Of a stretch of DNA of 64,000 nt, positions 1-64,000 are shown piece by piece. Made by a program: the position numbers and the translations under genes. The stretch covers positions 608,001 to 672,000 of the forward strand of contig OZ223270.1 in assembly GCA_965140585.1 (NCBI GenBank), given 5' to 3'. A model generated the notes under the pieces. It did not search any database, was not told the origin of the DNA, and saw only the letters and a list, made by a program, of their open reading frames with translations. Each line of letters starts with the position of its first letter. Within the stretch, counting starts at the first letter, position 1. This DNA comes from Spirochaetia bacterium (GTDB lineage Bacteria > Spirochaetota > Spirochaetia > UBA9216).

Positions 1-1996
1 GCACAATAAATCCATGGCCGCCGGCAGAAAGGGCCAGCAGGGCGTCGATACCCGCGTTCTGAACCCTGAATTCCGCATTGACTGTTTCCTTACTGAGGCT
101 CTTTTGAAGCATATCAATAATTTCAAAAATACTGCGCTCCCTTTCACTCAGATCTGCAACCTTCACAAGCCCGTATGCTGAAGCATTCTCCACTATGAAG
201 ATATTGGACTTCAGCTCGGGAACCTCCCTGTAGACCAGCTGCTCGATCTCCTTTGTTTTCTCAACGGCATCCTCAAGCAGGTACCCGTCTGGGAATGTGA
301 CGGCGATCTCTAATTCCCCTGTATCGACCGGAGGAATAAATGATGTTCCTATCGTTGTCAGAGAGAAAATAGTAATCAGCAGTACGGCAATAGCCATAAA
401 TAAAACAAAGCTGGTATTCTTCATTGCCGCAAAAAGGATCTTTCTGTACCCGGTATCGAGATGCGCAAGAAATTGCCCCATCACTCCTGAGATTCTGTAC
501 CCGATACCGGACTGCTTCGGAGTTTTAAGCGTTCTTGAAGAAAGAAAGGGTATGATTACAATGGCCACCAATAGAGAGCCGACGAGTGCAAAAAGCAGTG
601 TTTTTGAAATTGCTCCAAGGAAGATGCCGACGACGCCGGTTAAAAAAAGCAGGGGGATAAAAACACAGAGGGTGGTCGTTGTAGAAGCAACAACCGCTCC
701 GCCGATTTCCGCTGTACCAATCGACGCCGCGTCTTCCCTCTTTTTACCGAGCTTGAAGTGCCTGGTTATATTTTCGAGAACGACTATGGAAGGATCGACC
801 ATCATACCGAGGGCTACCGTCAGGCCGGCAAGCGATAATAGATTCAATGACATACCGCCGATATTGAAGCCGATTATACAGATTAGAATACTCAGGGGTA
901 TTGAGATACCGATGATAATCGTAGCCCTGATATTATGCAGGAACAGGAAAATAACAAAGATGGCAAGCATCGTTCCAAGACAGGCCGACTGAACGACAGT
1001 TGAAATACTCATATTCGTCATCATGCTGTCGTTCTTGATTTCCTGAAAATGCACCTTGCCCCCTGTTTCGTCGGAAAGGGTTTCAAGAGCCGCTTCAATT
1101 TTCTCAATCAGCTTGATTGTGTCGCCGCCCTCTTTCCGGTAAACCTCAAGATAGGGAACCGGTTTTCCTCCGGACAGAATAACCTCCTCAGGCGGTGTCG
1201 GGATAAACGAGACATCGGCTATGTCCTTCAGGTAGACAAAACCGCCATCGTTATGACCCGTGACCAGATTCCTGATTTCCTGCAGATTTGAAAATTCCCC
1301 GCTGGTCCTGATATTGACTTCCCGGTTTCGATAGGTTTCAGAACCAGCCGGTATTGTTATATTGGTTCTCTGGAGCAGCTGGTATACATCCAATACCGAT
1401 ATACTCTTCGCTTCCATCTGTTCAAGATGAAGGGTAATGCGCAGCTCCTTGTAGCGCCCCCCGGTTAGTTCAAGCCTGTTGACATCCTTGATACTGGTAA
1501 GTGTCGGAATGACGGTATCTTCAATATAAGAAGTAACCTCATACTCATCGGCATCACTTTCAACGATAAAACTGTACACGGGCAGAAAGGTAGCGACGGA
1601 TGTAACCGTTATTTCAGGGATACCGCTGATGTCTTCAGGAAGTTCGTCCGACACCATATTGATTTTTTCTCTGACAATCGGCAGCAGCGTATCGACTTCC
1701 TGGTCTTCGGGAAAGTTCATCGTTATTACGGATACGGAATCATATGAAACTGCTTTTATCTCCTTCAGGCCGGGTATGGTCGCGAGAGTATCTTCAAGGG
1801 GCTCAGTTACATCATCATTGACCTTCTCCGGGCCCACTCCGGGATATATAGTCACAACGCTCACCGTCGGCTGTTTGATATCCGGCAGAAAGGATGAGGT
1901 TATGGATGTAAATGATATAATACTGAAGAGGACTACGGTAACAAGCAGAATAATAATTATAACCGGATGCTTTATAGAAAAATCCGCTATTTTCAT
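1..1996 (-). CDS. RND efflux transporter permease (AcrB/AcrD/AcrF family), runs off the left edge
   Basis: Absent from the ORF track because it is truncated. Manual translation from ATG at 1996 gives MKIADFSIKHPVIIIILL...FLPDIKQPTVSVVTIYPGVGPEKVNDDVTEPLE, a typical AcrB-family N-terminus. ATGA overlap with the upstream adaptor stop. Confidence 0.92.
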   Translation of the reverse strand, partial: MKIADFSIKHPVIIIILLVTVVLFSIISFTSITSSFLPDIKQPTVSVVTIYPGVGPEKVNDDVTEPLEDTLATIPGLKEIKAVSYDSVSVITMNFPEDQEVDTLLPIVREKINMVSDELPEDISGIPEITVTSVATFLPVYSFIVESDADEYEVTSYIEDTVIPTLTSIKDVNRLELTGGRYKELRITLHLEQMEAKSISVLDVYQLLQRTNITIPAGSETYRNREVNIRTSGEFSNLQEIRNLVTGHNDGGFVYLKDIADVSFIPTPPEEVILSGGKPVPYLEVYRKEGGDTIKLIEKIEAALETLSDETGGKVHFQEIKNDSMMTNMSISTVVQSACLGTMLAIFVIFLFLHNIRATIIIGISIPLSILICIIGFNIGGMSLNLLSLAGLTVALGMMVDPSIVVLENITRHFKLGKKREDAASIGTAEIGGAVVASTTTTLCVFIPLLFLTGVVGIFLGAISKTLLFALVGSLLVAIVIIPFLSSRTLKTPKQSGIGYRISGVMGQFLAHLDTGYRKILFAAMKNTSFVLFMAIAVLLITIFSLTTIGTSFIPPVDTGELEIAVTFPDGYLLEDAVEKTKEIEQLVYREVPELKSNIFIVENASAYGLVKVADLSERERSIFEIIDMLQKSLSKETVNAEFRVQNAGIDALLALSAGGHGFIV

Positions 1997-3066
1997 GAAG
2001 GGTCTCCCTGAACAACACGGACTTTCTGCCCGTCCTTTAGAAAGAAGAACCCCTCCCTTATAAAGCTGTAATCCTTGTATTCACCGGGGATCTGAATATA
2101 GTCCTCATTGGAAAACAGGAAGGGAAGCTCAAGACGATGAGCCTGCTCCGTCTCAGGATCAACGTACCAGACGATATTCCCTTCACTGAGGGTTTCTATC
2201 GGCAGATAATATACATCCGCAGCTGTATCGAGGGTGAACGAAACCTTCATGAACATCCCCGGGCGAAGATCGTCCGGGGGTTCAATAAATTCACATACTG
2301 TTTCGAAACTCATTGATGAGGGGTTGACCACCGGTGAGATATACCTGACTTTGGCGAGGTAGGGCTGATCAGGCCTGTCCGGTCGAGTGAGAGAGACCCG
2401 CATACTCCCGTTTTTTTTCAGAAAAAACTCATAATAATGATCCGGAACGGAAACCTTCAGGATCAAATCTTCTATAGTTCCTATGGTTAGAATAGGAACC
2501 TGGGATGAAACCAGTGAGCCTGTATCGGTATGTATATTCAGAACAACACCGCTTATCGGGGCTTTTATGTTCGAGAAACCGAACTGCAGCCTGGCCAGTT
2601 CATATTGTGCCTGATTTGATTCAAATGAAGCCTTCGCCTGTTCATAGACCTGCCGGCTTGTCGCCCTGGATTCATATAACTGAGACTGCCTTTCATATAC
2701 GCTTTTAGACGTCAGATACGCGGTTTCCGCCTGACTTAGAGATAGCTGCAATTGCTCACTCTCTATACGCCCGATAATATCATCCTTGATGATGTAATCT
2801 CCGACCTCAACATTCAGTTCTTCAAGAGTCCCGGATGTTTTCGGCAGAAGATTGACCGTATCGTTGGACTCGAGATAGCCGTTTAGCGTATAACTCTTAA
2901 TAAGATCTCCGAACTCTGGCTTTGTGATGCTGACGGGCAGAACTACTTCTTCTTTCTGCTTTTCCTGCTGATTGTTCTTTTGGTACCAGATTAGAATTAC
3001 GATAACAACAAGAATAATTATTGAGATCAGCCTGAAATCTATTAATGGTTTCTTCTTATGCTCCAT
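1993..3066 (-). CDS. RND efflux periplasmic adaptor (membrane fusion protein)
   Basis: N-terminal TM; lipoyl-like halves (SGTLEELNVEVGD; IKAPISGVV) flanking a coiled coil; LRPGMF motif. Confidence 0.92.
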   Translation of the reverse strand: MEHKKKPLIDFRLISIIILVVIVILIWYQKNNQQEKQKEEVVLPVSITKPEFGDLIKSYTLNGYLESNDTVNLLPKTSGTLEELNVEVGDYIIKDDIIGRIESEQLQLSLSQAETAYLTSKSVYERQSQLYESRATSRQVYEQAKASFESNQAQYELARLQFGFSNIKAPISGVVLNIHTDTGSLVSSQVPILTIGTIEDLILKVSVPDHYYEFFLKKNGSMRVSLTRPDRPDQPYLAKVRYISPVVNPSSMSFETVCEFIEPPDDLRPGMFMKVSFTLDTAADVYYLPIETLSEGNIVWYVDPETEQAHRLELPFLFSNEDYIQIPGEYKDYSFIREGFFFLKDGQKVRVVQGDPS

Positions 3067-3194
3067 GCAATGTACTCCGTGCTCATAATGTAAATATTAT
3101 TCTGTAAGTAATTGAAGTGACAGGTGTAATTAAAACTGTCATTAAATTAAAAGAAAGCTTTTCTTTTAAGCACATATCTGTAAAAATAAAGATT

Positions 3195-4529
3195 ATGAAA
3201 CGGAATCGCCCTTTCAATATGTATGAGCAGAATACCTGGCTGTTTATATTCAGACTCTGGGTGCTGTGTCGCCTGTTGATCTGGATCTTCAACGAACCCC
3301 TTGTATGGGTGCTTACCTTCGGCCGCGGAAACGGTCCGTTGACAGGGGGGAACCTTTATCTTGCTATATGGGCGGAATTAGTCGTAGTCATCTTAAGCTG
3401 GTTCCCTGCATTGAGAATAAAATTGGGCCGGCGGCATACCGACATCATGGTAGCAATTCATATTATCACTGTAATTTTTATAAACTATCTATGGAATTAC
3501 GCCCCTTTAGAGATGGGCAACCTGAAATCAACCCAGTTATTGATATTAAACCGCGGCTGGAGCCTGTTCTTTCTGGTTTCTACAGTTTTACTTGCGTGGC
3601 AGTACAGGTTCAGAAGTGTCATCATATCGGTATCGGCAATGATTATCACAGATATACTTTTACTCTATATTAAGCTGCCATGGGATGTTTTTTCACAGAT
3701 TGCACTGAGTTCGGTATTCAACTTCTTCGGACTGGCATTGATAGGATACATAATCTGCCTATTGGTTGTTCAGTTGAAATCCCGTAATAAATCACTGCAC
3801 GACATGAATCGTAAACTGGCAAACCATGCAGCAACTATTGAAGAGCTGGCTATCAGTTGGGAGCGGAACCGCCTTGCCCAAGAACTTCATGATACTCTGG
3901 CCCATTCACTAAGCGCACTTGCCGTACAGATCGAAGCGGTTCGAAGCCTCTGGGACGTTGATAACGAGAAAGCATTCGGCCTGCTTAACCAGGCCGATGA
4001 AATCACACGCAACGGTCTCAGTGAAGCCCGCGGAGCATTGCAAGCGCTGAGAGCCGTTCCCTTACAGGATCTGGGATTGATAAACGCTCTTGAAAACCTG
4101 GCTGATGAATCAGCCGAACGCATTAACGCAACCCTCATCAAGGATATCCCCGATACACCAATTGCCGATATTTCGATGCACCTCGAACAGACAATTTACA
4201 GAATAGCACAGGAAAGCCTGGAAAATGTCGTCAGGCATTCCATGGCAAAGAATATTACATTACGCCTTACCCTTGTAGCTGAACAACCGGAATTCAAATC
4301 ATTGATCATGGAGGTTTCCGACGACGGAATTGGTTTTGATATCGGGAATATACAGGAACCAATCGATCCAAATCAACAAAGATGGGGGTTGATCGGGTTA
4401 CAGGAACGTGCCGCCCTGGTAGGCGGTTCATTGGATATCATCTCGAGTCCCGGGTCCGGAACCAGAATCCGGCTTCATATAAAGCTGGGAGAAACGGGGG
4501 AATCAAATGATCAGCATTCTTATTTGTGA
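3195..4529 (+). CDS. Membrane sensor histidine kinase, HisKA_3 (NarX/LiaS type)
   Basis: Several TMs, ERNRLAQELHDTLAH H-box, QESLENVVRHS N-box, DDGIGF, GLIGLQERA. The ATG start at 3195 was chosen by eye. Confidence 0.92.
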   Translation: MKRNRPFNMYEQNTWLFIFRLWVLCRLLIWIFNEPLVWVLTFGRGNGPLTGGNLYLAIWAELVVVILSWFPALRIKLGRRHTDIMVAIHIITVIFINYLWNYAPLEMGNLKSTQLLILNRGWSLFFLVSTVLLAWQYRFRSVIISVSAMIITDILLLYIKLPWDVFSQIALSSVFNFFGLALIGYIICLLVVQLKSRNKSLHDMNRKLANHAATIEELAISWERNRLAQELHDTLAHSLSALAVQIEAVRSLWDVDNEKAFGLLNQADEITRNGLSEARGALQALRAVPLQDLGLINALENLADESAERINATLIKDIPDTPIADISMHLEQTIYRIAQESLENVVRHSMAKNITLRLTLVAEQPEFKSLIMEVSDDGIGFDIGNIQEPIDPNQQRWGLIGLQERAALVGGSLDIISSPGSGTRIRLHIKLGETGESNDQHSYL

Positions 4530-5151
4530 TGATCAATCCGTTGTAAGAGAGGGGGTGGCGGCTATAATAGGCTCCGATCCCGAAATAGAAAACATCAGTA
4601 CGGCAAGCAGCGGCAGTGAAGCTATTGAAATCATCAAAATGAACCCTCCGGATATTGTGCTCATGGATTTAAACATGCCTGAAATGAACGGGATTCAGGC
4701 TACAAAGCTATTAAAACAGCTCTACCCAACGCTGCCTGTACTGATTCTCACAACCTACGCTCATGATGAATGGATCTTCGACGCTCTGAAAGCCGGGGCA
4801 GCGGGATATCTGCTGAAAGATACCCGGAAAGAAGAATTGCTGAAAGCAATCAAGGGTACTGTTTCAGGTCTTACGTTTCTTGATCCATCTATCGCAGGGC
4901 GGCTTTTAAAACAATTGCCCCAAATCGAGTTCTCCCGCCGGGACAGTTTCTCAAATGATTTCACGGAAAAAGAACTGGCAATCTTGAAATATATTGTAAA
5001 GGGATATACGAACCCGCAGATCGGAGAAAAATTATTTTTAGCACCCGGAACCGTGCGGAACTATGCCAGTGTTATTTTCGGCAAACTCGGCGTGTCCGAC
5101 CGAACCCAGGCGGCAATCAAGGCTGTCCAGATGGGTCTGGTCGAGGCATGA
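4507..5151 (+). CDS. NarL/LuxR-family response regulator
   Basis: REC domain (ILICDD, LMDLNMP, GYLLK) plus LuxR HTH; overlaps the kinase. Confidence 0.95.
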   Translation: MISILICDDQSVVREGVAAIIGSDPEIENISTASSGSEAIEIIKMNPPDIVLMDLNMPEMNGIQATKLLKQLYPTLPVLILTTYAHDEWIFDALKAGAAGYLLKDTRKEELLKAIKGTVSGLTFLDPSIAGRLLKQLPQIEFSRRDSFSNDFTEKELAILKYIVKGYTNPQIGEKLFLAPGTVRNYASVIFGKLGVSDRTQAAIKAVQMGLVEA

Positions 5152-5177
5152 TAATTACCCAGATTGAACCGATTTCA

Positions 5178-5207
5178 GCATCAGGGATCATTCTATTTCC
5201 TTGATGC
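5178..5207 (+). terminator. Stem-loop after the response regulator
   Basis: GCATCAGGGA...TCCTTGATGC inverted repeat; no clear U-tract. Confidence 0.45.
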
Positions 5208-5390
5208 CTCCTCTGATTATTGTAATAGGAAACATCCCCAGAGATAATTTGCCTTCTTTATCTCAAGAATCAGCTTTTTGATATCATTGGTAATCGGTTT
5301 CCTACCAGGAGGATCCCCAAAATCAATAATTTACTGGAATATTAGTACTAATTATTGATTTCAGGTAAGCCATCAATAACACTTAAATTT

Positions 5391-7538
5391 ATGGGTAGAA
5401 TTGTTAGGTTTTACTTTCTGTCTAATCTTCTCTTAATTATATTCGCATTTTCAGTTTTCGGCACAGATTTTGAGAGACCCAAAGAGATACTAATTCTTAA
5501 TTCATACCATCAGACTTATGACTGGACTGCTTCAATACTGAATGCAGTAACTGAAAGCATAAGTAAAGATTATCCTGATTTAGAGTATCAGATTGAATAT
5601 ATGGATACAAAAAGGCTGCAATCCGAAAGCTATTTTGAGTTTCTATTTGAACTATACAGTCTTAAATATAAGTCTTCCAGTTTCAATCTTGTTTTCACTA
5701 CCGATGACCATGCTTTTCAGTTTATGTTGAAATATGGAGACTCTCTTTTTCCAGGAGTTCCGGTTGTATTCTCGGGAGTAAATTCCTTCAGTGAAGAAAT
5801 GCTCGATGAGCATATTAATTATACAGGCGTTGTTGAAGACATCCAGATAAAAGAAACTATCGACATTGCCTTAACATTGCGTCCTGATACCGATTACATT
5901 TTTATCATAGGTGATAATTCATATACAGCAAGGGCCAACAAAGAAAGAGTTAAGCAGGTTGAATCTCTGTATCCTCCTCAGGAGCTGGCGTTCATTTATT
6001 CTAATGGTGACAACATAGACCGTGTAATTGACGAGTTAAACCCCCTCACTGATAGAGGAGTAATATTATGGTTTGGTTTTTTAATTGATGCTGATGGTAA
6101 ACAATATAGTAACGATGAAACCCTGGAATTAATATCAGATTTATCAAAACTGCCAATTTTTAGTTGTTGGGATTTTACACTGAATCATGGTGCTGTCGGT
6201 GGATTAGTTACAAGTGGAATTGCTCAGGGAAGAAAATCCGCAGAATTAATAAAGGAGATTCTTTCCGGTATTAAGCCTCAGTATATTCCAGTAGTTACCA
6301 AGAGCCCAAATATGTATATGTTTGATAAAAAACTAATGGATAGATTCAATATCTCGCTTAAAGATCTTCCTGACAGCAGTTTTGTTATAAATAAACCTGA
6401 TTCTTTTTTTAGTCAAAATAAAAAAATATTAGTATGGATTTTCGCGCTTTTTCTTCTCTTATGCCTGGTAATTATATTTCTGTTATTATATGTCCTTCAG
6501 AAAAAGAGAGCCCAAAAGAAATTATTTGCCATAAACTCTTTGCTTCGGTCAATTATTAATAGCCCTTCCGACATGAATATCTGGTCTGTAGACCAGGAAT
6601 TCAAGTATACTTTTTTTAATGCAACTCATAAGAAAAGTATGAAAGCAGTCTGGGGTGTGGATATTGATATTGGTCATAATTTTTTTGACTATGTCGAAGC
6701 AAATTATCGTTCCACTGTTGAGTATAGATATGAAGGTGCATTAAATGGTGATGATTTCTATATAGTTACGGAAATATCAGGAAAAGATGGTTCTTCGGAT
6801 TATTATGATAATTATTCCAGTCCAATTTACAATGAAGATAATGAAATTGTGGGGCTAACTGTTTTTGCAATCGAAATCACCAAAAGGAAAATGGCTGAAG
6901 ACAGAATTTATGAATCTCTGAAGGAGAAAGAGATTTTATTAAAAGAGATTCATCACCGAGTAAAAAATAATCTTCAGATAGTTTCCAGCATGCTGAATCT
7001 GCAGAAACCAAATATTATTGATTCAAATGACAGAGATCTTTTGTGTGAAAGTATTAATAGAATAGATTCAATGTCCCTGATCCATGAACTTCTTTATAAT
7101 TCAGAAAATTTAAGCAGCATTGATATGCAGGACTATTTTACCGATCTTGTTTCGAATATCAGCAATACAATTGAGGGGGCCCGGCAGCCCGTTTCAGTAA
7201 TATTTAAAATTGATAAGATATCTTTGAATATAAATATCGCAGTTCCGCTAGGTCTTGTAAGTAATGAAATAATTACGAATTGCTATAAGCATGCTTTTTC
7301 GGGTATAGATAATCCCATGATAATAATTACAATGAGTATTGAGGATGATGAGTTACTTTTACTAAAGATAAAAGACAATGGAAACGGCTATAATACAGAA
7401 TATAATTTAAAGAAGAGGGGGACTCTAGGCTTTGAGTTAATAAATGGTCTGACTGAGCAGGTCAATGGAGAATATGAAATGATTTCCCAAATTAATGGTC
7501 TTGAGTTTGTTTTCAGAATCCCCTTAAGTGCTGATTAG
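5391..7538 (+). CDS. Sensor histidine kinase: periplasmic ABC-substrate-binding-like domain, TM, PAS, HisKA_2/HATPase
   Basis: [21 protein letters not shown]; [14 protein letters not shown]; [12 protein letters not shown]; DNGNG. Confidence 0.9.
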
Positions 7539-7795
7539 GTTAATTCGGTTCATCATATGGATACCAATACATCTAAGGTTTATATCACTCGAGTTAAATT
7601 ATTATCTAATTAACAAATAGGTAATAGGGAAAAAAGTTGCAAAAAGCTTGGTCGTCCTGTAACTTTTTTCTATGTTCTGTGACTATAAAAAATCACCTAT
7701 TTTATACAAGGACTATTGATGCTTTTTTAACAAAAAGAGATAAGAAGCCCACGCTCCAGGCAGCGATACTGCACCGGAGGGGCGCCTGACTATTA

Positions 7796-8145
7796 CTAGG
7801 GTTTCAAACTCGTTAGATAGTGCATTCCGCCGTTAATTGAACTATCGATAGACTGGACAGGGTTCTTCGAAGTAAAGTCAAAGCCTGTAAACTTGGAAGA
7901 ATCAGTAAGATCAATTGATTTGGAATCGGTGCTCGCATCCCCTTTCTCAACACCTGCACGACCTGAATTAAAGTAACAATTTTTAATGCTATCTTTATAT
8001 CCTATAGTTCCGGCAAAACCTGATACTCCCATTCTTCGGATCACCTTTTACCGCCCCGGCGGCATTGCAGTTTAAAACCTGTTGCCCCGCCACTGCTAAG
8101 GGATGACCGACGGCATGTCCGACAAAGCCGCCGACGCTGCAACAA
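7796..8145 (-). pseudogene. Remnant of a GLUG-motif surface protein (3' end)
   Basis: Manual translation SVGGFVG...VLNCNAAGAVKG, then a frameshift into VSGFAGTIGY...IKNCYFNS...FTGFDF...INGGMHYL; no start or signal peptide. Confidence 0.6.
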
Positions 8146-8178
8146 GCTATGCTGCTTTCGAAGACGGTAGAGCCTTAA

Positions 8179-8352
8179 TCATCGACCATCTGCCTGCTTT
8201 CCCAGAGTAAAAATAATGGCTTGTACTCCTTGATTATTTTTCTGGGTGTGCAAGACTTGCTTGCGAATCAACCTTTGGAGTTTTTTTCTGTAGCGCTTGG
8301 AGAAGATGATTTTGAATACAGATTGGAGGAGTAAAATCAGGAATTTGAACAT
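8179..8352 (-). pseudogene. Possible 5' fragment of an integrase-core transposase
   Basis: MFKFLILLLQSVFKIIFSKR resembles the N-terminus MFSFLCFLLISIFNKFFRKR of the transposase remnant at 58188. Confidence 0.3.
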
Positions 8353-8442
8353 ATTACATTAACGGCAGTCTTTAATAATGGAAGAATTTCCACATTAGTT
8401 GATTAAACTATAGCACGGGACACGATATGTTTCCTTGGTTCA

Positions 8443-9426
8443 TTATTTCTTATTAATTTTTACCCATTCTTGAATTACATTCAATAATTCATTATCATAA
8501 TCGGCATGTTCATATCCTAAAATATCCATTGAATATCCGGGATCAAGAAAAGCATCCATATATTGAAGTTTGGTAAATTTTCCAATATTCAAACCTCGCT
8601 CTATTCCTTGCAGCCGCAGGATAAATGCACTGATGATACCGAACATTTTAAATACGACTGAATATAAAGGTATTATAATTTTTTCTTTTTTTGTTGTTTC
8701 AAAATATTTCTTTGCAAAATCTGTCCATTTATAGTTTTTCCCACCGAGCGGGTATGCTTTACCACCTATACCTTGTTCGATTGCACCAATTGCTGCCTGT
8801 CCAACTTGAACAGCAGTTACGGCAGCTGTACCACCTTTCGTAAAGAAAAGAGTTACTTTCCCTGGTGTAGCAAGCATTGAAAACAGGAATGTCCAAGGGG
8901 GTACTTTACCCTCCTGAGTTCCTAATATATAGGGTAATTCCAAAACAAATGTATCAAATCCTGTACTTGTTTCTTTCAGAACAGCAATTCGTTGTTCTTT
9001 TCTTGTCTTTATATAAATATGGTTGCTTGCCAATCTTAACTTTGGAAATTTATTCTCAAAATAGGTAAAATAACTTCCCAGAACAACGATTTTTTTTACC
9101 CCAACAGCCTTAGCAATTTTAAGAATTTTCAAACATTTTTCTACATGATCTTGATGAAATTGTGGATAAGCAGGGCGTTTGTATGTTTGGCGATCGTCAA
9201 TCCCCAATGCATATACGACCCCTTCTTGTCCGGCCAATATGTTACTTATCTCCTCATCCGTTAATTTATAAATATCACCCTTAACATGCCGTAGATTCTC
9301 ATCAGAAATATTTGTCCTTTCAATATTACCCCGCGAAAGTATCGTAACATTATGACTACGTTTTAATGCTTCATTAGCAATATGAGATCCTAATAAACCG
9401 CTTCCACCAAAAATAAATATATTCAT
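8443..9426 (-). CDS. NAD-dependent epimerase/dehydratase (extended SDR)
   Basis: MNIFIFGGSGLLG Rossmann motif; YIKTR catalytic-like motif. Confidence 0.85.
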   Translation of the reverse strand: MNIFIFGGSGLLGSHIANEALKRSHNVTILSRGNIERTNISDENLRHVKGDIYKLTDEEISNILAGQEGVVYALGIDDRQTYKRPAYPQFHQDHVEKCLKILKIAKAVGVKKIVVLGSYFTYFENKFPKLRLASNHIYIKTRKEQRIAVLKETSTGFDTFVLELPYILGTQEGKVPPWTFLFSMLATPGKVTLFFTKGGTAAVTAVQVGQAAIGAIEQGIGGKAYPLGGKNYKWTDFAKKYFETTKKEKIIIPLYSVVFKMFGIISAFILRLQGIERGLNIGKFTKLQYMDAFLDPGYSMDILGYEHADYDNELLNVIQEWVKINKK

Positions 9427-9939
9427 ATCTGACCTTAACAATAATATACTAAAAAGATGGAAGATCAAGAAGAAAACTCACTATAGCTTCCGGTTCCAGC
9501 GCCCCATTCACGAAGATACTGCCATATGGCTGAATCCGAATCTTCAATTTTTGTGTTAATTAAGGTCAACTCGCGTCTCGATCCTTTGAATATTTCCGGA
9601 TATTCATCAGCAGTTCTTACAGCCAGTCTGCCTCAGTTTTCTCATTAATATCATATATTGTCTATTTAGGTTTATGGGCACCACTCGGATGGACGGAGCT
9701 TATTCAATTAACATCATTCTTTTTATTCACAAATATATTGGGTATCAGTCATATAAGGAAATTGAAAGACTCAATGACCGGTACGCCCGGGCTGTGACTT
9801 TTTATACTTTTAGGTAATGCTCCGGTAATAATGGTGATGCAACCTTACCCCCTCCTGGCAGATCTCCCGAGGGTGTATATCAAAATATTTCGTTATCAGA
9901 GAATCCGATGGAAATAAACTACACCACGGGAGAGTTAAG

Positions 9940-11142
9940 TTAAAATATATCAGCCGTATTTTTTTTAAATTCAACTTCGGGATACAAAACAGATTGGTTT
10001 ATTAGTAAATCGCTGTTTTTTCCCAACAAGTAGTAATCAAAGAAGGCGGAAAGATAAGCATTAACCAGGTCTAAACTATGTCGATATTCCACATCACCAG
10101 ATAAATAATCACTAAAAAGCGGGGCATCAGAAAAACTAAAATGCATAAAGCCCTTAACATTCAGGTAATAAAAATCGCTTGAACTATGGCTTATAACCTG
10201 GCTCAGGTTTGACTTAAATTCCTTAATAAATGAGGGTGATGTTATTTCACCTTCCGAATCAGCTTTGGCTTTTTCAGCAGCTTCCAAGGTTTGAGAAGCT
10301 TGTAAATACATTAATGGAACGGAAATTCCGGTTTCACATACCGATCCCCACACTCCGCCTTCTTCGCTGAAAACAGCCTTAATGCGATCATCTTCCGAGG
10401 CTAATTGCAACACGGTTGCCCCACCCAAGGAATGACCAAAGGCAGCAATCTTTGTTGTATCGATCCGTTGGTTTAAGTTTAACTCAGGGTTGTCCTTATA
10501 GTTAAGAACATAATTCAAGGCAGTCTGAACATCTTTCACACGAATTTCTAACTCCTCAGGAACCGAATAATCACCCTCTTTAAATGCACCTTTAAAGCGA
10601 TCCTCAGAACGTATTATTTGTCCGTCAGGAAAAATAACCGCCCCTGAGGTATAGGGATGATCTACTCCAACAACTATGTAACCCTTAGAAACTAAATGAC
10701 TAATTTGAACCATACTCTGAAAGCGGGTTGAATTATTTCCTGGTGAAAATAATATTAACGGATAAGAAGTTCGAGCTTCACTTAATGGAACGTCAGCATA
10801 CGTATTAGTTGGAATTTCATGCAGATAGTTAAAGCCCTTAGCTAATTTTGAATTAAGCGACTTTAAGACCTCTTCGATTTCTGTACCATACAAAACTGGA
10901 CTTTTCCCCTCAATCGCAGACTTATCAACGGGGTACCAGAGCTGTATCATAAAGCGCCGTTTTTCACCGAGGGTTTTTGCATAAATATCTAACTGATCCT
11001 CATTAGTGAGTTCGATAGCTTTCGAACCAACAGCAAAACGACCTTCAGTTTTTGGAAAGTCAAAATTCCTATATAGGGTTTTACAAGAAACTAATGAAAG
11101 TATACTAACCATAAATATAAACATTAATTTATTTTTTTTCAT
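9940..11142 (-). CDS. Lipoprotein alpha/beta hydrolase (PAF-acetylhydrolase-like)
   Basis: Lipobox LVSC, QLWYP, GYIVVGVDHPY, GHSLGG nucleophile, HFSFSD. Confidence 0.88.
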   Translation of the reverse strand: MKKNKLMFIFMVSILSLVSCKTLYRNFDFPKTEGRFAVGSKAIELTNEDQLDIYAKTLGEKRRFMIQLWYPVDKSAIEGKSPVLYGTEIEEVLKSLNSKLAKGFNYLHEIPTNTYADVPLSEARTSYPLILFSPGNNSTRFQSMVQISHLVSKGYIVVGVDHPYTSGAVIFPDGQIIRSEDRFKGAFKEGDYSVPEELEIRVKDVQTALNYVLNYKDNPELNLNQRIDTTKIAAFGHSLGGATVLQLASEDDRIKAVFSEEGGVWGSVCETGISVPLMYLQASQTLEAAEKAKADSEGEITSPSFIKEFKSNLSQVISHSSSDFYYLNVKGFMHFSFSDAPLFSDYLSGDVEYRHSLDLVNAYLSAFFDYYLLGKNSDLLINQSVLYPEVEFKKNTADIF

Positions 11143-11737
11143 TGCTGTCATCCTTTAATGTTTTTAATAAAATTTTATAAAATTCTTCTTGCGTAAACCG
11201 GGGACTTTCAAAAAATAAATCTCCGCGAAACCTAAACCCTAAATTCATGAGCACACAAAACTCAGCAATAGCCTGATTATTAATTCTTTTATCTACAAAG
11301 TCTAAGCTTTTCCCAAGTTCAATCCAGGTTTTTATAGCCTTTGTTGCTTTATCAAGAATATTCTTTAACAAATCAGAAACCTGAGATTCTTGATCTTGAG
11401 AAAATAGATATTTAAGAATCTTATTCACTGCAGAATCTGGATTGTTATAAGTACCAATATTTATTTGAAAAAGCTTTAAATATTCGTCTAAATCTTTTGG
11501 GTTTGATTGTAAAGAATCCAAAAACTGAGTTTCGTAGTTTTTTAATAAGTCTTCTAAAACAAGGGTAAATAACTCATTTTTATTTCGCACATAATGAAAT
11601 ATTCCACCTTTCGATAAACCACTGAGTTGTACTAAATCCTGAAAGGTAAAATTTGTACAGGATTTTTCATTGATAAGTTGTATAGTCGCGGAAATGATTA
11701 CCTTTACACTCGCTTCCGGATTTTTTTGTCTTCCCAT
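11129..11737 (-). CDS. TetR/AcrR-family regulator
   Basis: HTH LSKGGIFHYVRNKNEL. Confidence 0.9.
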   Translation of the reverse strand: MGRQKNPEASVKVIISATIQLINEKSCTNFTFQDLVQLSGLSKGGIFHYVRNKNELFTLVLEDLLKNYETQFLDSLQSNPKDLDEYLKLFQINIGTYNNPDSAVNKILKYLFSQDQESQVSDLLKNILDKATKAIKTWIELGKSLDFVDKRINNQAIAEFCVLMNLGFRFRGDLFFESPRFTQEEFYKILLKTLKDDSNEKK

Positions 11738-11744
11738 ACTTGTC

Positions 11745-11774
11745 AAGATAACAAACCGGCGGTCGGTATGTCAA
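11745..11774 (-). promoter_or_regulatory. Sigma70 promoter with palindromic TetR operator in the spacer
   Basis: Minus-strand TTGACA (11774-11769), N18, TATCTT (11750-11745); dyad ACAaACCG-N5-CGGTaTGT at 11751-11771. Confidence 0.7.
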
Positions 11775-11971
11775 GTGAATTGAAGAGAAAGAGTTGAAAA
11801 GTGTTAGGCAAAAAATACTTCTATGTATTTGAGTATGAAACGAAAGAGCCCAGGGACATTTGGTTTTGTTCATTGGCAAAACAGGCTCGGTGTTTGCTCT
11901 ATCAAGTGCCGATATCGTATTGTCTTATGGTAAACAGAAAAGCCGTAACTGCGTAATATCGTTTGATGAGA

Positions 11972-12322
11972 TTAATAAAGCAATTCCGGGTCATATTTTT
12001 CCATCCACATTTTCTTCAGGAGTTCAAGATCTTCCTTGAATTCAATAGGTTTTTGAGTTTCATTCTTTTTTATAACCTCCACAATTTGCAGCTCAAATGC
12101 ATCGCTTCCAAATAAGACCCAGTCAGCATTCATTTTAGGGTGGAAGCAGCTGTCAAATTGTTTTCCGCTTTCAAATCTGTTTTTAATAGCAGCAACATCA
12201 GCAGTTGCTCCCAAATATATCTTTCCATTTTCTGTATTCTTTATTACAAAAATGCCGCCAGTTTGTGTCCGAGCCTGCTCTTTATAATCATTAATAAGTT
12301 TCTTTTTCATTTCTTTGTTCAT
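11972..12322 (-). CDS. Small GIY-YIG superfamily protein
   Basis: GGIFVIKNTENGKIYLG motif; DW..FG..AFE..IVE. Confidence 0.8.
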   Translation of the reverse strand: MNKEMKKKLINDYKEQARTQTGGIFVIKNTENGKIYLGATADVAAIKNRFESGKQFDSCFHPKMNADWVLFGSDAFELQIVEVIKKNETQKPIEFKEDLELLKKMWMEKYDPELLY

Positions 12323-12326
12323 CTGA

Positions 12327-12806
12327 TTAATACCCCATTTCCTTCAGTAAAGCCGACAGACGATGTAATCTTTCGCTCAGAAGCTCATCGTTTTTGTTCA
12401 TTGCATCTCGCAAGAGGAAGATGTCCTCGTCAAGCATTGGATTATCCATACAGATTGACACATCCAGCGCGCCTCCCTGCAAAGCAACGCGATCAACCGT
12501 TGTTTTATTCTCATCGTACAGTTTCGGGTATTTATAGGCCTCTTGAAAATAGGCTTTTGATTTGCATACAAGAATAGCGAGATCAAGCACGCGGTGTAGC
12601 GGCATCTCTTCTGATTGTCTTGACCATTTCTCTCCTGTATACCGCCAAATTTTGGCCGACACATCGACCTTGCCACGGTCATTCCACTGTGCGAGTCCCA
12701 CAGACAAACCCTTTGCATCCGAATTACCGGCACATCGACCGTCGATTTTATCATAATCCTCCGACACAATAACCGGTTTGTGCTTGAGTGTTGTAGGAAT
12801 TTTCAT
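12327..12806 (-). CDS. Conserved hypothetical protein (DUF6530-like)
   Basis: MKIPTTLKHKPVI...SDAKGLSVGLAQWN...WSRQSEEMPLHRVLDLAI, recalled from a Firmicutes family; not searched. Confidence 0.7.
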   Translation of the reverse strand: MKIPTTLKHKPVIVSEDYDKIDGRCAGNSDAKGLSVGLAQWNDRGKVDVSAKIWRYTGEKWSRQSEEMPLHRVLDLAILVCKSKAYFQEAYKYPKLYDENKTTVDRVALQGGALDVSICMDNPMLDEDIFLLRDAMNKNDELLSERLHRLSALLKEMGY

Positions 12807-12826
12807 CTTTTATCTCCGAAAAAATA

Positions 12827-12889
12827 TTAGTAAGTTAGTAAATTAGTAAATACGAATGAAGTTTAACTCTGTTTATCATTAAATGTCAA
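12827..12889 (-). promoter_or_regulatory. Promoter with triple TTAGTAA direct repeat
   Basis: TTGACA (12889-12884), N18, TAAACT; TTAGTAA at 12827, 12835 and 12843 (period 8). Confidence 0.55.
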
Positions 12890-12987
12890 GATGTGTGTTA
12901 TAGCTTTATATGGTTTCAGGTTGATGGAATTGAAACAACCTAAAAATTAGTAAGGTGGATAATGTTTCACCCCGTGTTCAGTTTTTC

Positions 12988-13037
12988 TTGACAAATTTAA
13001 TACTATGTATTATATATAAACCATACAGTCTAGACTG
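12988..13037 (+). promoter_or_regulatory. Sigma70 promoter and palindromic operator
   Basis: TTGACA, N17, TATATA; perfect palindrome CAGTCTAGACTG at 13026-13037; TetR gene in the same operon. Confidence 0.6.
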
Positions 13038-13058
13038 GAAGGTCTAAAGGGGGCTTTC

Positions 13059-13637
13059 ATGACACGAAAATCAACAGATATAATTCTGGGTGCATTTACT
13101 CTTTTACTGACAATGCTTTTCATAATCATCACACTAAAAAATGATTCATTTTTTGAATGGGTTTTTAATCGTCATCATAACCAGCTAAGCTGGTATATAC
13201 GTCCATTGTTTCTGATTCCGTTCTGCTTCTTTTCTTATAAAAGGAGTTTTACCGGAATAGGTATTACAATATTGGCACTATTTACCAGCATGTTCTGGTT
13301 TCCTGCTCCTGAAGCAGTTTCTGAGAAGGTAAATGAATTTCTTGCTATGGAAATGAGCTATCTTCATGGGTCCTGGAATTTAACCAGAATTATTTTTACA
13401 TTAACAATTCCTGTTACATTTTTTCTTTTAGGTTATGCACTCTGGAAAAGAGAATTAAAAGCAGGACTTTTTGTCGTTGTACTTATGGCATTTCTAAAAA
13501 TTGTCTGGAGCATAATGGAGGGCGGAGAATCCGGAACATCAATTCTTGTTCCTGCAATATTAGGATTAGTTATTTGTCTTGTATTAATTTATATCGGGTT
13601 TAAGATTCTTGAAAAGCGTAATAAAAACAAGGCTTAA
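13059..13637 (+). CDS. Hypothetical integral membrane protein
   Basis: About 6 TMs; RHHNQLSWYIRPLF motif. Confidence 0.75.
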   Translation: MTRKSTDIILGAFTLLLTMLFIIITLKNDSFFEWVFNRHHNQLSWYIRPLFLIPFCFFSYKRSFTGIGITILALFTSMFWFPAPEAVSEKVNEFLAMEMSYLHGSWNLTRIIFTLTIPVTFFLLGYALWKRELKAGLFVVVLMAFLKIVWSIMEGGESGTSILVPAILGLVICLVLIYIGFKILEKRNKNKA

Positions 13638-13654
13638 AGGAAGGAGTCGATACT

Positions 13655-14533
13655 ATGGAAAAGAAAATATGTATTATAACCGGAGCAAATGCGGGAATAG
13701 GTAAACAGGCGGCAATGCAGATTGCCGGAAAGGGCTATCATGTGATACTTGCATGCCGCAATAAATCAAGGGGTGAAGAAGCTCTGGATGAAATTAAAAA
13801 GGCCTTGCCTGCTGCGTCGCTTGAATTAATGATTGTCGATCTCAGATTAAGGGAATCGGTAATCAGATTTGCAGAAAAATATAGCAGTGAATATGATCAT
13901 TTAGATGTACTTATACACAATGCTGCCGTTTTTAACGTAACACAGAAGACGAGGGAACTTACGGCAGAAGGCGTTGAAACAATTTGGGCGACAAATCATC
14001 TGGGTCCTGTTCTCCTTACTGAATTATTGAAAGATAAGCTGGAAAAAAGTGATAACGGGAGAGTCATTACAATCTCATCCAAGGGGCTGTTGGCCAAACC
14101 GCTGTTGAAAGTGGATCTGAATGATGCGGAGTTTAAGTCGAAAAAGTTTAATGTTGTAAATGCTTATTATCAATCCAAGATTGCACAGATCATGTATACC
14201 TACTGGCTGGCGGATAAGCTAAAGGATACCGGTATAACGGTAAATTGTATTCGTGTAACAGCGGTTAAGGTTGATATTTCGAGGCATCCTGATCTTTCAG
14301 CTTTTATGAAATGGGTATATTCAATGAAAGCCCGGAAAGCATTAAGCCCTGAAGTGATGGCGGAAACATACACTGACCTGGCTACCTCTCCGAAATACAG
14401 AAAAGCAACAGGAAAATACTATGATGAAAACAGTCTTGAGGTGGATTCCCCAAAATATTGCAGGAAAATGGAAAATATCAAGGCTGTGATGAAGCTTACA
14501 AATCATTATGTAACTGAACTGGAAGAAATATAG
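13655..14533 (+). CDS. SDR oxidoreductase (retinol-dehydrogenase/WWOX-like)
   Basis: ITGANAGIG, HNAAV, TNHLG, YYQSK. Confidence 0.9.
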   Translation: MEKKICIITGANAGIGKQAAMQIAGKGYHVILACRNKSRGEEALDEIKKALPAASLELMIVDLRLRESVIRFAEKYSSEYDHLDVLIHNAAVFNVTQKTRELTAEGVETIWATNHLGPVLLTELLKDKLEKSDNGRVITISSKGLLAKPLLKVDLNDAEFKSKKFNVVNAYYQSKIAQIMYTYWLADKLKDTGITVNCIRVTAVKVDISRHPDLSAFMKWVYSMKARKALSPEVMAETYTDLATSPKYRKATGKYYDENSLEVDSPKYCRKMENIKAVMKLTNHYVTELEEI

Positions 14534-15157
14534 ATGAGCAGACGTGAAATTAATGAAGAACAGCTATTTGATGAAGCGCTAAATGAATTTACAAAATACA
14601 GTTTTGACGAAGCTTCAATAAACAGAATAATAGCAAATGCAGGAATAGCAAAAGGATCCTTTTATTATAGATTTTCAAATAAATATGAACTTTATTTGTA
14701 TTTATTAAAGGAAGCAAATAAAAAGAAATGGGAGTTTATAAAAGCTGATACAAGAAATGAGGAAGAAAGTATCGGGAGTGATATCTTTGCACTCTTTCTC
14801 AAACAAGCCGAGAGCGGCATGCGTTATGCAACAGCACACCCGAAGTTTCATAAACTGAGTAAAATGTTCTCTGCTGAGAAGGGTTCTGCAATTTATAAAC
14901 AGGTTCTTCATGATCTGAAAATGGATGAAGAATCCGGTTTAAGCCAAATTATTGAAGGCTCATATAAGTCCGGAAACTTCAAGGATGAATATTCCTTTGA
15001 GTTTATAGATAAGCTTGTCACGTCATTATTCTATTCGTTCGATGATATTCTTTTTAAAAATGAGGAGTTTGAGCTTGAAAAGGCAATGTCGTTTCTGAAA
15101 GAGTTTATAAACTTTTTAAAATATGGTTTAAAAAATGAGAATCAGGATACTCAATAA
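14534..15157 (+). CDS. TetR/AcrR-family regulator
   Basis: ASINRIIANAGIAKGSFYYRFSNK HTH. Confidence 0.92.
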   Translation: MSRREINEEQLFDEALNEFTKYSFDEASINRIIANAGIAKGSFYYRFSNKYELYLYLLKEANKKKWEFIKADTRNEEESIGSDIFALFLKQAESGMRYATAHPKFHKLSKMFSAEKGSAIYKQVLHDLKMDEESGLSQIIEGSYKSGNFKDEYSFEFIDKLVTSLFYSFDDILFKNEEFELEKAMSFLKEFINFLKYGLKNENQDTQ

Positions 15158-15176
15158 CAGCATCAAAGGATATTTT

Positions 15177-16754
15177 ATGAACAAAAAAATAAAAGATAAT
15201 TTTGTACGCTTTATTCCTGTATTTTTGTTTGTTGCCCTACTTGTTTTAACCGGTTGCGCAACAACTGTAGATCAGGTTAAGGATGATGAGCAACAGAAAG
15301 AAGTGCTTGGCTCTATGGTTTCAACAGAATATGGTCAGTTGTTAGGACAGGATGATGATGAAAATACATGGAGCTGGAAGGGCATCCCTTTTGCAAAGCC
15401 ACCTGTCGGTGAACTGCGCTGGAAAGCCCCGGAGGATCCGGAACCATGGTCAGGTATAAAAGATGCTTCTGAGTTCAGCAATATTGGTGTTCAATATGAC
15501 GGTAATCTTGCCGAAGGACAGAAGGTTATCGGTTCAGAAGATTGCCTCTATTTGAATATCTGGCGGCCCAGAAGCCAGGAGCGGGATCTGCCGGTATATT
15601 TCTGGATCCACGGCGGCGGTAACACCATAGGTTCTGCACGAGACAATGAGGGAATGAGTATTGCAGGACGGGGAAATATGATTGTAGTCACAGTCCAGTA
15701 TCGTCTAGGTCCTTTCGGCTGGTTTACTCATCCTGATATGAGGACCGGCGGCAATGAGCTTGATAATTCAGGCAATTACGGCACCCTGGATATTATAAAG
15801 GCTCTTGAATGGGTACAGAAGAATATTTCTGCTTTCGGCGGCGATCCTGATAATGTAACGGTTGCAGGTGAATCTGCAGGAGGGCTGAATGTATTCACGA
15901 TGATCATTTCACCGCTTTCGCGGGGGCTGTTTAATAAAGCCATGATTCAAAGCGGAGACTTCTGGACAACTACGATGGCTGACGCCGATAAAGACGGTAC
16001 AAAAGTTCTCGAGACGATGCTTAAAGCCGATGAGCTCTCAGAAGTACCGGGAAATGATGTAGCCTCGTATCTAAGAAGTAAAAGCGCAGAAGAAATTATG
16101 AGCATCTACACACCGGGAGCGGCGGGCCTTATTGACCAGCGGCTGGGTGCCTACCTGGATGGAAGGGTCCTTCCTGAATCGGGTATAGCTGTTCTCTCTG
16201 ATCCTTCGGGTTACAATCAGGTGCCCATGATTATCGGAGCTAACAAGGATGAGAGAAAACTCTTTAACTTTTTCTTCTTCACTGAAGAAAATGCCGAAGC
16301 CTATCAGGCCGAGATGGAAACACTGTCTGCTGAATGGATTCGAAACGGAGTGGATCGACCGGTGTCTATGATGAGCGAAAATGCAGGGCAACCGCCGATT
16401 TACGTCTACCAGTTCAATTACGGAAGTTACGATAAGGGAGGTTATAATCCATGGCCGACAGAACAACTTGCTATACAATTCGGCTCATGCCACGCTTTGG
16501 ATATGCCGTTTTTCTGGAATGATTTTCCCTATGCTCCGTATTTCGCGCCTCTTTTTCGAGAAGATAACGCCGCCGGTTATAAGGACTTGAGTGACGCCAT
16601 GATGAGCTATGTTGCTCAATTTGTACACAACGGAGACCCCGGTTCTGTAAATGGTCAGGTCTGGCAAGCCTGGAATACCAAAGCCGGATCTTCTAGGCGT
16701 ATTCTGTTTAATGCAGACTCGGATACGGCCAAAATTGAAATGAATAATGAATAA
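15177..16754 (+). CDS. Type-B carboxylesterase lipoprotein
   Basis: Lipobox LTGC; GIPFAKPP, SEDCLYLNIW, HGGG, GESAGG, H in SCHALD. Confidence 0.93.
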   Translation: MNKKIKDNFVRFIPVFLFVALLVLTGCATTVDQVKDDEQQKEVLGSMVSTEYGQLLGQDDDENTWSWKGIPFAKPPVGELRWKAPEDPEPWSGIKDASEFSNIGVQYDGNLAEGQKVIGSEDCLYLNIWRPRSQERDLPVYFWIHGGGNTIGSARDNEGMSIAGRGNMIVVTVQYRLGPFGWFTHPDMRTGGNELDNSGNYGTLDIIKALEWVQKNISAFGGDPDNVTVAGESAGGLNVFTMIISPLSRGLFNKAMIQSGDFWTTTMADADKDGTKVLETMLKADELSEVPGNDVASYLRSKSAEEIMSIYTPGAAGLIDQRLGAYLDGRVLPESGIAVLSDPSGYNQVPMIIGANKDERKLFNFFFFTEENAEAYQAEMETLSAEWIRNGVDRPVSMMSENAGQPPIYVYQFNYGSYDKGGYNPWPTEQLAIQFGSCHALDMPFFWNDFPYAPYFAPLFREDNAAGYKDLSDAMMSYVAQFVHNGDPGSVNGQVWQAWNTKAGSSRRILFNADSDTAKIEMNNE

Positions 16755-16780
16755 AAATACTTTAATATGGAGGGCTTTTC

Positions 16781-17269
16781 ATGAATAAAAAGATAATAAA
16801 AACAATCCCATTATTTCTAATCATCATTATTCTTACCGGATGTATGTCGACACCTCATGCCTATAAGGGCGAAAAATTACAGGAAGATGAGCTGGCATTA
16901 TTATGGGGGGCCGGTGTAGGCGGGATACTGACTGTAACTGGAGTCAATGAGCGTGATGTAGACCCGTTTTTCGGTGGAGCAGTAACAGCATATGTCAAAC
17001 CGGGTATCAATAAGGTGAGGTTCTTTTATACTTCAACAGATTATTCAACCAATATAAAGACTGATGTTGATTGGGAAGTCAGCTTCAATTGTGAAAAAAA
17101 TCACACTTATATTTTTTATCCTTACTCCGAGGATGACAATGAATATTTTCTAATAGGACGTGATATGGGAACAGATTATGAATTTGATGAAAATAAACCC
17201 ATGGGTTTTGTTCAGATTGAAGCTGAACAAAAAGGCAAGCCAGTAGAATTATTTGATAATGAGAAATAA
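16781..17269 (+). CDS. Hypothetical lipoprotein
   Basis: RBS GGAGG; lipobox LTGC. Confidence 0.7.
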   Translation: MNKKIIKTIPLFLIIIILTGCMSTPHAYKGEKLQEDELALLWGAGVGGILTVTGVNERDVDPFFGGAVTAYVKPGINKVRFFYTSTDYSTNIKTDVDWEVSFNCEKNHTYIFYPYSEDDNEYFLIGRDMGTDYEFDENKPMGFVQIEAEQKGKPVELFDNEK

Positions 17270-17290
17270 TTGCTCATGCTGATGATGTCG

Positions 17291-17357
17291 GAATCAGGTT
17301 CAATAAGAGCTTCGGGAATTAAAACCTGAAAGGCAATATTTTTATTGAACCTGGTTC
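17291..17357. terminator. Long inverted repeat between convergent genes
   Basis: GAATCAGGTTCAATAA / TTATTGAACCTGGTTC (15/16 complementary) enclosing a second small stem. Confidence 0.5.
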
Positions 17358-17501
17358 CTGGACAGAGGAAGCTCTCGACGATCCAATTGACCTCCGGTTA
17401 CAGATGCTCTGCCAGGTGTTTTGTGTTATAGTATTTAACAAGCCGGATAATTTTTCAGGTTCGTTCTTTTTCGATTTTTTTAAATATTTTAATAGCGGGA
17501 C

Positions 17502-19658
17502 TTAAATTTCAAACTGTATAATGCTGCTTGTCCCGTTATCGTTATTAATCGTAAAAGTTCCATTGAGTTGCTCCGCCAGCATTTTTACAATGGTAAGCCC
17601 GAACCCGGATGTACTATTGATTTCATCACTCGTCTCTATACCAATCCCATTATCTTTTATAGTAAGCATAATAGTATTTTTAAATTTTTTAAGATCAATA
17701 ATTACAGTTCCCCCATCCTTCCTGTTGAATGCATACTTAAATACATTTGTCATCAGTTCGTTAATAATGATGCCGACAAGAATAGCTTTTTTAGAACTAA
17801 TGATGAAATCCATTATATTTCTTGTAATAGTAATATTCTTGACTTCAGGGAAAACTAGAACAAGTACATCAATCAGACTTTCAATATAGCTTTTGATGGA
17901 AACTTCCTGATAATCATTACTAATCAATAACTTTTCATAGAGGATACGGGTACTTTGAATACGTAGAATGGATTTTTGTAAAGCAGACTTAACTTCATCA
18001 TTGGCAGCTGAATTTGCCTGCAAGGACAAAAGACCTTCTATTGTGGCAAAATTATTCTTTATACGGTGGTGAACTTCTGTAATCAGGGTTTCCTTTTCTA
18101 AAAGCTGTTGCCTAATTTCTTCTTCATTCTTCTTGCGTTCGGTGATGTCGAAACAATGTCCCATATATCCGATAAACTCGCCGTGGCTGTTGAAATTCGG
18201 TGTCCCCAAATCAAGAATAATTCTGTATTGACCGCTTGTATGGTGTAATCTGTATTCCATTTCGAAAGGTTCGCGTTTATCAAATGCGGCCACGTATGTT
18301 TCTAAACATCGGTCAAAATCATCCGGATGAACCCCTTCTGTCCAACCGTTACCCAGTTCCTGTTCCATCGTGCGGCCTGTAAATTCTAGCCACGGTTTGT
18401 TAAAATAGTTGCAAAGTTTATCGGTTCCAGATCTCCAGATTAGAGTTAATCCTGCATTAGCCATGTTTCTAAATTGCAATTCGCTTTCTTTAAGCTTATT
18501 TTCCAATCGCTTACGTTCACTAATATCTTCAAATACTGTTGCAAATTTACCTTTTTCAGGAGAAAAAATAGATATTAGAAAATGTTTCTCCATCGGCGGA
18601 AAATACACTTCAAATTGATCAATCTTTCCTGTTTCAGCGACCTTTGCATAAGTCTCCAAATATGGAGCCTCATCGGTCTGATAAACCTCTGTAGCTAATT
18701 TTCCAATAACATCTTTCTTTTTTAAGCGAAGAATTTGCTCATATCTATGATTTACATCCAGTATCTTATAATTTATTGCTTTGAGGGAATTGTCATAAAC
18801 TATTTCATGCAGACATACACCGTCAATCATAGATTCAAAGAGTAAGCGGTGTTGTTTTTCACTTCTTTGTAAATCTTCTCTAATTTTGTACTCTTCTGAT
18901 ACATCCCTGAATACCAATACCACTCCGATGGTTAAACCATTGAGATTTATTATTGGAGCAGCTGAGTCAGCTATTTGATATTCTTTCTTATCTCTGGCAA
19001 TGAGGACGGTATGATTGGCAAGCCCGATAATTTGACCGGTTTCCAATACTTTTCCAACTGGATTATCAATTGATTTACGGGTTTCTGCATTAATAATATT
19101 GAACACCTTTTTTAGAGGCATGCCAAATGCAGCTTCAAGATCCCATCCTGTTAACTTTTCTGCCACAGGATTCATATTAGAAACCATCCCTTTGGTATCT
19201 GTGGTAATAACTGCATCTCCTATGGAATTGAGAGTAATGACTAATTGTTGCCTATGTTTTTCAGTAATATTGTTAGCTTCAAAAAGCTTGAAAGCCATTT
19301 TTATGGAAGCATCAAGTACAGTAATAGAGGAGCTTTTTACGACATACCCGTAGGAAGTGATTCTTTCGGTCTTTTCAACAATCTCCGGTTCCATGTGACT
19401 CGATAGAAATACAATAGGTATGTTTTGATTCTTTAGAATTAATTCCGCGGCTTCTATTCCATCGATTCCTTTGCCTAAATCTATATCCATCAAGATAAGT
19501 TTTATTTCTGTGTTCTCTTTAGATAGTTCGATTGCGTTTTCTCCGGTGTTTGCATGAACTACCTTATAACCATACTCTTCAAGCTCTTGCTGTTGAGCCA
19601 TTGCTACTAAAAATTCATCCTCAACAAGGAGCAATGTCTTTTTATTGTCATGTTTCAT
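17502..19658 (-). CDS. Cytoplasmic hybrid kinase REC-PAS-PAS-PAS-HisKA_2-HATPase
   Basis: LLVEDE...LMDIDLG REC; three PAS/PAC repeats; EVHHRIKNNF; NELMTN; DNGIG. Confidence 0.92.
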   Translation of the reverse strand: MKHDNKKTLLLVEDEFLVAMAQQQELEEYGYKVVHANTGENAIELSKENTEIKLILMDIDLGKGIDGIEAAELILKNQNIPIVFLSSHMEPEIVEKTERITSYGYVVKSSSITVLDASIKMAFKLFEANNITEKHRQQLVITLNSIGDAVITTDTKGMVSNMNPVAEKLTGWDLEAAFGMPLKKVFNIINAETRKSIDNPVGKVLETGQIIGLANHTVLIARDKKEYQIADSAAPIINLNGLTIGVVLVFRDVSEEYKIREDLQRSEKQHRLLFESMIDGVCLHEIVYDNSLKAINYKILDVNHRYEQILRLKKKDVIGKLATEVYQTDEAPYLETYAKVAETGKIDQFEVYFPPMEKHFLISIFSPEKGKFATVFEDISERKRLENKLKESELQFRNMANAGLTLIWRSGTDKLCNYFNKPWLEFTGRTMEQELGNGWTEGVHPDDFDRCLETYVAAFDKREPFEMEYRLHHTSGQYRIILDLGTPNFNSHGEFIGYMGHCFDITERKKNEEEIRQQLLEKETLITEVHHRIKNNFATIEGLLSLQANSAANDEVKSALQKSILRIQSTRILYEKLLISNDYQEVSIKSYIESLIDVLVLVFPEVKNITITRNIMDFIISSKKAILVGIIINELMTNVFKYAFNRKDGGTVIIDLKKFKNTIMLTIKDNGIGIETSDEINSTSGFGLTIVKMLAEQLNGTFTINNDNGTSSIIQFEI

Positions 19659-19810
19659 TATTAACTACCTATTGTATTCTCTGTGATAACCATAAATCTT
19701 AATGATAACAATTTCTCAATACATGTCAAATATTATAATAATTATTTCATGAGAGTCCGCGTCCTCCAAAAATCTCCTGATAGATAGTTCTCGCGAGTTA
19801 GTTTTTTACA

Positions 19811-22348
19811 TCAAACATTAAAAGTTATTATAGTTTTTAATCCAGTCTCATTCTCCATTGTAAAACTACCGTTTAATTGTTGAACGAGCATTTTTATAAG
19901 CATTAGACCAAATCCTTTTGCTTTATCAATGTCAAAGCCCTCAGGAAGTCCGTTTCCGTTATCTTTGACAGTAAGAACAACATTTCCTGAATGCTCTTTA
20001 AGTACCACCTCAATTAAACCAAAATCTTTATTAGTAAATGAATATTTCATTATGTTAGTCAGAAGTTCGTTTACTATAAATCCAACAGGAATAAGTTGTT
20101 TTGAGTCGAGCATGAAATCATCAATCGATTTTTCAGTTCTAATATCAATATCTTTCGTGAAAAATTGTGCTAAATCATCAATTAAATTATCCAGATAAGT
20201 TTTACTTGATGCAGTTTTATAATTACCGGTAAGCAACATTTTTTCATACATTACCTTCATACTGTTTACTCTTACTACTGCATCATTCAAGGCAGAAATG
20301 GCTTCCGGGTTTGTTAAAGATTTGGATTGCAAAGATAATAGACTGGAAATACTGGCAAAATTATTTTTTATACGGTGATGAATCTCTTTGAGAATGAACT
20401 CTTTCTCTTCCAATTGGAGTTTTATTTTATTCCCCATAATTTTTCTATCGGTAATATCCTGTGTGAATCCAATTGCCCTGACCGGGTTGTCTGCTTCATC
20501 AAATTCAATCTCTGCTTTTTCCCGTACCCACTTCACGGTACCGTTAGATATAATGCGATGTTCGATATCATATGGTTCCTTCTCCAATCCTGCAATCCAC
20601 ATTTTATTAACAGACTCTAAGTCCTCAGGGTAGATATAATCCAGAAATATATCATAATTTATTTTTGTACCTATCGGGACACCAAAGATTTTATAATTTT
20701 CTTCTGTCCAGAATAAAATGTTATTTTTTATGTCCAGTTCCCAGGTTCCAATTTTTCCCAGTTCCTGCGCTTTGGAAAGATAGTATTGATTTTTTAATAA
20801 ATTTGATTCTGCCTTCGCGCGATCTGCAAGCAACCTTGATTGTTTTATGGTACTGAAACTTAATGTTGAAATGATCTTTGCGAGCTTGGAGTAAAATTGC
20901 ATGCCTACCTTTATCATATCTTTGCTGAATCGTGGTACCCGTTTGAGTGCAGCAAGATATTCTTCCTCGTCGAAACCATATTTCCGGGCATTTTTGCGGA
21001 AAAACGTTATATCCGGCACCTCTTCCTCGAGGAAATACTGACCCATAAAAATATTACCCACATGCCTTCCTCCAATTATAAGGGGGGTCACTGTGTCCCA
21101 CATATTATTTTTACAGTGGTAAGATTTAAATGTTCCTTCCGGCACTCCTTGGGTGAGGATGGTATCACTTTCTATGCAATTTTTTCGTGTTTCAGGATTG
21201 CATCTGTGGAATTTCGTGCATATATCTTGCTAGCCAACGGCAATTAAAATTTTTCCGGATATATCTAGTACAGCCCCTAACATACCGGTTAGATTATAAA
21301 AATCTTCCATTAAACTCTGCAAAGCTTCAGTGTTAATTATGTCGGAGAGCTCAAGTGAATCAATCTCTCCATCTGTTTCTGTTAAAGCTTTAAGCTTGTT
21401 CTTTATAGTAGCTTCACTTTTTTTCAGCCTTTTTTCAGCAAGCTTTTGCTTGGTTATATCAGCGAAGTTGACAACAATCTTTTCAAGTTTATTGTCAACA
21501 TTGAATAAAGGTTTAGCATTAACATTTAACCATGTAATGTCCTTTCTATCTGGACAGATTACTCCTGCTACATAATTCATTAACGGCTTTTGTGATGAAA
21601 TTACTCTATTTACCGGGTAGTCCTCGAGCTTCATTGGAGTTGAATCTTCATAAATAAATTTCCATGCCGGGTCGGTTGCATTTTTACCAATTAATTGCTC
21701 TACTGTTAAACCGAGTAATTTAGAGGCTTCTGGATTGCTTAGTATAATATTCGAATCAATGTCATGTACTATTACCCCAACAAGAAGACCTTCCACTGTA
21801 GACTTGTATTCTTTTTCCGATTTTTGCAAATTAGCTTCTGTACATATAAGTGCATCATTTGTTACATTCAGTTTGCTATTGATTTCTTCAAGTTTATCTA
21901 CAGTTACTCTTAAATCTTCATTAACTCGTTCAATTTGCATATTTCTTTTGTTTATTTCTATATGGGCGTTAAACAATTTAAAAGCCATCTTTATTGAAGC
22001 ATCTATAACCGTTATACTTGAGCTTTTTACAACATATCCGTAGGAAGTTATTTTTTCAGTCTTCTCAACTATTTCCCGTTCCATATGGCTAGATAGAAAT
22101 ATAATAGGTAGATCTTGACTATTAAGGATTATCTTAGCAGCTTCAGTACCGTCTATTCCGGCCCCTAAGTCTATATCCATCAGGATTAGATCAATATCTC
22201 TATTCTCTTTAGATTGAGCAACAGCTTTTTTACCCGTATCAACTGTTAGAACAGTATAACCATATTTTTCCAGCTCCATTTTTTTTGCCATTGCGATTAA
22301 AGCTTCGTCTTCAACAAGCAGTAATATTTTTTTATTACTATCATCCAA
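19811..22348 (-). pseudogene. REC-PAS-PocR-PAS-HisKA_2 kinase interrupted by one in-frame TAG
   Basis: The two track ORFs are in frame. Read-through gives ILIAVG*QDICTKFHRCNPETRKNCIESD, with TAG (21232-21230) in place of the Trp of the PocR GWQDIC..FHR motif. Confidence 0.85.
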
Positions 22349-22910
22349 ACCAGCTATCCTCTAAAATGTTCTGAGATATTATTATAAAGTTTACTCTACC
22401 TTGATTTGGCATGCAAATTTTTAGTAAAAAAGATCTTTCTTCAAATAATTTTCAAAACAGATCTTGGTGATATATCTGGCTGAGAGGACATTCTTTCAGT
22501 TTTGTTGATAAATACCGGGAAATCGCTAAATAACACTTAAATGATAATAATAGGTTCATCATATCTTATAAAATAGTTATGAAACCAGAGTACAAGATGA
22601 AATCAATATTTATTATTTTTCTTTTTATACAGAAATCAAGTAATTGTTAAATGAACCGTCTTTTTATCCGCATGTTCTCTTTAAGCGTAAATTTATCTTT
22701 AGTATGATAATTATCTGACAAGCATATGAAGCGCGAAAATCCGATAGATATTATCGCGGTGAAAAAATGAAAGACCCTGAGATGTTTGCGGGACAGTTTC
22801 TTTTTTAGAAACGAGCCGCTGATAAACAGAAAGGTTACGGCAGTCAGTGTGAGTGCGCCCATTATAATTACATCCTTAATAAGACGTTGTTCCGTGATTA
22901 TTTAATTTTG

Positions 22911-23600
22911 CTAATCCTCGAATTTATATCCTTGTTTTCGGATTGTTTTAATGTAAAAGGGTTCTGTTTTATCCTCACCAAGTTTCTGTCTGAGCCATGC
23001 TACGTGAACATCAACTGTTCTTGTCAGTGGCATTTTTTCATAGCCCCAAACACCATCAAGCAGATCGTCACGACTAAGAGTTTTGTTGCGGTTCTTGATA
23101 AAAAATTTTAATAGTCTGTACTCTTGAAAAGATAACTCCACTTGTCTGCTGTTTCTGAACAATGCCTTTTGTTTATAATCAAGTTTGAAAGGACCGAAGT
23201 TGTAATATTCCTCTTCAAAAGACTGATCTGCGGTTTTTCGTCTCAATAGAGCTTCAACCCTTGCAGACAGCTCGGTAAGATCAAAGGGTTTTACAAGATA
23301 ATCGTCTGCACCCATTTTAAGGCCGAGAACCCTATCAATAACTTGTGATTTGGCAGATACCATCATGACAGGGATAGTAATTCCTGCGGCTCTGAGATCT
23401 CGGCAGATCTCCAGCCCGTCTTTTTCCGGAAGCATAACATCAAGCAGAATAATATCATAACCGCCTTTTCGGGCGGTATTCCAGCCTTCAAGTCCGTTTT
23501 CACAGCAGTCTACAGTATAGCCTTCTCCGCGTAGCCTGTCGCTTACAGTCAGCAGCATTCCGGGTTCATCTTCAACGAAAAGAATTCTGTGTTTATCCAT
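22911..23600 (-). CDS. OmpR/PhoB-family response regulator
   Basis: REC plus winged helix (RTVDVHVAWLRQKL, IKTIRKQGY). Confidence 0.95.
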   Translation of the reverse strand: MDKHRILFVEDEPGMLLTVSDRLRGEGYTVDCCENGLEGWNTARKGGYDIILLDVMLPEKDGLEICRDLRAAGITIPVMMVSAKSQVIDRVLGLKMGADDYLVKPFDLTELSARVEALLRRKTADQSFEEEYYNFGPFKLDYKQKALFRNSRQVELSFQEYRLLKFFIKNRNKTLSRDDLLDGVWGYEKMPLTRTVDVHVAWLRQKLGEDKTEPFYIKTIRKQGYKFED

Positions 23601-25344
23601 CGTTTTCTCCATCATCAACTTCGTTTACAAGCCGCAGTATAAACTCCGTTCCTTCTCCCGGGAGAGATGTAATAGTTACAGAACCTCCGTGCAGCTCTGC
23701 CACCTGCTTTACAAGACTAAGACCAAGCCCGCTTCCCGGAGCGGCAAGTCTGTCAGCTTCACAGCCTCTGATAAAGGGATCAAAAATCTTCTTCTGTTCG
23801 TTCTTGCTTATACCCGGTCCGTTATCTGAAACTTTTACTTCTATAAAACGTCTATCATAAGAAAAATGCCGATCAGAAGATTCACGAATTGTTAATCGAA
23901 CATATCCGCCTCGGTCTCCGTGAACAGTCGCATTCTGAAGAAGATTCGATATCGCGGCAAGAACGCCTTCCCTGTCGGCATTAAGCATGAGCCCCGGTTC
24001 TATTTTTGATTCAAACCTTATCCCTTTCTCCCTGCATAGAAGACTGAATCGCCTAATAAGCAATTCTGCCAACTCGTCAACCTGAAAAACCGTTTTATTG
24101 ATTTTTCCAAGCTGAAAACCGGAATACATTAGGATCCCTTCAACCATCCCGCTTAGCCGGCGGCCTTCATCCACAATCATTTTCCCATACTTCTGTATAT
24201 GCTCCGATTCTGTTACAAATCCCTCGGAAAGATTTGTTCCGGCATTGCAGATTACAGCAAGGGGGGTTCTAAGCTCATGAGAAACATTTGCAATAAAGGT
24301 TTGTTGTTCTTTCATGAGACCGGCTGTTCTGCGGTTATATCCAGCCAGAATGAACAACAGGACAATAAGAAGTACAACAGCTGCATAACTGAGTAAAATC
24401 GCGCCGAGTTGGATCCGGAGAGCCTCAAGTGTAACTGCCGTTTTATCTATACTAAAAACAGCCCAAACTGAGATTCCATCAATTTCGATGTTATTTCCGG
24501 GATCAAATGGATCAGAGGCTTCTTCTCCTGCATGATCACTCATTCTTACCCTCGCGGCTACAGAATAATTCAAACTTGCATCGTTTGTATAAATTTCCGG
24601 AATATCATAGCTCTCGGAAACAAAGCCTCCGTATCCGCCTGAATCAAACCTCAGGGAAGTCAATGGATAACCGTTTGATTCTGACTTAATGATTTCATCA
24701 GCCAGTTCCTGACCGCCCTCCTGAATCTCCAATGAAAAAAGCTGTCGCCCTGAGGTAGGGTTGCTTGTGACTTTAGCAGTAATTTCATCAGTAAACTGGT
24801 CACGCCATTTATTATAATCCAGCAAGATTAAACAGGTTCGGCTTTTTCCGGAGATTCGTATAAACGGTTTCTTTAAATCCGAGGTGCCGAAATACCGTGG
24901 GAGGGTATTCATATACTGAATTACAGCCTCTTGTTCTCCGGGCAAAGCTAAATAGGCTGTAATATTTTCTGGATATCCGTAAATGATTTTTCTGTTATGG
25001 CTATCTATATATATACTGTTTTCCCCGTCTTCTGTTTCTTCAGTTATAACTACCGCGGAAAGCATTTCGGGTTCCAAGCTGAATTCTTCCCAGAACTTCT
25101 GAATTTCCGGATACGCTCCGGTAATCCGTCCGATAAAATCATCTCCGTTGTAATCGAAATTAAAAAACAGCTGAATAAGCACATCCATTTCAATATAGTA
25201 ATTATTAAACCATTCTACTTCCAGGTTTTCTAGTTCACTTTCCAGATAGTCCTTTTCATTCTGAACTGATTCAATCCGCCAGAGGCTGATAATTACAACA
25301 AGAACAGTACTGACGATAAGCATCAGAAGCCTTACCCATTTCAT
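23593..25344 (-). CDS. Membrane sensor histidine kinase (HisKA)
   Basis: Two TMs, NVSHELRTPL, NLLQNA, DNGPG, GSGLGL. Confidence 0.93.
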   Translation of the reverse strand: MKWVRLLMLIVSTVLVVIISLWRIESVQNEKDYLESELENLEVEWFNNYYIEMDVLIQLFFNFDYNGDDFIGRITGAYPEIQKFWEEFSLEPEMLSAVVITEETEDGENSIYIDSHNRKIIYGYPENITAYLALPGEQEAVIQYMNTLPRYFGTSDLKKPFIRISGKSRTCLILLDYNKWRDQFTDEITAKVTSNPTSGRQLFSLEIQEGGQELADEIIKSESNGYPLTSLRFDSGGYGGFVSESYDIPEIYTNDASLNYSVAARVRMSDHAGEEASDPFDPGNNIEIDGISVWAVFSIDKTAVTLEALRIQLGAILLSYAAVVLLIVLLFILAGYNRRTAGLMKEQQTFIANVSHELRTPLAVICNAGTNLSEGFVTESEHIQKYGKMIVDEGRRLSGMVEGILMYSGFQLGKINKTVFQVDELAELLIRRFSLLCREKGIRFESKIEPGLMLNADREGVLAAISNLLQNATVHGDRGGYVRLTIRESSDRHFSYDRRFIEVKVSDNGPGISKNEQKKIFDPFIRGCEADRLAAPGSGLGLSLVKQVAELHGGSVTITSLPGEGTEFILRLVNEVDDGENDG

Positions 25345-25405
25345 AAACACAGTTTAATCTATTCCAGTCTATGTCGGAAGCGAACAGTCATTGCTTTTTG
25401 TAATT

Positions 25406-25426
25406 CTTTACAAAGACTTTACAAAG
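25406..25426 (+). promoter_or_regulatory. OmpR-type tandem binding site
   Basis: CTTTACAAAG repeated exactly with an 11-bp period between the divergent two-component system and the exporter operon. Confidence 0.6.
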
Positions 25427-25479
25427 GCTTAATGTGATTAACAGTTCCGGGGAGTAGATTTGTTTCAATAGGTGGAGGC

Positions 25480-26886
25480 ATGATGAAAGCAAGAATAACA
25501 GCGATTGCAGCTATTTTGATTATATTGGTTATTAATTTATGGGCTGAAGAACTTGATCCTGAAGAGATTTTCTCGGCAGCTCTGGAAAAAGACTTAACAA
25601 TGAAGACCCTTCTGCTTGAAAAAGAAACAGCAGCAATAAATATAGCCATTGAAGATCATAAATACGGTATGTCGTTCAGTGCCGGACTCAATGATGCAGG
25701 AACCTCAGTTGAAGCGTTGGGAAAATCCATTCCCCCGGTAATAAATATACAGCCTTTTATTGAACTAAAACTTCCGGAAACTGCAGGCACTACTATCAGG
25801 GCGGAACTGCCGGTAACCAGATCTTCAGGAGAAACAACGACAGAAGCTGCGGCCGGAATAAGCTTAGAGCAGGATCTAAACAGTTTATTTAAAATAGAGA
25901 AACAGAATACGGTAAAATTGATCAGCCGAAACCTTTCTGAGAGGGCTATGGAGCTGCGTATAAAATCAAGAAAGGCGGAGGTTGAACGTAAGGTTTTGGA
26001 GCTGATAAAATCACTTTTATCTCTTGAAAAGAGCATGATATCAAACCTGACCAGTCTCGATGAAAAAGAAACACTATTAAATAATATGCTGAATGCCGGA
26101 ATGATTGCTCAGGGTAGCAGCAGCCATCTTTCACGCCTTATGGAGATTAGAGCTCTCGAAGGTGAAACTGAAGAAGTCAGGGCAGACTATACCGTAAAAC
26201 TTTCAGAATTCGAACAATTTACGGGAATAAAGATAACCGAGGCTCCAAAGCTTCCGACAATAGACTTGCCCCAAAAAGAAATTGATGCTGTGCCTGATTC
26301 AATACGTACCTCTGAGTTGAATCTGGAGCTTCAAAAAGCCGAACTTGATGACTATACTTCCTCTGTTCCGCCGCAACTCAGTGCCAATGCGGCCGGAAGT
26401 CAGACATTTTCAGGCAACACAAAGCCCAACATTTCCGGCGGAGTAGGTGCTGTATTTGAGGACTTCTCCGTTTCATTAAGAGGAGTGTGGAATGAAAAAG
26501 ACGGGGGCAGTCTTTCCGCCGGTGTCAGTCTCGGGCTAACAGATAAATCATTAAAATCTCTGAACAGGGAAATATATAGGCATAATATCGAAGTATCGGC
26601 GCTGAACCTTGAAATGAATAGACTGTATGCGGCTGATACGATTCGAAGTATAGTCTCCGAGATTAGTCGTATTGAAACAGCCTCTAAAAACCTGAAAATC
26701 AATGCTGAGTTTATTCGTAAATACCTTGATGAAATGGAAATCAAGCATAAACACGGACACATTCGTGAGCTGGAACTTACCAAGGCTCAGGATCAGGAAA
26801 AAATTATTGAGCTTGATGCGGAAATTCTTAATATCGACAGATATCTGTTGTCAAATACGATTTACTCACAAATGGAAAAGTGGTAA
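25480..26886 (+). CDS. TolC-family outer membrane efflux protein
   Basis: Signal peptide, alternating coiled-coil and beta-strand repeats, first gene of a MacAB-type operon. Confidence 0.7.
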   Translation: MMKARITAIAAILIILVINLWAEELDPEEIFSAALEKDLTMKTLLLEKETAAINIAIEDHKYGMSFSAGLNDAGTSVEALGKSIPPVINIQPFIELKLPETAGTTIRAELPVTRSSGETTTEAAAGISLEQDLNSLFKIEKQNTVKLISRNLSERAMELRIKSRKAEVERKVLELIKSLLSLEKSMISNLTSLDEKETLLNNMLNAGMIAQGSSSHLSRLMEIRALEGETEEVRADYTVKLSEFEQFTGIKITEAPKLPTIDLPQKEIDAVPDSIRTSELNLELQKAELDDYTSSVPPQLSANAAGSQTFSGNTKPNISGGVGAVFEDFSVSLRGVWNEKDGGSLSAGVSLGLTDKSLKSLNREIYRHNIEVSALNLEMNRLYAADTIRSIVSEISRIETASKNLKINAEFIRKYLDEMEIKHKHGHIRELELTKAQDQEKIIELDAEILNIDRYLLSNTIYSQMEKW

Positions 26887-27911
26887 GCATGGAGTATAAA
26901 ATGAGAAAAAATAATGTTAAATCTTTAATAATCATCGCGGCAGTTATTTTCCCAACGGTTCTCCTGGTAGGTTGTAGCAAATTGCCCTTTGGAAAAAAAG
27001 AGCAGGCGGTAGGCAGTTTCCAGAGTTCGACCGTAACTGTGGAAAAAATGGTGATTCAGGAAAGTGTTACAGTTTCTGGAAATATTCAACCCATGCAGGT
27101 CCGCGAACTTGGATTCAGCTCCGACGGGAAAATCACCGAGGTGTCTGTGGCTGAGGGCGATTATGTTACAGAAGGCACATTGCTGGCAAAGATAGATGCT
27201 AGTTCCGATGTTTATAATATTGAAGAAATGGAATATGAGCTTGAAGAAATGCGGTTTTTAGAATCACCCCGGAAGATTGCTTTAAAAGAAAAAAATCTCG
27301 AATCGTTAAAAGAGACACTTAAAAACAAAATTATTACAGCACCGTTTGACGGTGTCGTCGTTGAAATAAAGCATGAAGAAGGCGAGATAAATATTGCAGG
27401 CAGTGATGGCTATCTTATTAAGATTATCGATGACAGCAGCCTTAAGGCGGAGGTTGTTGTAGATGAACTGGATATTGCCAGAATTGAGGTGGGTCAAAAG
27501 GCAATTTTCAGTTTTGATGCCATTTCCGGGGAGACTTTTATAGGCAGAGTAGCCAAAATTGCTCATATCGGTCGTCTTAATGAAAACGGACTTCCTGTTA
27601 TCGATGTAGAGCTGATTATCGATGATCCTGATCCAAGAGTTCTCATACCATACTCATTCAAGGTCGAGATTTTAACGACCGCTCCTGCAGAGTATCTTAC
27701 CGTGCCTGAACAGGCCGTTATATGGGAAGACGATAAAACTTTTGTGAATATAATGAATAAAGACAGCGGACAGCCCCCGATCAAACGTGAGGTAAAGATC
27801 AGAGAATGGACAGACGGAAAAACAATCGTTCTTGAGGGAGTTAACGAGGGAGATTCGGTGATGATGAACACAATGAACGGCAACCTGGAAGGAGGGCTGC
27901 TTTGGATGTAG
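26880..27911 (+). CDS. MacA-like efflux adaptor lipoprotein
   Basis: LVGC lipobox; GKITEVSVAEGD; ITAPFDGVV; start codon uncertain. Confidence 0.88.
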   Translation: MVSMEYKMRKNNVKSLIIIAAVIFPTVLLVGCSKLPFGKKEQAVGSFQSSTVTVEKMVIQESVTVSGNIQPMQVRELGFSSDGKITEVSVAEGDYVTEGTLLAKIDASSDVYNIEEMEYELEEMRFLESPRKIALKEKNLESLKETLKNKIITAPFDGVVVEIKHEEGEINIAGSDGYLIKIIDDSSLKAEVVVDELDIARIEVGQKAIFSFDAISGETFIGRVAKIAHIGRLNENGLPVIDVELIIDDPDPRVLIPYSFKVEILTTAPAEYLTVPEQAVIWEDDKTFVNIMNKDSGQPPIKREVKIREWTDGKTIVLEGVNEGDSVMMNTMNGNLEGGLLWM

Positions 27912-28609
27912 GTAATACTGGGATCCGGCTAGAGAATGTCAGAAGGGAATACCGGATGGGAGACAACATTGTTAACGCTCTCGACGGACTGTCTCTTGAG
28001 ATTGAGTCTGGTGAACTGACCTCGATAATCGGTCCGTCGGGATCCGGTAAGTCGACTTTAATGAATATCATCGGCTGTCTTGACAGGCCTACTTCAGGGC
28101 GGGTTTTACTTGACGGTGAAGACATCTCACTTATGAACGATAAACAGCTCTCAAAAATACGTAACCGAAGTATCGGCTTTGTGTTTCAGCAGTTTAATCT
28201 TCTTCCAAAGCTGTCAATTCTTGAAAATGTTGAAACCCCTCTTATGTACGCCAGGGTGAAACCCTCACTGAGGAGAAAAAGGGCTGAAGAGGCTCTAATA
28301 AAGGTTGGACTCGGTGATAGGATTTCTCATAAACCAACTGAACTGTCCGGTGGACAGAAACAGCGTGCCGCTATAGCCCGTGCAATTGTGACCGAACCGA
28401 GTCTTCTTCTGGCTGATGAGCCGACCGGGGCTCTGGATACTATTACAGGTGATGTCATAATGGAGCTGTTCCGGCAGCTGAATGAAGAGGGGCGAACAAT
28501 CATAATAGTAACTCATGATATGGAAGTAAGTGAAAAGTGCAGACGAATAATCAGGGTTCGTGATGGACGGCTGGAAGATGTGGAGGCAGCATGTTTGGGG
28601 AAAATATAA
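27902..28609 (+). CDS. ABC ATPase, MacB/LolD type
   Basis: [32 protein letters not shown]. Confidence 0.95.
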
Positions 28610-29781
28610 AACTTGCACTTAAAAATTTCATTACGAACAAGATGCGCACCCTGCTGTCGCTTCTCGGAATAATGATTGGGGTATCATCCGTTATTCTGAT
28701 AACCACCCTGGGGAATAGTGCAACGTCGAATATAAAGGATGAGATTGCCAGCGGCGGTATGGATTTAATTATGATATACGGCGGATGGGGAAACGCCCGG
28801 AGCAGGGCGGTGTTTCATCCGGGCCTTGGAGAAGAGCTTACAGAAACTATCCCCGGAGTAATTGACTCCACGCCCAATTTTTCCAGCGGTGCTTTGGTAA
28901 AGAGCAGGCACAAGACAGCATCCTTCGGTCTTGGTTGTATATCTCCTTCCTATCAGAATGTATTTAATATTGAGATGGTCGCAGGCAGGTTCATTACACG
29001 GTCAGACTCTGTAAATAAATATCCGGGAGTTGTTCTGGGGAATAAAACAGCCCGTACTCTTTTTCCGGCCGGCGGTTCGGTGGGCAGTCCTCTGAAATTG
29101 ATAATCGGAAACACTGCATATCAGTTTACGGTGTTAGGCGTTATGGGAAAAAAGGATTCCAATATGGGTGCTGATTTTGATAATGTAATTCTGATGGATC
29201 TTAACTATTACAGAAGTAGAATAGCAAGGGTTGATACGGTTGATTCGTTTTTTCTCAAGGCAGCTGATCCGGAGGCTGCGGCGCAGGTAAAATTAGAAGT
29301 TGAAGAATATCTTGCCTCAAAGACCTCGGAAAGAGACGCCTTCTGGGTCGAATCTCCATCATCTATTTCGGATATGTTTAATAAAGTAACCGGAACGCTT
29401 AATCTTGTACTTGCCTGCATTGCCGGGATATCCCTGCTTGTCGGTGGTATCGGTATTATGAACATTATGCTTGTTTCAGTAACTGAGCGAACCCGGGAAA
29501 TTGGTATACGAAAAGCCATGGGGGCACCTTCGGGAGCAATAAGAGGGCAGTTTCTAACTGAATCTGTAGTACTTACCTTAATTGGCGGTGTGCTTGGTGT
29601 TCTTTTTGGAACAGGAATAGGCAGAATTGCTACGAACATTATGTCATGGAGTTTTTCCCCCGTACCTACAGCTTACGCACTGGCTATAGGATTCTCGGCA
29701 GTAATCGGAATATTTTTCGGATTATATCCGGCGGTACGCGCTTCAAAACTTGATCCTATTCAGGCATTAAACCGAGAGTAA
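28591..29781 (+). CDS. ABC permease, MacB/FtsX type
   Basis: RTLLSLLGIMIGV; GGIGIMNIMLVSVTERTREIGIRKAMGA; YPAVRASKLDPI. Confidence 0.95.
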   Translation: MFGENIKLALKNFITNKMRTLLSLLGIMIGVSSVILITTLGNSATSNIKDEIASGGMDLIMIYGGWGNARSRAVFHPGLGEELTETIPGVIDSTPNFSSGALVKSRHKTASFGLGCISPSYQNVFNIEMVAGRFITRSDSVNKYPGVVLGNKTARTLFPAGGSVGSPLKLIIGNTAYQFTVLGVMGKKDSNMGADFDNVILMDLNYYRSRIARVDTVDSFFLKAADPEAAAQVKLEVEEYLASKTSERDAFWVESPSSISDMFNKVTGTLNLVLACIAGISLLVGGIGIMNIMLVSVTERTREIGIRKAMGAPSGAIRGQFLTESVVLTLIGGVLGVLFGTGIGRIATNIMSWSFSPVPTAYALAIGFSAVIGIFFGLYPAVRASKLDPIQALNRE

Positions 29782-29950
29782 TCGTTTGGTTGAATCGACG
29801 CTGCCCGTCCTATAGTTAAATCTACTTTATAAAGAATCCCATGCGATCTTAAGAATTTTGGTCATGATCTATTCGGTTGAATAATCTTGTTGACGGTCAT
29901 TCTTCTTGATCTTTGATTGAACTATAGGCCGGGCGTTGATGCGCTTCTGA

Positions 29951-31030
29951 CTATCGTTTTACCCGTGCGTTTCCTTCCCAGATACTCCATATCTGATCTT
30001 CATCTAGTGGCTGGATATAGTCGTTGAGCATTGTGGTAGCCAGTGCACCGCTGGCCCAACCGAAGCTTATCCACTTTTCAGCATCCCAGCCCCGAAGGAT
30101 TCCATAAAGCATTCCACCGACGAACCCGTCACCGCCGCCGATACGATCAAGGACGGTGATCTGCCGCGGTTCGGCGACATGCCACTGGTCATCGGCAAAA
30201 AGCAATGCTCCCCAGAGGTGATTGTTTGTGTCTTGTACCTGTCTAAGGGTGTTGGCGAATACTGAAGTCTTCGGAAACCTCTGCTTAGTCTTTCTAATCA
30301 TCGTTTTAAAATTATCAATTTTTGAAATAAGGTCTCTACCCCCCTCTTCTGGCCCCTCTATTCCAAGGCAGAGTTGGAAATCTTCCTCATTCCCGACTAA
30401 TATATCTGCCTCCCCGGCAATTTCAGCAAAAATTTCCCTGAGTTCGGTTTCCCTATTAATCCAGAAGGAAGCCCGATGGTTCAGGTCGAAAGAGATGGCC
30501 GTACCGTAATTTTGGGCAGCCCGGGCAATTTCAAGACAGAATCGGCCTGTATCAGGGGAGAGCGCGGCGATAAGACCTGAGATATGTACGAGCTGAACTC
30601 CCTCCCGGTTAAAGATTCTTTCAAGATCGAAGTCTTTTACATTTAAGATTCGCCCCACTTCTCCTGCCCGATCATTGTGTACCCGTGGTCCTCTTGAGCC
30701 ATAACCGGAATCAGCAATGTTGAACTGGTGACGATATCCCCATGGGCCGCCCTGTTCAACATCAGGACCTTCGTAATCCATATGGCGGGAGGCCAGGTTG
30801 TCCTTAATAATGCATGCAATCGGGCTTCCTGCTACGAAATTGGTGAGGACTTTAACCGGTAAACCCAGGTGGGAAATTACGCTGGCGGCGTTGGTTTCAG
30901 CGCTTGTAACAGTCAGCTTAAAAGTATCGCTGGCGTGGATGGGCTGTCCCGCAGGGGGGGTAAGTCTGACGCCCATACTGGTTGGGATCAGCAGTGAGTA
31001 TGCACAATTCTCTTTCAATTTTATAGGCAT
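29951..31030 (-). CDS. PfkB-family sugar-acid kinase (KdgK-like)
   Basis: FDLNHRASFW, GNEEDF, DRIGGGDGF. Confidence 0.88.
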   Translation of the reverse strand: MPIKLKENCAYSLLIPTSMGVRLTPPAGQPIHASDTFKLTVTSAETNAASVISHLGLPVKVLTNFVAGSPIACIIKDNLASRHMDYEGPDVEQGGPWGYRHQFNIADSGYGSRGPRVHNDRAGEVGRILNVKDFDLERIFNREGVQLVHISGLIAALSPDTGRFCLEIARAAQNYGTAISFDLNHRASFWINRETELREIFAEIAGEADILVGNEEDFQLCLGIEGPEEGGRDLISKIDNFKTMIRKTKQRFPKTSVFANTLRQVQDTNNHLWGALLFADDQWHVAEPRQITVLDRIGGGDGFVGGMLYGILRGWDAEKWISFGWASGALATTMLNDYIQPLDEDQIWSIWEGNARVKR

Positions 31031-31090
31031 GTTCTGCTCCTGTATAATACGGTATTCACCGTAAGATTAGAGCTGCAAAGCAGCTTTAAC

Positions 31091-31120
31091 GAGAGGGGGT
31101 ATAATTTGCATCCTCCTCTC
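31091..31120 (-). terminator. Stem-loop between deoR and the kinase
   Basis: GAGAGGGGGT...ATCCTCCTCTC inverted repeat. Confidence 0.45.
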
Positions 31121-31145
31121 CTTGTTTATTCTTAGACTGAATAAC

Positions 31146-31898
31146 CTAAACGGTTATTACTTCAATGCCGAGTTCTTGAAACTCTTCAACCATGGAAAAG
31201 GCCGAATCGGTGATAAGCACGTCGACGAGATCGGCTTTGGCGAATTTTGAGAATCCGCTTGCGTTAAGCTTGCTTGAATCCGCAAGAATTACTTTTCGCT
31301 TTGCAGCTTTCAGCATTATCTGCTTGCTCCGTCCCTCAAAGGTGTTCTGGGTTAGGAACTCTCCATCTGCGGTAAATGCACGGGCTCCAATGAAAGCAAT
31401 ATCGAATTGAAGCTGTCCCAGAGCATCCTCCGTCAGAGGGCCGATAAAAGAACCCCCTTCCTGTCTGAACTTTCCTCCCAGTGTAGTTAGAGATACGTCG
31501 CGGGAATCAGCCAGGACTTTCATGATCTCCAGATTATTGGTTATAACGTTAATTTGAAAGTTATAAATTTTCCTGGCCAGAAATAGATTTGTTGAGCCTG
31601 CGTCAATACAGACTGAATCACCCTCCCTGATTAATTCTGCCGCTTTGGCTGCAATATGATCCTTCTCTTCTGATCGAGCCTCCAATCTGCTGGAAACGCT
31701 GGGGATGGATCTTACATCCTGAACCAGCCGGGCACTGCCGTGAGACCTGAGAATGAGTCCGTATTCTTCCAGTTGCGACAGATCTTTTCTGATAGTTACA
31801 TTGGATACACCGAGTCGTTCTGTCAATTCGGTTACCGACACCTGTCGCAGATTTTGAAGAAGACTCAGTATCTTATCTTGTCTGGGATTCTGTGCCAC
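31146..31898 (-). CDS. DeoR/GlpR-family regulator
   Basis: GVSNVTIRKDL HTH; IDAGST; LADSSK. Confidence 0.95.
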   Translation of the reverse strand: MAQNPRQDKILSLLQNLRQVSVTELTERLGVSNVTIRKDLSQLEEYGLILRSHGSARLVQDVRSIPSVSSRLEARSEEKDHIAAKAAELIREGDSVCIDAGSTNLFLARKIYNFQINVITNNLEIMKVLADSRDVSLTTLGGKFRQEGGSFIGPLTEDALGQLQFDIAFIGARAFTADGEFLTQNTFEGRSKQIMLKAAKRKVILADSSKLNASGFSKFAKADLVDVLITDSAFSMVEEFQELGIEVITV

Positions 31899-31901
31899 TT
31901 G

Positions 31902-33353
31902 CTATACCTCGTAGGTCGAGGAAGATACATTTCCTCCTGTACCGGTCCAGTTTGTGTGATGGAATTCTCCTCTCGGGCGATCAACCCTTTCGTAGGTGTG
32001 GGCACCGAAATAATCCCTCTGGGCCTGAAGAAGGTTTGCCGGCAGTCTCTCGCTGCGGTAGCCGTCGAAAAAAGCCAGAGCTGTGGATAAGGTTGGAACG
32101 GGAATCCCCAGTTCCACCGCCTTGGAGACAACTCTCCGAAGAGAGCCCTGGGTTTTGACTACGATGTCTTTAAAATAATCATCCGTCAAAAGGTTGGATA
32201 GCTCGGGGTTTTTCTCAAATGCTTCCTTGATTTTACCGAGGAAAACCGAACGGATAATACACCCCCCTCTCCACATCAGGGCGATACCTCCGTAATTGAG
32301 TTCCCAATCGTACTCTTTGGCGGCTTCTCTCATGAGCATAAATCCCTGAGCGTAAGAAATGATTTTTGCAAAGAGAAGCGCTTGTTCAAGGTCGACTGTA
32401 AAACTGCTTTTGTCCCCGGAAAAGTGAATATCCGGTCCTTTAAGAACTTTAGACGCGGCAACTCTTTCCTCTTTCAGAGCAGAAAGACAGCGGGAAAAGA
32501 CTGCTTCTCCGATGAGGGTAACCGGCTGTCCAAGTTCCATTGCAGATATTCCTGTCCATTTCCCGGTCCCTTTCTGTCCGGCGGTATCCAGTATCTTTTC
32601 TACGAGAGGTGTGCCGTCTTCATCCTTATAGGCCATAATGTCCCGGGTAATTTCTATCAGGTAGGAATCAAGAGGCCCTTTATTCCATTCAGTGAAGATT
32701 CCATGCATTTCATCATGAGATAAGTTTAATCCGTCACGCATAAGCTGGTAGGCTTCAGTGATAAGCTGCATGTCGCCGTATTCGATGCCATTGTGAACCA
32801 TCTTCACATAGTGTCCGGCCCCATCGGTTCCAACCCAGTCACAGCAGGCTTCACCGGAATCGGTTTTGGCGCTGATATCCTGGAAGATCTTTCTAATTTG
32901 AGACCACGCCTCCTTATTTCCTCCCGGCATAATGGACGGGCCTTTTCGCGCGCCTTCTTCTCCGCCTGAAACACCGGAGCCAATGAATAGAATTCCTTTG
33001 TCTTTAAGTATCCGGGTTCGCCTGTTAGAATCCATGAAGTGGCTGTTTCCGCCGTCGATGATGATGTCTCCTTCTTCCAGATAGGGTAGAAGGTTCTCGA
33101 TGTATTGATCTACAACGGCACCGGCCTTAACCATTAACATTATACGTCTGGGTCTTGCCAGCTTGCTTACCAATTCCTCGATAGAGTCGGCCGGAACTAT
33201 GGTTTTACCTGCCGCAGGTCCACTGATAAATTCTTCGGTTTTTTTATTAGTGCGGTTGTATACTGCTACAGTGTATCCGTGATCACTCATATTCAAAACC
33301 AGATTCTGCCCCATTACGGCCAGTCCTATTAATCCAATATCCGCTTTTTTCAT
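31902..33353 (-). CDS. gnd: 6-phosphogluconate dehydrogenase, decarboxylating
   Basis: GLIGLAVMG, VKMVHNGIEYGDMQ, GQKGTGKW, QAQRDYFGAHTY. Confidence 0.98.
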   Translation of the reverse strand: MKKADIGLIGLAVMGQNLVLNMSDHGYTVAVYNRTNKKTEEFISGPAAGKTIVPADSIEELVSKLARPRRIMLMVKAGAVVDQYIENLLPYLEEGDIIIDGGNSHFMDSNRRTRILKDKGILFIGSGVSGGEEGARKGPSIMPGGNKEAWSQIRKIFQDISAKTDSGEACCDWVGTDGAGHYVKMVHNGIEYGDMQLITEAYQLMRDGLNLSHDEMHGIFTEWNKGPLDSYLIEITRDIMAYKDEDGTPLVEKILDTAGQKGTGKWTGISAMELGQPVTLIGEAVFSRCLSALKEERVAASKVLKGPDIHFSGDKSSFTVDLEQALLFAKIISYAQGFMLMREAAKEYDWELNYGGIALMWRGGCIIRSVFLGKIKEAFEKNPELSNLLTDDYFKDIVVKTQGSLRRVVSKAVELGIPVPTLSTALAFFDGYRSERLPANLLQAQRDYFGAHTYERVDRPRGEFHHTNWTGTGGNVSSSTYEV

Positions 33354-33366
33354 GAAATCCTCCTAA

Positions 33367-34641
33367 TCATCTGTAAAATTGCGTTTCATGGGCCCAAAGA
33401 CCCAGAGCAGGATTCTGAATATAATAGAAATCCTCCCCTTCAGCGTCTCTGTGATACCCGTTCTGTTTATTTTCAACATCAAACAAGGTCATCATTTTTT
33501 TTAGATCGGCAAATTTGAATCCTGCCCCGTTTATTTCCTCCCGGGAAAGATGTCCCGGCGCATATGTAATGGAAAATCGTCCCTCGCCGGAACCGTGGAT
33601 TAAATGGGCGGCAGCACTCAGATTTGATGAAAGTTCCCTGTTGTTTTTCACCGCTTCAAGGGTGGCTGGTGTTCCGTGATATCCATACTTTCTGATCAGC
33701 TTATCTATCTCCGCATCTTCTCCGAATTCCTTCAGGCCCGGTGCAAGAACGATCAGCTCTCCCCCGTCGGCCATAGCCATTCTTGTCCGGTAGATTGCTT
33801 TATTGCCGAGCCAGGTACTGCGGAATTCCCTGGGATCCAGGTAAACCACCGCTCTTTTCAATGGTTTCTCCATCATGTTGAAGTTCACCTCTTTGCTTAA
33901 AGACGCCGCTTTTTGGAAGCATTCGTAACCGTCGCCAATAAATAATCCTCTGACATGTAGTTTCCCGGTTTCATCGGGAGCTACCACCGTTTGGACATAT
34001 AGAATGGGCAGATCGCCAGCAAAATGATCTGTTGCATAGTTAAGAACCTTTCGAACGGGGCTGTCGATTCTTCCCATGATCTTTTCCATGCCGTAGGCGG
34101 CTCCCAGGAAGTGGGATCTGTGAATTCCTTCGGCTCCGCCGGTCCCGACGAAGATGTTCTTGTTGTGATTGGCAAAGCCGATTACCTCGTGAGGAACCAC
34201 CTGTCCTATTGAAAGTATGAGATCGAACCCCCCTTCCACAAGAAGTTTATTAATTTGTGCCGGCCAGTCATAGTCTACAGAACCCCCGGATACCTCCCGC
34301 ACGAAATCTGCAGGAACACGACCGAGAGTGGTAAGATCAGTCCGCCATTTATGCGGGTGAAAGAGTTTATGATCCATTCCCGGAAACATTTCATTAATCT
34401 CTTCGCCGGTCATGGGATAATGCGTGCCAAGAGCCGGCATGACGTGTGTTAGTTTATCGCCCAGGTATTCACTTGCAGCTGCCGTTATAAAGCCCGCCCG
34501 ACTATGTAATCGGGTAATATCGGGGGGGAGGGCCAAAACCTTTTTGATTCCCGTATGCTTTTCCAGGGCCGTTATCAAGCCGGATTTTATTTCGTCATCA
34601 GTGAGGGATATGTCCTTTCTTCCCTTTTCAAAGTAGAGCAT
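33367..34641 (-). CDS. LarA (lactate racemase) superfamily 2-hydroxyacid epimerase; putative mannonate/gluconate 2-epimerase
   Basis: PPDITR, ALGTH, VPHEVIGFANHNK motifs; specificity inferred from the uxaC/uxuB/gnd context. Confidence 0.8.
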   Translation of the reverse strand: MLYFEKGRKDISLTDDEIKSGLITALEKHTGIKKVLALPPDITRLHSRAGFITAAASEYLGDKLTHVMPALGTHYPMTGEEINEMFPGMDHKLFHPHKWRTDLTTLGRVPADFVREVSGGSVDYDWPAQINKLLVEGGFDLILSIGQVVPHEVIGFANHNKNIFVGTGGAEGIHRSHFLGAAYGMEKIMGRIDSPVRKVLNYATDHFAGDLPILYVQTVVAPDETGKLHVRGLFIGDGYECFQKAASLSKEVNFNMMEKPLKRAVVYLDPREFRSTWLGNKAIYRTRMAMADGGELIVLAPGLKEFGEDAEIDKLIRKYGYHGTPATLEAVKNNRELSSNLSAAAHLIHGSGEGRFSITYAPGHLSREEINGAGFKFADLKKMMTLFDVENKQNGYHRDAEGEDFYYIQNPALGLWAHETQFYR

Positions 34642-34697
34642 ATTATTCTCCTGGTTTTAGTATATGGGGTTGAGGCCCGGATTGTCCAGCCCTAAAC

Positions 34698-34766
34698 TTA
34701 CGAAAGGTTGCGAAATAAGAAATGAAAGATAATTTCGTTGACACTGAAGCAGGTTTGGTAAATAAT
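34698..34766 (+). promoter_or_regulatory. Divergent promoter with repeated (C)GAAA motifs, candidate DeoR operator
   Basis: TTACGAAA-GG-TTGCGAAA...TTTCG abutting TTGACA (34738), N17, AATAAT. Confidence 0.45.
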
Positions 34767-34793
34767 AGATCAATAAAATTTTTGGAGGAAAAA

Positions 34794-35594
34794 ATGCAAC
34801 TGCAGAATGAAATAGCAATAATTACCGGGGGTACCGGGGCCATCGGCTCCAGTTTTGCCAGAGCCCTGCTGGAAGCGGGAGCAAAGGTGATTGTTATAGG
34901 CCGGGGTAAAACCAGACCTGTACAGGAAGCTGCGAACGCCATTGCCGAAGGCTGTGACGGAAAGGATCGAATTTTCGGATTACAGTGTGACGCTTCAAGC
35001 GAAGAAGAAATGATTGATGTTTTAAATAAAATCAAATCTGAAATCGGGATTCCAACTATTCTGGTTAATGCCGCCGGCGGAAACAAGGGAAAAGCTCCCT
35101 TTATTGAAATGGATGTAGACATCTTCAGTGAAGTGCTTCAGATGAACCTATTGGGCGGTCTGGTTGTTCCAACAAAACATGTGGCAGGTTTGTGGATAAA
35201 AGAGAAAATTGCCGGCACTGTAATTAACATCGCTTCTATGGCTTCTTATCTGCCTCTTTCCGGCGTTTGGGCGTACGGGGCTTCCAAGTCGGGTGTGATG
35301 AACCTTACTGCAGGTCTTGCCAAGGAATTCGCGCCTCACAATATTCGGGTTAATGGAATTGCACCGGGTTTTTTTGTCGGTAACCAGAACAGAGACCTTC
35401 TTTATAAAGATTATGAAAAGGGTATTCTGACGCCACGGGGACAGCAAATTATAGATCATACCCCATTTGGCCGGTTCGGAAAGCTGGAAGAACTTAATGG
35501 AACACTTATCTATCTCTGTGATAAGACTCAGTCTGGATTTGTTAATGGCGTGACCATCCCGGTAGATGGCGGATATCTGATCGATAACATATAG
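34794..35594 (+). CDS. SDR, D-mannonate oxidoreductase (fructuronate reductase, UxuB-like)
   Basis: RBS GGAGG; TGGTGAIG, NAAGGN, YGASK, VNGIAPGFF..QNR.LL, HTPFGRFG; adjacent to uxaC. Confidence 0.8.
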   Translation: MQLQNEIAIITGGTGAIGSSFARALLEAGAKVIVIGRGKTRPVQEAANAIAEGCDGKDRIFGLQCDASSEEEMIDVLNKIKSEIGIPTILVNAAGGNKGKAPFIEMDVDIFSEVLQMNLLGGLVVPTKHVAGLWIKEKIAGTVINIASMASYLPLSGVWAYGASKSGVMNLTAGLAKEFAPHNIRVNGIAPGFFVGNQNRDLLYKDYEKGILTPRGQQIIDHTPFGRFGKLEELNGTLIYLCDKTQSGFVNGVTIPVDGGYLIDNI

Positions 35595-35603
35595 GATGCT
35601 TCA

Positions 35604-37013
35604 ATGAAAAATTTCATGGACGACAACTTCATGCTTCATAGTGAGTTTGCGGAAAAACTCTATCATAAGTACGCTGCAGATATGCCAATTTTTGATTTTC
35701 ACTCTCATCTTGTTCCGGAGCAGATAGCCGAAGATGCGAAATTTGAAAATCTGTATGAGATTTGGCTTGCCGGGGATCATTACAAGTGGAGGGCCATGAG
35801 AGCATTCGGCATTGAAGAGAGATTAATTACCGGAAAGGCTGAGCCGTATGAAAAGTTCCTGGCTTACGCCCGGATGATCTCTCATGCCATAGGAAATCCG
35901 TTATACCATTGGACTCATTTGGAACTGCAGCGTTATTTCGGTATAACCACACTTCTCAGTGAAGAAACTGCTGAGGAGATTTGGGCCGAGAGTTCCCGGA
36001 TTTTGAAGGATGGAAATCTGGGCGCCCGGGATTTTCTGAAACTTTCTAATGTAAAGGCTCTATGTACCACCGATGATCCTGTTGATGACCTGGCGGCTCA
36101 TAAGAGCTGCGCTGCTTCAGGATTCGACGTAAAGGTTCTTCCTACTTTCCGTCCTGACAGGGCTATGGCCTTTGACAAGCCTGAGCAGTATAGGACTTAT
36201 CTTAAAAAGCTGGAAAAAGCAGCGAATATGTCCATATGCAGCTTTGATGATTTGATTCAGGCAATGGATAAGCGGCATGAATATTTCCATGAGATCGGCT
36301 GCAGGGTTTCCGATCATGCTTTGCCCTCATCTGTTTATGCGCCCGCAACCAGAGAGGAGTTATCGGGTCTCTTTTCCAAGGGGCTTAATAATCCCGGATC
36401 TCTTGACCCGGATGAGATTGAGCAGCTTCAAACTGCGGTACTCACCGAAGTAGCGATAATGAACCGTAAGCGGGATTGGACTATGCAGATACATATTGGG
36501 GCTCTGCGGAATAATAATTCCCGGGCTTTCAAAGCATTGGGACCTGATTCGGGGTATGATTCCATTAACGACGGCCCCATTGCGTATAAGCTTTCCCGTT
36601 TTCTTGACGGTGTTGAAGCAGGGCAGGGGCTCCCGAAGGTTATTCTCTACGTTCTTAACCCAGGTGATAACTACACCATTGCCTCTATGATTGGTAATTT
36701 TCAGGACGGTCAGATTGTCGGAAAAATCCAATTCGGCAGCGGCTGGTGGTTCAATGATCAGCGGGACGGCATGGAAGCGCAGATGAAGGCTTTGGCAAAC
36801 CTCGGTTTAATCTCCCAGTTTGTAGGCATGCTTACCGATTCGCGCAGCTTTCTGAGCTTTCCCCGTCATGAGTACTTTCGTAGAATTCTCTGCAACCTGA
36901 TAGGGGACTGGGTAGAGAAGGGAGAATTCCCACGGGATGAAAAGCTTTTAGGTAAAATGGTACAGAACATCTGTTTTAATAATGCCAGAGATTATTTTGG
37001 AATTATGATTTAA
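35604..37013 (+). CDS. uxaC: Uronate (glucuronate) isomerase
   Basis: DFHSH, GDHYKWRAMR, NPLYHWTHLEL, CTTDDP, GWWFNDQ, LTDSRSFLS. Confidence 0.98.
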   Translation: MKNFMDDNFMLHSEFAEKLYHKYAADMPIFDFHSHLVPEQIAEDAKFENLYEIWLAGDHYKWRAMRAFGIEERLITGKAEPYEKFLAYARMISHAIGNPLYHWTHLELQRYFGITTLLSEETAEEIWAESSRILKDGNLGARDFLKLSNVKALCTTDDPVDDLAAHKSCAASGFDVKVLPTFRPDRAMAFDKPEQYRTYLKKLEKAANMSICSFDDLIQAMDKRHEYFHEIGCRVSDHALPSSVYAPATREELSGLFSKGLNNPGSLDPDEIEQLQTAVLTEVAIMNRKRDWTMQIHIGALRNNNSRAFKALGPDSGYDSINDGPIAYKLSRFLDGVEAGQGLPKVILYVLNPGDNYTIASMIGNFQDGQIVGKIQFGSGWWFNDQRDGMEAQMKALANLGLISQFVGMLTDSRSFLSFPRHEYFRRILCNLIGDWVEKGEFPRDEKLLGKMVQNICFNNARDYFGIMI

Positions 37014-37197
37014 AAAATTTTAAGTCGTATAAAGCCTGAAATTATGTTTTCTTTTTAGAGAGATCATCTCTCACCTTTTTCAATGCGGATTCGATTGTGA
37101 TATCTATATCGTAGTATCGGTATTCTCCCAAACGGCCGTCGAAATGAATTGATGCCGGAAAAAGGGGATTAGTTTGGTTGAATAATGAAATGAAAGA

Positions 37198-37217
37198 GCC
37201 GCTCGAAGATGAGCGGC
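37198..37217. terminator. GC-rich hairpin between convergent genes
   Basis: GCCGCTC-GAAGAT-GAGCGGC followed by a T-rich tract on the minus strand. Confidence 0.55.
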
Positions 37218-37227
37218 CCACTTATTC

Positions 37228-37860
37228 TTATTCGGAAAGTGTGCGAGACATGAAAAAATCGTAAATAACGCCGGCAGCATCAAAATCCTGATTGTAGTTG
37301 CCGTTGCGTGATAAATCCATTCCGTTAAAATTAACCGGATCTTCGGTTCCCGTCAAAGTCATAATAGGTATTGGTTTTGCATTCGGAAATTCATCTATCA
37401 GGTTCCAGCCCGTCGTCATGATTATAGGAGCGACAGCGGCAAGGCGATTCTGCAGGTGACAGCTCAATGCAGCTGTCATTGCTCCGCCCATGGATACTCC
37501 GTGAACATACAGACGCTCGGTGTCCCCGTTTAGTTCACTAATGAAGACGTCAAAGAGTGTGGAAAGTTAATCCACAGCGTCAATGTTTTCAATGCCGAGC
37601 TTCTCCGATGTATTACCGTAATAGGTCGTATTTCAGGCGAGGTTGCCATGGGATAGATGATGATTGTTCCGTCCTGATCCGCTTTGCCGGATATCGTCGT
37701 ATATGATAAATGAATGTATTCGATTGGTTGGTTGAATCCGTGAAGGATCATCATAATCGGATGCTTTTATGCAGGATTATAACCGTTGGGAGCATACATC
37801 ATGAATTATCTTGTCATACCGTCGTGCTCAATAGACATTCTTCCGGTAATCTTTCTGAAA
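37228..37860 (-). pseudogene. Degraded LpqC/PHB-depolymerase-type esterase
   Basis: Manual translation IEHDGMTR*FMMYAPNGYNPA*KHPIMMILHG...; after a frameshift IDAVD*LS...RLYVHGVSMGGAM...AAVAP. Confidence 0.8.
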
Positions 37861-38034
37861 AGAGACTGGCTAAAAAAAAATTTGATGATATCAGTGAAGT
37901 TAGCTGTCGGGAACTCATTATAGAGATAGAATTATCTATTTTAGGTTAAAAAAATCCAATTAAACCGTAAAAGGAAAACGTATAATCCCTAAAAAGCTAT
38001 GCTTAAAGTGTTGCTTTTCAGTTGAACATTGGAG

Positions 38035-39789
38035 ATGCTTGTGATTAACCTGGCTGGAAAACCCTTTAATCTGGATGATACTCAAATTGAATGGGTTAAG
38101 AAAACTATTTCGGACATGACTACGGAAGAAAAAATCCGGCAATTATTTATACTTCTTGATTCCCGTCCGAATAAGGATGATGACATCATCCGTGAGACGG
38201 TCCGGGATACCGGCCAGGGAGGCTTAAGATGGCAGGGCGGCGATTCAAACGCCGTTTATGTCCAGAATATCAGCTATCAGAAACATAGCAAGTATCCTTT
38301 GCTGATTGCTGCGAACTGCGATGACGGGGGGAGCGGGGCTTTCCCCGACGGTACGTTTATTGCGACCGCCGCACAGGCTGCAGCCGGAAGCAGTGATGAA
38401 ACCGCCTACCATATGGGGCTTGTCGCCGGCCGTGAGGCGGGAAGCGTCGGATGCAACTGGATGTTTAACCCTGTTGTTGATATCTACCTGAACTGGCGGA
38501 ATAGTATAGTCAATACACGCTGCTTCGGCGATAATGCTGATACTGTCCTGCGAAACTCCAGGGCTTTTATCCGGGGCATAAAGGATGCCATGCCGCATAT
38601 GGCAGTTTGTGCCAAGCATTTTCCAGGAGACGGGGTAGAGGAGCTGGATCATCACCTGGTTATGGGCGTTAACCATCTTGAAGTTAATGAATGGATGAGC
38701 AGTTTCGGCAAGGTCTACAGTGAACTCATACAGGACGGTATTGAAAGTGTGATGATCGGGCATTTTGCTTTTCCGGCTATGAGCAGGAAATTGAAGCCTG
38801 GACTTAAGGATAGTGAAATCCTTCCCGCGACAATATCCCCGGAGATTATAACCGGGTTACTGCGTGAAGAGCTCGGGTTTCAGGGTGTCGTTCTTACCGA
38901 TGCTACTCATATGATAGGTTTATCCGCCGTGGAGTCAAGAGAGAAAGCTTTGCCGCTGGCCGTTGCTGCAGGTTGTGATATGATTCTTTTTGCGAATGAT
39001 TTTGAGGAGGATGCAGGATTCATCAGACAGGGACTGCAGCGCGGTGTTGTGTCTGAGCAGCGGCTGGATGAAGCGGTAACCCGCATACTTGGTCTCAAGG
39101 CGAAGGTCAGGGCGACCGAACCTGATGTTTCCCTGCCTCCCGAATCGCTTAAGGTAAAATGGGTCGGATGCGATGAACACCGCTTCTATGCCGATAAAGC
39201 AGCGGATGAATGCACCACCCTTGTTAAAGACAGCGCGGGATATCTTCCCGTCGATCCTGCGGAAAAAAAACGGGCCCTGCTTGTATATGTTCCGAATATT
39301 CCAAACAGCAAGGCGTATAATGGAGATCCGGTAAAGGATATGCTTGTCGATGAGTTTGAGCGTGTTGGATTTCAGGTGACGGTATTTAAGAACTTTCATG
39401 ACCTTGAATTAGAAAATGGTCCGTCGCCGATGAACTTCGTTAAAATGCTGGAGCCGGAATCGAGAGCGGATTTCAAGGAAAAATACGATGTGGTTTTTCT
39501 TGTAATAAATGTGAAGGGCTACGCGCAGGAAAATAATGTCCGTTTGCGCTGGAGTATCCATCACAGCAAGGAGATGCCGTGGTATATACCGGAGGTTCCT
39601 ACAATAGCCATCAGTCTGAACTATACGAACCATCTTATTGATATTCCTCAGGTTAAAACGATGGTAAATGCCTATGCCGCCCAGCCGTCAAATATTCGCG
39701 CAGCCGTTGAAAAGATCTGCGGGAAGAGTGGTTTTAAGGGCAAGGCCAGCTCTACCGTTTTCTGTGACAGATGGGAGACAAGACTGTGA
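38035..39789 (+). CDS. Glycoside hydrolase family 3 (NagZ-like fold with C-terminal domain)
   Basis: PVVDI..NWRN, AKHFPGDG....DHH, LLREELGFQGVVLTDA, AGCDMIL. Confidence 0.9.
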   Translation: MLVINLAGKPFNLDDTQIEWVKKTISDMTTEEKIRQLFILLDSRPNKDDDIIRETVRDTGQGGLRWQGGDSNAVYVQNISYQKHSKYPLLIAANCDDGGSGAFPDGTFIATAAQAAAGSSDETAYHMGLVAGREAGSVGCNWMFNPVVDIYLNWRNSIVNTRCFGDNADTVLRNSRAFIRGIKDAMPHMAVCAKHFPGDGVEELDHHLVMGVNHLEVNEWMSSFGKVYSELIQDGIESVMIGHFAFPAMSRKLKPGLKDSEILPATISPEIITGLLREELGFQGVVLTDATHMIGLSAVESREKALPLAVAAGCDMILFANDFEEDAGFIRQGLQRGVVSEQRLDEAVTRILGLKAKVRATEPDVSLPPESLKVKWVGCDEHRFYADKAADECTTLVKDSAGYLPVDPAEKKRALLVYVPNIPNSKAYNGDPVKDMLVDEFERVGFQVTVFKNFHDLELENGPSPMNFVKMLEPESRADFKEKYDVVFLVINVKGYAQENNVRLRWSIHHSKEMPWYIPEVPTIAISLNYTNHLIDIPQVKTMVNAYAAQPSNIRAAVEKICGKSGFKGKASSTVFCDRWETRL

Positions 39790-40673
39790 GCGATAAAAAA
39801 GATCTGCTAAAAAACTTCTCTAAAACACATGATTTCCTGGTTTGTATTGACTCAGACGGATGTGCTTTCGACTCTATGGATATAAAACATAAAGAATGCT
39901 TTGCTCCGAACTTTATAAATCACTGGGATCTTCAAGCTGTTGCCAGGCAGGCGCGTGAAGTCTGGGAGTTTGTGAACCTCTATTCCATCTCCAGGGGGAT
40001 AAACCGTTTTCAGGCCGTGGTTACAGCGCTCGATCTTCTTGCAAGCCGTCCAAGCGTCAAGGAGCGGGGATATGTGAGTCCTGATCTAACTTCTTTACGA
40101 AACTGGATAAATCAAACAAAGGTACTGGCAAACTCGGAACTTGAGAAAGTTGTCGAAGCAACTTCTGACCCGGTTCTTAAAAAAGCCCTGGATTGGTCTC
40201 TCGGAGTCAACCGCTATGTGGAAGAGATCATAAGGGGCGTACCGCCGTTTAACGGTCTTCTTCCTGCGATGGAAAAAGCCTCGGAATTCGCAGACCTGAT
40301 GGTTGTTTCAGCAACACCGCTTGAAGCATTGGAGCGGGAGTGGGAAGAGCATGGTTTGGTTGGATCTGTACAGGTTATTGCCGGACAGGAAATGGGGACG
40401 AAGGCTGAACATATAAAGACTGTTATGACCGGACGTTACGATAGGTTGAACGTTATTAAACTCGGCGATGCTCTGGGTGATCTCAAATCTGCTAAAGATA
40501 ACGGAGTGCTGTTTTACCCCATTATACCGGGTAAGGGGGAAGAAAGCTGGGAGCGTTTTAAAGATGAAGCTCTGGACCTGTTCCTCAAGGGCGCTTACCG
40601 AGGCAAATATGAAGACAAGCTGATAGGTGAATTCGAAGATAGTCTCCCTGATACCCCTGAGTGGACTGATTAA
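39771..40673 (+). CDS. HAD-family hydrolase
   Basis: CIDSDG motif I, VVSAT, K, LGDALGD. Confidence 0.85.
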   Translation: MGDKTVSDKKDLLKNFSKTHDFLVCIDSDGCAFDSMDIKHKECFAPNFINHWDLQAVARQAREVWEFVNLYSISRGINRFQAVVTALDLLASRPSVKERGYVSPDLTSLRNWINQTKVLANSELEKVVEATSDPVLKKALDWSLGVNRYVEEIIRGVPPFNGLLPAMEKASEFADLMVVSATPLEALEREWEEHGLVGSVQVIAGQEMGTKAEHIKTVMTGRYDRLNVIKLGDALGDLKSAKDNGVLFYPIIPGKGEESWERFKDEALDLFLKGAYRGKYEDKLIGEFEDSLPDTPEWTD

Positions 40674-40684
40674 CTAACCGCCGG

Positions 40685-41851
40685 TTACATGGGTAGGCTT
40701 TTTTTCGTTTCAGCGGTCATGTGGTCACGGTAAACACTGGGAGGTTTACCTACCATTTTTTTGAAAATACGCGCGAAGTATCCCATGTCGAGAAAGCCAA
40801 GTTTAACAGAAATTTCTAAAAGAGTCTCTTTTGTATTTACCAACAGGTACTTTGCTTCTTCAATCTTTTGAGACCTGATAAACTCACCGACCGACATGTC
40901 GTATTCCTTTCGGAATTGACGGGCAAGATATGGGGGCGAGCAGGAAACATGTTTCGCCAGATCACTCAGGCTCAGTTTTTCATCAAGATGCGTAAGTATA
41001 TACTCAGCGGTCTTTCGAACTATAAAGCTGTGGTTCGAAAGTGAGAATTTATGTACTGCCTCACAGTATGTCAGGCACATTTCTTTTCTTAAATTATCTA
41101 GCTCTTCCAGGGTTTTAGAGCGCTCAATTCTTCCCGAAAACTCGGATGAGATTCCATGAACATGAACAGGAAGCAGACCCCCGCGTTCAGCGCTTAGCCG
41201 AAGGATAGTGTTGAGAATAACGCTTCCGTTCTTGGCTTGCCTAAGGGGATTTTGAGGTATGCGTCTGATCATAGTCTTTGTAGGCGAGAAAGTCTTAAGA
41301 AACTCCCGCATCCCTTCCGTGTTTCCGGTGGATGCGTAACTTCGAATCTTTCTCTCCATTTCATACGACCTGTCGATGATCTCCATGTTCATCCTGTTAA
41401 GATCCTCATGGGCCGGGTTGTGGGTCGGTTCGGCTTCGGCCTGGGGAATTTCCAATAAAACCTTTTCACCCCTTTGATTTCCAGCTAACCGGATCAATTG
41501 TCCGATTGCCTGTATCTCCTTCTGGTTTAGAAGGGGGATTAAAAACTGCATGGCGATGTGGCGTTTTGTATTATCAGGTGGAGAAAATCCCTTTTCAAAG
41601 AAAGGCCCGCAGATCATCGTTCCGTTAAGAAATTTCGCATGAAGGTACGAAAGACCGTAATTATCACGGTAGAGTAGTGCAGGATCATTCGTTTTATGAT
41701 TAAGATCCTTGATAGTTGAAATATCCAGTTCCGAATGGATAGCGCTTAAGTCGGTATTACCGGGTATGTGTTTCATGGTTTTCCCTTCCATGGAGAAAAT
41801 CCAGATTTCCAGTCCGGTAAGCGACGAAATAATCGAGGATATAATTTCCAT
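40685..41851 (-). CDS. AraC-family regulator
   Basis: C-terminal double HTH (YLARQFRKE; LGFLDMGYFARIFKK). Confidence 0.93.
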   Translation of the reverse strand: MEIISSIISSLTGLEIWIFSMEGKTMKHIPGNTDLSAIHSELDISTIKDLNHKTNDPALLYRDNYGLSYLHAKFLNGTMICGPFFEKGFSPPDNTKRHIAMQFLIPLLNQKEIQAIGQLIRLAGNQRGEKVLLEIPQAEAEPTHNPAHEDLNRMNMEIIDRSYEMERKIRSYASTGNTEGMREFLKTFSPTKTMIRRIPQNPLRQAKNGSVILNTILRLSAERGGLLPVHVHGISSEFSGRIERSKTLEELDNLRKEMCLTYCEAVHKFSLSNHSFIVRKTAEYILTHLDEKLSLSDLAKHVSCSPPYLARQFRKEYDMSVGEFIRSQKIEEAKYLLVNTKETLLEISVKLGFLDMGYFARIFKKMVGKPPSVYRDHMTAETKKSLPM

Positions 41852-41966
41852 ATTTGTACGTATTATAATATTGGAGGGAAAATGTCAATAATATCCTTTA
41901 TTGTTAAAAAAAATCCATACAGGAATATGACATTACGTTATATTTGTAAAAGTTAAGGAGCCCTGA

Positions 41967-44180
41967 ATGAGATCGTATTTTGCTCTGCGTGATAACTGGC
42001 GGGTTGCCGCTGCTGAAGCGGCTGGAAATTCTGTACCGGCCTTACCTGATAATGAATATAGCCCTGTCATAATTCCAGACGTTTGGAACAAGAATGATCC
42101 AGGCGCCGAAGGCCGCCGCTTGTATCGATGTGATTTTTATCTTGATGAAATTTCATCTGAAGGTTGTGCTTTCATCGAGTTTGCAGCAGTTGCAGGCGTA
42201 TGTCGCGCATGGCTTAACGGTAAGTATCTTGGCGAGCATCGGGGAGGTTATTCACTTTTTCGTTTTGACATAAGCAGCAAGTTTCGGCAGGGGGAAAACA
42301 CCCTCATAGTAAGTGCTGATAACCTTCGATATGATGATGTTTTACCCCTAGGCGGGGATTTCAACAATTACGGTGGGATCTACCGGGATGTAAGATTGAT
42401 CTTTACAGATCGTCTGCATTTTGATCTTATGCATTTCGGAACGCTGGGAGTTGATATCAAACCCAGGACTAGCGGTGTTGTTGAACTTGAGGTGAGAATT
42501 GAGGGTGCTTCTGAAGATGAGTCCGCCCAGATCGAGTTTTTAATCCTTGACGGAGATGAGATTGTTTGCCGCAGTGTAAATGATATTTCAGACAGCAGTA
42601 AAAAGCTTACTGTTCGCGAGCCGAAACTGTGGAACGGAAAGGATTCCCCGTATCTGTATTCGGCCTGTTTTCGGATTTTGCGGAATTATGAAATTGTGGA
42701 TGAAGTGAGTTTGAGCTTCGGCTTTCGAGATATTGCTATATCTCCGGAGCAGGGATTCTTACTGAATGGTGAAGTGTTCAGGATTAACGGTGTGTCAAAG
42801 CACCAGGATTGGGAAGGTGCGGGCTCATGTCCGACTGAAGGCCAGCTTGATACGGATCTGGAGCTGATACTTGAATCCGGTGCAAACTCCGTCAGGCTTT
42901 CGCATTATCAGCATCCGCAGTATTTTTATGATCTCTGTGACCGCGCCGGCCTCGTTGTCTGGGCTGAAATCCCATTGCTTAGTATGCCGGACGGTAATGA
43001 TGGAGTCAGAAAAAACGCGTCATCCCAGCTTAAGGAATTAATACTACAGTGCAAACATCACCCGGCTATCTGTTTCTGGGGGCTTCAGAATGAGATAGCT
43101 CTAGCGGGAGAAAGCCTGGAGATGTACAGGGGGATGGAAGAGCTTCAGGCTCTTGCTAAGGAGCTGGATGACACCAGAATTACTGCCGGCGCAAACCTGT
43201 ACACGGTTAAGAATAACAGTCCTCTCAACCGTGTAACCGATATGATCGGATATAATATCTATTTCGGCTGGTATTACGGCGAGACGCCGGATTTTGCTGA
43301 TTTTATTGATAAGTTCCGCAAAGACAACCCGGATATCCCCCTGGGTATCTCTGAATATGGTGTAGACTGTAATACTGCTCTCCATTCCGCTTCTCCAAAG
43401 AGAAAGGATTACTCCGAGGAATTCCAGGCCTTGTACCATGAGACTGTTTATCCCTTTATAAAGGTCCGAGAATATCTCTGGGGTAGCTTCGTTTGGAATA
43501 TGTTCGATTTCGGCAGTGTCCGACGGAAGGAAGGACGCCTTGAAGGGCTTAACGGAAAAGGGCTTGTCACTTTTGATAGGAAAACAAAAAAGGACAGTTT
43601 CTTCTACTATAAAGCGCAGTGGTCTAACGAGCCCTTTGTACATATTGCGTCAAGACGCTTTAAAATACGTACCGAAGAAAGTGTAAGCATTAAGGTATAT
43701 TCGAATTTAAAGAGTGTTGTACTATCAGTAGATGGTTCAACGTGGCGGAAAAAAAGCATTACGGGTGTTTTTATTTTTAATGATATTCCGATGCGGATGG
43801 GCTCCAATACTATTTCGGCGGTTTCCGGAAAAGTTTCGGATAGTATTGTTATCATCCGCCGGGAATCGGTAGAAGAGAGCTATGTTTATAATGATCCCAA
43901 TCCGGAAATCAATGTTAAAAACTGGTTCACACTGGCAGAAGGTGAGAACGAGCTTTTTCCGGAAGACCGGTATTCCATAATGGATTCGATAATTGATCTG
44001 AAATCTAATCCTGAAGTCTGGCAGATGCTAAAACAAGAGATCCCGAAAATTACTGATAATGAAAGAACGCAGGCTATGCCTGCAATCAGTCTATTTAGAG
44101 TTTTTAATTACATGAGTAAATACTTCTCGGAAGAACAGGTGAAATCGATCAATAATAAGCTAAGGAACTTTAAAAAATAA
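41967..44180 (+). CDS. Glycoside hydrolase family 2 (beta-glucuronidase/beta-galactosidase)
   Basis: YGGIYRDV, RLSHYQH, WGLQNE acid/base, ISEYG nucleophile, WNMFDF, NGKG (N-x-K-G). Confidence 0.92.
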   Translation: MRSYFALRDNWRVAAAEAAGNSVPALPDNEYSPVIIPDVWNKNDPGAEGRRLYRCDFYLDEISSEGCAFIEFAAVAGVCRAWLNGKYLGEHRGGYSLFRFDISSKFRQGENTLIVSADNLRYDDVLPLGGDFNNYGGIYRDVRLIFTDRLHFDLMHFGTLGVDIKPRTSGVVELEVRIEGASEDESAQIEFLILDGDEIVCRSVNDISDSSKKLTVREPKLWNGKDSPYLYSACFRILRNYEIVDEVSLSFGFRDIAISPEQGFLLNGEVFRINGVSKHQDWEGAGSCPTEGQLDTDLELILESGANSVRLSHYQHPQYFYDLCDRAGLVVWAEIPLLSMPDGNDGVRKNASSQLKELILQCKHHPAICFWGLQNEIALAGESLEMYRGMEELQALAKELDDTRITAGANLYTVKNNSPLNRVTDMIGYNIYFGWYYGETPDFADFIDKFRKDNPDIPLGISEYGVDCNTALHSASPKRKDYSEEFQALYHETVYPFIKVREYLWGSFVWNMFDFGSVRRKEGRLEGLNGKGLVTFDRKTKKDSFFYYKAQWSNEPFVHIASRRFKIRTEESVSIKVYSNLKSVVLSVDGSTWRKKSITGVFIFNDIPMRMGSNTISAVSGKVSDSIVIIRRESVEESYVYNDPNPEINVKNWFTLAEGENELFPEDRYSIMDSIIDLKSNPEVWQMLKQEIPKITDNERTQAMPAISLFRVFNYMSKYFSEEQVKSINNKLRNFKK

Positions 44181-44256
44181 TGATTCTGGTTCGTATTATC
44201 CTTTTGGGTTAAAGAATGTCCTAATATAAGGAGATCTAATTATTTACTATTCAACT

Positions 44257-45762
44257 ATGAGTACGAATGATTCCGTCTATATTGAGTTTAAAAATATCAC
44301 CAAACGTTTCGGCGCAACTACTGCGCTGGACAACGTCTCTTTTTCTATTGGTAAAGGCCGGGTTTGCGGCCTTGTTGGAGAGAACGGCAGCGGCAAATCC
44401 ACGCTTTCACTCATACTCGCCGGAATAACGGCATCGACCGACGGTAAAATTTATTTTGATGGAAAGAATTGGTCTCCCTCTAATGTCCTTGACGCCCAGA
44501 AAAACGGGGTTGCAATGATTGTGCAGGAAATGGGAACAATTTCGAATGTGAGTGTTGCTGAAAATATATTTCTCGGCCAGGAGCTTATATTTGGAAGAGG
44601 TCCGTTTATAAACCGAACCAATATGTTTCGAGAAGCTCAGAAGCTTCTTGCAGAACTTGAAATAACCGATTTCCAGGCGGAAACACCAACATCCCGACTG
44701 GATGCTCAGGAAAGAAAGCTTCTAGAAATTGCTAAAGCTATGTACTGGGAACCGAACGTATTTATTATTGACGAAACGACAACGGCTTTATCCCATACGG
44801 GCAGGGAGCTGTTGTACCGGCTTATTAATAAAATGAAGGAGCAGGGAAACACTGTTCTTTTTATCAGCCATGACCTCGATGAGATGATGTCTCATTGTGA
44901 TGAGCTTAATATTCTGCGTGACGGTCGTTTTATCGGTAAACTTGAAAAAGAAGCTTTCGATGAAGCTACGATCAAACAGATGATGGTCGGTCGTGAATTG
45001 TCCGGTAATTTCTACCGGAACGATACTGAAGGTTACGCCGAAGAAGTTGTCCTGACGGCCGACTGTATAACAACCCTCAATGATTTGCTCTGCTTTGATC
45101 TTGAGTTGCATAAGGGGGAAATCCTCGGAATCGGGGGATTGTCTAACTGCGGGATGCATACACTTGGAAAGGCGCTGTTTGGTATTGAAAAGGTTCTTGA
45201 CGGTGAAGTGCGTACCGGTGATGGAACTTTAATCAAAAAGACTAAAACAGCGATAGACTGCGGAGTGGGTTATCTCTCCAAGGATCGTGATACAGAATCA
45301 CTCGGGCTCCTCGGCACAATCCGTGAGAATATTCAAAGCACAGGCTACAAAATCAATCGGGGGCTCGGTCCATTTATTTCATTCGGAAAGGAAGCAGTTT
45401 ATGTTAGGAATCAGGTATCGGGGTTATCAATCAAGATAGCTTCAGAAAACCATTTGGTTCAGACACTTTCAGGCGGAAACAAGCAGAAGGTAGTGTTCGG
45501 GAAATGGATGGCCGCTGATTCCAATATTCTGATTATGGACTGCCCGACGAGAGGTGTTGATGTCGGTGTAAAAGCCGCTATGTACAAACTCATGTATGAT
45601 ATGAAAAAAGCCGGCAAGTCCATCATTCTTATCAGCGAAGAATTACCGGAATTGATCGGAATGAGTGACCGGATTCTCATTATGAAAGACGGGGCTATCT
45701 CCTGCGAGGTTATGAGGAAAGACTTGGTTGGAGAGCAGGAGCTTATTGAGGCTATGATTTAG
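44257..45762 (+). CDS. Sugar ABC transporter ATPase (CUT2, two domains)
   Basis: GENGSGKST; LSGGNKQK; PTRGVDVG. Confidence 0.95.
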   Translation: MSTNDSVYIEFKNITKRFGATTALDNVSFSIGKGRVCGLVGENGSGKSTLSLILAGITASTDGKIYFDGKNWSPSNVLDAQKNGVAMIVQEMGTISNVSVAENIFLGQELIFGRGPFINRTNMFREAQKLLAELEITDFQAETPTSRLDAQERKLLEIAKAMYWEPNVFIIDETTTALSHTGRELLYRLINKMKEQGNTVLFISHDLDEMMSHCDELNILRDGRFIGKLEKEAFDEATIKQMMVGRELSGNFYRNDTEGYAEEVVLTADCITTLNDLLCFDLELHKGEILGIGGLSNCGMHTLGKALFGIEKVLDGEVRTGDGTLIKKTKTAIDCGVGYLSKDRDTESLGLLGTIRENIQSTGYKINRGLGPFISFGKEAVYVRNQVSGLSIKIASENHLVQTLSGGNKQKVVFGKWMAADSNILIMDCPTRGVDVGVKAAMYKLMYDMKKAGKSIILISEELPELIGMSDRILIMKDGAISCEVMRKDLVGEQELIEAMI

Positions 45763-45777
45763 GGAGATGAATGGATA

Positions 45778-46737
45778 ATGAAGAAAAAATTGATGCAGAT
45801 ACGTGAAAGTCTCTTGTTTTCCCGGTTAATGCCTGTATTTGTTCTCCTGCTGATCGCCGGATTCTTTGCCGTGACAGTGGGCAGCCGGTTTATGAGTTTT
45901 AGAAACTTCAAGCTTCTATTCAACCAGGCTCTTATAACCGGTACGGTAGCAACCGGAGCGGTTTATATCTTCGCAACTAATAACGTGAATATTGCCATGG
46001 GCGCCAGTGTTGCCCTGGTGTCTACCCTTGCGACTATGGTTTACCTGTCCACTGAATCGATAATTCTTATGATGGTTGTCTCCATTATTCTCGGTGTTCT
46101 TCTGATGATGCTTATGTCCGTTTTGAGTACGGTCCTGAAAGTGAGCGTTATGTTCGTTTCAATAGTCATGATGATGCTTTTAGCAGCAGTACAGCAGACT
46201 ATTCTTGGAGCCAGTACATTGACCCTACCTTTTCAAATGACGATGGCTCTGTCGCAGGCTAACTTCACTCCAATTGCTTTTTCCGTCTTTTTTATTATCG
46301 CTGCAATAATCTTCCACTCTACGGCGGTAGGAAGGGCGATTCGTTTTATCGGGACCAATAAGGTTTGTGCTTCTCAGACGGGACTTTACGAAAGCAAATA
46401 TCTGCTCTGGGCATTCTTTATTACCGGTATAGGTGTCGGCCTGGCTTCCATTATGACGATTATCAGGAGCGGAACCATCAGCGTCAACACCGCCGTAAGT
46501 CTTAATATGGATGTTGTGCTGTCTATTGTCCTAGGGGGGATGTCCATTTTTGGAGGAACCAGGTCATTCATATACGCCGGATTTCTCGGCGCTATAACCG
46601 TTACGGTATTAAATAACGGGTTATTGATGCTGGGCGTCAGCCCCATGATTTTACAGATGGTACGTGGAATTATTTTTTTGACCTTGATATTTATTGGTCA
46701 GAAGCGGCCGGATAGGCTACCTTCTCCAAAAATATAA
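45778..46737 (+). CDS. Sugar ABC transporter permease
   Basis: Multi-TM; IVLGGMSIFGG. Confidence 0.9.
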   Translation: MKKKLMQIRESLLFSRLMPVFVLLLIAGFFAVTVGSRFMSFRNFKLLFNQALITGTVATGAVYIFATNNVNIAMGASVALVSTLATMVYLSTESIILMMVVSIILGVLLMMLMSVLSTVLKVSVMFVSIVMMMLLAAVQQTILGASTLTLPFQMTMALSQANFTPIAFSVFFIIAAIIFHSTAVGRAIRFIGTNKVCASQTGLYESKYLLWAFFITGIGVGLASIMTIIRSGTISVNTAVSLNMDVVLSIVLGGMSIFGGTRSFIYAGFLGAITVTVLNNGLLMLGVSPMILQMVRGIIFLTLIFIGQKRPDRLPSPKI

Positions 46738-46759
46738 TAAATTAAATGGAGGGATTAGA

Positions 46760-47983
46760 ATGAATCTAAAGAAAGGATTTTCTGTAGCTGTTTTGTTCCT
46801 GATGGTTCTCGGTGCTATGTTTGCCGGCGGCCAGCAGGAAGCAGGCGCTGAAACTCAGGAAACGTATACCATAGCAGTAGGTTGGTATGTCATCGATGCA
46901 AATACCCAGACGCGAATGAAATATCTGACGGAAGAGCTGGGGCCGGGCCTTGGACTGGAATTTATCTTCTCAGACGTAATTGATGACATAGGGGAAATGA
47001 TTACCTTTATTGAAAACTCCTATTCTGCAGGTGCGGATGCTGTATACAGCACTATTACCGATTCGGAACAGATTGCGGCAAAATGTAATGAGCTTGGTCT
47101 TTATCTGACAACTACAACCTCACGATACGCGGAAGATATTGCCACTATGCCCTATAACCTTGGAATCACTGGCGTAGACTTGAAGAAAGTAAGCTCTGCA
47201 TATGAAGAACTACTTAAGGCAAAACTGGATCCTTCCGAGCCGAAGAACTTCCTGATTATTTCGGGCGGAGCAGGTCTTGGTGTTACCTCTCATATTGAGG
47301 CTACCTCAACCATGCTCGCTCAGATTGAAAAGATCTACGGACTGAATTACAGTGAAGAAATTTCAGCTCTTACGAGATCCAGAGCCATTACAGATGTCGA
47401 TACCGGTTCCGACATAAAGGTTACCATTGCCCCGGGGTTCCCCAATATGGACGGTTACGTACAGGGTATATCCAGCCTGCTTCAGTCTGGAGAATATGAT
47501 GTAATGCTTTCTGTTTATCAGACAACAAATACCTTCGCTACCGCTGTAGAAGAGGTAGAGAAGGCTCTGAACAAGAACATTATAATCATGGGTACGGCAT
47601 CGTTTGGACCGCAGACAAAGACAGCATTTGAAACCCTAGATCCCTCCGGTAATCCTTCTTTCGACGGGGCTGTTATCTCCGCACTCACAGCCCAGGACGC
47701 TTTCAGCATCATGATGCTCTATAATGCCCTGACCGGTCATGTCGATCTTATCAAGCCGGACGGCCGTGCAGCTATCTTCGGTGCCGGAATGCTGGTTGTT
47801 AAAAACCTGGAAGAATATCAGAAACTCGAGATGCTCGATACAGGCGCAGGAACCTGGACTTACACAGCCGACGAAATAAAGCAGCTTTGTGCTGAGTATA
47901 ATCCTTCGGTTGAAACTGCTGACATCATCGCCGTTCTTGACCGTTTTTCAACTGAAGACCTGATCGAACGTCGCGGTTTCTAA
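46760..47983 (+). CDS. ABC transporter substrate-binding protein
   Basis: Signal ending MFAGGQQE, periplasmic binding protein-like sequence, position within the ABC operon. Confidence 0.75.
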   Translation: MNLKKGFSVAVLFLMVLGAMFAGGQQEAGAETQETYTIAVGWYVIDANTQTRMKYLTEELGPGLGLEFIFSDVIDDIGEMITFIENSYSAGADAVYSTITDSEQIAAKCNELGLYLTTTTSRYAEDIATMPYNLGITGVDLKKVSSAYEELLKAKLDPSEPKNFLIISGGAGLGVTSHIEATSTMLAQIEKIYGLNYSEEISALTRSRAITDVDTGSDIKVTIAPGFPNMDGYVQGISSLLQSGEYDVMLSVYQTTNTFATAVEEVEKALNKNIIIMGTASFGPQTKTAFETLDPSGNPSFDGAVISALTAQDAFSIMMLYNALTGHVDLIKPDGRAAIFGAGMLVVKNLEEYQKLEMLDTGAGTWTYTADEIKQLCAEYNPSVETADIIAVLDRFSTEDLIERRGF

Positions 47984-48013
47984 CAAATATTATCGAATAA
48001 GGTGGATGAATAG

Positions 48014-49042
48014 ATGGAAAAAATGAAACAGCTTAAAGCAAAGATAAGAAACATTGTATTTGTGCTTTCCATCCCGGCAGCTGTGTATATTGTCATGGAA
48101 ATGATTGTGTATTTCGGCGCCGACACCCACTTGCTAAACTCGGTCCTGGATGTGAGAAATCTCCTCCGGGACTTGGGTATTTCAACGTCAATAGCTTTTG
48201 GTCTTTCGCTCAATCTGGCGAGCGGTCGATTTGATCTCTCGTTGGGAGCCCAGCGATTGGTCGGTACAATCATCGGGGGCAATATAGCCGTGATGCTCGG
48301 TTTTAACGGAGTTCTTTTGCTGGTGATTTCAATGCTCTCCGGCCTGGTGTTCGGATTTATTGTGGGAATGGTATTTATCACCTTCCGTGTGCCGCCGGTT
48401 GTGCTTGGGATCGGCATGGCTCTTATCTATGAGAGTCTTGCCTTTGCGGCGTCCTCCGGGCAGGGGCTTCAGTTATTCGGCGTACCGAATATGGGAATAC
48501 TGGTAAACCCGGCTTTTACCCTGGTTGTTCTTGGTCTCATTATGGTCGGTATGTATGTGCTCTTTTCATGGACAAAATTCAGGTATGAACTGAATGCTGT
48601 TCAGGGCTCCCAGAAGATCGCACACGAATCAGGTGTGAATATATTTCGTCATGTTGTAATCTGCTACACACTCGCCGGCGCACTGGTTTCAGTTTCAGGT
48701 GTTTTCAACGCGGCTTTTACAGGGTCAATGACTCCCACAATCGGTCTTACCAGTAACGGAGCGGTTGTCGCCATGTGCTTTCCCATGTTTATCGGAAATT
48801 ACCTGGCCAGGAGATCAAACATGGCCGTTGGAATCCTTATGGGAACCCTTGCTCTGAAGTTTTTTGTCCTCGGTTTAACGGCCCTGAAACTGCCGTCGGC
48901 GCTGCAGTTAGCACTGAATATGTTTGCATTCATCGGGTTTCTGGTTTTCCTCGCCAATCAGGATGTCTTCAAAATTCGTCGTGCAAGGCACGCAAGAATA
49001 AAGGAAGCTGCTGCAATGAAACTAAGCTTGGGCAGGGCCTAG
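48014..49042 (+). CDS. Sugar ABC transporter permease
   Basis: Multi-TM; SGRFDLSLG. Confidence 0.9.
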   Translation: MEKMKQLKAKIRNIVFVLSIPAAVYIVMEMIVYFGADTHLLNSVLDVRNLLRDLGISTSIAFGLSLNLASGRFDLSLGAQRLVGTIIGGNIAVMLGFNGVLLLVISMLSGLVFGFIVGMVFITFRVPPVVLGIGMALIYESLAFAASSGQGLQLFGVPNMGILVNPAFTLVVLGLIMVGMYVLFSWTKFRYELNAVQGSQKIAHESGVNIFRHVVICYTLAGALVSVSGVFNAAFTGSMTPTIGLTSNGAVVAMCFPMFIGNYLARRSNMAVGILMGTLALKFFVLGLTALKLPSALQLALNMFAFIGFLVFLANQDVFKIRRARHARIKEAAAMKLSLGRA

Positions 49043-49080
49043 AAACGTTTTAACTCTTTGTTAAATACGGAGCAGAATAA

Positions 49081-49767
49081 ATGTAGCCGAATATACTCAT
49101 TTTTAATCCTGACCAGATGAGGCGTGATGCACTCGGCCATCTTGGAAGCGATGCAGCGATAATCCCTCATATTGATAAATTTGCTTCAGAAGATGCTGTT
49201 TCTTTCAGCAGCGCTTATAGTCAAAACCCGGTTTGTGTGCCCAGCCGCTGCAGTTTCCTTAGCGGTTTATATCCTCATGTCCGAGGGCATCGAACATTGA
49301 GTCACATGCTTCATCAGGATGAATCTTCTCTCTTTAAAGAATTGTTAGACGACGGTTATTATGTATGGATGAATCCCCGGAACGATTTTCTTCCTGCACA
49401 GAATGAAGGTGTTTTTGATGATACCTCTATATATGTATTAAGTGATCATGGTGATTATATAGGAGATTATGGGATTGCTGAGAAGATACAAAATACCTTT
49501 GAAGAATGCCTGGTAAATGTGCCGTTTATGATTAAACCTCAGAAATATGAGATTGCGCATACTAAAGCAACAATGATACGTTTAGAAAACTTTAAATATA
49601 TTCGTCGTCTTTATGAGCAGGACAAAAGATTCAATTTTGAAATGATTAGGAACAGGGTGAAAAGATTATGTCCTGAACAACTGGTAGAGGAAGTACAGTC
49701 TGATATCAGGAATGGTGCAGATTTATTTCAGCTTTTACAGCGATTAAGGCAGATGAAATCTACATGA
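49081..49767 (+). pseudogene. Sulfatase pseudogene
   Basis: ATG-TAG-PNILIFNPDQMR (stop at codon 2); CVPSR formylglycine motif; SDHGD only about 70 aa later, implying large internal deletions. Confidence 0.82.
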
Positions 49768-50232
49768 TAATTAAGAATATATAGATTTTAGATCCTGATA
49801 GTTAGTTGGGTTGAACCCTTGCCCGTATGGGACCCTATGATACCGAAAGCATCGCAAGCCCGAAGTAGCCGTGGAAAGGGGCGGAGAACTGCCAGGAAAT
49901 CGGCAAAATCTTTCATGTGAGACCTCCATATATTTTTTACTTTTAGTCAAAAATATCCTCATCTATTTATAGAAATCCCTGTATCCCCTTCCTCCGGGTT
50001 TACAATTATTCTCGTAAAGAGAATGTATTATCTGTTGAATGAAAACCGGCAGGTCACTTGCGGAATTTCTATCGGCGAGAACCTGTTGGAAATTTATCAA
50101 AATTCGACAGAGAACATGGTTCTACCATACGTGTGGAAACCAGCGTTTGATGCAAAGCAAAACTAAATAGTGCTTCAGATTCCCCGGTATCTGGCCGGTG
50201 GGATCATGAAATAAAAAAACGGAGGAAAAAGA

Positions 50233-51849
50233 ATGAAGAAATCTGTAAAAATTATGTTTTTCATTACTCTCGTGGCTATCGCCACACTTGTTATGTCATG
50301 CGTCAGTTCATCTGGTTCGGAACAAGCAGCCACCCAACATATGGATTCAGAATCTATATTGGTAGATGGTGGAAGTATTAGTGGAATTTATTCTGCTGAT
50401 GGTAAAGTTAAAATTTTTAAGGGCATTCCTTTCGCGGCGCCACCGGTCGGTGATCTGCGATGGAAAGCTCCACAGCCTGTAATAGCATGGGATGGGGTCA
50501 AAGAGTGTAATGATTATTCAAATTATGCTTTTCAGAATCCTTTGGCTCCCTATGGACCTTATACGGCGGAATTTAAACCTGACTCGGAGAAAGTTCCCTC
50601 TGAAGACTGTCTTTATTTGAATGTCTGGACTAAAAATGAAAAAATGTCTGAAAAACTTCCCGTTGTAGTTTTCATTCATGGAGGCGGTAATACTTCGGGT
50701 ACATCGGGTAGCTTTGTCTATGAAGGGGAGAATCTTGCCCGAAAAGATGTTGTTTTTGTAAGTATCAACTACAGATTGGGTCTTTTCGGTTTTCTTGCGC
50801 ATCCGGAGTTATCAGCAGAATCCGAGGATGGTGTATCAGGGAATTACGCCATTCTGGATCAGATTGCTGCATTAAACTGGATTCAGAACAATATCGAAAA
50901 ATTCGGGGGAGATCCGGATAATGTGACTCTCGTAGGGCAGTCTGCCGGTTCCATGGATATTCAGTACCTTATTTCTTCACCCATGGCCAAGGGCCTTTTT
51001 GATAATGCGGTTACCATGAGTGCTAACGTGATATTGGACTCCCTGCCGCCTTTAGCCGTAAAGGAAGAAGAAACAGTAAATTTGTTGAGTGGAAAAACTA
51101 TTGATGAATTGAGGGCTATGGAACCGGAGGAATTGTTAAAGATCCGGTATAACGCCGTACCGGTTCTTGATGGTAAAGTTTTAGATAGAGATTTACTTGA
51201 TTCTTACACAGAAGGCTCTGCCGGTGATGTTAATCTCATGACGGGTATGGTTACTCAGGACTCTGTACTGTTTCCTTTTCTCCCGAAAATTGGAGTCAAA
51301 AAGTTCTGGCTTCCGATGACAAGTATTTCCAAAGAAGATTACATATCTGTTGTTGAACAAACTCTTGGCCCATTGGCTGAAGAGGCTCTTGCTTTATACG
51401 CACCGAAATCATCTGAATGCATTGATCAGTATAATGAAATGAATCAGGATTATACGATGGCTTTACAGTCTTTTGTGGGAACTGTAAGAGAGATCAAGTA
51501 TAAAAAATCAACATACATATATAAATTTACTCAGCTGATGCCTGGCCCTGAGGCGTCGCTTAATGGTGTTTTCCATACATCCGATGTTCCATACTGGTTG
51601 AATAATTTCTCACCTGTAAAAGCAGATTACTGGGCAGGTATCGATTATAAGATTGGCGATATTATGTCATCATATTTGGTGAATTTCGCTAAAACAGGAA
51701 ATCCGAATGGCGCCGGACTTCCCGAGTGGGATTCTTTTAATCGTGAAGAGATATCCTATTTGAAAATTGGAGATCCGATTACGACTGTCAAATTCAGTAC
51801 CGAAAAGTATAATTTCTGGAAAGAATATCTTTCAACTGCAGGATTGTAA
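50233..51849 (+). CDS. Type-B carboxylesterase lipoprotein
   Basis: Lipobox VMSC; GIPFAAPP, SEDCLYLNVW, HGGG, GQSAG, FHTSD. Confidence 0.93.
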   Translation: MKKSVKIMFFITLVAIATLVMSCVSSSGSEQAATQHMDSESILVDGGSISGIYSADGKVKIFKGIPFAAPPVGDLRWKAPQPVIAWDGVKECNDYSNYAFQNPLAPYGPYTAEFKPDSEKVPSEDCLYLNVWTKNEKMSEKLPVVVFIHGGGNTSGTSGSFVYEGENLARKDVVFVSINYRLGLFGFLAHPELSAESEDGVSGNYAILDQIAALNWIQNNIEKFGGDPDNVTLVGQSAGSMDIQYLISSPMAKGLFDNAVTMSANVILDSLPPLAVKEEETVNLLSGKTIDELRAMEPEELLKIRYNAVPVLDGKVLDRDLLDSYTEGSAGDVNLMTGMVTQDSVLFPFLPKIGVKKFWLPMTSISKEDYISVVEQTLGPLAEEALALYAPKSSECIDQYNEMNQDYTMALQSFVGTVREIKYKKSTYIYKFTQLMPGPEASLNGVFHTSDVPYWLNNFSPVKADYWAGIDYKIGDIMSSYLVNFAKTGNPNGAGLPEWDSFNREEISYLKIGDPITTVKFSTEKYNFWKEYLSTAGL

Positions 51850-51859
51850 ATTCAGTATT

Positions 51860-51894
51860 GTCCCGGCATTTATATTTTAAATAAATGCCGGGAC
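51860..51894. terminator. Bidirectional intrinsic terminator
   Basis: GTCCCGGCATTTA...TAAATGCCGGGAC perfect 13-bp stem between convergent genes. Confidence 0.8.
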
Positions 51895-51956
51895 TAAATA
51901 TTTTCTATTTTAAACAGCTTTTAGCGTGTGAATGTAAAAAGATAACCATCGGTCTT

Positions 51957-53204
51957 TTATATAACTCTGGGCAGGGTTGAACCCCCATACGGCATCACTA
52001 TAATAGAAGCGTTCTTCCCAAGCCTTTCAAGTGCATCATCCAGAGCTTTTCCAACACTATTAAAAGGTTTCATAAAAATTGATTTTACAAGATCATCGTT
52101 TAACTCTGAAACAAGATAGATATCAGCATCTTCAAGAACCAGGGCAATAGCAGCTGCTTTATGTCCTCCTAATTGAAAATTCGATTTGATCCTTTTTATA
52201 AGTGACTGTGAATCCGGTGCAGAAAGCAGCCATTCTTCAAAAACATCCTCACCAAAACCTTCAGCACAGGAGCCGACCAATATAATTATCCCGCCTTTTC
52301 TTACAGCATGTTTTGCATTATCCAGAGCTTTTTGGGTTTGATATAAATTAAGATCTTTCGGTGCTCCGCCCTGTGAAACTATTACGATATCTGCACGAGA
52401 CTTGATATTTTTCAGATAGAGTTTATCGAGAAAGTCACACCCTCTACGGTGAGCCTTGATGAAATCTCCGGCTACCGCAAATATAACCTTTTTATGTGCA
52501 TCAAGTACCACATTAACAATAAAGTCTATAGGACATATCCGCCCGGCCTCTTCAATATCATCCCGGACAGGATTTCCTTCCAGCCGGCCGGCAATTGCTT
52601 CGGGCTGTATCATTTTACTGTGATTTGACTGTATTGCTCTTCGGGTAGATACGCCAGGCATGATTGCTTTTGCGCCTCCGCTGTATCCTGCAAAATAATG
52701 GTACTCAATATTTCCAAGACATATTCTTCTATCTGCTTCAGCTACTCTCCTAGTAATCTCCACAGGGGTTCCGCCCGATGTGACCCCCATTGTTATGATA
52801 TCATTGGGATTTGAATCTACACAGTATATTTCCTTGACAATCTCTGAACCGGCAAGTTTCTCAAATTCCTGAATAGTATGATTCCGATGAATTCCAAGAG
52901 CGAAAACAACCGTTATATCCTCTTTTGCTATACCTGCAGATAATAATTCATCCAGTAAAACAGGCAATACAATAGAGGTCGGAAACGGTCTGGTAATATC
53001 ACTTGTAATAATTACAATTTTCTCCCCCGGTTTTATAATGTTACTTATTCGTTCTGTACCTATAGGATTACGAATGGCCCGCAACACTTCCTCTTTACCG
53101 GAAGATAATATCTCTACGTCATTTGGTTCCAGTATATCAAGAATATTTTCCTCAGGAATCTCTACTTCCTGAGGGCTTTTTCCAAATCCTAGTGACAACT
53201 TCAT
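51957..53204 (-). CDS. larA: Nickel-pincer-dependent LarA-family racemase (possibly malate racemase)
   Basis: SDITR, ALGIHR, EYHYFAGYSGGAK, DLNLYQTQKAL match LarA catalytic His/Lys motifs; substrate inferred only. Confidence 0.85.
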   Translation of the reverse strand: MKLSLGFGKSPQEVEIPEENILDILEPNDVEILSSGKEEVLRAIRNPIGTERISNIIKPGEKIVIITSDITRPFPTSIVLPVLLDELLSAGIAKEDITVVFALGIHRNHTIQEFEKLAGSEIVKEIYCVDSNPNDIITMGVTSGGTPVEITRRVAEADRRICLGNIEYHYFAGYSGGAKAIMPGVSTRRAIQSNHSKMIQPEAIAGRLEGNPVRDDIEEAGRICPIDFIVNVVLDAHKKVIFAVAGDFIKAHRRGCDFLDKLYLKNIKSRADIVIVSQGGAPKDLNLYQTQKALDNAKHAVRKGGIIILVGSCAEGFGEDVFEEWLLSAPDSQSLIKRIKSNFQLGGHKAAAIALVLEDADIYLVSELNDDLVKSIFMKPFNSVGKALDDALERLGKNASIIVMPYGGSTLPRVI

Positions 53205-53206
53205 AA

Positions 53207-54385
53207 TCAGATCCTCATTCTTGCAACACCGCTTTCACGGGCAGCTTCAATTACTGCGCTCGAAACAGAGTCCTTAACCCTTGATTCAAATGCCTTTGGA
53301 ATTATATATTCCGGACAAAGTTCAGAATCACTAACAAGCCCTGCCAGCGCATACGCAGCAGCTATCTTCATTTCATCATTTATATCAGAAGCCCTAACGT
53401 CAAGCGCACCACGGAAAATCCCCGGAAACGCCAAAACATTATTTATCTGATTGGGAAAATCACTTCTTCCGGTACCTACTACTGCAGCACCTGCGACCAG
53501 CGCCTGTTCAGGCATAATTTCAGGGGTAGGATTTGCCATAGGAAAGAGAATAGGCTCTTCTGCCATCGATTTCACCATTTCTGCAGTCACAGTACCCGGT
53601 GCTGATACTCCAATAAAAACATCTGCTCCCTTTATCACCTCTGTAAGGCTGCCTTTTTCTTTATTTTTATTAGTTATTAAAGATAACTCATCTTTTTCCG
53701 TATTAAGTCCTGACCGGCCGGTATAGATAGCGCCTTGCCTGTCGCACATAGTTACATTCTCAAGACCTAATGAGATAAGAAGTTTTATTATTGCTACACC
53801 CGCGGCACCAGCCCCGCTTGTTACGACCTTAATCTTTTTCAGTTCTTTCCCTGTTAGCTTCAATGCATTTATCATAGCAGCCAGAACAACGACAGCGGTT
53901 CCATGCTGATCATCATGAAAAATTGGAATATCACAGCGCTCTTTTAATTTTCGTTCTATCTCAAAGCAGCGAGGTGCTGATATATCTTCAAGGTTTATTC
54001 CGCCGAAACTACCCGCCAAAAGAGCGCAGGTTTCTACTATAGTATCAACCTCTTTGGAACGAATACATAGCGGAACAGCATCTACATTACCAAAACTTTT
54101 AAAAAGAACACATTTCCCTTCCATTACCGGCATTGCAGCTTCCGGTCCGATATCACCCAAGCCTAAAACTGCCGTACCGTCGGTAACTACAGCAACCGTA
54201 TTCCATCGTCCCGTCAACTCATAACTTTTATCAGGATCTTTCTGTATTTCCAGACAAGGCTGGGCTACACCAGGAGTATAAGCAAGAGATAAATCTTCTT
54301 TTGTTGATACTTTCATTTTGGGAACAATCTCAAATTTTCCTCTCCATTCGGCGTGAAGCTTAAGAGATTCCTTTGCATAATCCAT
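53207..54385 (-). CDS. NAD(P)-dependent malic enzyme (short type)
   Basis: LSLAYTPGVA, TDGTAVLGLGDIG, INLEDI, FHDDQHGT, GAGAAG, MANPTPEI, NQINNVLAFPG. Confidence 0.96.
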   Translation of the reverse strand: MDYAKESLKLHAEWRGKFEIVPKMKVSTKEDLSLAYTPGVAQPCLEIQKDPDKSYELTGRWNTVAVVTDGTAVLGLGDIGPEAAMPVMEGKCVLFKSFGNVDAVPLCIRSKEVDTIVETCALLAGSFGGINLEDISAPRCFEIERKLKERCDIPIFHDDQHGTAVVVLAAMINALKLTGKELKKIKVVTSGAGAAGVAIIKLLISLGLENVTMCDRQGAIYTGRSGLNTEKDELSLITNKNKEKGSLTEVIKGADVFIGVSAPGTVTAEMVKSMAEEPILFPMANPTPEIMPEQALVAGAAVVGTGRSDFPNQINNVLAFPGIFRGALDVRASDINDEMKIAAAYALAGLVSDSELCPEYIIPKAFESRVKDSVSSAVIEAARESGVARMRI

Positions 54386-54486
54386 AATAACCCTCCAGGT
54401 ATTTTTCTACTTAACTTATATTGAGAATATTGAATTTTGATCATTCCTTTAGGGAAGATTCACTAATAATAAAAACGTCATAGTAA

Positions 54487-54522
54487 TCAGGGAATGCCTT
54501 CATCGTTTTGACATTCCCTGAT
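54487..54522 (-). terminator. Stem-loop between the transporter and malic enzyme
   Basis: ATCAGGGAATG...CATTCCCTGAT 11-bp stem. Confidence 0.55.
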
Positions 54523-54554
54523 AGTAACTGTGAATATGGGGGTAATTAAACTAA

Positions 54555-55826
54555 TTAATAAAAAGGATATAAAATGGGTAAGAAAAGAATACTGAATATT
54601 GCTACTATGACAACTAAGGGTAATCCAGCTTTAAAATAATCAATAAGCTTATAACCTCCTGGACCCATTATCAAAGCCTGTGGAGGACTGGCCATTGGAG
54701 TTAATATTGATGTACAGCCGGCAATTAAAACTCCCATAACAAGAGCCCTGGGATCAACACCAATTTTTACACCAGCCACTGATACAAGTGGAATAAAAAT
54801 CATAATTGTAGCGATATTTGACATAACCTGTGTCATTACTAATGGGACAAGGAAAAAAACAGCCATAATAATATATGGACTGGATGTATTTCCTAACATC
54901 AGGATTAGTTTCTCTGCGACCAAATCACCTGCGCCTGTTACTTTAATTGCATTAGATAATGGCAGTACACCTGCAAATAAAAATACTGTCGGCATATGAA
55001 TGGAGGATAAAGCCTCATTTTCAGTTAAGACTCCAAAGATCACCAGAGCAACAGCACCAAAGGAGGCAAGTATAAACATATCTATTCCAAGCCGTTTGGA
55101 AAACAGCATTGAAACAATAGTTGCAATGATAATTATTATAGCAATCTTTTCCTTAGCAGGGCTTAAAGCCTGTGTTTTCTTTAATTTTATATTATCTTCA
55201 AAACTTTCATTTGGAATTTCGGGCAATAACTTCCATCCGATAAAAGACATATAAACAAGTGCAATCACCATAACAGGCAATCTGGCAATTGTAAAATCCC
55301 AGATGCCAAAAGGAACTGTTCCGCCAGCTTTCATCATGATATCACTGAAAGCCAGATTGCTTGCTCCCTGACCAAGGAATGTCATACCAGCTCCAACATT
55401 GGCAACACACATTGCAGGATAAAGCAGTCGGCTGCGGCTGGTTCCAATCTCATTCGCTATTCCAATTAATAGTGGCATCATTATCGCACCGGCGGCTGTC
55501 GCACTAGTTAAAACAGCAAGCAGTCCTGCTACAACACATGCAATCAATATCAAAGTTTTAGGTTTTTCTTTATAACTTATTACAATTGATTGCGTTCGGT
55601 CCAGGATGCTTGTTCTGGTTAACCCGGCACCTATAACAAACATTGCAACAAACATAACTACATTCTTGTTTACAAATCCTGATAAAGCTTCTGCCGGTGT
55701 TGAAACTTTTGTTAATATCAATGCCAGAATTATACCTGTTGAGATAACTGAAAAACGGATTTTACCTGAAATGAAAGCTGCTATTGTACACAGTAAAATA
55801 ACAACTGTAATTTGTAATGGACTCAT
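54555..55826 (-). CDS. SLC13/DASS di/tricarboxylate permease
   Basis: Multi-TM; TQVMSNIAT; TPMASPPQALIMGPGGYK..DY.K.G.PL. Confidence 0.88.
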   Translation of the reverse strand: MSPLQITVVILLCTIAAFISGKIRFSVISTGIILALILTKVSTPAEALSGFVNKNVVMFVAMFVIGAGLTRTSILDRTQSIVISYKEKPKTLILIACVVAGLLAVLTSATAAGAIMMPLLIGIANEIGTSRSRLLYPAMCVANVGAGMTFLGQGASNLAFSDIMMKAGGTVPFGIWDFTIARLPVMVIALVYMSFIGWKLLPEIPNESFEDNIKLKKTQALSPAKEKIAIIIIIATIVSMLFSKRLGIDMFILASFGAVALVIFGVLTENEALSSIHMPTVFLFAGVLPLSNAIKVTGAGDLVAEKLILMLGNTSSPYIIMAVFFLVPLVMTQVMSNIATIMIFIPLVSVAGVKIGVDPRALVMGVLIAGCTSILTPMASPPQALIMGPGGYKLIDYFKAGLPLVVIVAIFSILFLPILYPFY

Positions 55827-55844
55827 ATTTTCAACCTCTTATTT

Positions 55845-56696
55845 TTACAACTTATTAATGCTTACACCTATATCATACCAGGCCCATGGTTCCGGAAGAA
55901 GAAAAGCTGCACCTGAAGATAATTTTTTAATGTTAACTGCAACTTCTTTGAAATATTCTTCCGTCTTCTCTTTCCCCCATCTTCTATATATAACATCCAT
56001 ATGAAATGGTATGATAAGTTGCGCATGATATTTTACAAATAATTCTGCCAGTTCTTCAGGAGTAACCTGGCCATCACCAAAAAGATCCGCTCCTCCTTTT
56101 CGTACTCCAGCCTGTCGGATGACAACATTTGGAGCATTCTGAAAACACCAGTCAAATATGCCATTGGAATAAGTCTGACCTGAAACGGTTAAGATCTTAA
56201 AGCTATTTTTTGTTGTAATCATATAATCCGTTGATTCAATATTTCCCCAGTCATCACATTCTTTATGTCCTGGAATTCCGAGTTCTTTCATTGCTATATC
56301 ATTATCATCTGAATATAAGCGGGAACCTGTTGGATTATGTTTTGCCTGTAGTATATTTAATTTGAAATCATCTGTAACAATCTCTTGACCGGGATATACC
56401 GGAAAAATATTGTCATAGGAAATTTTATGAAATTTTAATATCGGAACAGTCGAATTACTGCCGGCAAAAACCTTGGAATTAAATTTTCTGACTAAGTCAC
56501 CAAGATTGATATCATGATCAAAATGTGCATGTGTAAGCAGAATATAATCAGCACCTGTTATTTCATCAATCGAGTGCCCTTCCATATGAGGCCCTGTAAA
56601 GAATGGATCAATTATTATTACTTTTCCATTTTCGAGAACGATTTCATGCGCACATCCTGCATTAAATGTTCTTAGCTTAATACTTCTTGAAAACAC
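55845..56696 (-). CDS. Metallo-beta-lactamase-fold hydrolase
   Basis: IIDPF, THAHFDH, IPFH; RBS AGGAGG with GTG start. Confidence 0.88.
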   Translation of the reverse strand: MFSRSIKLRTFNAGCAHEIVLENGKVIIIDPFFTGPHMEGHSIDEITGADYILLTHAHFDHDINLGDLVRKFNSKVFAGSNSTVPILKFHKISYDNIFPVYPGQEIVTDDFKLNILQAKHNPTGSRLYSDDNDIAMKELGIPGHKECDDWGNIESTDYMITTKNSFKILTVSGQTYSNGIFDWCFQNAPNVVIRQAGVRKGGADLFGDGQVTPEELAELFVKYHAQLIIPFHMDVIYRRWGKEKTEEYFKEVAVNIKKLSSGAAFLLPEPWAWYDIGVSINKL

Positions 56697-56807
56697 CTGT
56701 TTCTCCTCCTAAATTGAAGTTGAATAAGTGTATTTCAAGAAATATCGTGCGTCAAATTCAATTTTTTCAAGAAATATCAACTTTTAGTCATCATTATCTG
56801 AAAAAAA

Positions 56808-57722
56808 TTATTTTGAATATTTATCTATGAAAATATCCATTAAAATTTTTACATGATCGATTGAATGGTTCCGATTCCAAACCAGACATAATTCCCGTCT
56901 TTCCGGCTTTTCTCCAAAAGACAATGGAATAATTTTATCAATAAATTTTTCCGAAACTATTGGTTTATCCAGAGTAATCGTTATACCGAGATTATTTGCT
57001 ACACATAAAAGTGACAAATCGACTGTTGGAACCTGAATATCTGTCTTTGGTTTAATATCATAACTTTGAAATACGTAATCAGAAAACTTCTTAATTTTTT
57101 GCTGAGGATACAGCATTATGAAATTTTCTTGCTCAAACAGCTTAATATCTACCCAGGGATATCTGAATTCTTTCTTAGTAACTGCTTTTTTGATCAATGG
57201 ATGATTGGCGGGAACTGCTAAAACGAATTCCTCAAATGAAAGTTTTTGATATAGAAATTTATCCACACGGTTTTCAACCGTCATGATTGCAAAATCCAAG
57301 CGGCTGTCTTCAATCATTTTAAGTAGTTTAACTGTCGTGTTTCCAAAAAAAATAATATCTATTTCCGGATACTTTGATTTAAATTCAGGCATTATTTCTG
57401 AAATGATATTTTCAGACTGAATCAAAGGAAACCCAAAATGAATTCTTCCTGAGCGATGTTCAGCAATATCAATCATCTCATTATGCATTTTCTTCTGTAG
57501 GATTGAAATTTTTCTTGCACATTCAATATACCGTGTTCCAGCATATGTCAAATCAAATTTCTTTCCCACTCTGTCAAATAATGTAACGCCTAATTCCTGC
57601 TCTTTATTTTTTACAAACTTGCTTAATGCCGAAGGAGTGATACATAATTTTTCTGCAGCTCTGATAATACTTTTGTATTTTGCAACTTCAATTATATAAT
57701 CGGTATTTCTATCCATAATCAA
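56808..57722 (-). CDS. LysR-family regulator
   Basis: RAAEKLCITPSALS HTH; LGVTLFDR. Confidence 0.93.
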   Translation of the reverse strand: MIMDRNTDYIIEVAKYKSIIRAAEKLCITPSALSKFVKNKEQELGVTLFDRVGKKFDLTYAGTRYIECARKISILQKKMHNEMIDIAEHRSGRIHFGFPLIQSENIISEIMPEFKSKYPEIDIIFFGNTTVKLLKMIEDSRLDFAIMTVENRVDKFLYQKLSFEEFVLAVPANHPLIKKAVTKKEFRYPWVDIKLFEQENFIMLYPQQKIKKFSDYVFQSYDIKPKTDIQVPTVDLSLLCVANNLGITITLDKPIVSEKFIDKIIPLSFGEKPERRELCLVWNRNHSIDHVKILMDIFIDKYSK

Positions 57723-57804
57723 TCCTTGTTTTACGAATCCATAAAATAAGTTTTTTTAAAACATATAATATCATAGTGCCTTCAAATTTTATATTTGATT
57801 TTTC

Positions 57805-58188
57805 ATCAATCCCCTGATGTGGTCGTTGATGATTATAATAATCAACTTACGATTTGAAGATTCTCCGAATCTGTTTCTTTGAGAAAAGCAGAAAATGCTC
57901 CAGCGCTTCTCTTCCAATAGTTTCATTGACTTGCTCTACAAATGCATTCATATTTTGTGAAGCCAGAGAGATGTCAACATGCGGCTGAATAAGTCACTGC
58001 TTCCTGAATACTATTTACTGTTGTGTAATGAATATCAATGTGATTTTCTTCAGCTCATTATCAATCTTTTTATAATCTCAGAGATAGTTTTCCTTCTTCA
58101 AGAGCAACATTGTTAAAATAATGCTTTTCCTTTTTCTGAAAAATTTATTGAAAATTGATATGAGCAGAAAACATAAGAAGCTGAACAT
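57805..58188 (-). mobile_element. Decayed IS transposase (integrase core domain; IS3/IS481-like catalytic end)
   Basis: Manual translation NMNAFVEQVNETIGREALEHFLLFSKKQIRRIFKS*VDYYNQRPHQGID; N-terminal piece MFSF...LLKKEN; middle deleted. Confidence 0.75.
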
Positions 58189-58441
58189 GATTTGATTATA
58201 ACCAGGAGTTGTAATGTGGTAAATTTACCTAATAAAAACAGTCGAATGTCCCGGATGTAAAAAAAATAAACCACAGGTTCTTTTCCAAAATGAGTCTGGA
58301 AATTCAAATTGTAGTGTAATCCTTACAGAACACTTCGGTATAAGCTACATAAACTTCCCCAATCCTGACATTCGATTTCTAACCCCATCCACTAAACTTT
58401 TAGAAGAGAAATGAGGGGTATTATGCCTGTGCGGATAATCT

Positions 58442-58730
58442 ATGAAAATAAAGCATGATTTCTTATCGGAATGTTGGTTGCCACATTGGTCTGTCATTCC
58501 GTCCCGGAATCGGTTACGGAGGGATGCTCCACATCAGCGAGTATGACCCGGGCTTAGGTTCTGCCTTTGGATTGTTCTATGACAGCCTGGTTAGCCTGTC
58601 GGTCTTTACTACCTATGCCCTGAATCCTGAACTGGAAATATATGTTAACCCCGAATTCCTCATGGTATTCGGCGCAGACGCCATGAATATGGTTATACCT
58701 CTGGGCATCGGCCTCCAGTTCAATCTGTAG
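58442..58730 (+). pseudogene. Chimeric remnant: lipoprotein start fused to the 3' half of the beta-barrel gene
   Basis: 58463-58481 is identical to 62184-62202; from 58483 onward it matches 63379 onward. Confidence 0.85.
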
Positions 58731-58852
58731 AAAGGAGATTACTGTGAAACAATTCAATTCAATATCAAAGCAAGCGGTTCTATTTTTTGTTGTCGTGCTG
58801 GTGCTGAGCCTGGTAACAGCATCCTGCTCAGATTTTTTCACTCTGATGACGG
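58483..58852 (+). repeat. 370-bp direct repeat, copy 1 (copy 2 at 63379-63748)
   Basis: Ungapped alignment at offset 4896, 11 mismatches counted by eye (about 97%). Confidence 0.95.
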
Positions 58853-61140
58853 TTGAAGAGGGAGTAGTATTAGAAGATGTCTACGCTTTCGAGCTATCCT
58901 CAGAGCATTACAACTATGGCGCTGCTGATAAGAATGGCAATCTGGTCTTATACAACATTGACGGGGATACTCCTCTCAGTGCTTCCATTATAACTCAGGA
59001 CAACAGCACTCTAACAGTAGCATTCAATAATGACGGTTATCCTTCACGTATAATAACCGATGAATACATACTGCTTATGGACGGATGGGGTGACGGAACA
59101 GCAGACTTTGCAGTAATTAATGTGGCCGATGAATCCGTGGCGTACTACCCAAATACTCCAGTGGACTATACTCCCGAATCCAGCACTGATTCTTCAGCAC
59201 GTCAGATCAATACCAGAGGATTGTTTGGTGATATAGGAAAGGGACTGAGAAATATCGGTAATGCCCTCAGGTCTGTTGCAACCGCAATTGCAGACTTCCC
59301 TATTCCCAACAATCCAATCACCACTATAATTACCGGTACCGTTAACACCTTGGCGAAGGTTGCCGATGTAACAGCCGACGGGCTGGTGGCAGTAGATGAG
59401 GTGCCATTTGAGAATTTCTTTGAAGACCCCATCGGCATAGCTTCTGAAGTGGTGACTATTGCAGCGGACACTGTTGCCGAAGTAGCTACCCTTGTAGCCG
59501 ATACTGCGGTGGACCTCGTAAATGTATTTTTTGAAGTCGATACAGCTCCACCTGATCCGGTTACTGATCTTGCTGTTTCCAAACCTGAGGATGGAACCAT
59601 TCGATTGAGCTGGACCCCGCCGGCTTCGGATTACGATCATGCAACAGTCTGGTATGGTGAAGGGACTGAAGCCAGTGCAGCTACCACTCAATTCACCGGC
59701 ACAATAGATGCAGGCGGAGCTACCATTTCCGGACTGACAAACTACACAGATTATGTATTTGTGGTAAAAGCCCTGGACTATTTTGAGAATGAGAGCGAAC
59801 CGGCGAGTATAAGCGACCATCCCTTCGACAGAACCCCTCCCGCGGAAGTCAGCGATGTGGTTGTAGCTCTATACGACAATACCTTCCGAATATTCTGGTC
59901 AGACCCGACAGATGCTGATTTCGACAGTATCAAGATCTATTATGGCCCCGGGAACACGGCGGACGATGCAACTACAGAATATACCGGAATCATAGATACC
60001 AGTTATCAGGATCCCGATATGGCCAGAAGTACTTTTACCGGTCTTTCAGAGGGCCAATACGCCATTGTCATCAAAACAGTTGATGATAAAGCCGTTCTGA
60101 ACGGTAGTGCCAATGTCTCCGACGGATATCTTGTGACCCCATGGATGGTTTCCACCACCCCGACTTTAGCCACTGCATCTCCAGGATATGGAGAGCGGCA
60201 AAACTACGAAACCCTGGTATTTGACAACAAGCTTTGGATGATCGGTGGCTCCGGTGGATCAGCCCAGAATGAATTGCAAACTAGTGTGTACAGCTCGGTA
60301 AACGGGACGGATTGGGTTCTGGTAACGGATCAGCCTGAGTGGTATACCCAGCACCAACCTCTCGATCTGAACCAGGAAGACACTACCAAGTACGGAAGAC
60401 AGAAATTTGCCTCAACCGTCTATGACGGAAAAATGTGGGTTATTGGTGGCACCTATGGAGATAACAGATTATTCGACGATGTGTGGTATTCAACCGACGG
60501 GGATACCTGGACTGCAGCCACCCACGAGGCCCCCTGGGGGCCCCAGGCCTATATAGATGCGCTGGAGTTCGATGGAAAACTATGGCTGTTTATCAATAAT
60601 GACTCCATCTGGAGTACCAGCGATGGAAATACCTGGACAGAAGAAGCCTCCAGTGTGCCTTGGCTTACACGGGAACATGAAATTGTAGAATTCCAAGGGA
60701 AGCTTTGGCTCCTGGGCGGAGGTTATGATAACGGTCCAAGTCAACCGCTGTACTACAAGACCAATGATGTCTGGGTCTCTGAAGATGCTGTTACCTGGAC
60801 TCAGGTAACCACAGATGGTTATTTTACCGAAGGTTCGGCTAACTATCACTATTGGGGGGCGGATATCTGGGAAGATCGGGCTGAATTTGCAGCTGCCGTT
60901 GCCTATGTCAGAATCTGGGTTATCGCCGGGCACCCCGCCAGCAACAGCCTGAAAGACATATGGAGCTCTGATGACGGCATTCACTGGGTCAATCTGGATG
61001 CTTCAAATGAAGCCACTTGGTACGACCGGGATGCACATACAGCCGAGTTTTTCGATGGAAAGCTCTTCTTCTTCGACGGCTATTCATTGAATTCGCTGAT
61101 AGCAAACGACTCGACACCGGGAGATATCTGGTACTACTGA
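58744..61140 (+). CDS. Large surface lipoprotein: beta-rich N-domain, amphipathic helical segment, two FN3-like repeats, Kelch-like beta-propeller
   Basis: Lipobox TASC; DTAPPDPV/DRTPPAEV FN3-like starts; repeated (F/Y)DxK(L/M)WxIGG...DVWxSxDGxxW blades. Confidence 0.85.
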   Translation: MKQFNSISKQAVLFFVVVLVLSLVTASCSDFFTLMTVEEGVVLEDVYAFELSSEHYNYGAADKNGNLVLYNIDGDTPLSASIITQDNSTLTVAFNNDGYPSRIITDEYILLMDGWGDGTADFAVINVADESVAYYPNTPVDYTPESSTDSSARQINTRGLFGDIGKGLRNIGNALRSVATAIADFPIPNNPITTIITGTVNTLAKVADVTADGLVAVDEVPFENFFEDPIGIASEVVTIAADTVAEVATLVADTAVDLVNVFFEVDTAPPDPVTDLAVSKPEDGTIRLSWTPPASDYDHATVWYGEGTEASAATTQFTGTIDAGGATISGLTNYTDYVFVVKALDYFENESEPASISDHPFDRTPPAEVSDVVVALYDNTFRIFWSDPTDADFDSIKIYYGPGNTADDATTEYTGIIDTSYQDPDMARSTFTGLSEGQYAIVIKTVDDKAVLNGSANVSDGYLVTPWMVSTTPTLATASPGYGERQNYETLVFDNKLWMIGGSGGSAQNELQTSVYSSVNGTDWVLVTDQPEWYTQHQPLDLNQEDTTKYGRQKFASTVYDGKMWVIGGTYGDNRLFDDVWYSTDGDTWTAATHEAPWGPQAYIDALEFDGKLWLFINNDSIWSTSDGNTWTEEASSVPWLTREHEIVEFQGKLWLLGGGYDNGPSQPLYYKTNDVWVSEDAVTWTQVTTDGYFTEGSANYHYWGADIWEDRAEFAAAVAYVRIWVIAGHPASNSLKDIWSSDDGIHWVNLDASNEATWYDRDAHTAEFFDGKLFFFDGYSLNSLIANDSTPGDIWYY

Positions 61141-61172
61141 TGTTGTGCCGCCGGGTTGGCATAAACAATTAG
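61137..61172 (+). other. Stem-loop directly after the stop codon
   Basis: CTGATGTTGTGCC...GGCATAAACAATTAG imperfect inverted repeat, no U-tract. Confidence 0.4.
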
Positions 61173-61224
61173 AATTGCCAATGGCCCAAAACGAAAGGGT
61201 AAATAAATTATAGGAGAATAAATA

Positions 61225-62145
61225 ATGAAAGAAAAGCGAAACATTTTTATCGGAATATTGGTTGCAGCATTGGTATTGTTTGCTATCGGATGTGAAATAC
61301 CGGGAACAGACGGAGACGGCAGTGACGGAGAAATTGCGGTTACCTTTGAAAGCGCAGTACAAACCGGTGGAACCGATGGCACAGCCGATTCAACAAGTCT
61401 GACGCTGACCTTCAGCGCCGATCCCGACACATTGGCAGCAAGCGATATCACGCTAACGGGAGCGACCAAGGGTACGCTTAGCGGTACAGGAACAACCAGG
61501 ACACTAGCTATTTCAGCTATTACAGTGGGAAATGGGGAGACATTATCGATAGAGATAGCAGACCCAAGCGGGTACACCATAAGCGGCTCACCGCAAACTG
61601 CGGTGGTGTATAGAGATGTAACTTATGAGCTTGGAGACACTGGCCCAAGCGGAGTGGGGATTGTTTTTTATATAACAGATGGCGGACTGCATGGAATGGA
61701 AATTGCGCCTGAAGATCAGGGAAGCTCTGTAGCATGGAGCAATATAGACAATGCTTTTGTTAATGGTGTTGATTCATTACCTGCTGACATAGGTACAGGA
61801 GCTTCAAACACCGATGCAATAATTGCCCAGACTGGTCATACGGCCAGTGCAGCGCAGTTGTGTCATGATTATGCCGGCGGCGGTTTAACTGACTGGTATC
61901 TTCCATCGGAAAATGAACTACTCGAGCTTTATAAAATTTCTATGGGCGATCCTGCTGAAAATGAACATATATCGAATATTCCTGAACTAGATTATCGAAA
62001 CCTTGGCATCTCTGTATGGTACTGGACATCTACCGAAAGTTCTTCTGATTCAGCCGAGCGCCTTCAGTTTGAATGGTCCGGTTCAGGTTCCAATTTAAAA
62101 TGGAAAACCGTATCCATGAAAGTTCGTGCAGTACGAAGTTTTTAA
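61225..62145 (+). CDS. Lipoprotein with Ig-like stalk and C-terminal DUF1566/Lcl-like (C-type lectin fold) domain
   Basis: Lipobox AIGC; GDTGPSG.GIVFY, GTGASNT, DWYLPSENEL, YWTSTE, VRAVRSF*. Confidence 0.85.
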   Translation: MKEKRNIFIGILVAALVLFAIGCEIPGTDGDGSDGEIAVTFESAVQTGGTDGTADSTSLTLTFSADPDTLAASDITLTGATKGTLSGTGTTRTLAISAITVGNGETLSIEIADPSGYTISGSPQTAVVYRDVTYELGDTGPSGVGIVFYITDGGLHGMEIAPEDQGSSVAWSNIDNAFVNGVDSLPADIGTGASNTDAIIAQTGHTASAAQLCHDYAGGGLTDWYLPSENELLELYKISMGDPAENEHISNIPELDYRNLGISVWYWTSTESSSDSAERLQFEWSGSGSNLKWKTVSMKVRAVRSF

Positions 62146-62167
62146 TGAAGGAGAATTAACTATGAAA
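62122..62167 (+). repeat. 46-bp junction repeat, copy 1 (copy 2 at 63026-63071)
   Basis: GTTCGTGCAGTACGAAG(T/C)TTTTAATGAAGGAGAATTAA(C/T)TATGAAA, 44/46 identical; spans last codons, stop, RBS and next ATG. Confidence 0.93.
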
Positions 62168-63049
62168 TCAAAACGAAACATTTTTATCGGAATGTTGGTT
62201 GCAGCATTGGTATTGTTTGCAATTGGATGTGAAATGCCGGGAACAGGTGGTGACGGAGGGGTCTCTCCAACAGCCGTCACCTTCGAGAGCGCGGTCCAAA
62301 CCGGCGGTACGTCAGAAACTGCAGATTCTACAGGCTTAATACTGACATTCAGTGTTGACCCGACGACATTATCAGCAGATGACATTACGTTAACGGGAGC
62401 GACAAAGGGTGAGTTGACCGGTACCGGAACAACCAGAACACTGGCTATTTCAGCTATTACAGTGGGAAATGGGAAAACAGTATCTGTGGCAATCGCAGAT
62501 CCAAGCGGATACACCATAAGCAGCTCACCGCAAACTGCGGTGGTGTATAGAGAAATAACCATCGGCATTGTTCATCAAGGTGGGGTTGTTGCTTATATTC
62601 TACAGGATGGCGACTCGGGATATGTAGCCGGTGAAATTCACGGTCTAATTGCATCAATGGCTGACTTGAGTGATGCCATTAAATGGAACAACGGAAGTAA
62701 CATAGATACAACAGCAACAGGAACAGCAATCGGTACAGGGCAGGCTAACACTACTGCGATTGTAACTGCACAGGGGGCCGGAAGTTATGCGGCACAATTA
62801 TGTGATGATTATATAAATACCGATACCGGGACAGGGGTTTACGACGATTGGTACTTGCCTGCGCGGTTTGAATTAGGTGTACTCCGAGAAAACCAAGCAG
62901 CTATCGGCGGCTTCACCTCCGATGGGGGGTATTGGTCCTCTTCAGAAATCAATAGTGTAACTGCATTTTCGGCAGATTTTGACTCAATGTCGTATTCTGG
63001 TACTTCGAAGGAAACCGATAAAATGGTTCGTGCAGTACGAAGCTTTTAA
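62162..63049 (+). CDS. Paralogous lipoprotein with Ig-like stalk and DUF1566/Lcl-like domain
   Basis: ATG at 62162 after AAGGAG; AIGC; IG..HQGGVVAY, GTGQANT, DWYLPARFEL, YWSSSE, VRAVRSF*. Confidence 0.85.
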   Translation: MKSKRNIFIGMLVAALVLFAIGCEMPGTGGDGGVSPTAVTFESAVQTGGTSETADSTGLILTFSVDPTTLSADDITLTGATKGELTGTGTTRTLAISAITVGNGKTVSVAIADPSGYTISSSPQTAVVYREITIGIVHQGGVVAYILQDGDSGYVAGEIHGLIASMADLSDAIKWNNGSNIDTTATGTAIGTGQANTTAIVTAQGAGSYAAQLCDDYINTDTGTGVYDDWYLPARFELGVLRENQAAIGGFTSDGGYWSSSEINSVTAFSADFDSMSYSGTSKETDKMVRAVRSF

Positions 63050-63065
63050 TGAAGGAGAATTAATT

Positions 63066-63626
63066 ATGAAAGAAAAGCGAAGAAGAGTAACACTTCTAGT
63101 AGTAATCTTCATTGCTGCTGCATCTGCGCTGGGAGCGCAAAGCCTCTCAGACGTTTACGTTGGCGCATCGGGCAGCATCCCTCTGGGGGATTACCGCAGC
63201 ATATACAGCGTTGGGGCAGGAGCCCAGGCGGGAGTTACCGTCGAAGTTCCATTTCTTCCCGGATTGGGAGCAGGCGCTCAGTTAAGCGGATCCTACCAGT
63301 TCCCCGCCGGCTCGCAGATCAGTCTGCTCATCGATACAATTTGGCAGATAACGGCTAACTACGAAATCAGTCTGGATGACATTGGTCTGTCATTCCGTCC
63401 CGGAATCGGTTACGGAGGGATGCTACACATCAGCGAGTATGACCCGGGCTCAGGTTCTACTTTTGGATTGTTCTATGACAGCCTGGTTAGCCTGTCGGTC
63501 TTTACTACCTATGCCCTGAATCCTGATCTGGAAATATATGTTAACCCCGAATTCCTCATGGTATTCGGAGCAGACGCCATGAATATGGTTATACCTCTGG
63601 GTATTGGCCTCCAGTTCAATCTGTAG
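63066..63626 (+). CDS. Small outer-membrane beta-barrel protein (putative 8-stranded)
   Basis: Signal peptide ending ALGA, alternating Gly/hydrophobic strands, C-terminal GIGLQFNL; ATG after AAGGAG. Confidence 0.7.
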   Translation: MKEKRRRVTLLVVIFIAAASALGAQSLSDVYVGASGSIPLGDYRSIYSVGAGAQAGVTVEVPFLPGLGAGAQLSGSYQFPAGSQISLLIDTIWQITANYEISLDDIGLSFRPGIGYGGMLHISEYDPGSGSTFGLFYDSLVSLSVFTTYALNPDLEIYVNPEFLMVFGADAMNMVIPLGIGLQFNL

Positions 63627-63748
63627 AAAGGAGATTACAGTGAAACAATTCAATTTAATATCAAAGCACGCGGTTCTATTTTTTGTTGTCGTGCTGGTGC
63701 TGAGCCTGGTAACAGCATCCTGCTCAGATTTTTTCACTCTGATGACGG
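63379..63748 (+). repeat. 370-bp direct repeat, copy 2
   Basis: Matches 58483-58852. Confidence 0.95.
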
Positions 63749-64000
63749 GGACAGATTCGGAAGGGCAAGCTACAGATGCTGAGATAGTTGCAGACGATAA
63801 GGCTGCCCTTGATATTACATTTTCAGGGACTGATACGCTAACTTCAGTAACAGGCAATCTAACTTTACCGACATCCGGATCAGCCGGCTCCACTATCACA
63901 TGGGCAAGTGATACAGAGACGGTAGTTGCAGCAGATGGAACAGTTACAAGACCTGCTTTTTCTGATGGTGATGCAACTGTGGTAATGACAGCTACGATTA
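63640..64000 (+). CDS. Surface lipoprotein with Ig-like (atrophied Big-type) repeat, runs off the right edge
   Basis: Not in the ORF track. GTG start; same leader as the 58744 gene, then SVTGNLTLPTSGSAGSTITWAS...DGTVTRP...DATVVMTATI. Confidence 0.85.
   Translation, partial: MKQFNLISKHAVLFFVVVLVLSLVTASCSDFFTLMTGTDSEGQATDAEIVADDKAALDITFSGTDTLTSVTGNLTLPTSGSAGSTITWASDTETVVAADGTVTRPAFSDGDATVVMTATI

Follow-up and report, generated by a model that had tools for sequence, protein, structure and literature searches.

A tandem surface-lipoprotein gene cluster in a spirochaete, probably shaped by duplication and illegitimate recombination, with a 370-bp direct repeat as a probable scar

When two unrelated surface lipoproteins begin with nearly the same stretch of DNA, is that stretch a site at which displayed domains are swapped, or is it the trace of a rearrangement? 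A gene cluster at the 3' end of a 64,000-nt piece of a Spirochaetia bacterium contig (the whole piece is called the window here) raises this question. A direct repeat of 370 bp on the plus strand pairs 58483-58852 with 63379-63748 at 97.03% identity (E 3.6e-178) and a spacing of 4896. An earlier note had described a block about 97% identical at this distance and read it as the connector of a cassette system. The block is there, with 11 mismatches, but we consider it probable that duplication or conversion, together with illegitimate recombination, shaped this cluster of tandem paralogues, and that the repeat is an evolutionary scar and not a device.

The cluster is chromosomal and made of co-oriented genes for outer-membrane proteins, namely three C-type-lectin-like DUF1566/Lcl_C lipoproteins, one fn3/Kelch lipoprotein, and one barrel:

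58744..61140, plus strand: lipoprotein P0024, 798 aa, with a leader with lipobox Cys28, an unassigned region, fn3, and Kelch repeats
61225..62145, plus strand: DUF1566/Lcl_C lipoprotein A (P0026), 306 aa, Cys23, Lcl_C at 39.3 bits against a cut-off of 34.9
62162..63049, plus strand: DUF1566/Lcl_C lipoprotein B (P0027), 295 aa, Cys23, Lcl_C at 32.3 bits, just below the cut-off
63066..63626, plus strand: small outer-membrane barrel P0025, 186 aa, intact, with eight long strands and a signal peptide that lacks Cys
63640..64000, plus strand: 5' part of lipoprotein P0023 (296 aa in full, about 530 nt of its gene lying beyond the window end), with a P0024-type leader, aBig_2, and Lcl_C

The cut-off of 34.9 bits is the gathering cut-off of Lcl_C (PF07603, DUF1566). 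A and B match each other at a BLASTP E of 9e-74, and P0023 has a precomputed PF07603 match in the database. A, B, and P0023 are tandem genes on the plus strand that all have Lcl_C and lipobox leaders. A pattern written after the PROSITE rule finds the lipobox with its invariant Cys at Cys28 in P0024 and P0023 and at Cys23 in A and B, and has no match in P0025. All four lipoprotein genes are complete ORFs, each with its own RBS and leader. The modelled Lcl_C part of P0023 matches the C-terminal domain of Legionella Lcl (8q4e_A) at E 2.9e-7, with a TMt of 0.83 and an rmsd of 2.5, while the NCBIfam model adhesin_Lcl scores far under its cut-off. What the three proteins have in common with Legionella pneumophila Lcl (8q4e) is the Lcl_C domain, with the fold match for P0023; unlike Lcl, they have lipoprotein leaders and other N-terminal modules (aBig_2 or an Ig-like one that is unassigned) and lack the collagen-like region.

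P0025 is predicted to be an 8-stranded OmpA/OmpX-like outer-membrane barrel. Its AF2 model (pLDDT 92.8, pTM 0.80) matches the OmpA transmembrane domain, NspA, Ail, OmpX, and OmpW in Foldseek with probability 1.0 and TMq 0.55-0.65, and it has the eight long antiparallel strands and the signal peptide of these proteins, although its sequence identity to them is only 8-18%. It reaches no Pfam cut-off; OMP_b-brl (PF13505) gives an E of 0.3 and 11.7 bits, under the gathering cut-off of 28.7. This model does match 6/18 members of the barrel family at E <= 1, the best at 4e-05. The family is small, with 22 matches in 1.84 billion representatives, the best full-length relative being 35% identical, and no relatives of the barrel were found in the genome_contigs collection.

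Copy 1 of the repeat overlaps gene remains at its upstream end, and four features are needed to describe the two copies:

58442..58490, plus strand: decayed start of a DUF1566-type (A/B-type) gene, with start codon, n-region, and h-region, a 1-nt deletion, and the GGAG lost
58455..58730, plus strand: truncated barrel ORF P0001, 91 aa, covering barrel residues 105-186 of 186 (strands 5-8 only)
58483..58852, plus strand: repeat copy 1, running from the 3' part of the barrel across a 13-nt spacer that holds the RBS into the next 36 codons (leader, lipobox, and tether)
63379..63748, plus strand: repeat copy 2, a 97.03% match to copy 1

The block takes in the last 248 nt of a barrel gene, crosses the 13-nt spacer, in which AAGGAG lies, and ends 1 nt past codon 36 of the next gene; eight of the mismatches lie in the barrel part, one in the spacer, and two in the leader. 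Within the leader, one run of 41 nt is found exactly twice in the window and not once in 100 shuffles. As the earlier note had seen, identity stops directly after ...SCSDFFTLMT, and the 60 nt flanking the repeat on each side are only 20-30% identical (ungapped). The payloads that follow are unrelated, fn3 and Kelch in the 798-aa protein and aBig_2 in the other. P0024 and P0023 have RBS, signal peptide, lipidation site, and tether in common, and presumably take the same export route. Neither leader copy is damaged, and each comes with a strong RBS and an open payload gene downstream. The block is in use at both sites, and this counts against calling it a scar.

The two copies do not sit in equivalent units. 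The note had described a unit of DUF1566 lipoprotein, barrel, and large lipoprotein occurring at least twice, but of the first unit only the 49-nt remnant of a DUF1566-type leader and the barrel's 3' half are there, and the supposed second large lipoprotein is P0023, with 296 aa and a DUF1566/Lcl_C domain of its own. The remnant at 58442-58490 is 80-81% identical to 61225-61274 of A and 62160-62211 of B, and is frameshifted, so that the frame from the ATG at 58442 hits a stop at 58546. At ACATTGGT it runs into the final 82 barrel codons through a 7-nt microhomology (CATTGGT). The remnant is only 80-81% identical to the A and B leaders, and the barrel part 97% to copy 2; the two parts are therefore of different ages, and what joins them is a rearrangement and not the end of a connector. 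The half-barrel P0001, without signal peptide and strands 1-4, is a probable pseudogene. Its eight substitutions include five that are silent, with three codons that alter the residue; these are small numbers, and the pattern, if anything, fits recent loss of function or conversion better than long decay.

Two further conserved stretches, together with the barrel gene start, indicate that the 370-bp block is not alone:

61212..61622, plus strand: 5' block of A that is conserved in B (62149-62559), at 79.6% identity over 412 nt
62122..62177, plus strand: junction block of 56 nt (end of A, spacer, start of B), 91% identical to 63026-63081 (end of B, spacer, start of the barrel gene)

At its start (63053-63081) this barrel gene is 93% identical over 29 nt to the start of A (61212-61240), so the note was right that the barrel gene and the lipoprotein gene at 61225 have a common start and RBS spacer. 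A and B agree at 106/130 positions in the N part and 57/149 in the C part, while A and P0023 agree at 37/113 in the N part and 84/154 in the C part. In this comparison of three sequences only, A is a mosaic, its N-terminal part grouping with B and its Lcl_C part with P0023, so modules were exchanged in the past. With three junction-spanning blocks (370, 56, and 29 nt) within 5.5 kb and a mosaic A, recombination has been recurrent and no single accident, which we also count against a scar. The C-terminal parts are the most diverged portions of A, B, and P0023, and the arrangement of a conserved 5' and a diverged 3' part is also found where two DUF1566 genes stand in tandem in an unrelated Leptospirales MAG (L012). 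Among relatives of A, the N-module is joined to other domains (PF03781 takes the place of PF07603 in P0038, P0073, and P0128) and some are longer repeat forms, so domain shuffling is ordinary in the A-type family.

We propose that the two barrel-spacer-leader blocks became related through recent duplication or gene conversion; they differ by about 3%. Illegitimate recombination at CATTGGT, between an old DUF1566-type leader and the middle of a barrel gene, would have created the left edge of copy 1 and left the dead half-barrel, and at the right edge of the repeat the common leader, lipobox, and 8-residue tether would have been joined to two non-homologous mature parts. We infer both the order of these rearrangements and whether duplication or conversion was at work. 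The cluster may be likened to the lpl genes of Staphylococcus aureus, tandem lipoprotein paralogues in which, as described by Tsuru and Kobayashi (2008, PMC2568036), the conserved units run from the 3' end of one ORF through the spacer to the 5' end of the next. In the spirochaete we likewise see tandem co-oriented lipoprotein paralogues with such blocks (370 nt at 97%, 56 nt at 91%, 29 nt at 93%) and 5' and 3' parts within one ORF that group differently (here in three sequences), and in both cases ordinary homologous or unequal recombination would explain the pattern without a dedicated enzyme. The lpl account compares many copies and strains and places the crossover site in a central conserved region of every ORF (PMC2568036), whereas here one strain has two copies of the main block, one of them truncated, with a barrel gene and not a paralogue as the upstream partner, and the block edges are non-homologous junctions.

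The note's own reading was of a programmed system in which the conserved connectors are recombination or gene-conversion sites that repeatedly swap surface payloads for variation. One leader on two unrelated payloads, the three junction-spanning blocks, and the mosaic A are what it would lead us to expect, and the part of the claim that modules have recombined in the past stands. A dedicated system does not. The note took a count of only two copies as a sign against it, and as far as the databases searched reach, this is the count: among 34 candidates of 211-2000 aa from 5.8 billion clusters the leader is found on only two proteins, both on one 709,359-bp contig. The 90% cluster of the barrel, from about 15 billion proteins, likewise has two members, both on that contig, and all five clusters that we examined have members from it only. 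The repeats are direct, so RecA-type recombination between them would delete the intervening 4896 bp or multiply it, and not exchange payloads, and copy 1 is a truncated pseudogene with a microhomology junction. The machinery is likewise not to be seen in the window: we found no recombinase or reverse transcriptase domain in 44 ORFs (41 large ORFs of 1-54.4 kb and three flanking genes), in agreement with the note as far as intact genes go, no inverted repeats longer than 22 nt (only short, scattered ones), and no tandem repeats. The lipoprotein genes have their own RBS and leader, and the window holds no silent cassettes (promoter-less, leader-less partial copies) and no further payload repeats. 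We consider this reading very unlikely. Antigenic variation by gene conversion between an expression site and silent cassettes was set aside on the same complete genes and lack of partial cassettes in the window, and site-specific inversion of the Vpma/Vsa or shufflon kind on the direct connectors and the absence of recombinase domains from the 44 ORFs, where the nearest thing to one is a sub-threshold transposase end:

57709..57993, minus strand: possible short remnant, split over two frames, of the C-terminal end of a DDE (rve-type) transposase, weak

Its profile scores are E 0.0021 and 18.2 bits for rve_3 (cut-off 26.5) and E of about 0.08 for NCBIfam IS3 and IS481; tblastn against plasmids gives E values of at least 0.3, partly under IS6 transposases, and the second fragment has no match. 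The Mycoplasma Vpma, Vsp, and Vsa systems switch by site-specific inversion and are described as needing recombination sites in the 5' UTR and one promoter, with a tyrosine recombinase (xer1, mbr, hvsR) encoded next to them (PMC2268961). Our cluster is like them in being a family of surface lipoprotein genes with conserved 5' regions, and unlike them in that its repeats are direct and neither recombinase nor inverted sites were found in the window.

Variability of the DUF1566 lipoproteins could also be made by a diversity-generating retroelement (DGR). DUF1566-type variable regions account for 14% (51) of the DGRs in one survey, and the Legionella target LdtA is described there as a surface lipoprotein (PMC5758913); A, B, and P0023 resemble targets of this DUF1566 (CLec2) class in being surface lipoproteins with that domain and in having a C-terminal part that varies, here the most diverged one. 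Unlike the LdtA type, they are accompanied by no reverse transcriptase among the 44 ORFs and no template/variable repeat pair in the window, where nothing like a template-repeat copy of the 3' ends of A or B is found. A DGR would also leave the 370-bp repeat unexplained, and we give it hardly any credence. We think just as little of an assembly artefact, a collapsed or chimeric join: the 11 differences are spread across the block, both copies lie within the long 709,359-bp contig, and each is embedded in different, cleanly continuing ORFs.

Less easily set aside is a functional pairing at the outer membrane, in which the barrel anchors the next lipoprotein or helps to display it and conversion or selection keeps the block near-identical in co-adapted partners. 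The P0025 stop lies 13 nt before the P0023 start, with an RBS in between, and in the Leptospirales MAG L012 a 391-aa protein whose residues 234-391 match the profile of the barrel family (E 3.1e-10 in hmmsearch, probability 94.9 in hhalign) is directly followed by two DUF1566 lipoproteins, with 12 nt from its stop to the first start. Yet this is the one true barrel-family neighbour at 26 DUF1566 loci from other genomes (1/26), and none was found at the five closest Spirochaetota loci (L001, L003-L006), several of which are short. The hmmsearch match at L025 turned out to be a Por_Secre_tail protein and was discarded as a second such locus. Beside P0024 there is only the dead half-barrel, which leaves P0024 without a barrel of its own, and a barrel with eight strands and about 160 residues is too narrow for a translocon. 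We therefore regard the pairing as unlikely. The more general proposal, that in Spirochaetota the small 8-stranded barrels and the DUF1566/Lcl_C lipoproteins translated directly after them make up a two-gene module for surface display, with selection or conversion matching barrel to lipoprotein N-terminus while the displayed domain changes, seems to us a shade more doubtful still.

Were the barrel a partner of DUF1566 lipoproteins, the locus would matter more, since the surface placement of spirochaete lipoproteins is only partly understood; a preprint on a Borrelia LptD homologue bears on this subject (bioRxiv 10.1101/2022.12.21.521298). As read now, with the repeat as a probable scar, the 370 bp matter little. 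The cluster is nonetheless a clear worked example of how mosaic surface lipoprotein genes may arise through duplication, microhomology-mediated deletion, and leader capture, here in a spirochaete lineage that has been little sampled, and of how the sharp boundaries of a "connector" can be rearrangement scars and not functional sites.

From 58.4 kb to the end of the window, every relevant gene lies on the + strand, in the following order.

58455-58730, +, P0001, a truncated barrel ORF of 91 aa (from the ORF listing)
58744-61140, +, P0024, a lipoprotein of 798 aa (Pfam fn3, 39 bits; Kelch_1, 34 bits)
61225-62145, +, lipoprotein A (Pfam Lcl_C/DUF1566, 39.3 bits)
62162-63049, +, lipoprotein B (Pfam Lcl_C/DUF1566, 32.3 bits, slightly below the cut-off)
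63066-63626, +, P0025, the intact barrel of 186 aa, with a signal peptide without Cys
63640 onward, +, P0023, a lipoprotein with its first 120 codons in the window (Pfam aBig_2, 92.6 bits)

A lipobox pattern matches at Cys28 in P0024 and P0023 and at Cys23 in A and B, and does not match the 186-aa barrel. Scans for promoters and terminators gave 10 and 3 sites against shuffle means of 12.1 and 5.1, so neither is above the shuffles. The left boundary of the array coincides with a step in G+C from 0.31-0.33 (56000-58500) to 0.45-0.52 (58500-64000); the array is not a G+C outlier, because the whole window spans 0.33-0.48 per 2 kb.

The array contains a direct repeat of 370 bp (copy 1, 58483-58852; copy 2, 63379-63748; 97.03% identity, E 3.6e-178) whose starts are 4896 bp apart, and which comprises the last 248 nt of the barrel gene, a 13-nt spacer with AAGGAG, and the first 36 codons of the next lipoprotein gene with one further base. 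One 41-nt piece of it is found at exactly two places in the window and in none of 100 shuffles. The 11 mismatches between the copies are scattered along the block, with eight in the barrel part (five silent, the other three changing residues as L129S, A132T and E154D), one in the spacer and two in the leader (S6L and Q10H). What the earlier note had reported of the repeat at the sequence level, its length, its identity and its abrupt ends, holds, because ungapped identity falls immediately to 20-30% beyond the edges. The shared 16-nt gene start was also recovered, as a match of 93% over 29 nt between 63053-63081 and 61212-61240, and a junction block of 56 nt (62122-62177 and 63026-63081) is 91% identical.

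The sequence around the left edge of the repeat indicates a rearrangement joint, not the end of a connector. Directly upstream of copy 1, 58442-58490 aligns at 80-81% with the beginning of A and B (start codon, n-region and h-region); this leader remnant lacks one base and no longer has the GGAG, and the frame from its ATG ends at a stop at 58546. The remnant meets the barrel in ACATTGGT. In the A and B leaders the corresponding place reads GCATTGGT, and the intact barrel has ACATTGGT at codon 105. The joint therefore marks an illegitimate recombination at a 7-nt microhomology, one partner being a DUF1566-type leader and the other the interior of a barrel gene. P0001 retains only barrel residues 105-186, which, given the eight-stranded model of the intact protein, correspond to strands 5-8 without the signal peptide, and this half-barrel is very probably dead. 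The leader remnant stands farther from unit 2 (about 81%) than the barrel part does (97%), and copy 1 therefore combines sequences of different ages.

The protein that follows copy 2 also departs from the repeating unit proposed earlier, in which each barrel was followed by a large lipoprotein. A query of 40 N-terminal residues retrieved the complete P0023, which has just 296 aa, with aBig_2 and then Lcl_C, and is therefore a third DUF1566 lipoprotein and not a large one. With a half-barrel in one copy and no large lipoprotein after the other, the unit was an over-reading. The modelled C-terminal domain of P0023 (pLDDT mostly 85-95) matches the C-terminal domain of Legionella Lcl (8q4e_A; E 2.9e-7, TMt 0.83, rmsd 2.5), with weaker matches that are C-type-lectin-like; this structural reading is limited to the C-terminal domain, the N-terminal half of the model being poor.

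The AlphaFold model of the intact barrel (pLDDT 92.8, pTM 0.80) has a signal helix and eight long strands, and Foldseek matched it to the OmpA transmembrane domain, NspA, Ail, OmpX and OmpW (probability 1.0, TMq 0.55-0.65). An Atlas search gave look-alike leads only (TraO, DUF2715 and OMP_b-brl). HMMER retrieved 22 relatives (E <= 0.001) from 1.84 billion representatives, of which the best of full length shares 35% identity, and none of 538 pattern matches in 185,579 species genomes was confirmed as a relative. The intact barrel had no match of near length among 5.8 billion clusters, because its 90% cluster, with P0025 and P0001 as its two members, is represented by the 91-aa P0001, whose length the search did not cover. 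At this level, each of A, B, P0023 and P0024 is a singleton.

At E <= 0.1 the leader was found only in P0023 and P0024 among 34 candidates of 211-2000 aa from the 5.8 billion clusters, and each of these two clusters has a single member, both lying on the same 709,359-bp contig; these copy-number counts cover proteins of at least 211 aa for the leader, and the DNA of the window. An Atlas search with residues 37-262 of P0024 gave no usable match, and a blastn comparison of 58400-64000 with plasmids gave none at all. The earlier note had proposed a cassette system in which conserved connectors exchange surface payloads. As far as these data reach, the leader stands on two proteins only, both on one contig, and that interpretation fails the refutation test proposed with it.

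A dedicated exchange mechanism was also sought. The connectors are direct repeats; we found no inverted repeats longer than 22 nt within 55-64 kb and no tandem repeats. The earlier note had stated that the window holds no recombinase or reverse transcriptase; Pfam likewise shows neither of these, and no transposase, in three flanking genes and 41 large ORFs between 1 and 54.4 kb, which encode transporters, regulators and enzymes. Elsewhere in the window, a 216-aa ORF (49117-49767, +) matches the Sulfatase profile (301 positions) over positions 12-112 only and may, from this partial match, be a truncated gene; there are also two carboxylesterase-family genes (15135-16754 and 50233-51849) and two LarA-like (Lar_N) genes (33367-34641 and 51957-53204). 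Between the LysR gene and the array, short frames at 57709-57993 (- strand) are similar to the C-terminus of transposases of rve type (IS3/IS481/IS6), with all matches below threshold. The part at 57709-57846 (- strand) matches the last residues of such transposases (rve_3, E 0.0021; IS3 and IS481, E about 0.08; plasmid tblastn, E >= 0.3), and the neighbouring fragment has no match. This putative transposase remnant is the sole hint of mobile DNA, and a weak lead. Because DUF1566 domains are a recognised class of targets of diversity-generating retroelements (DGRs) (PMC5758913), we searched the window for anything resembling a template repeat for the 3' ends of A and B, and found none. Switching of Mycoplasma Vpma, Vsp and Vsa depends on a tyrosine recombinase encoded next to the genes and on sites within their 5' untranslated regions (PMC2268961); the present locus has neither.

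Exchange of modules in the past of the array is, by contrast with a standing cassette system, supported by the sequences, and to that extent so is the earlier proposal. One leader is carried by two unrelated mature proteins (P0024 and P0023), and A has split affinities: it is identical to B at 106/130 positions in the N-terminal part and at 57/149 in the Lcl_C part, and to P0023 at 37/113 and 84/154, respectively (B and P0023, 56/134 in Lcl_C). The diverged C-terminal part may instead reflect fast evolution of a ligand-binding face, not recombination. The combination of a conserved 5' and a diverged 3' part also occurs elsewhere: two DUF1566 lipoproteins encoded in tandem in a Leptospirales MAG (L012) have almost identical leaders and first ~60 residues and then diverge, and the 360 relatives of A include proteins in which the A-type N-module is repeated or is joined to PF03781 in place of Lcl_C. 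The latter proteins (P0038, P0073 and P0128) have PF03781 (SUMF1/FGE-sulfatase type) and are 66-69% identical to A over at least roughly a third of its length; judging from the missing Lcl_C, the shared third would be the N-terminal module of A. PF03781 and Lcl_C are both known DGR-target folds. In species genomes, the nearest relatives of the Lcl_C part are in Spirochaetota MAGs and one Fibrobacteria MAG (L002), at 43-53% identity (L001-L006), and the named protein matches are "DUF1566 domain-containing protein" of Spirochaetes, Spirochaetia and Spirochaetota MAGs, names that suggest a spirochaete origin for the array.

A putative partnership of barrel and lipoprotein as a functional pair has a low probability. 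The barrel-family HMM, applied to every ORF of 50 aa or more at 26 DUF1566 loci from other genomes, gave two matches. One, in L012 (6047-7222), is a 391-aa protein whose residues 234-391 align with the barrel-family profile by hhalign (probability 94.9, E 4.1e-8) and whose gene stops 12 nt upstream of the first DUF1566 lipoprotein gene; the region 6047-8522 thus holds a protein whose C-terminal half fits this profile, then the two tandem lipoproteins with nearly identical leaders. The other (L025 6919-7392, E 5.3e-4) was rejected, being a Por_Secre_tail protein by Pfam, so the barrel-then-lipoprotein order recurs in 1/26 foreign loci. None of the five closest Spirochaetota loci, several of them short contigs, has a barrel-family neighbour. 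Pfam was run on 59/142 locus ORFs, those nearest the DUF1566 match in L001-L013, L016, L017, L021, L022 and L025. In three Bacteroidota loci, a T9SS sorting-domain (Por_Secre_tail) protein of about 160 aa adjoins the DUF1566 gene (L008 7068-7553, L013 9664-10146 and L025 6919-7392).

The geometry of the repeat is that of the tandem lpl cluster of Staphylococcus aureus, in which the conserved unit likewise spans the 3' part of one ORF, the spacer and the 5' part of the next, and ordinary unequal and homologous recombination is the explanation given for deletions, duplications, apparent conversions and substitutions (PMC2568036). The array is most likely a tandem paralogue cluster shaped by duplication or conversion, microhomology deletion and leader fusion: the barrel-leader block would have been duplicated or converted, copy 1 would have undergone the microhomology deletion, and one leader would have been fused to two different mature proteins.
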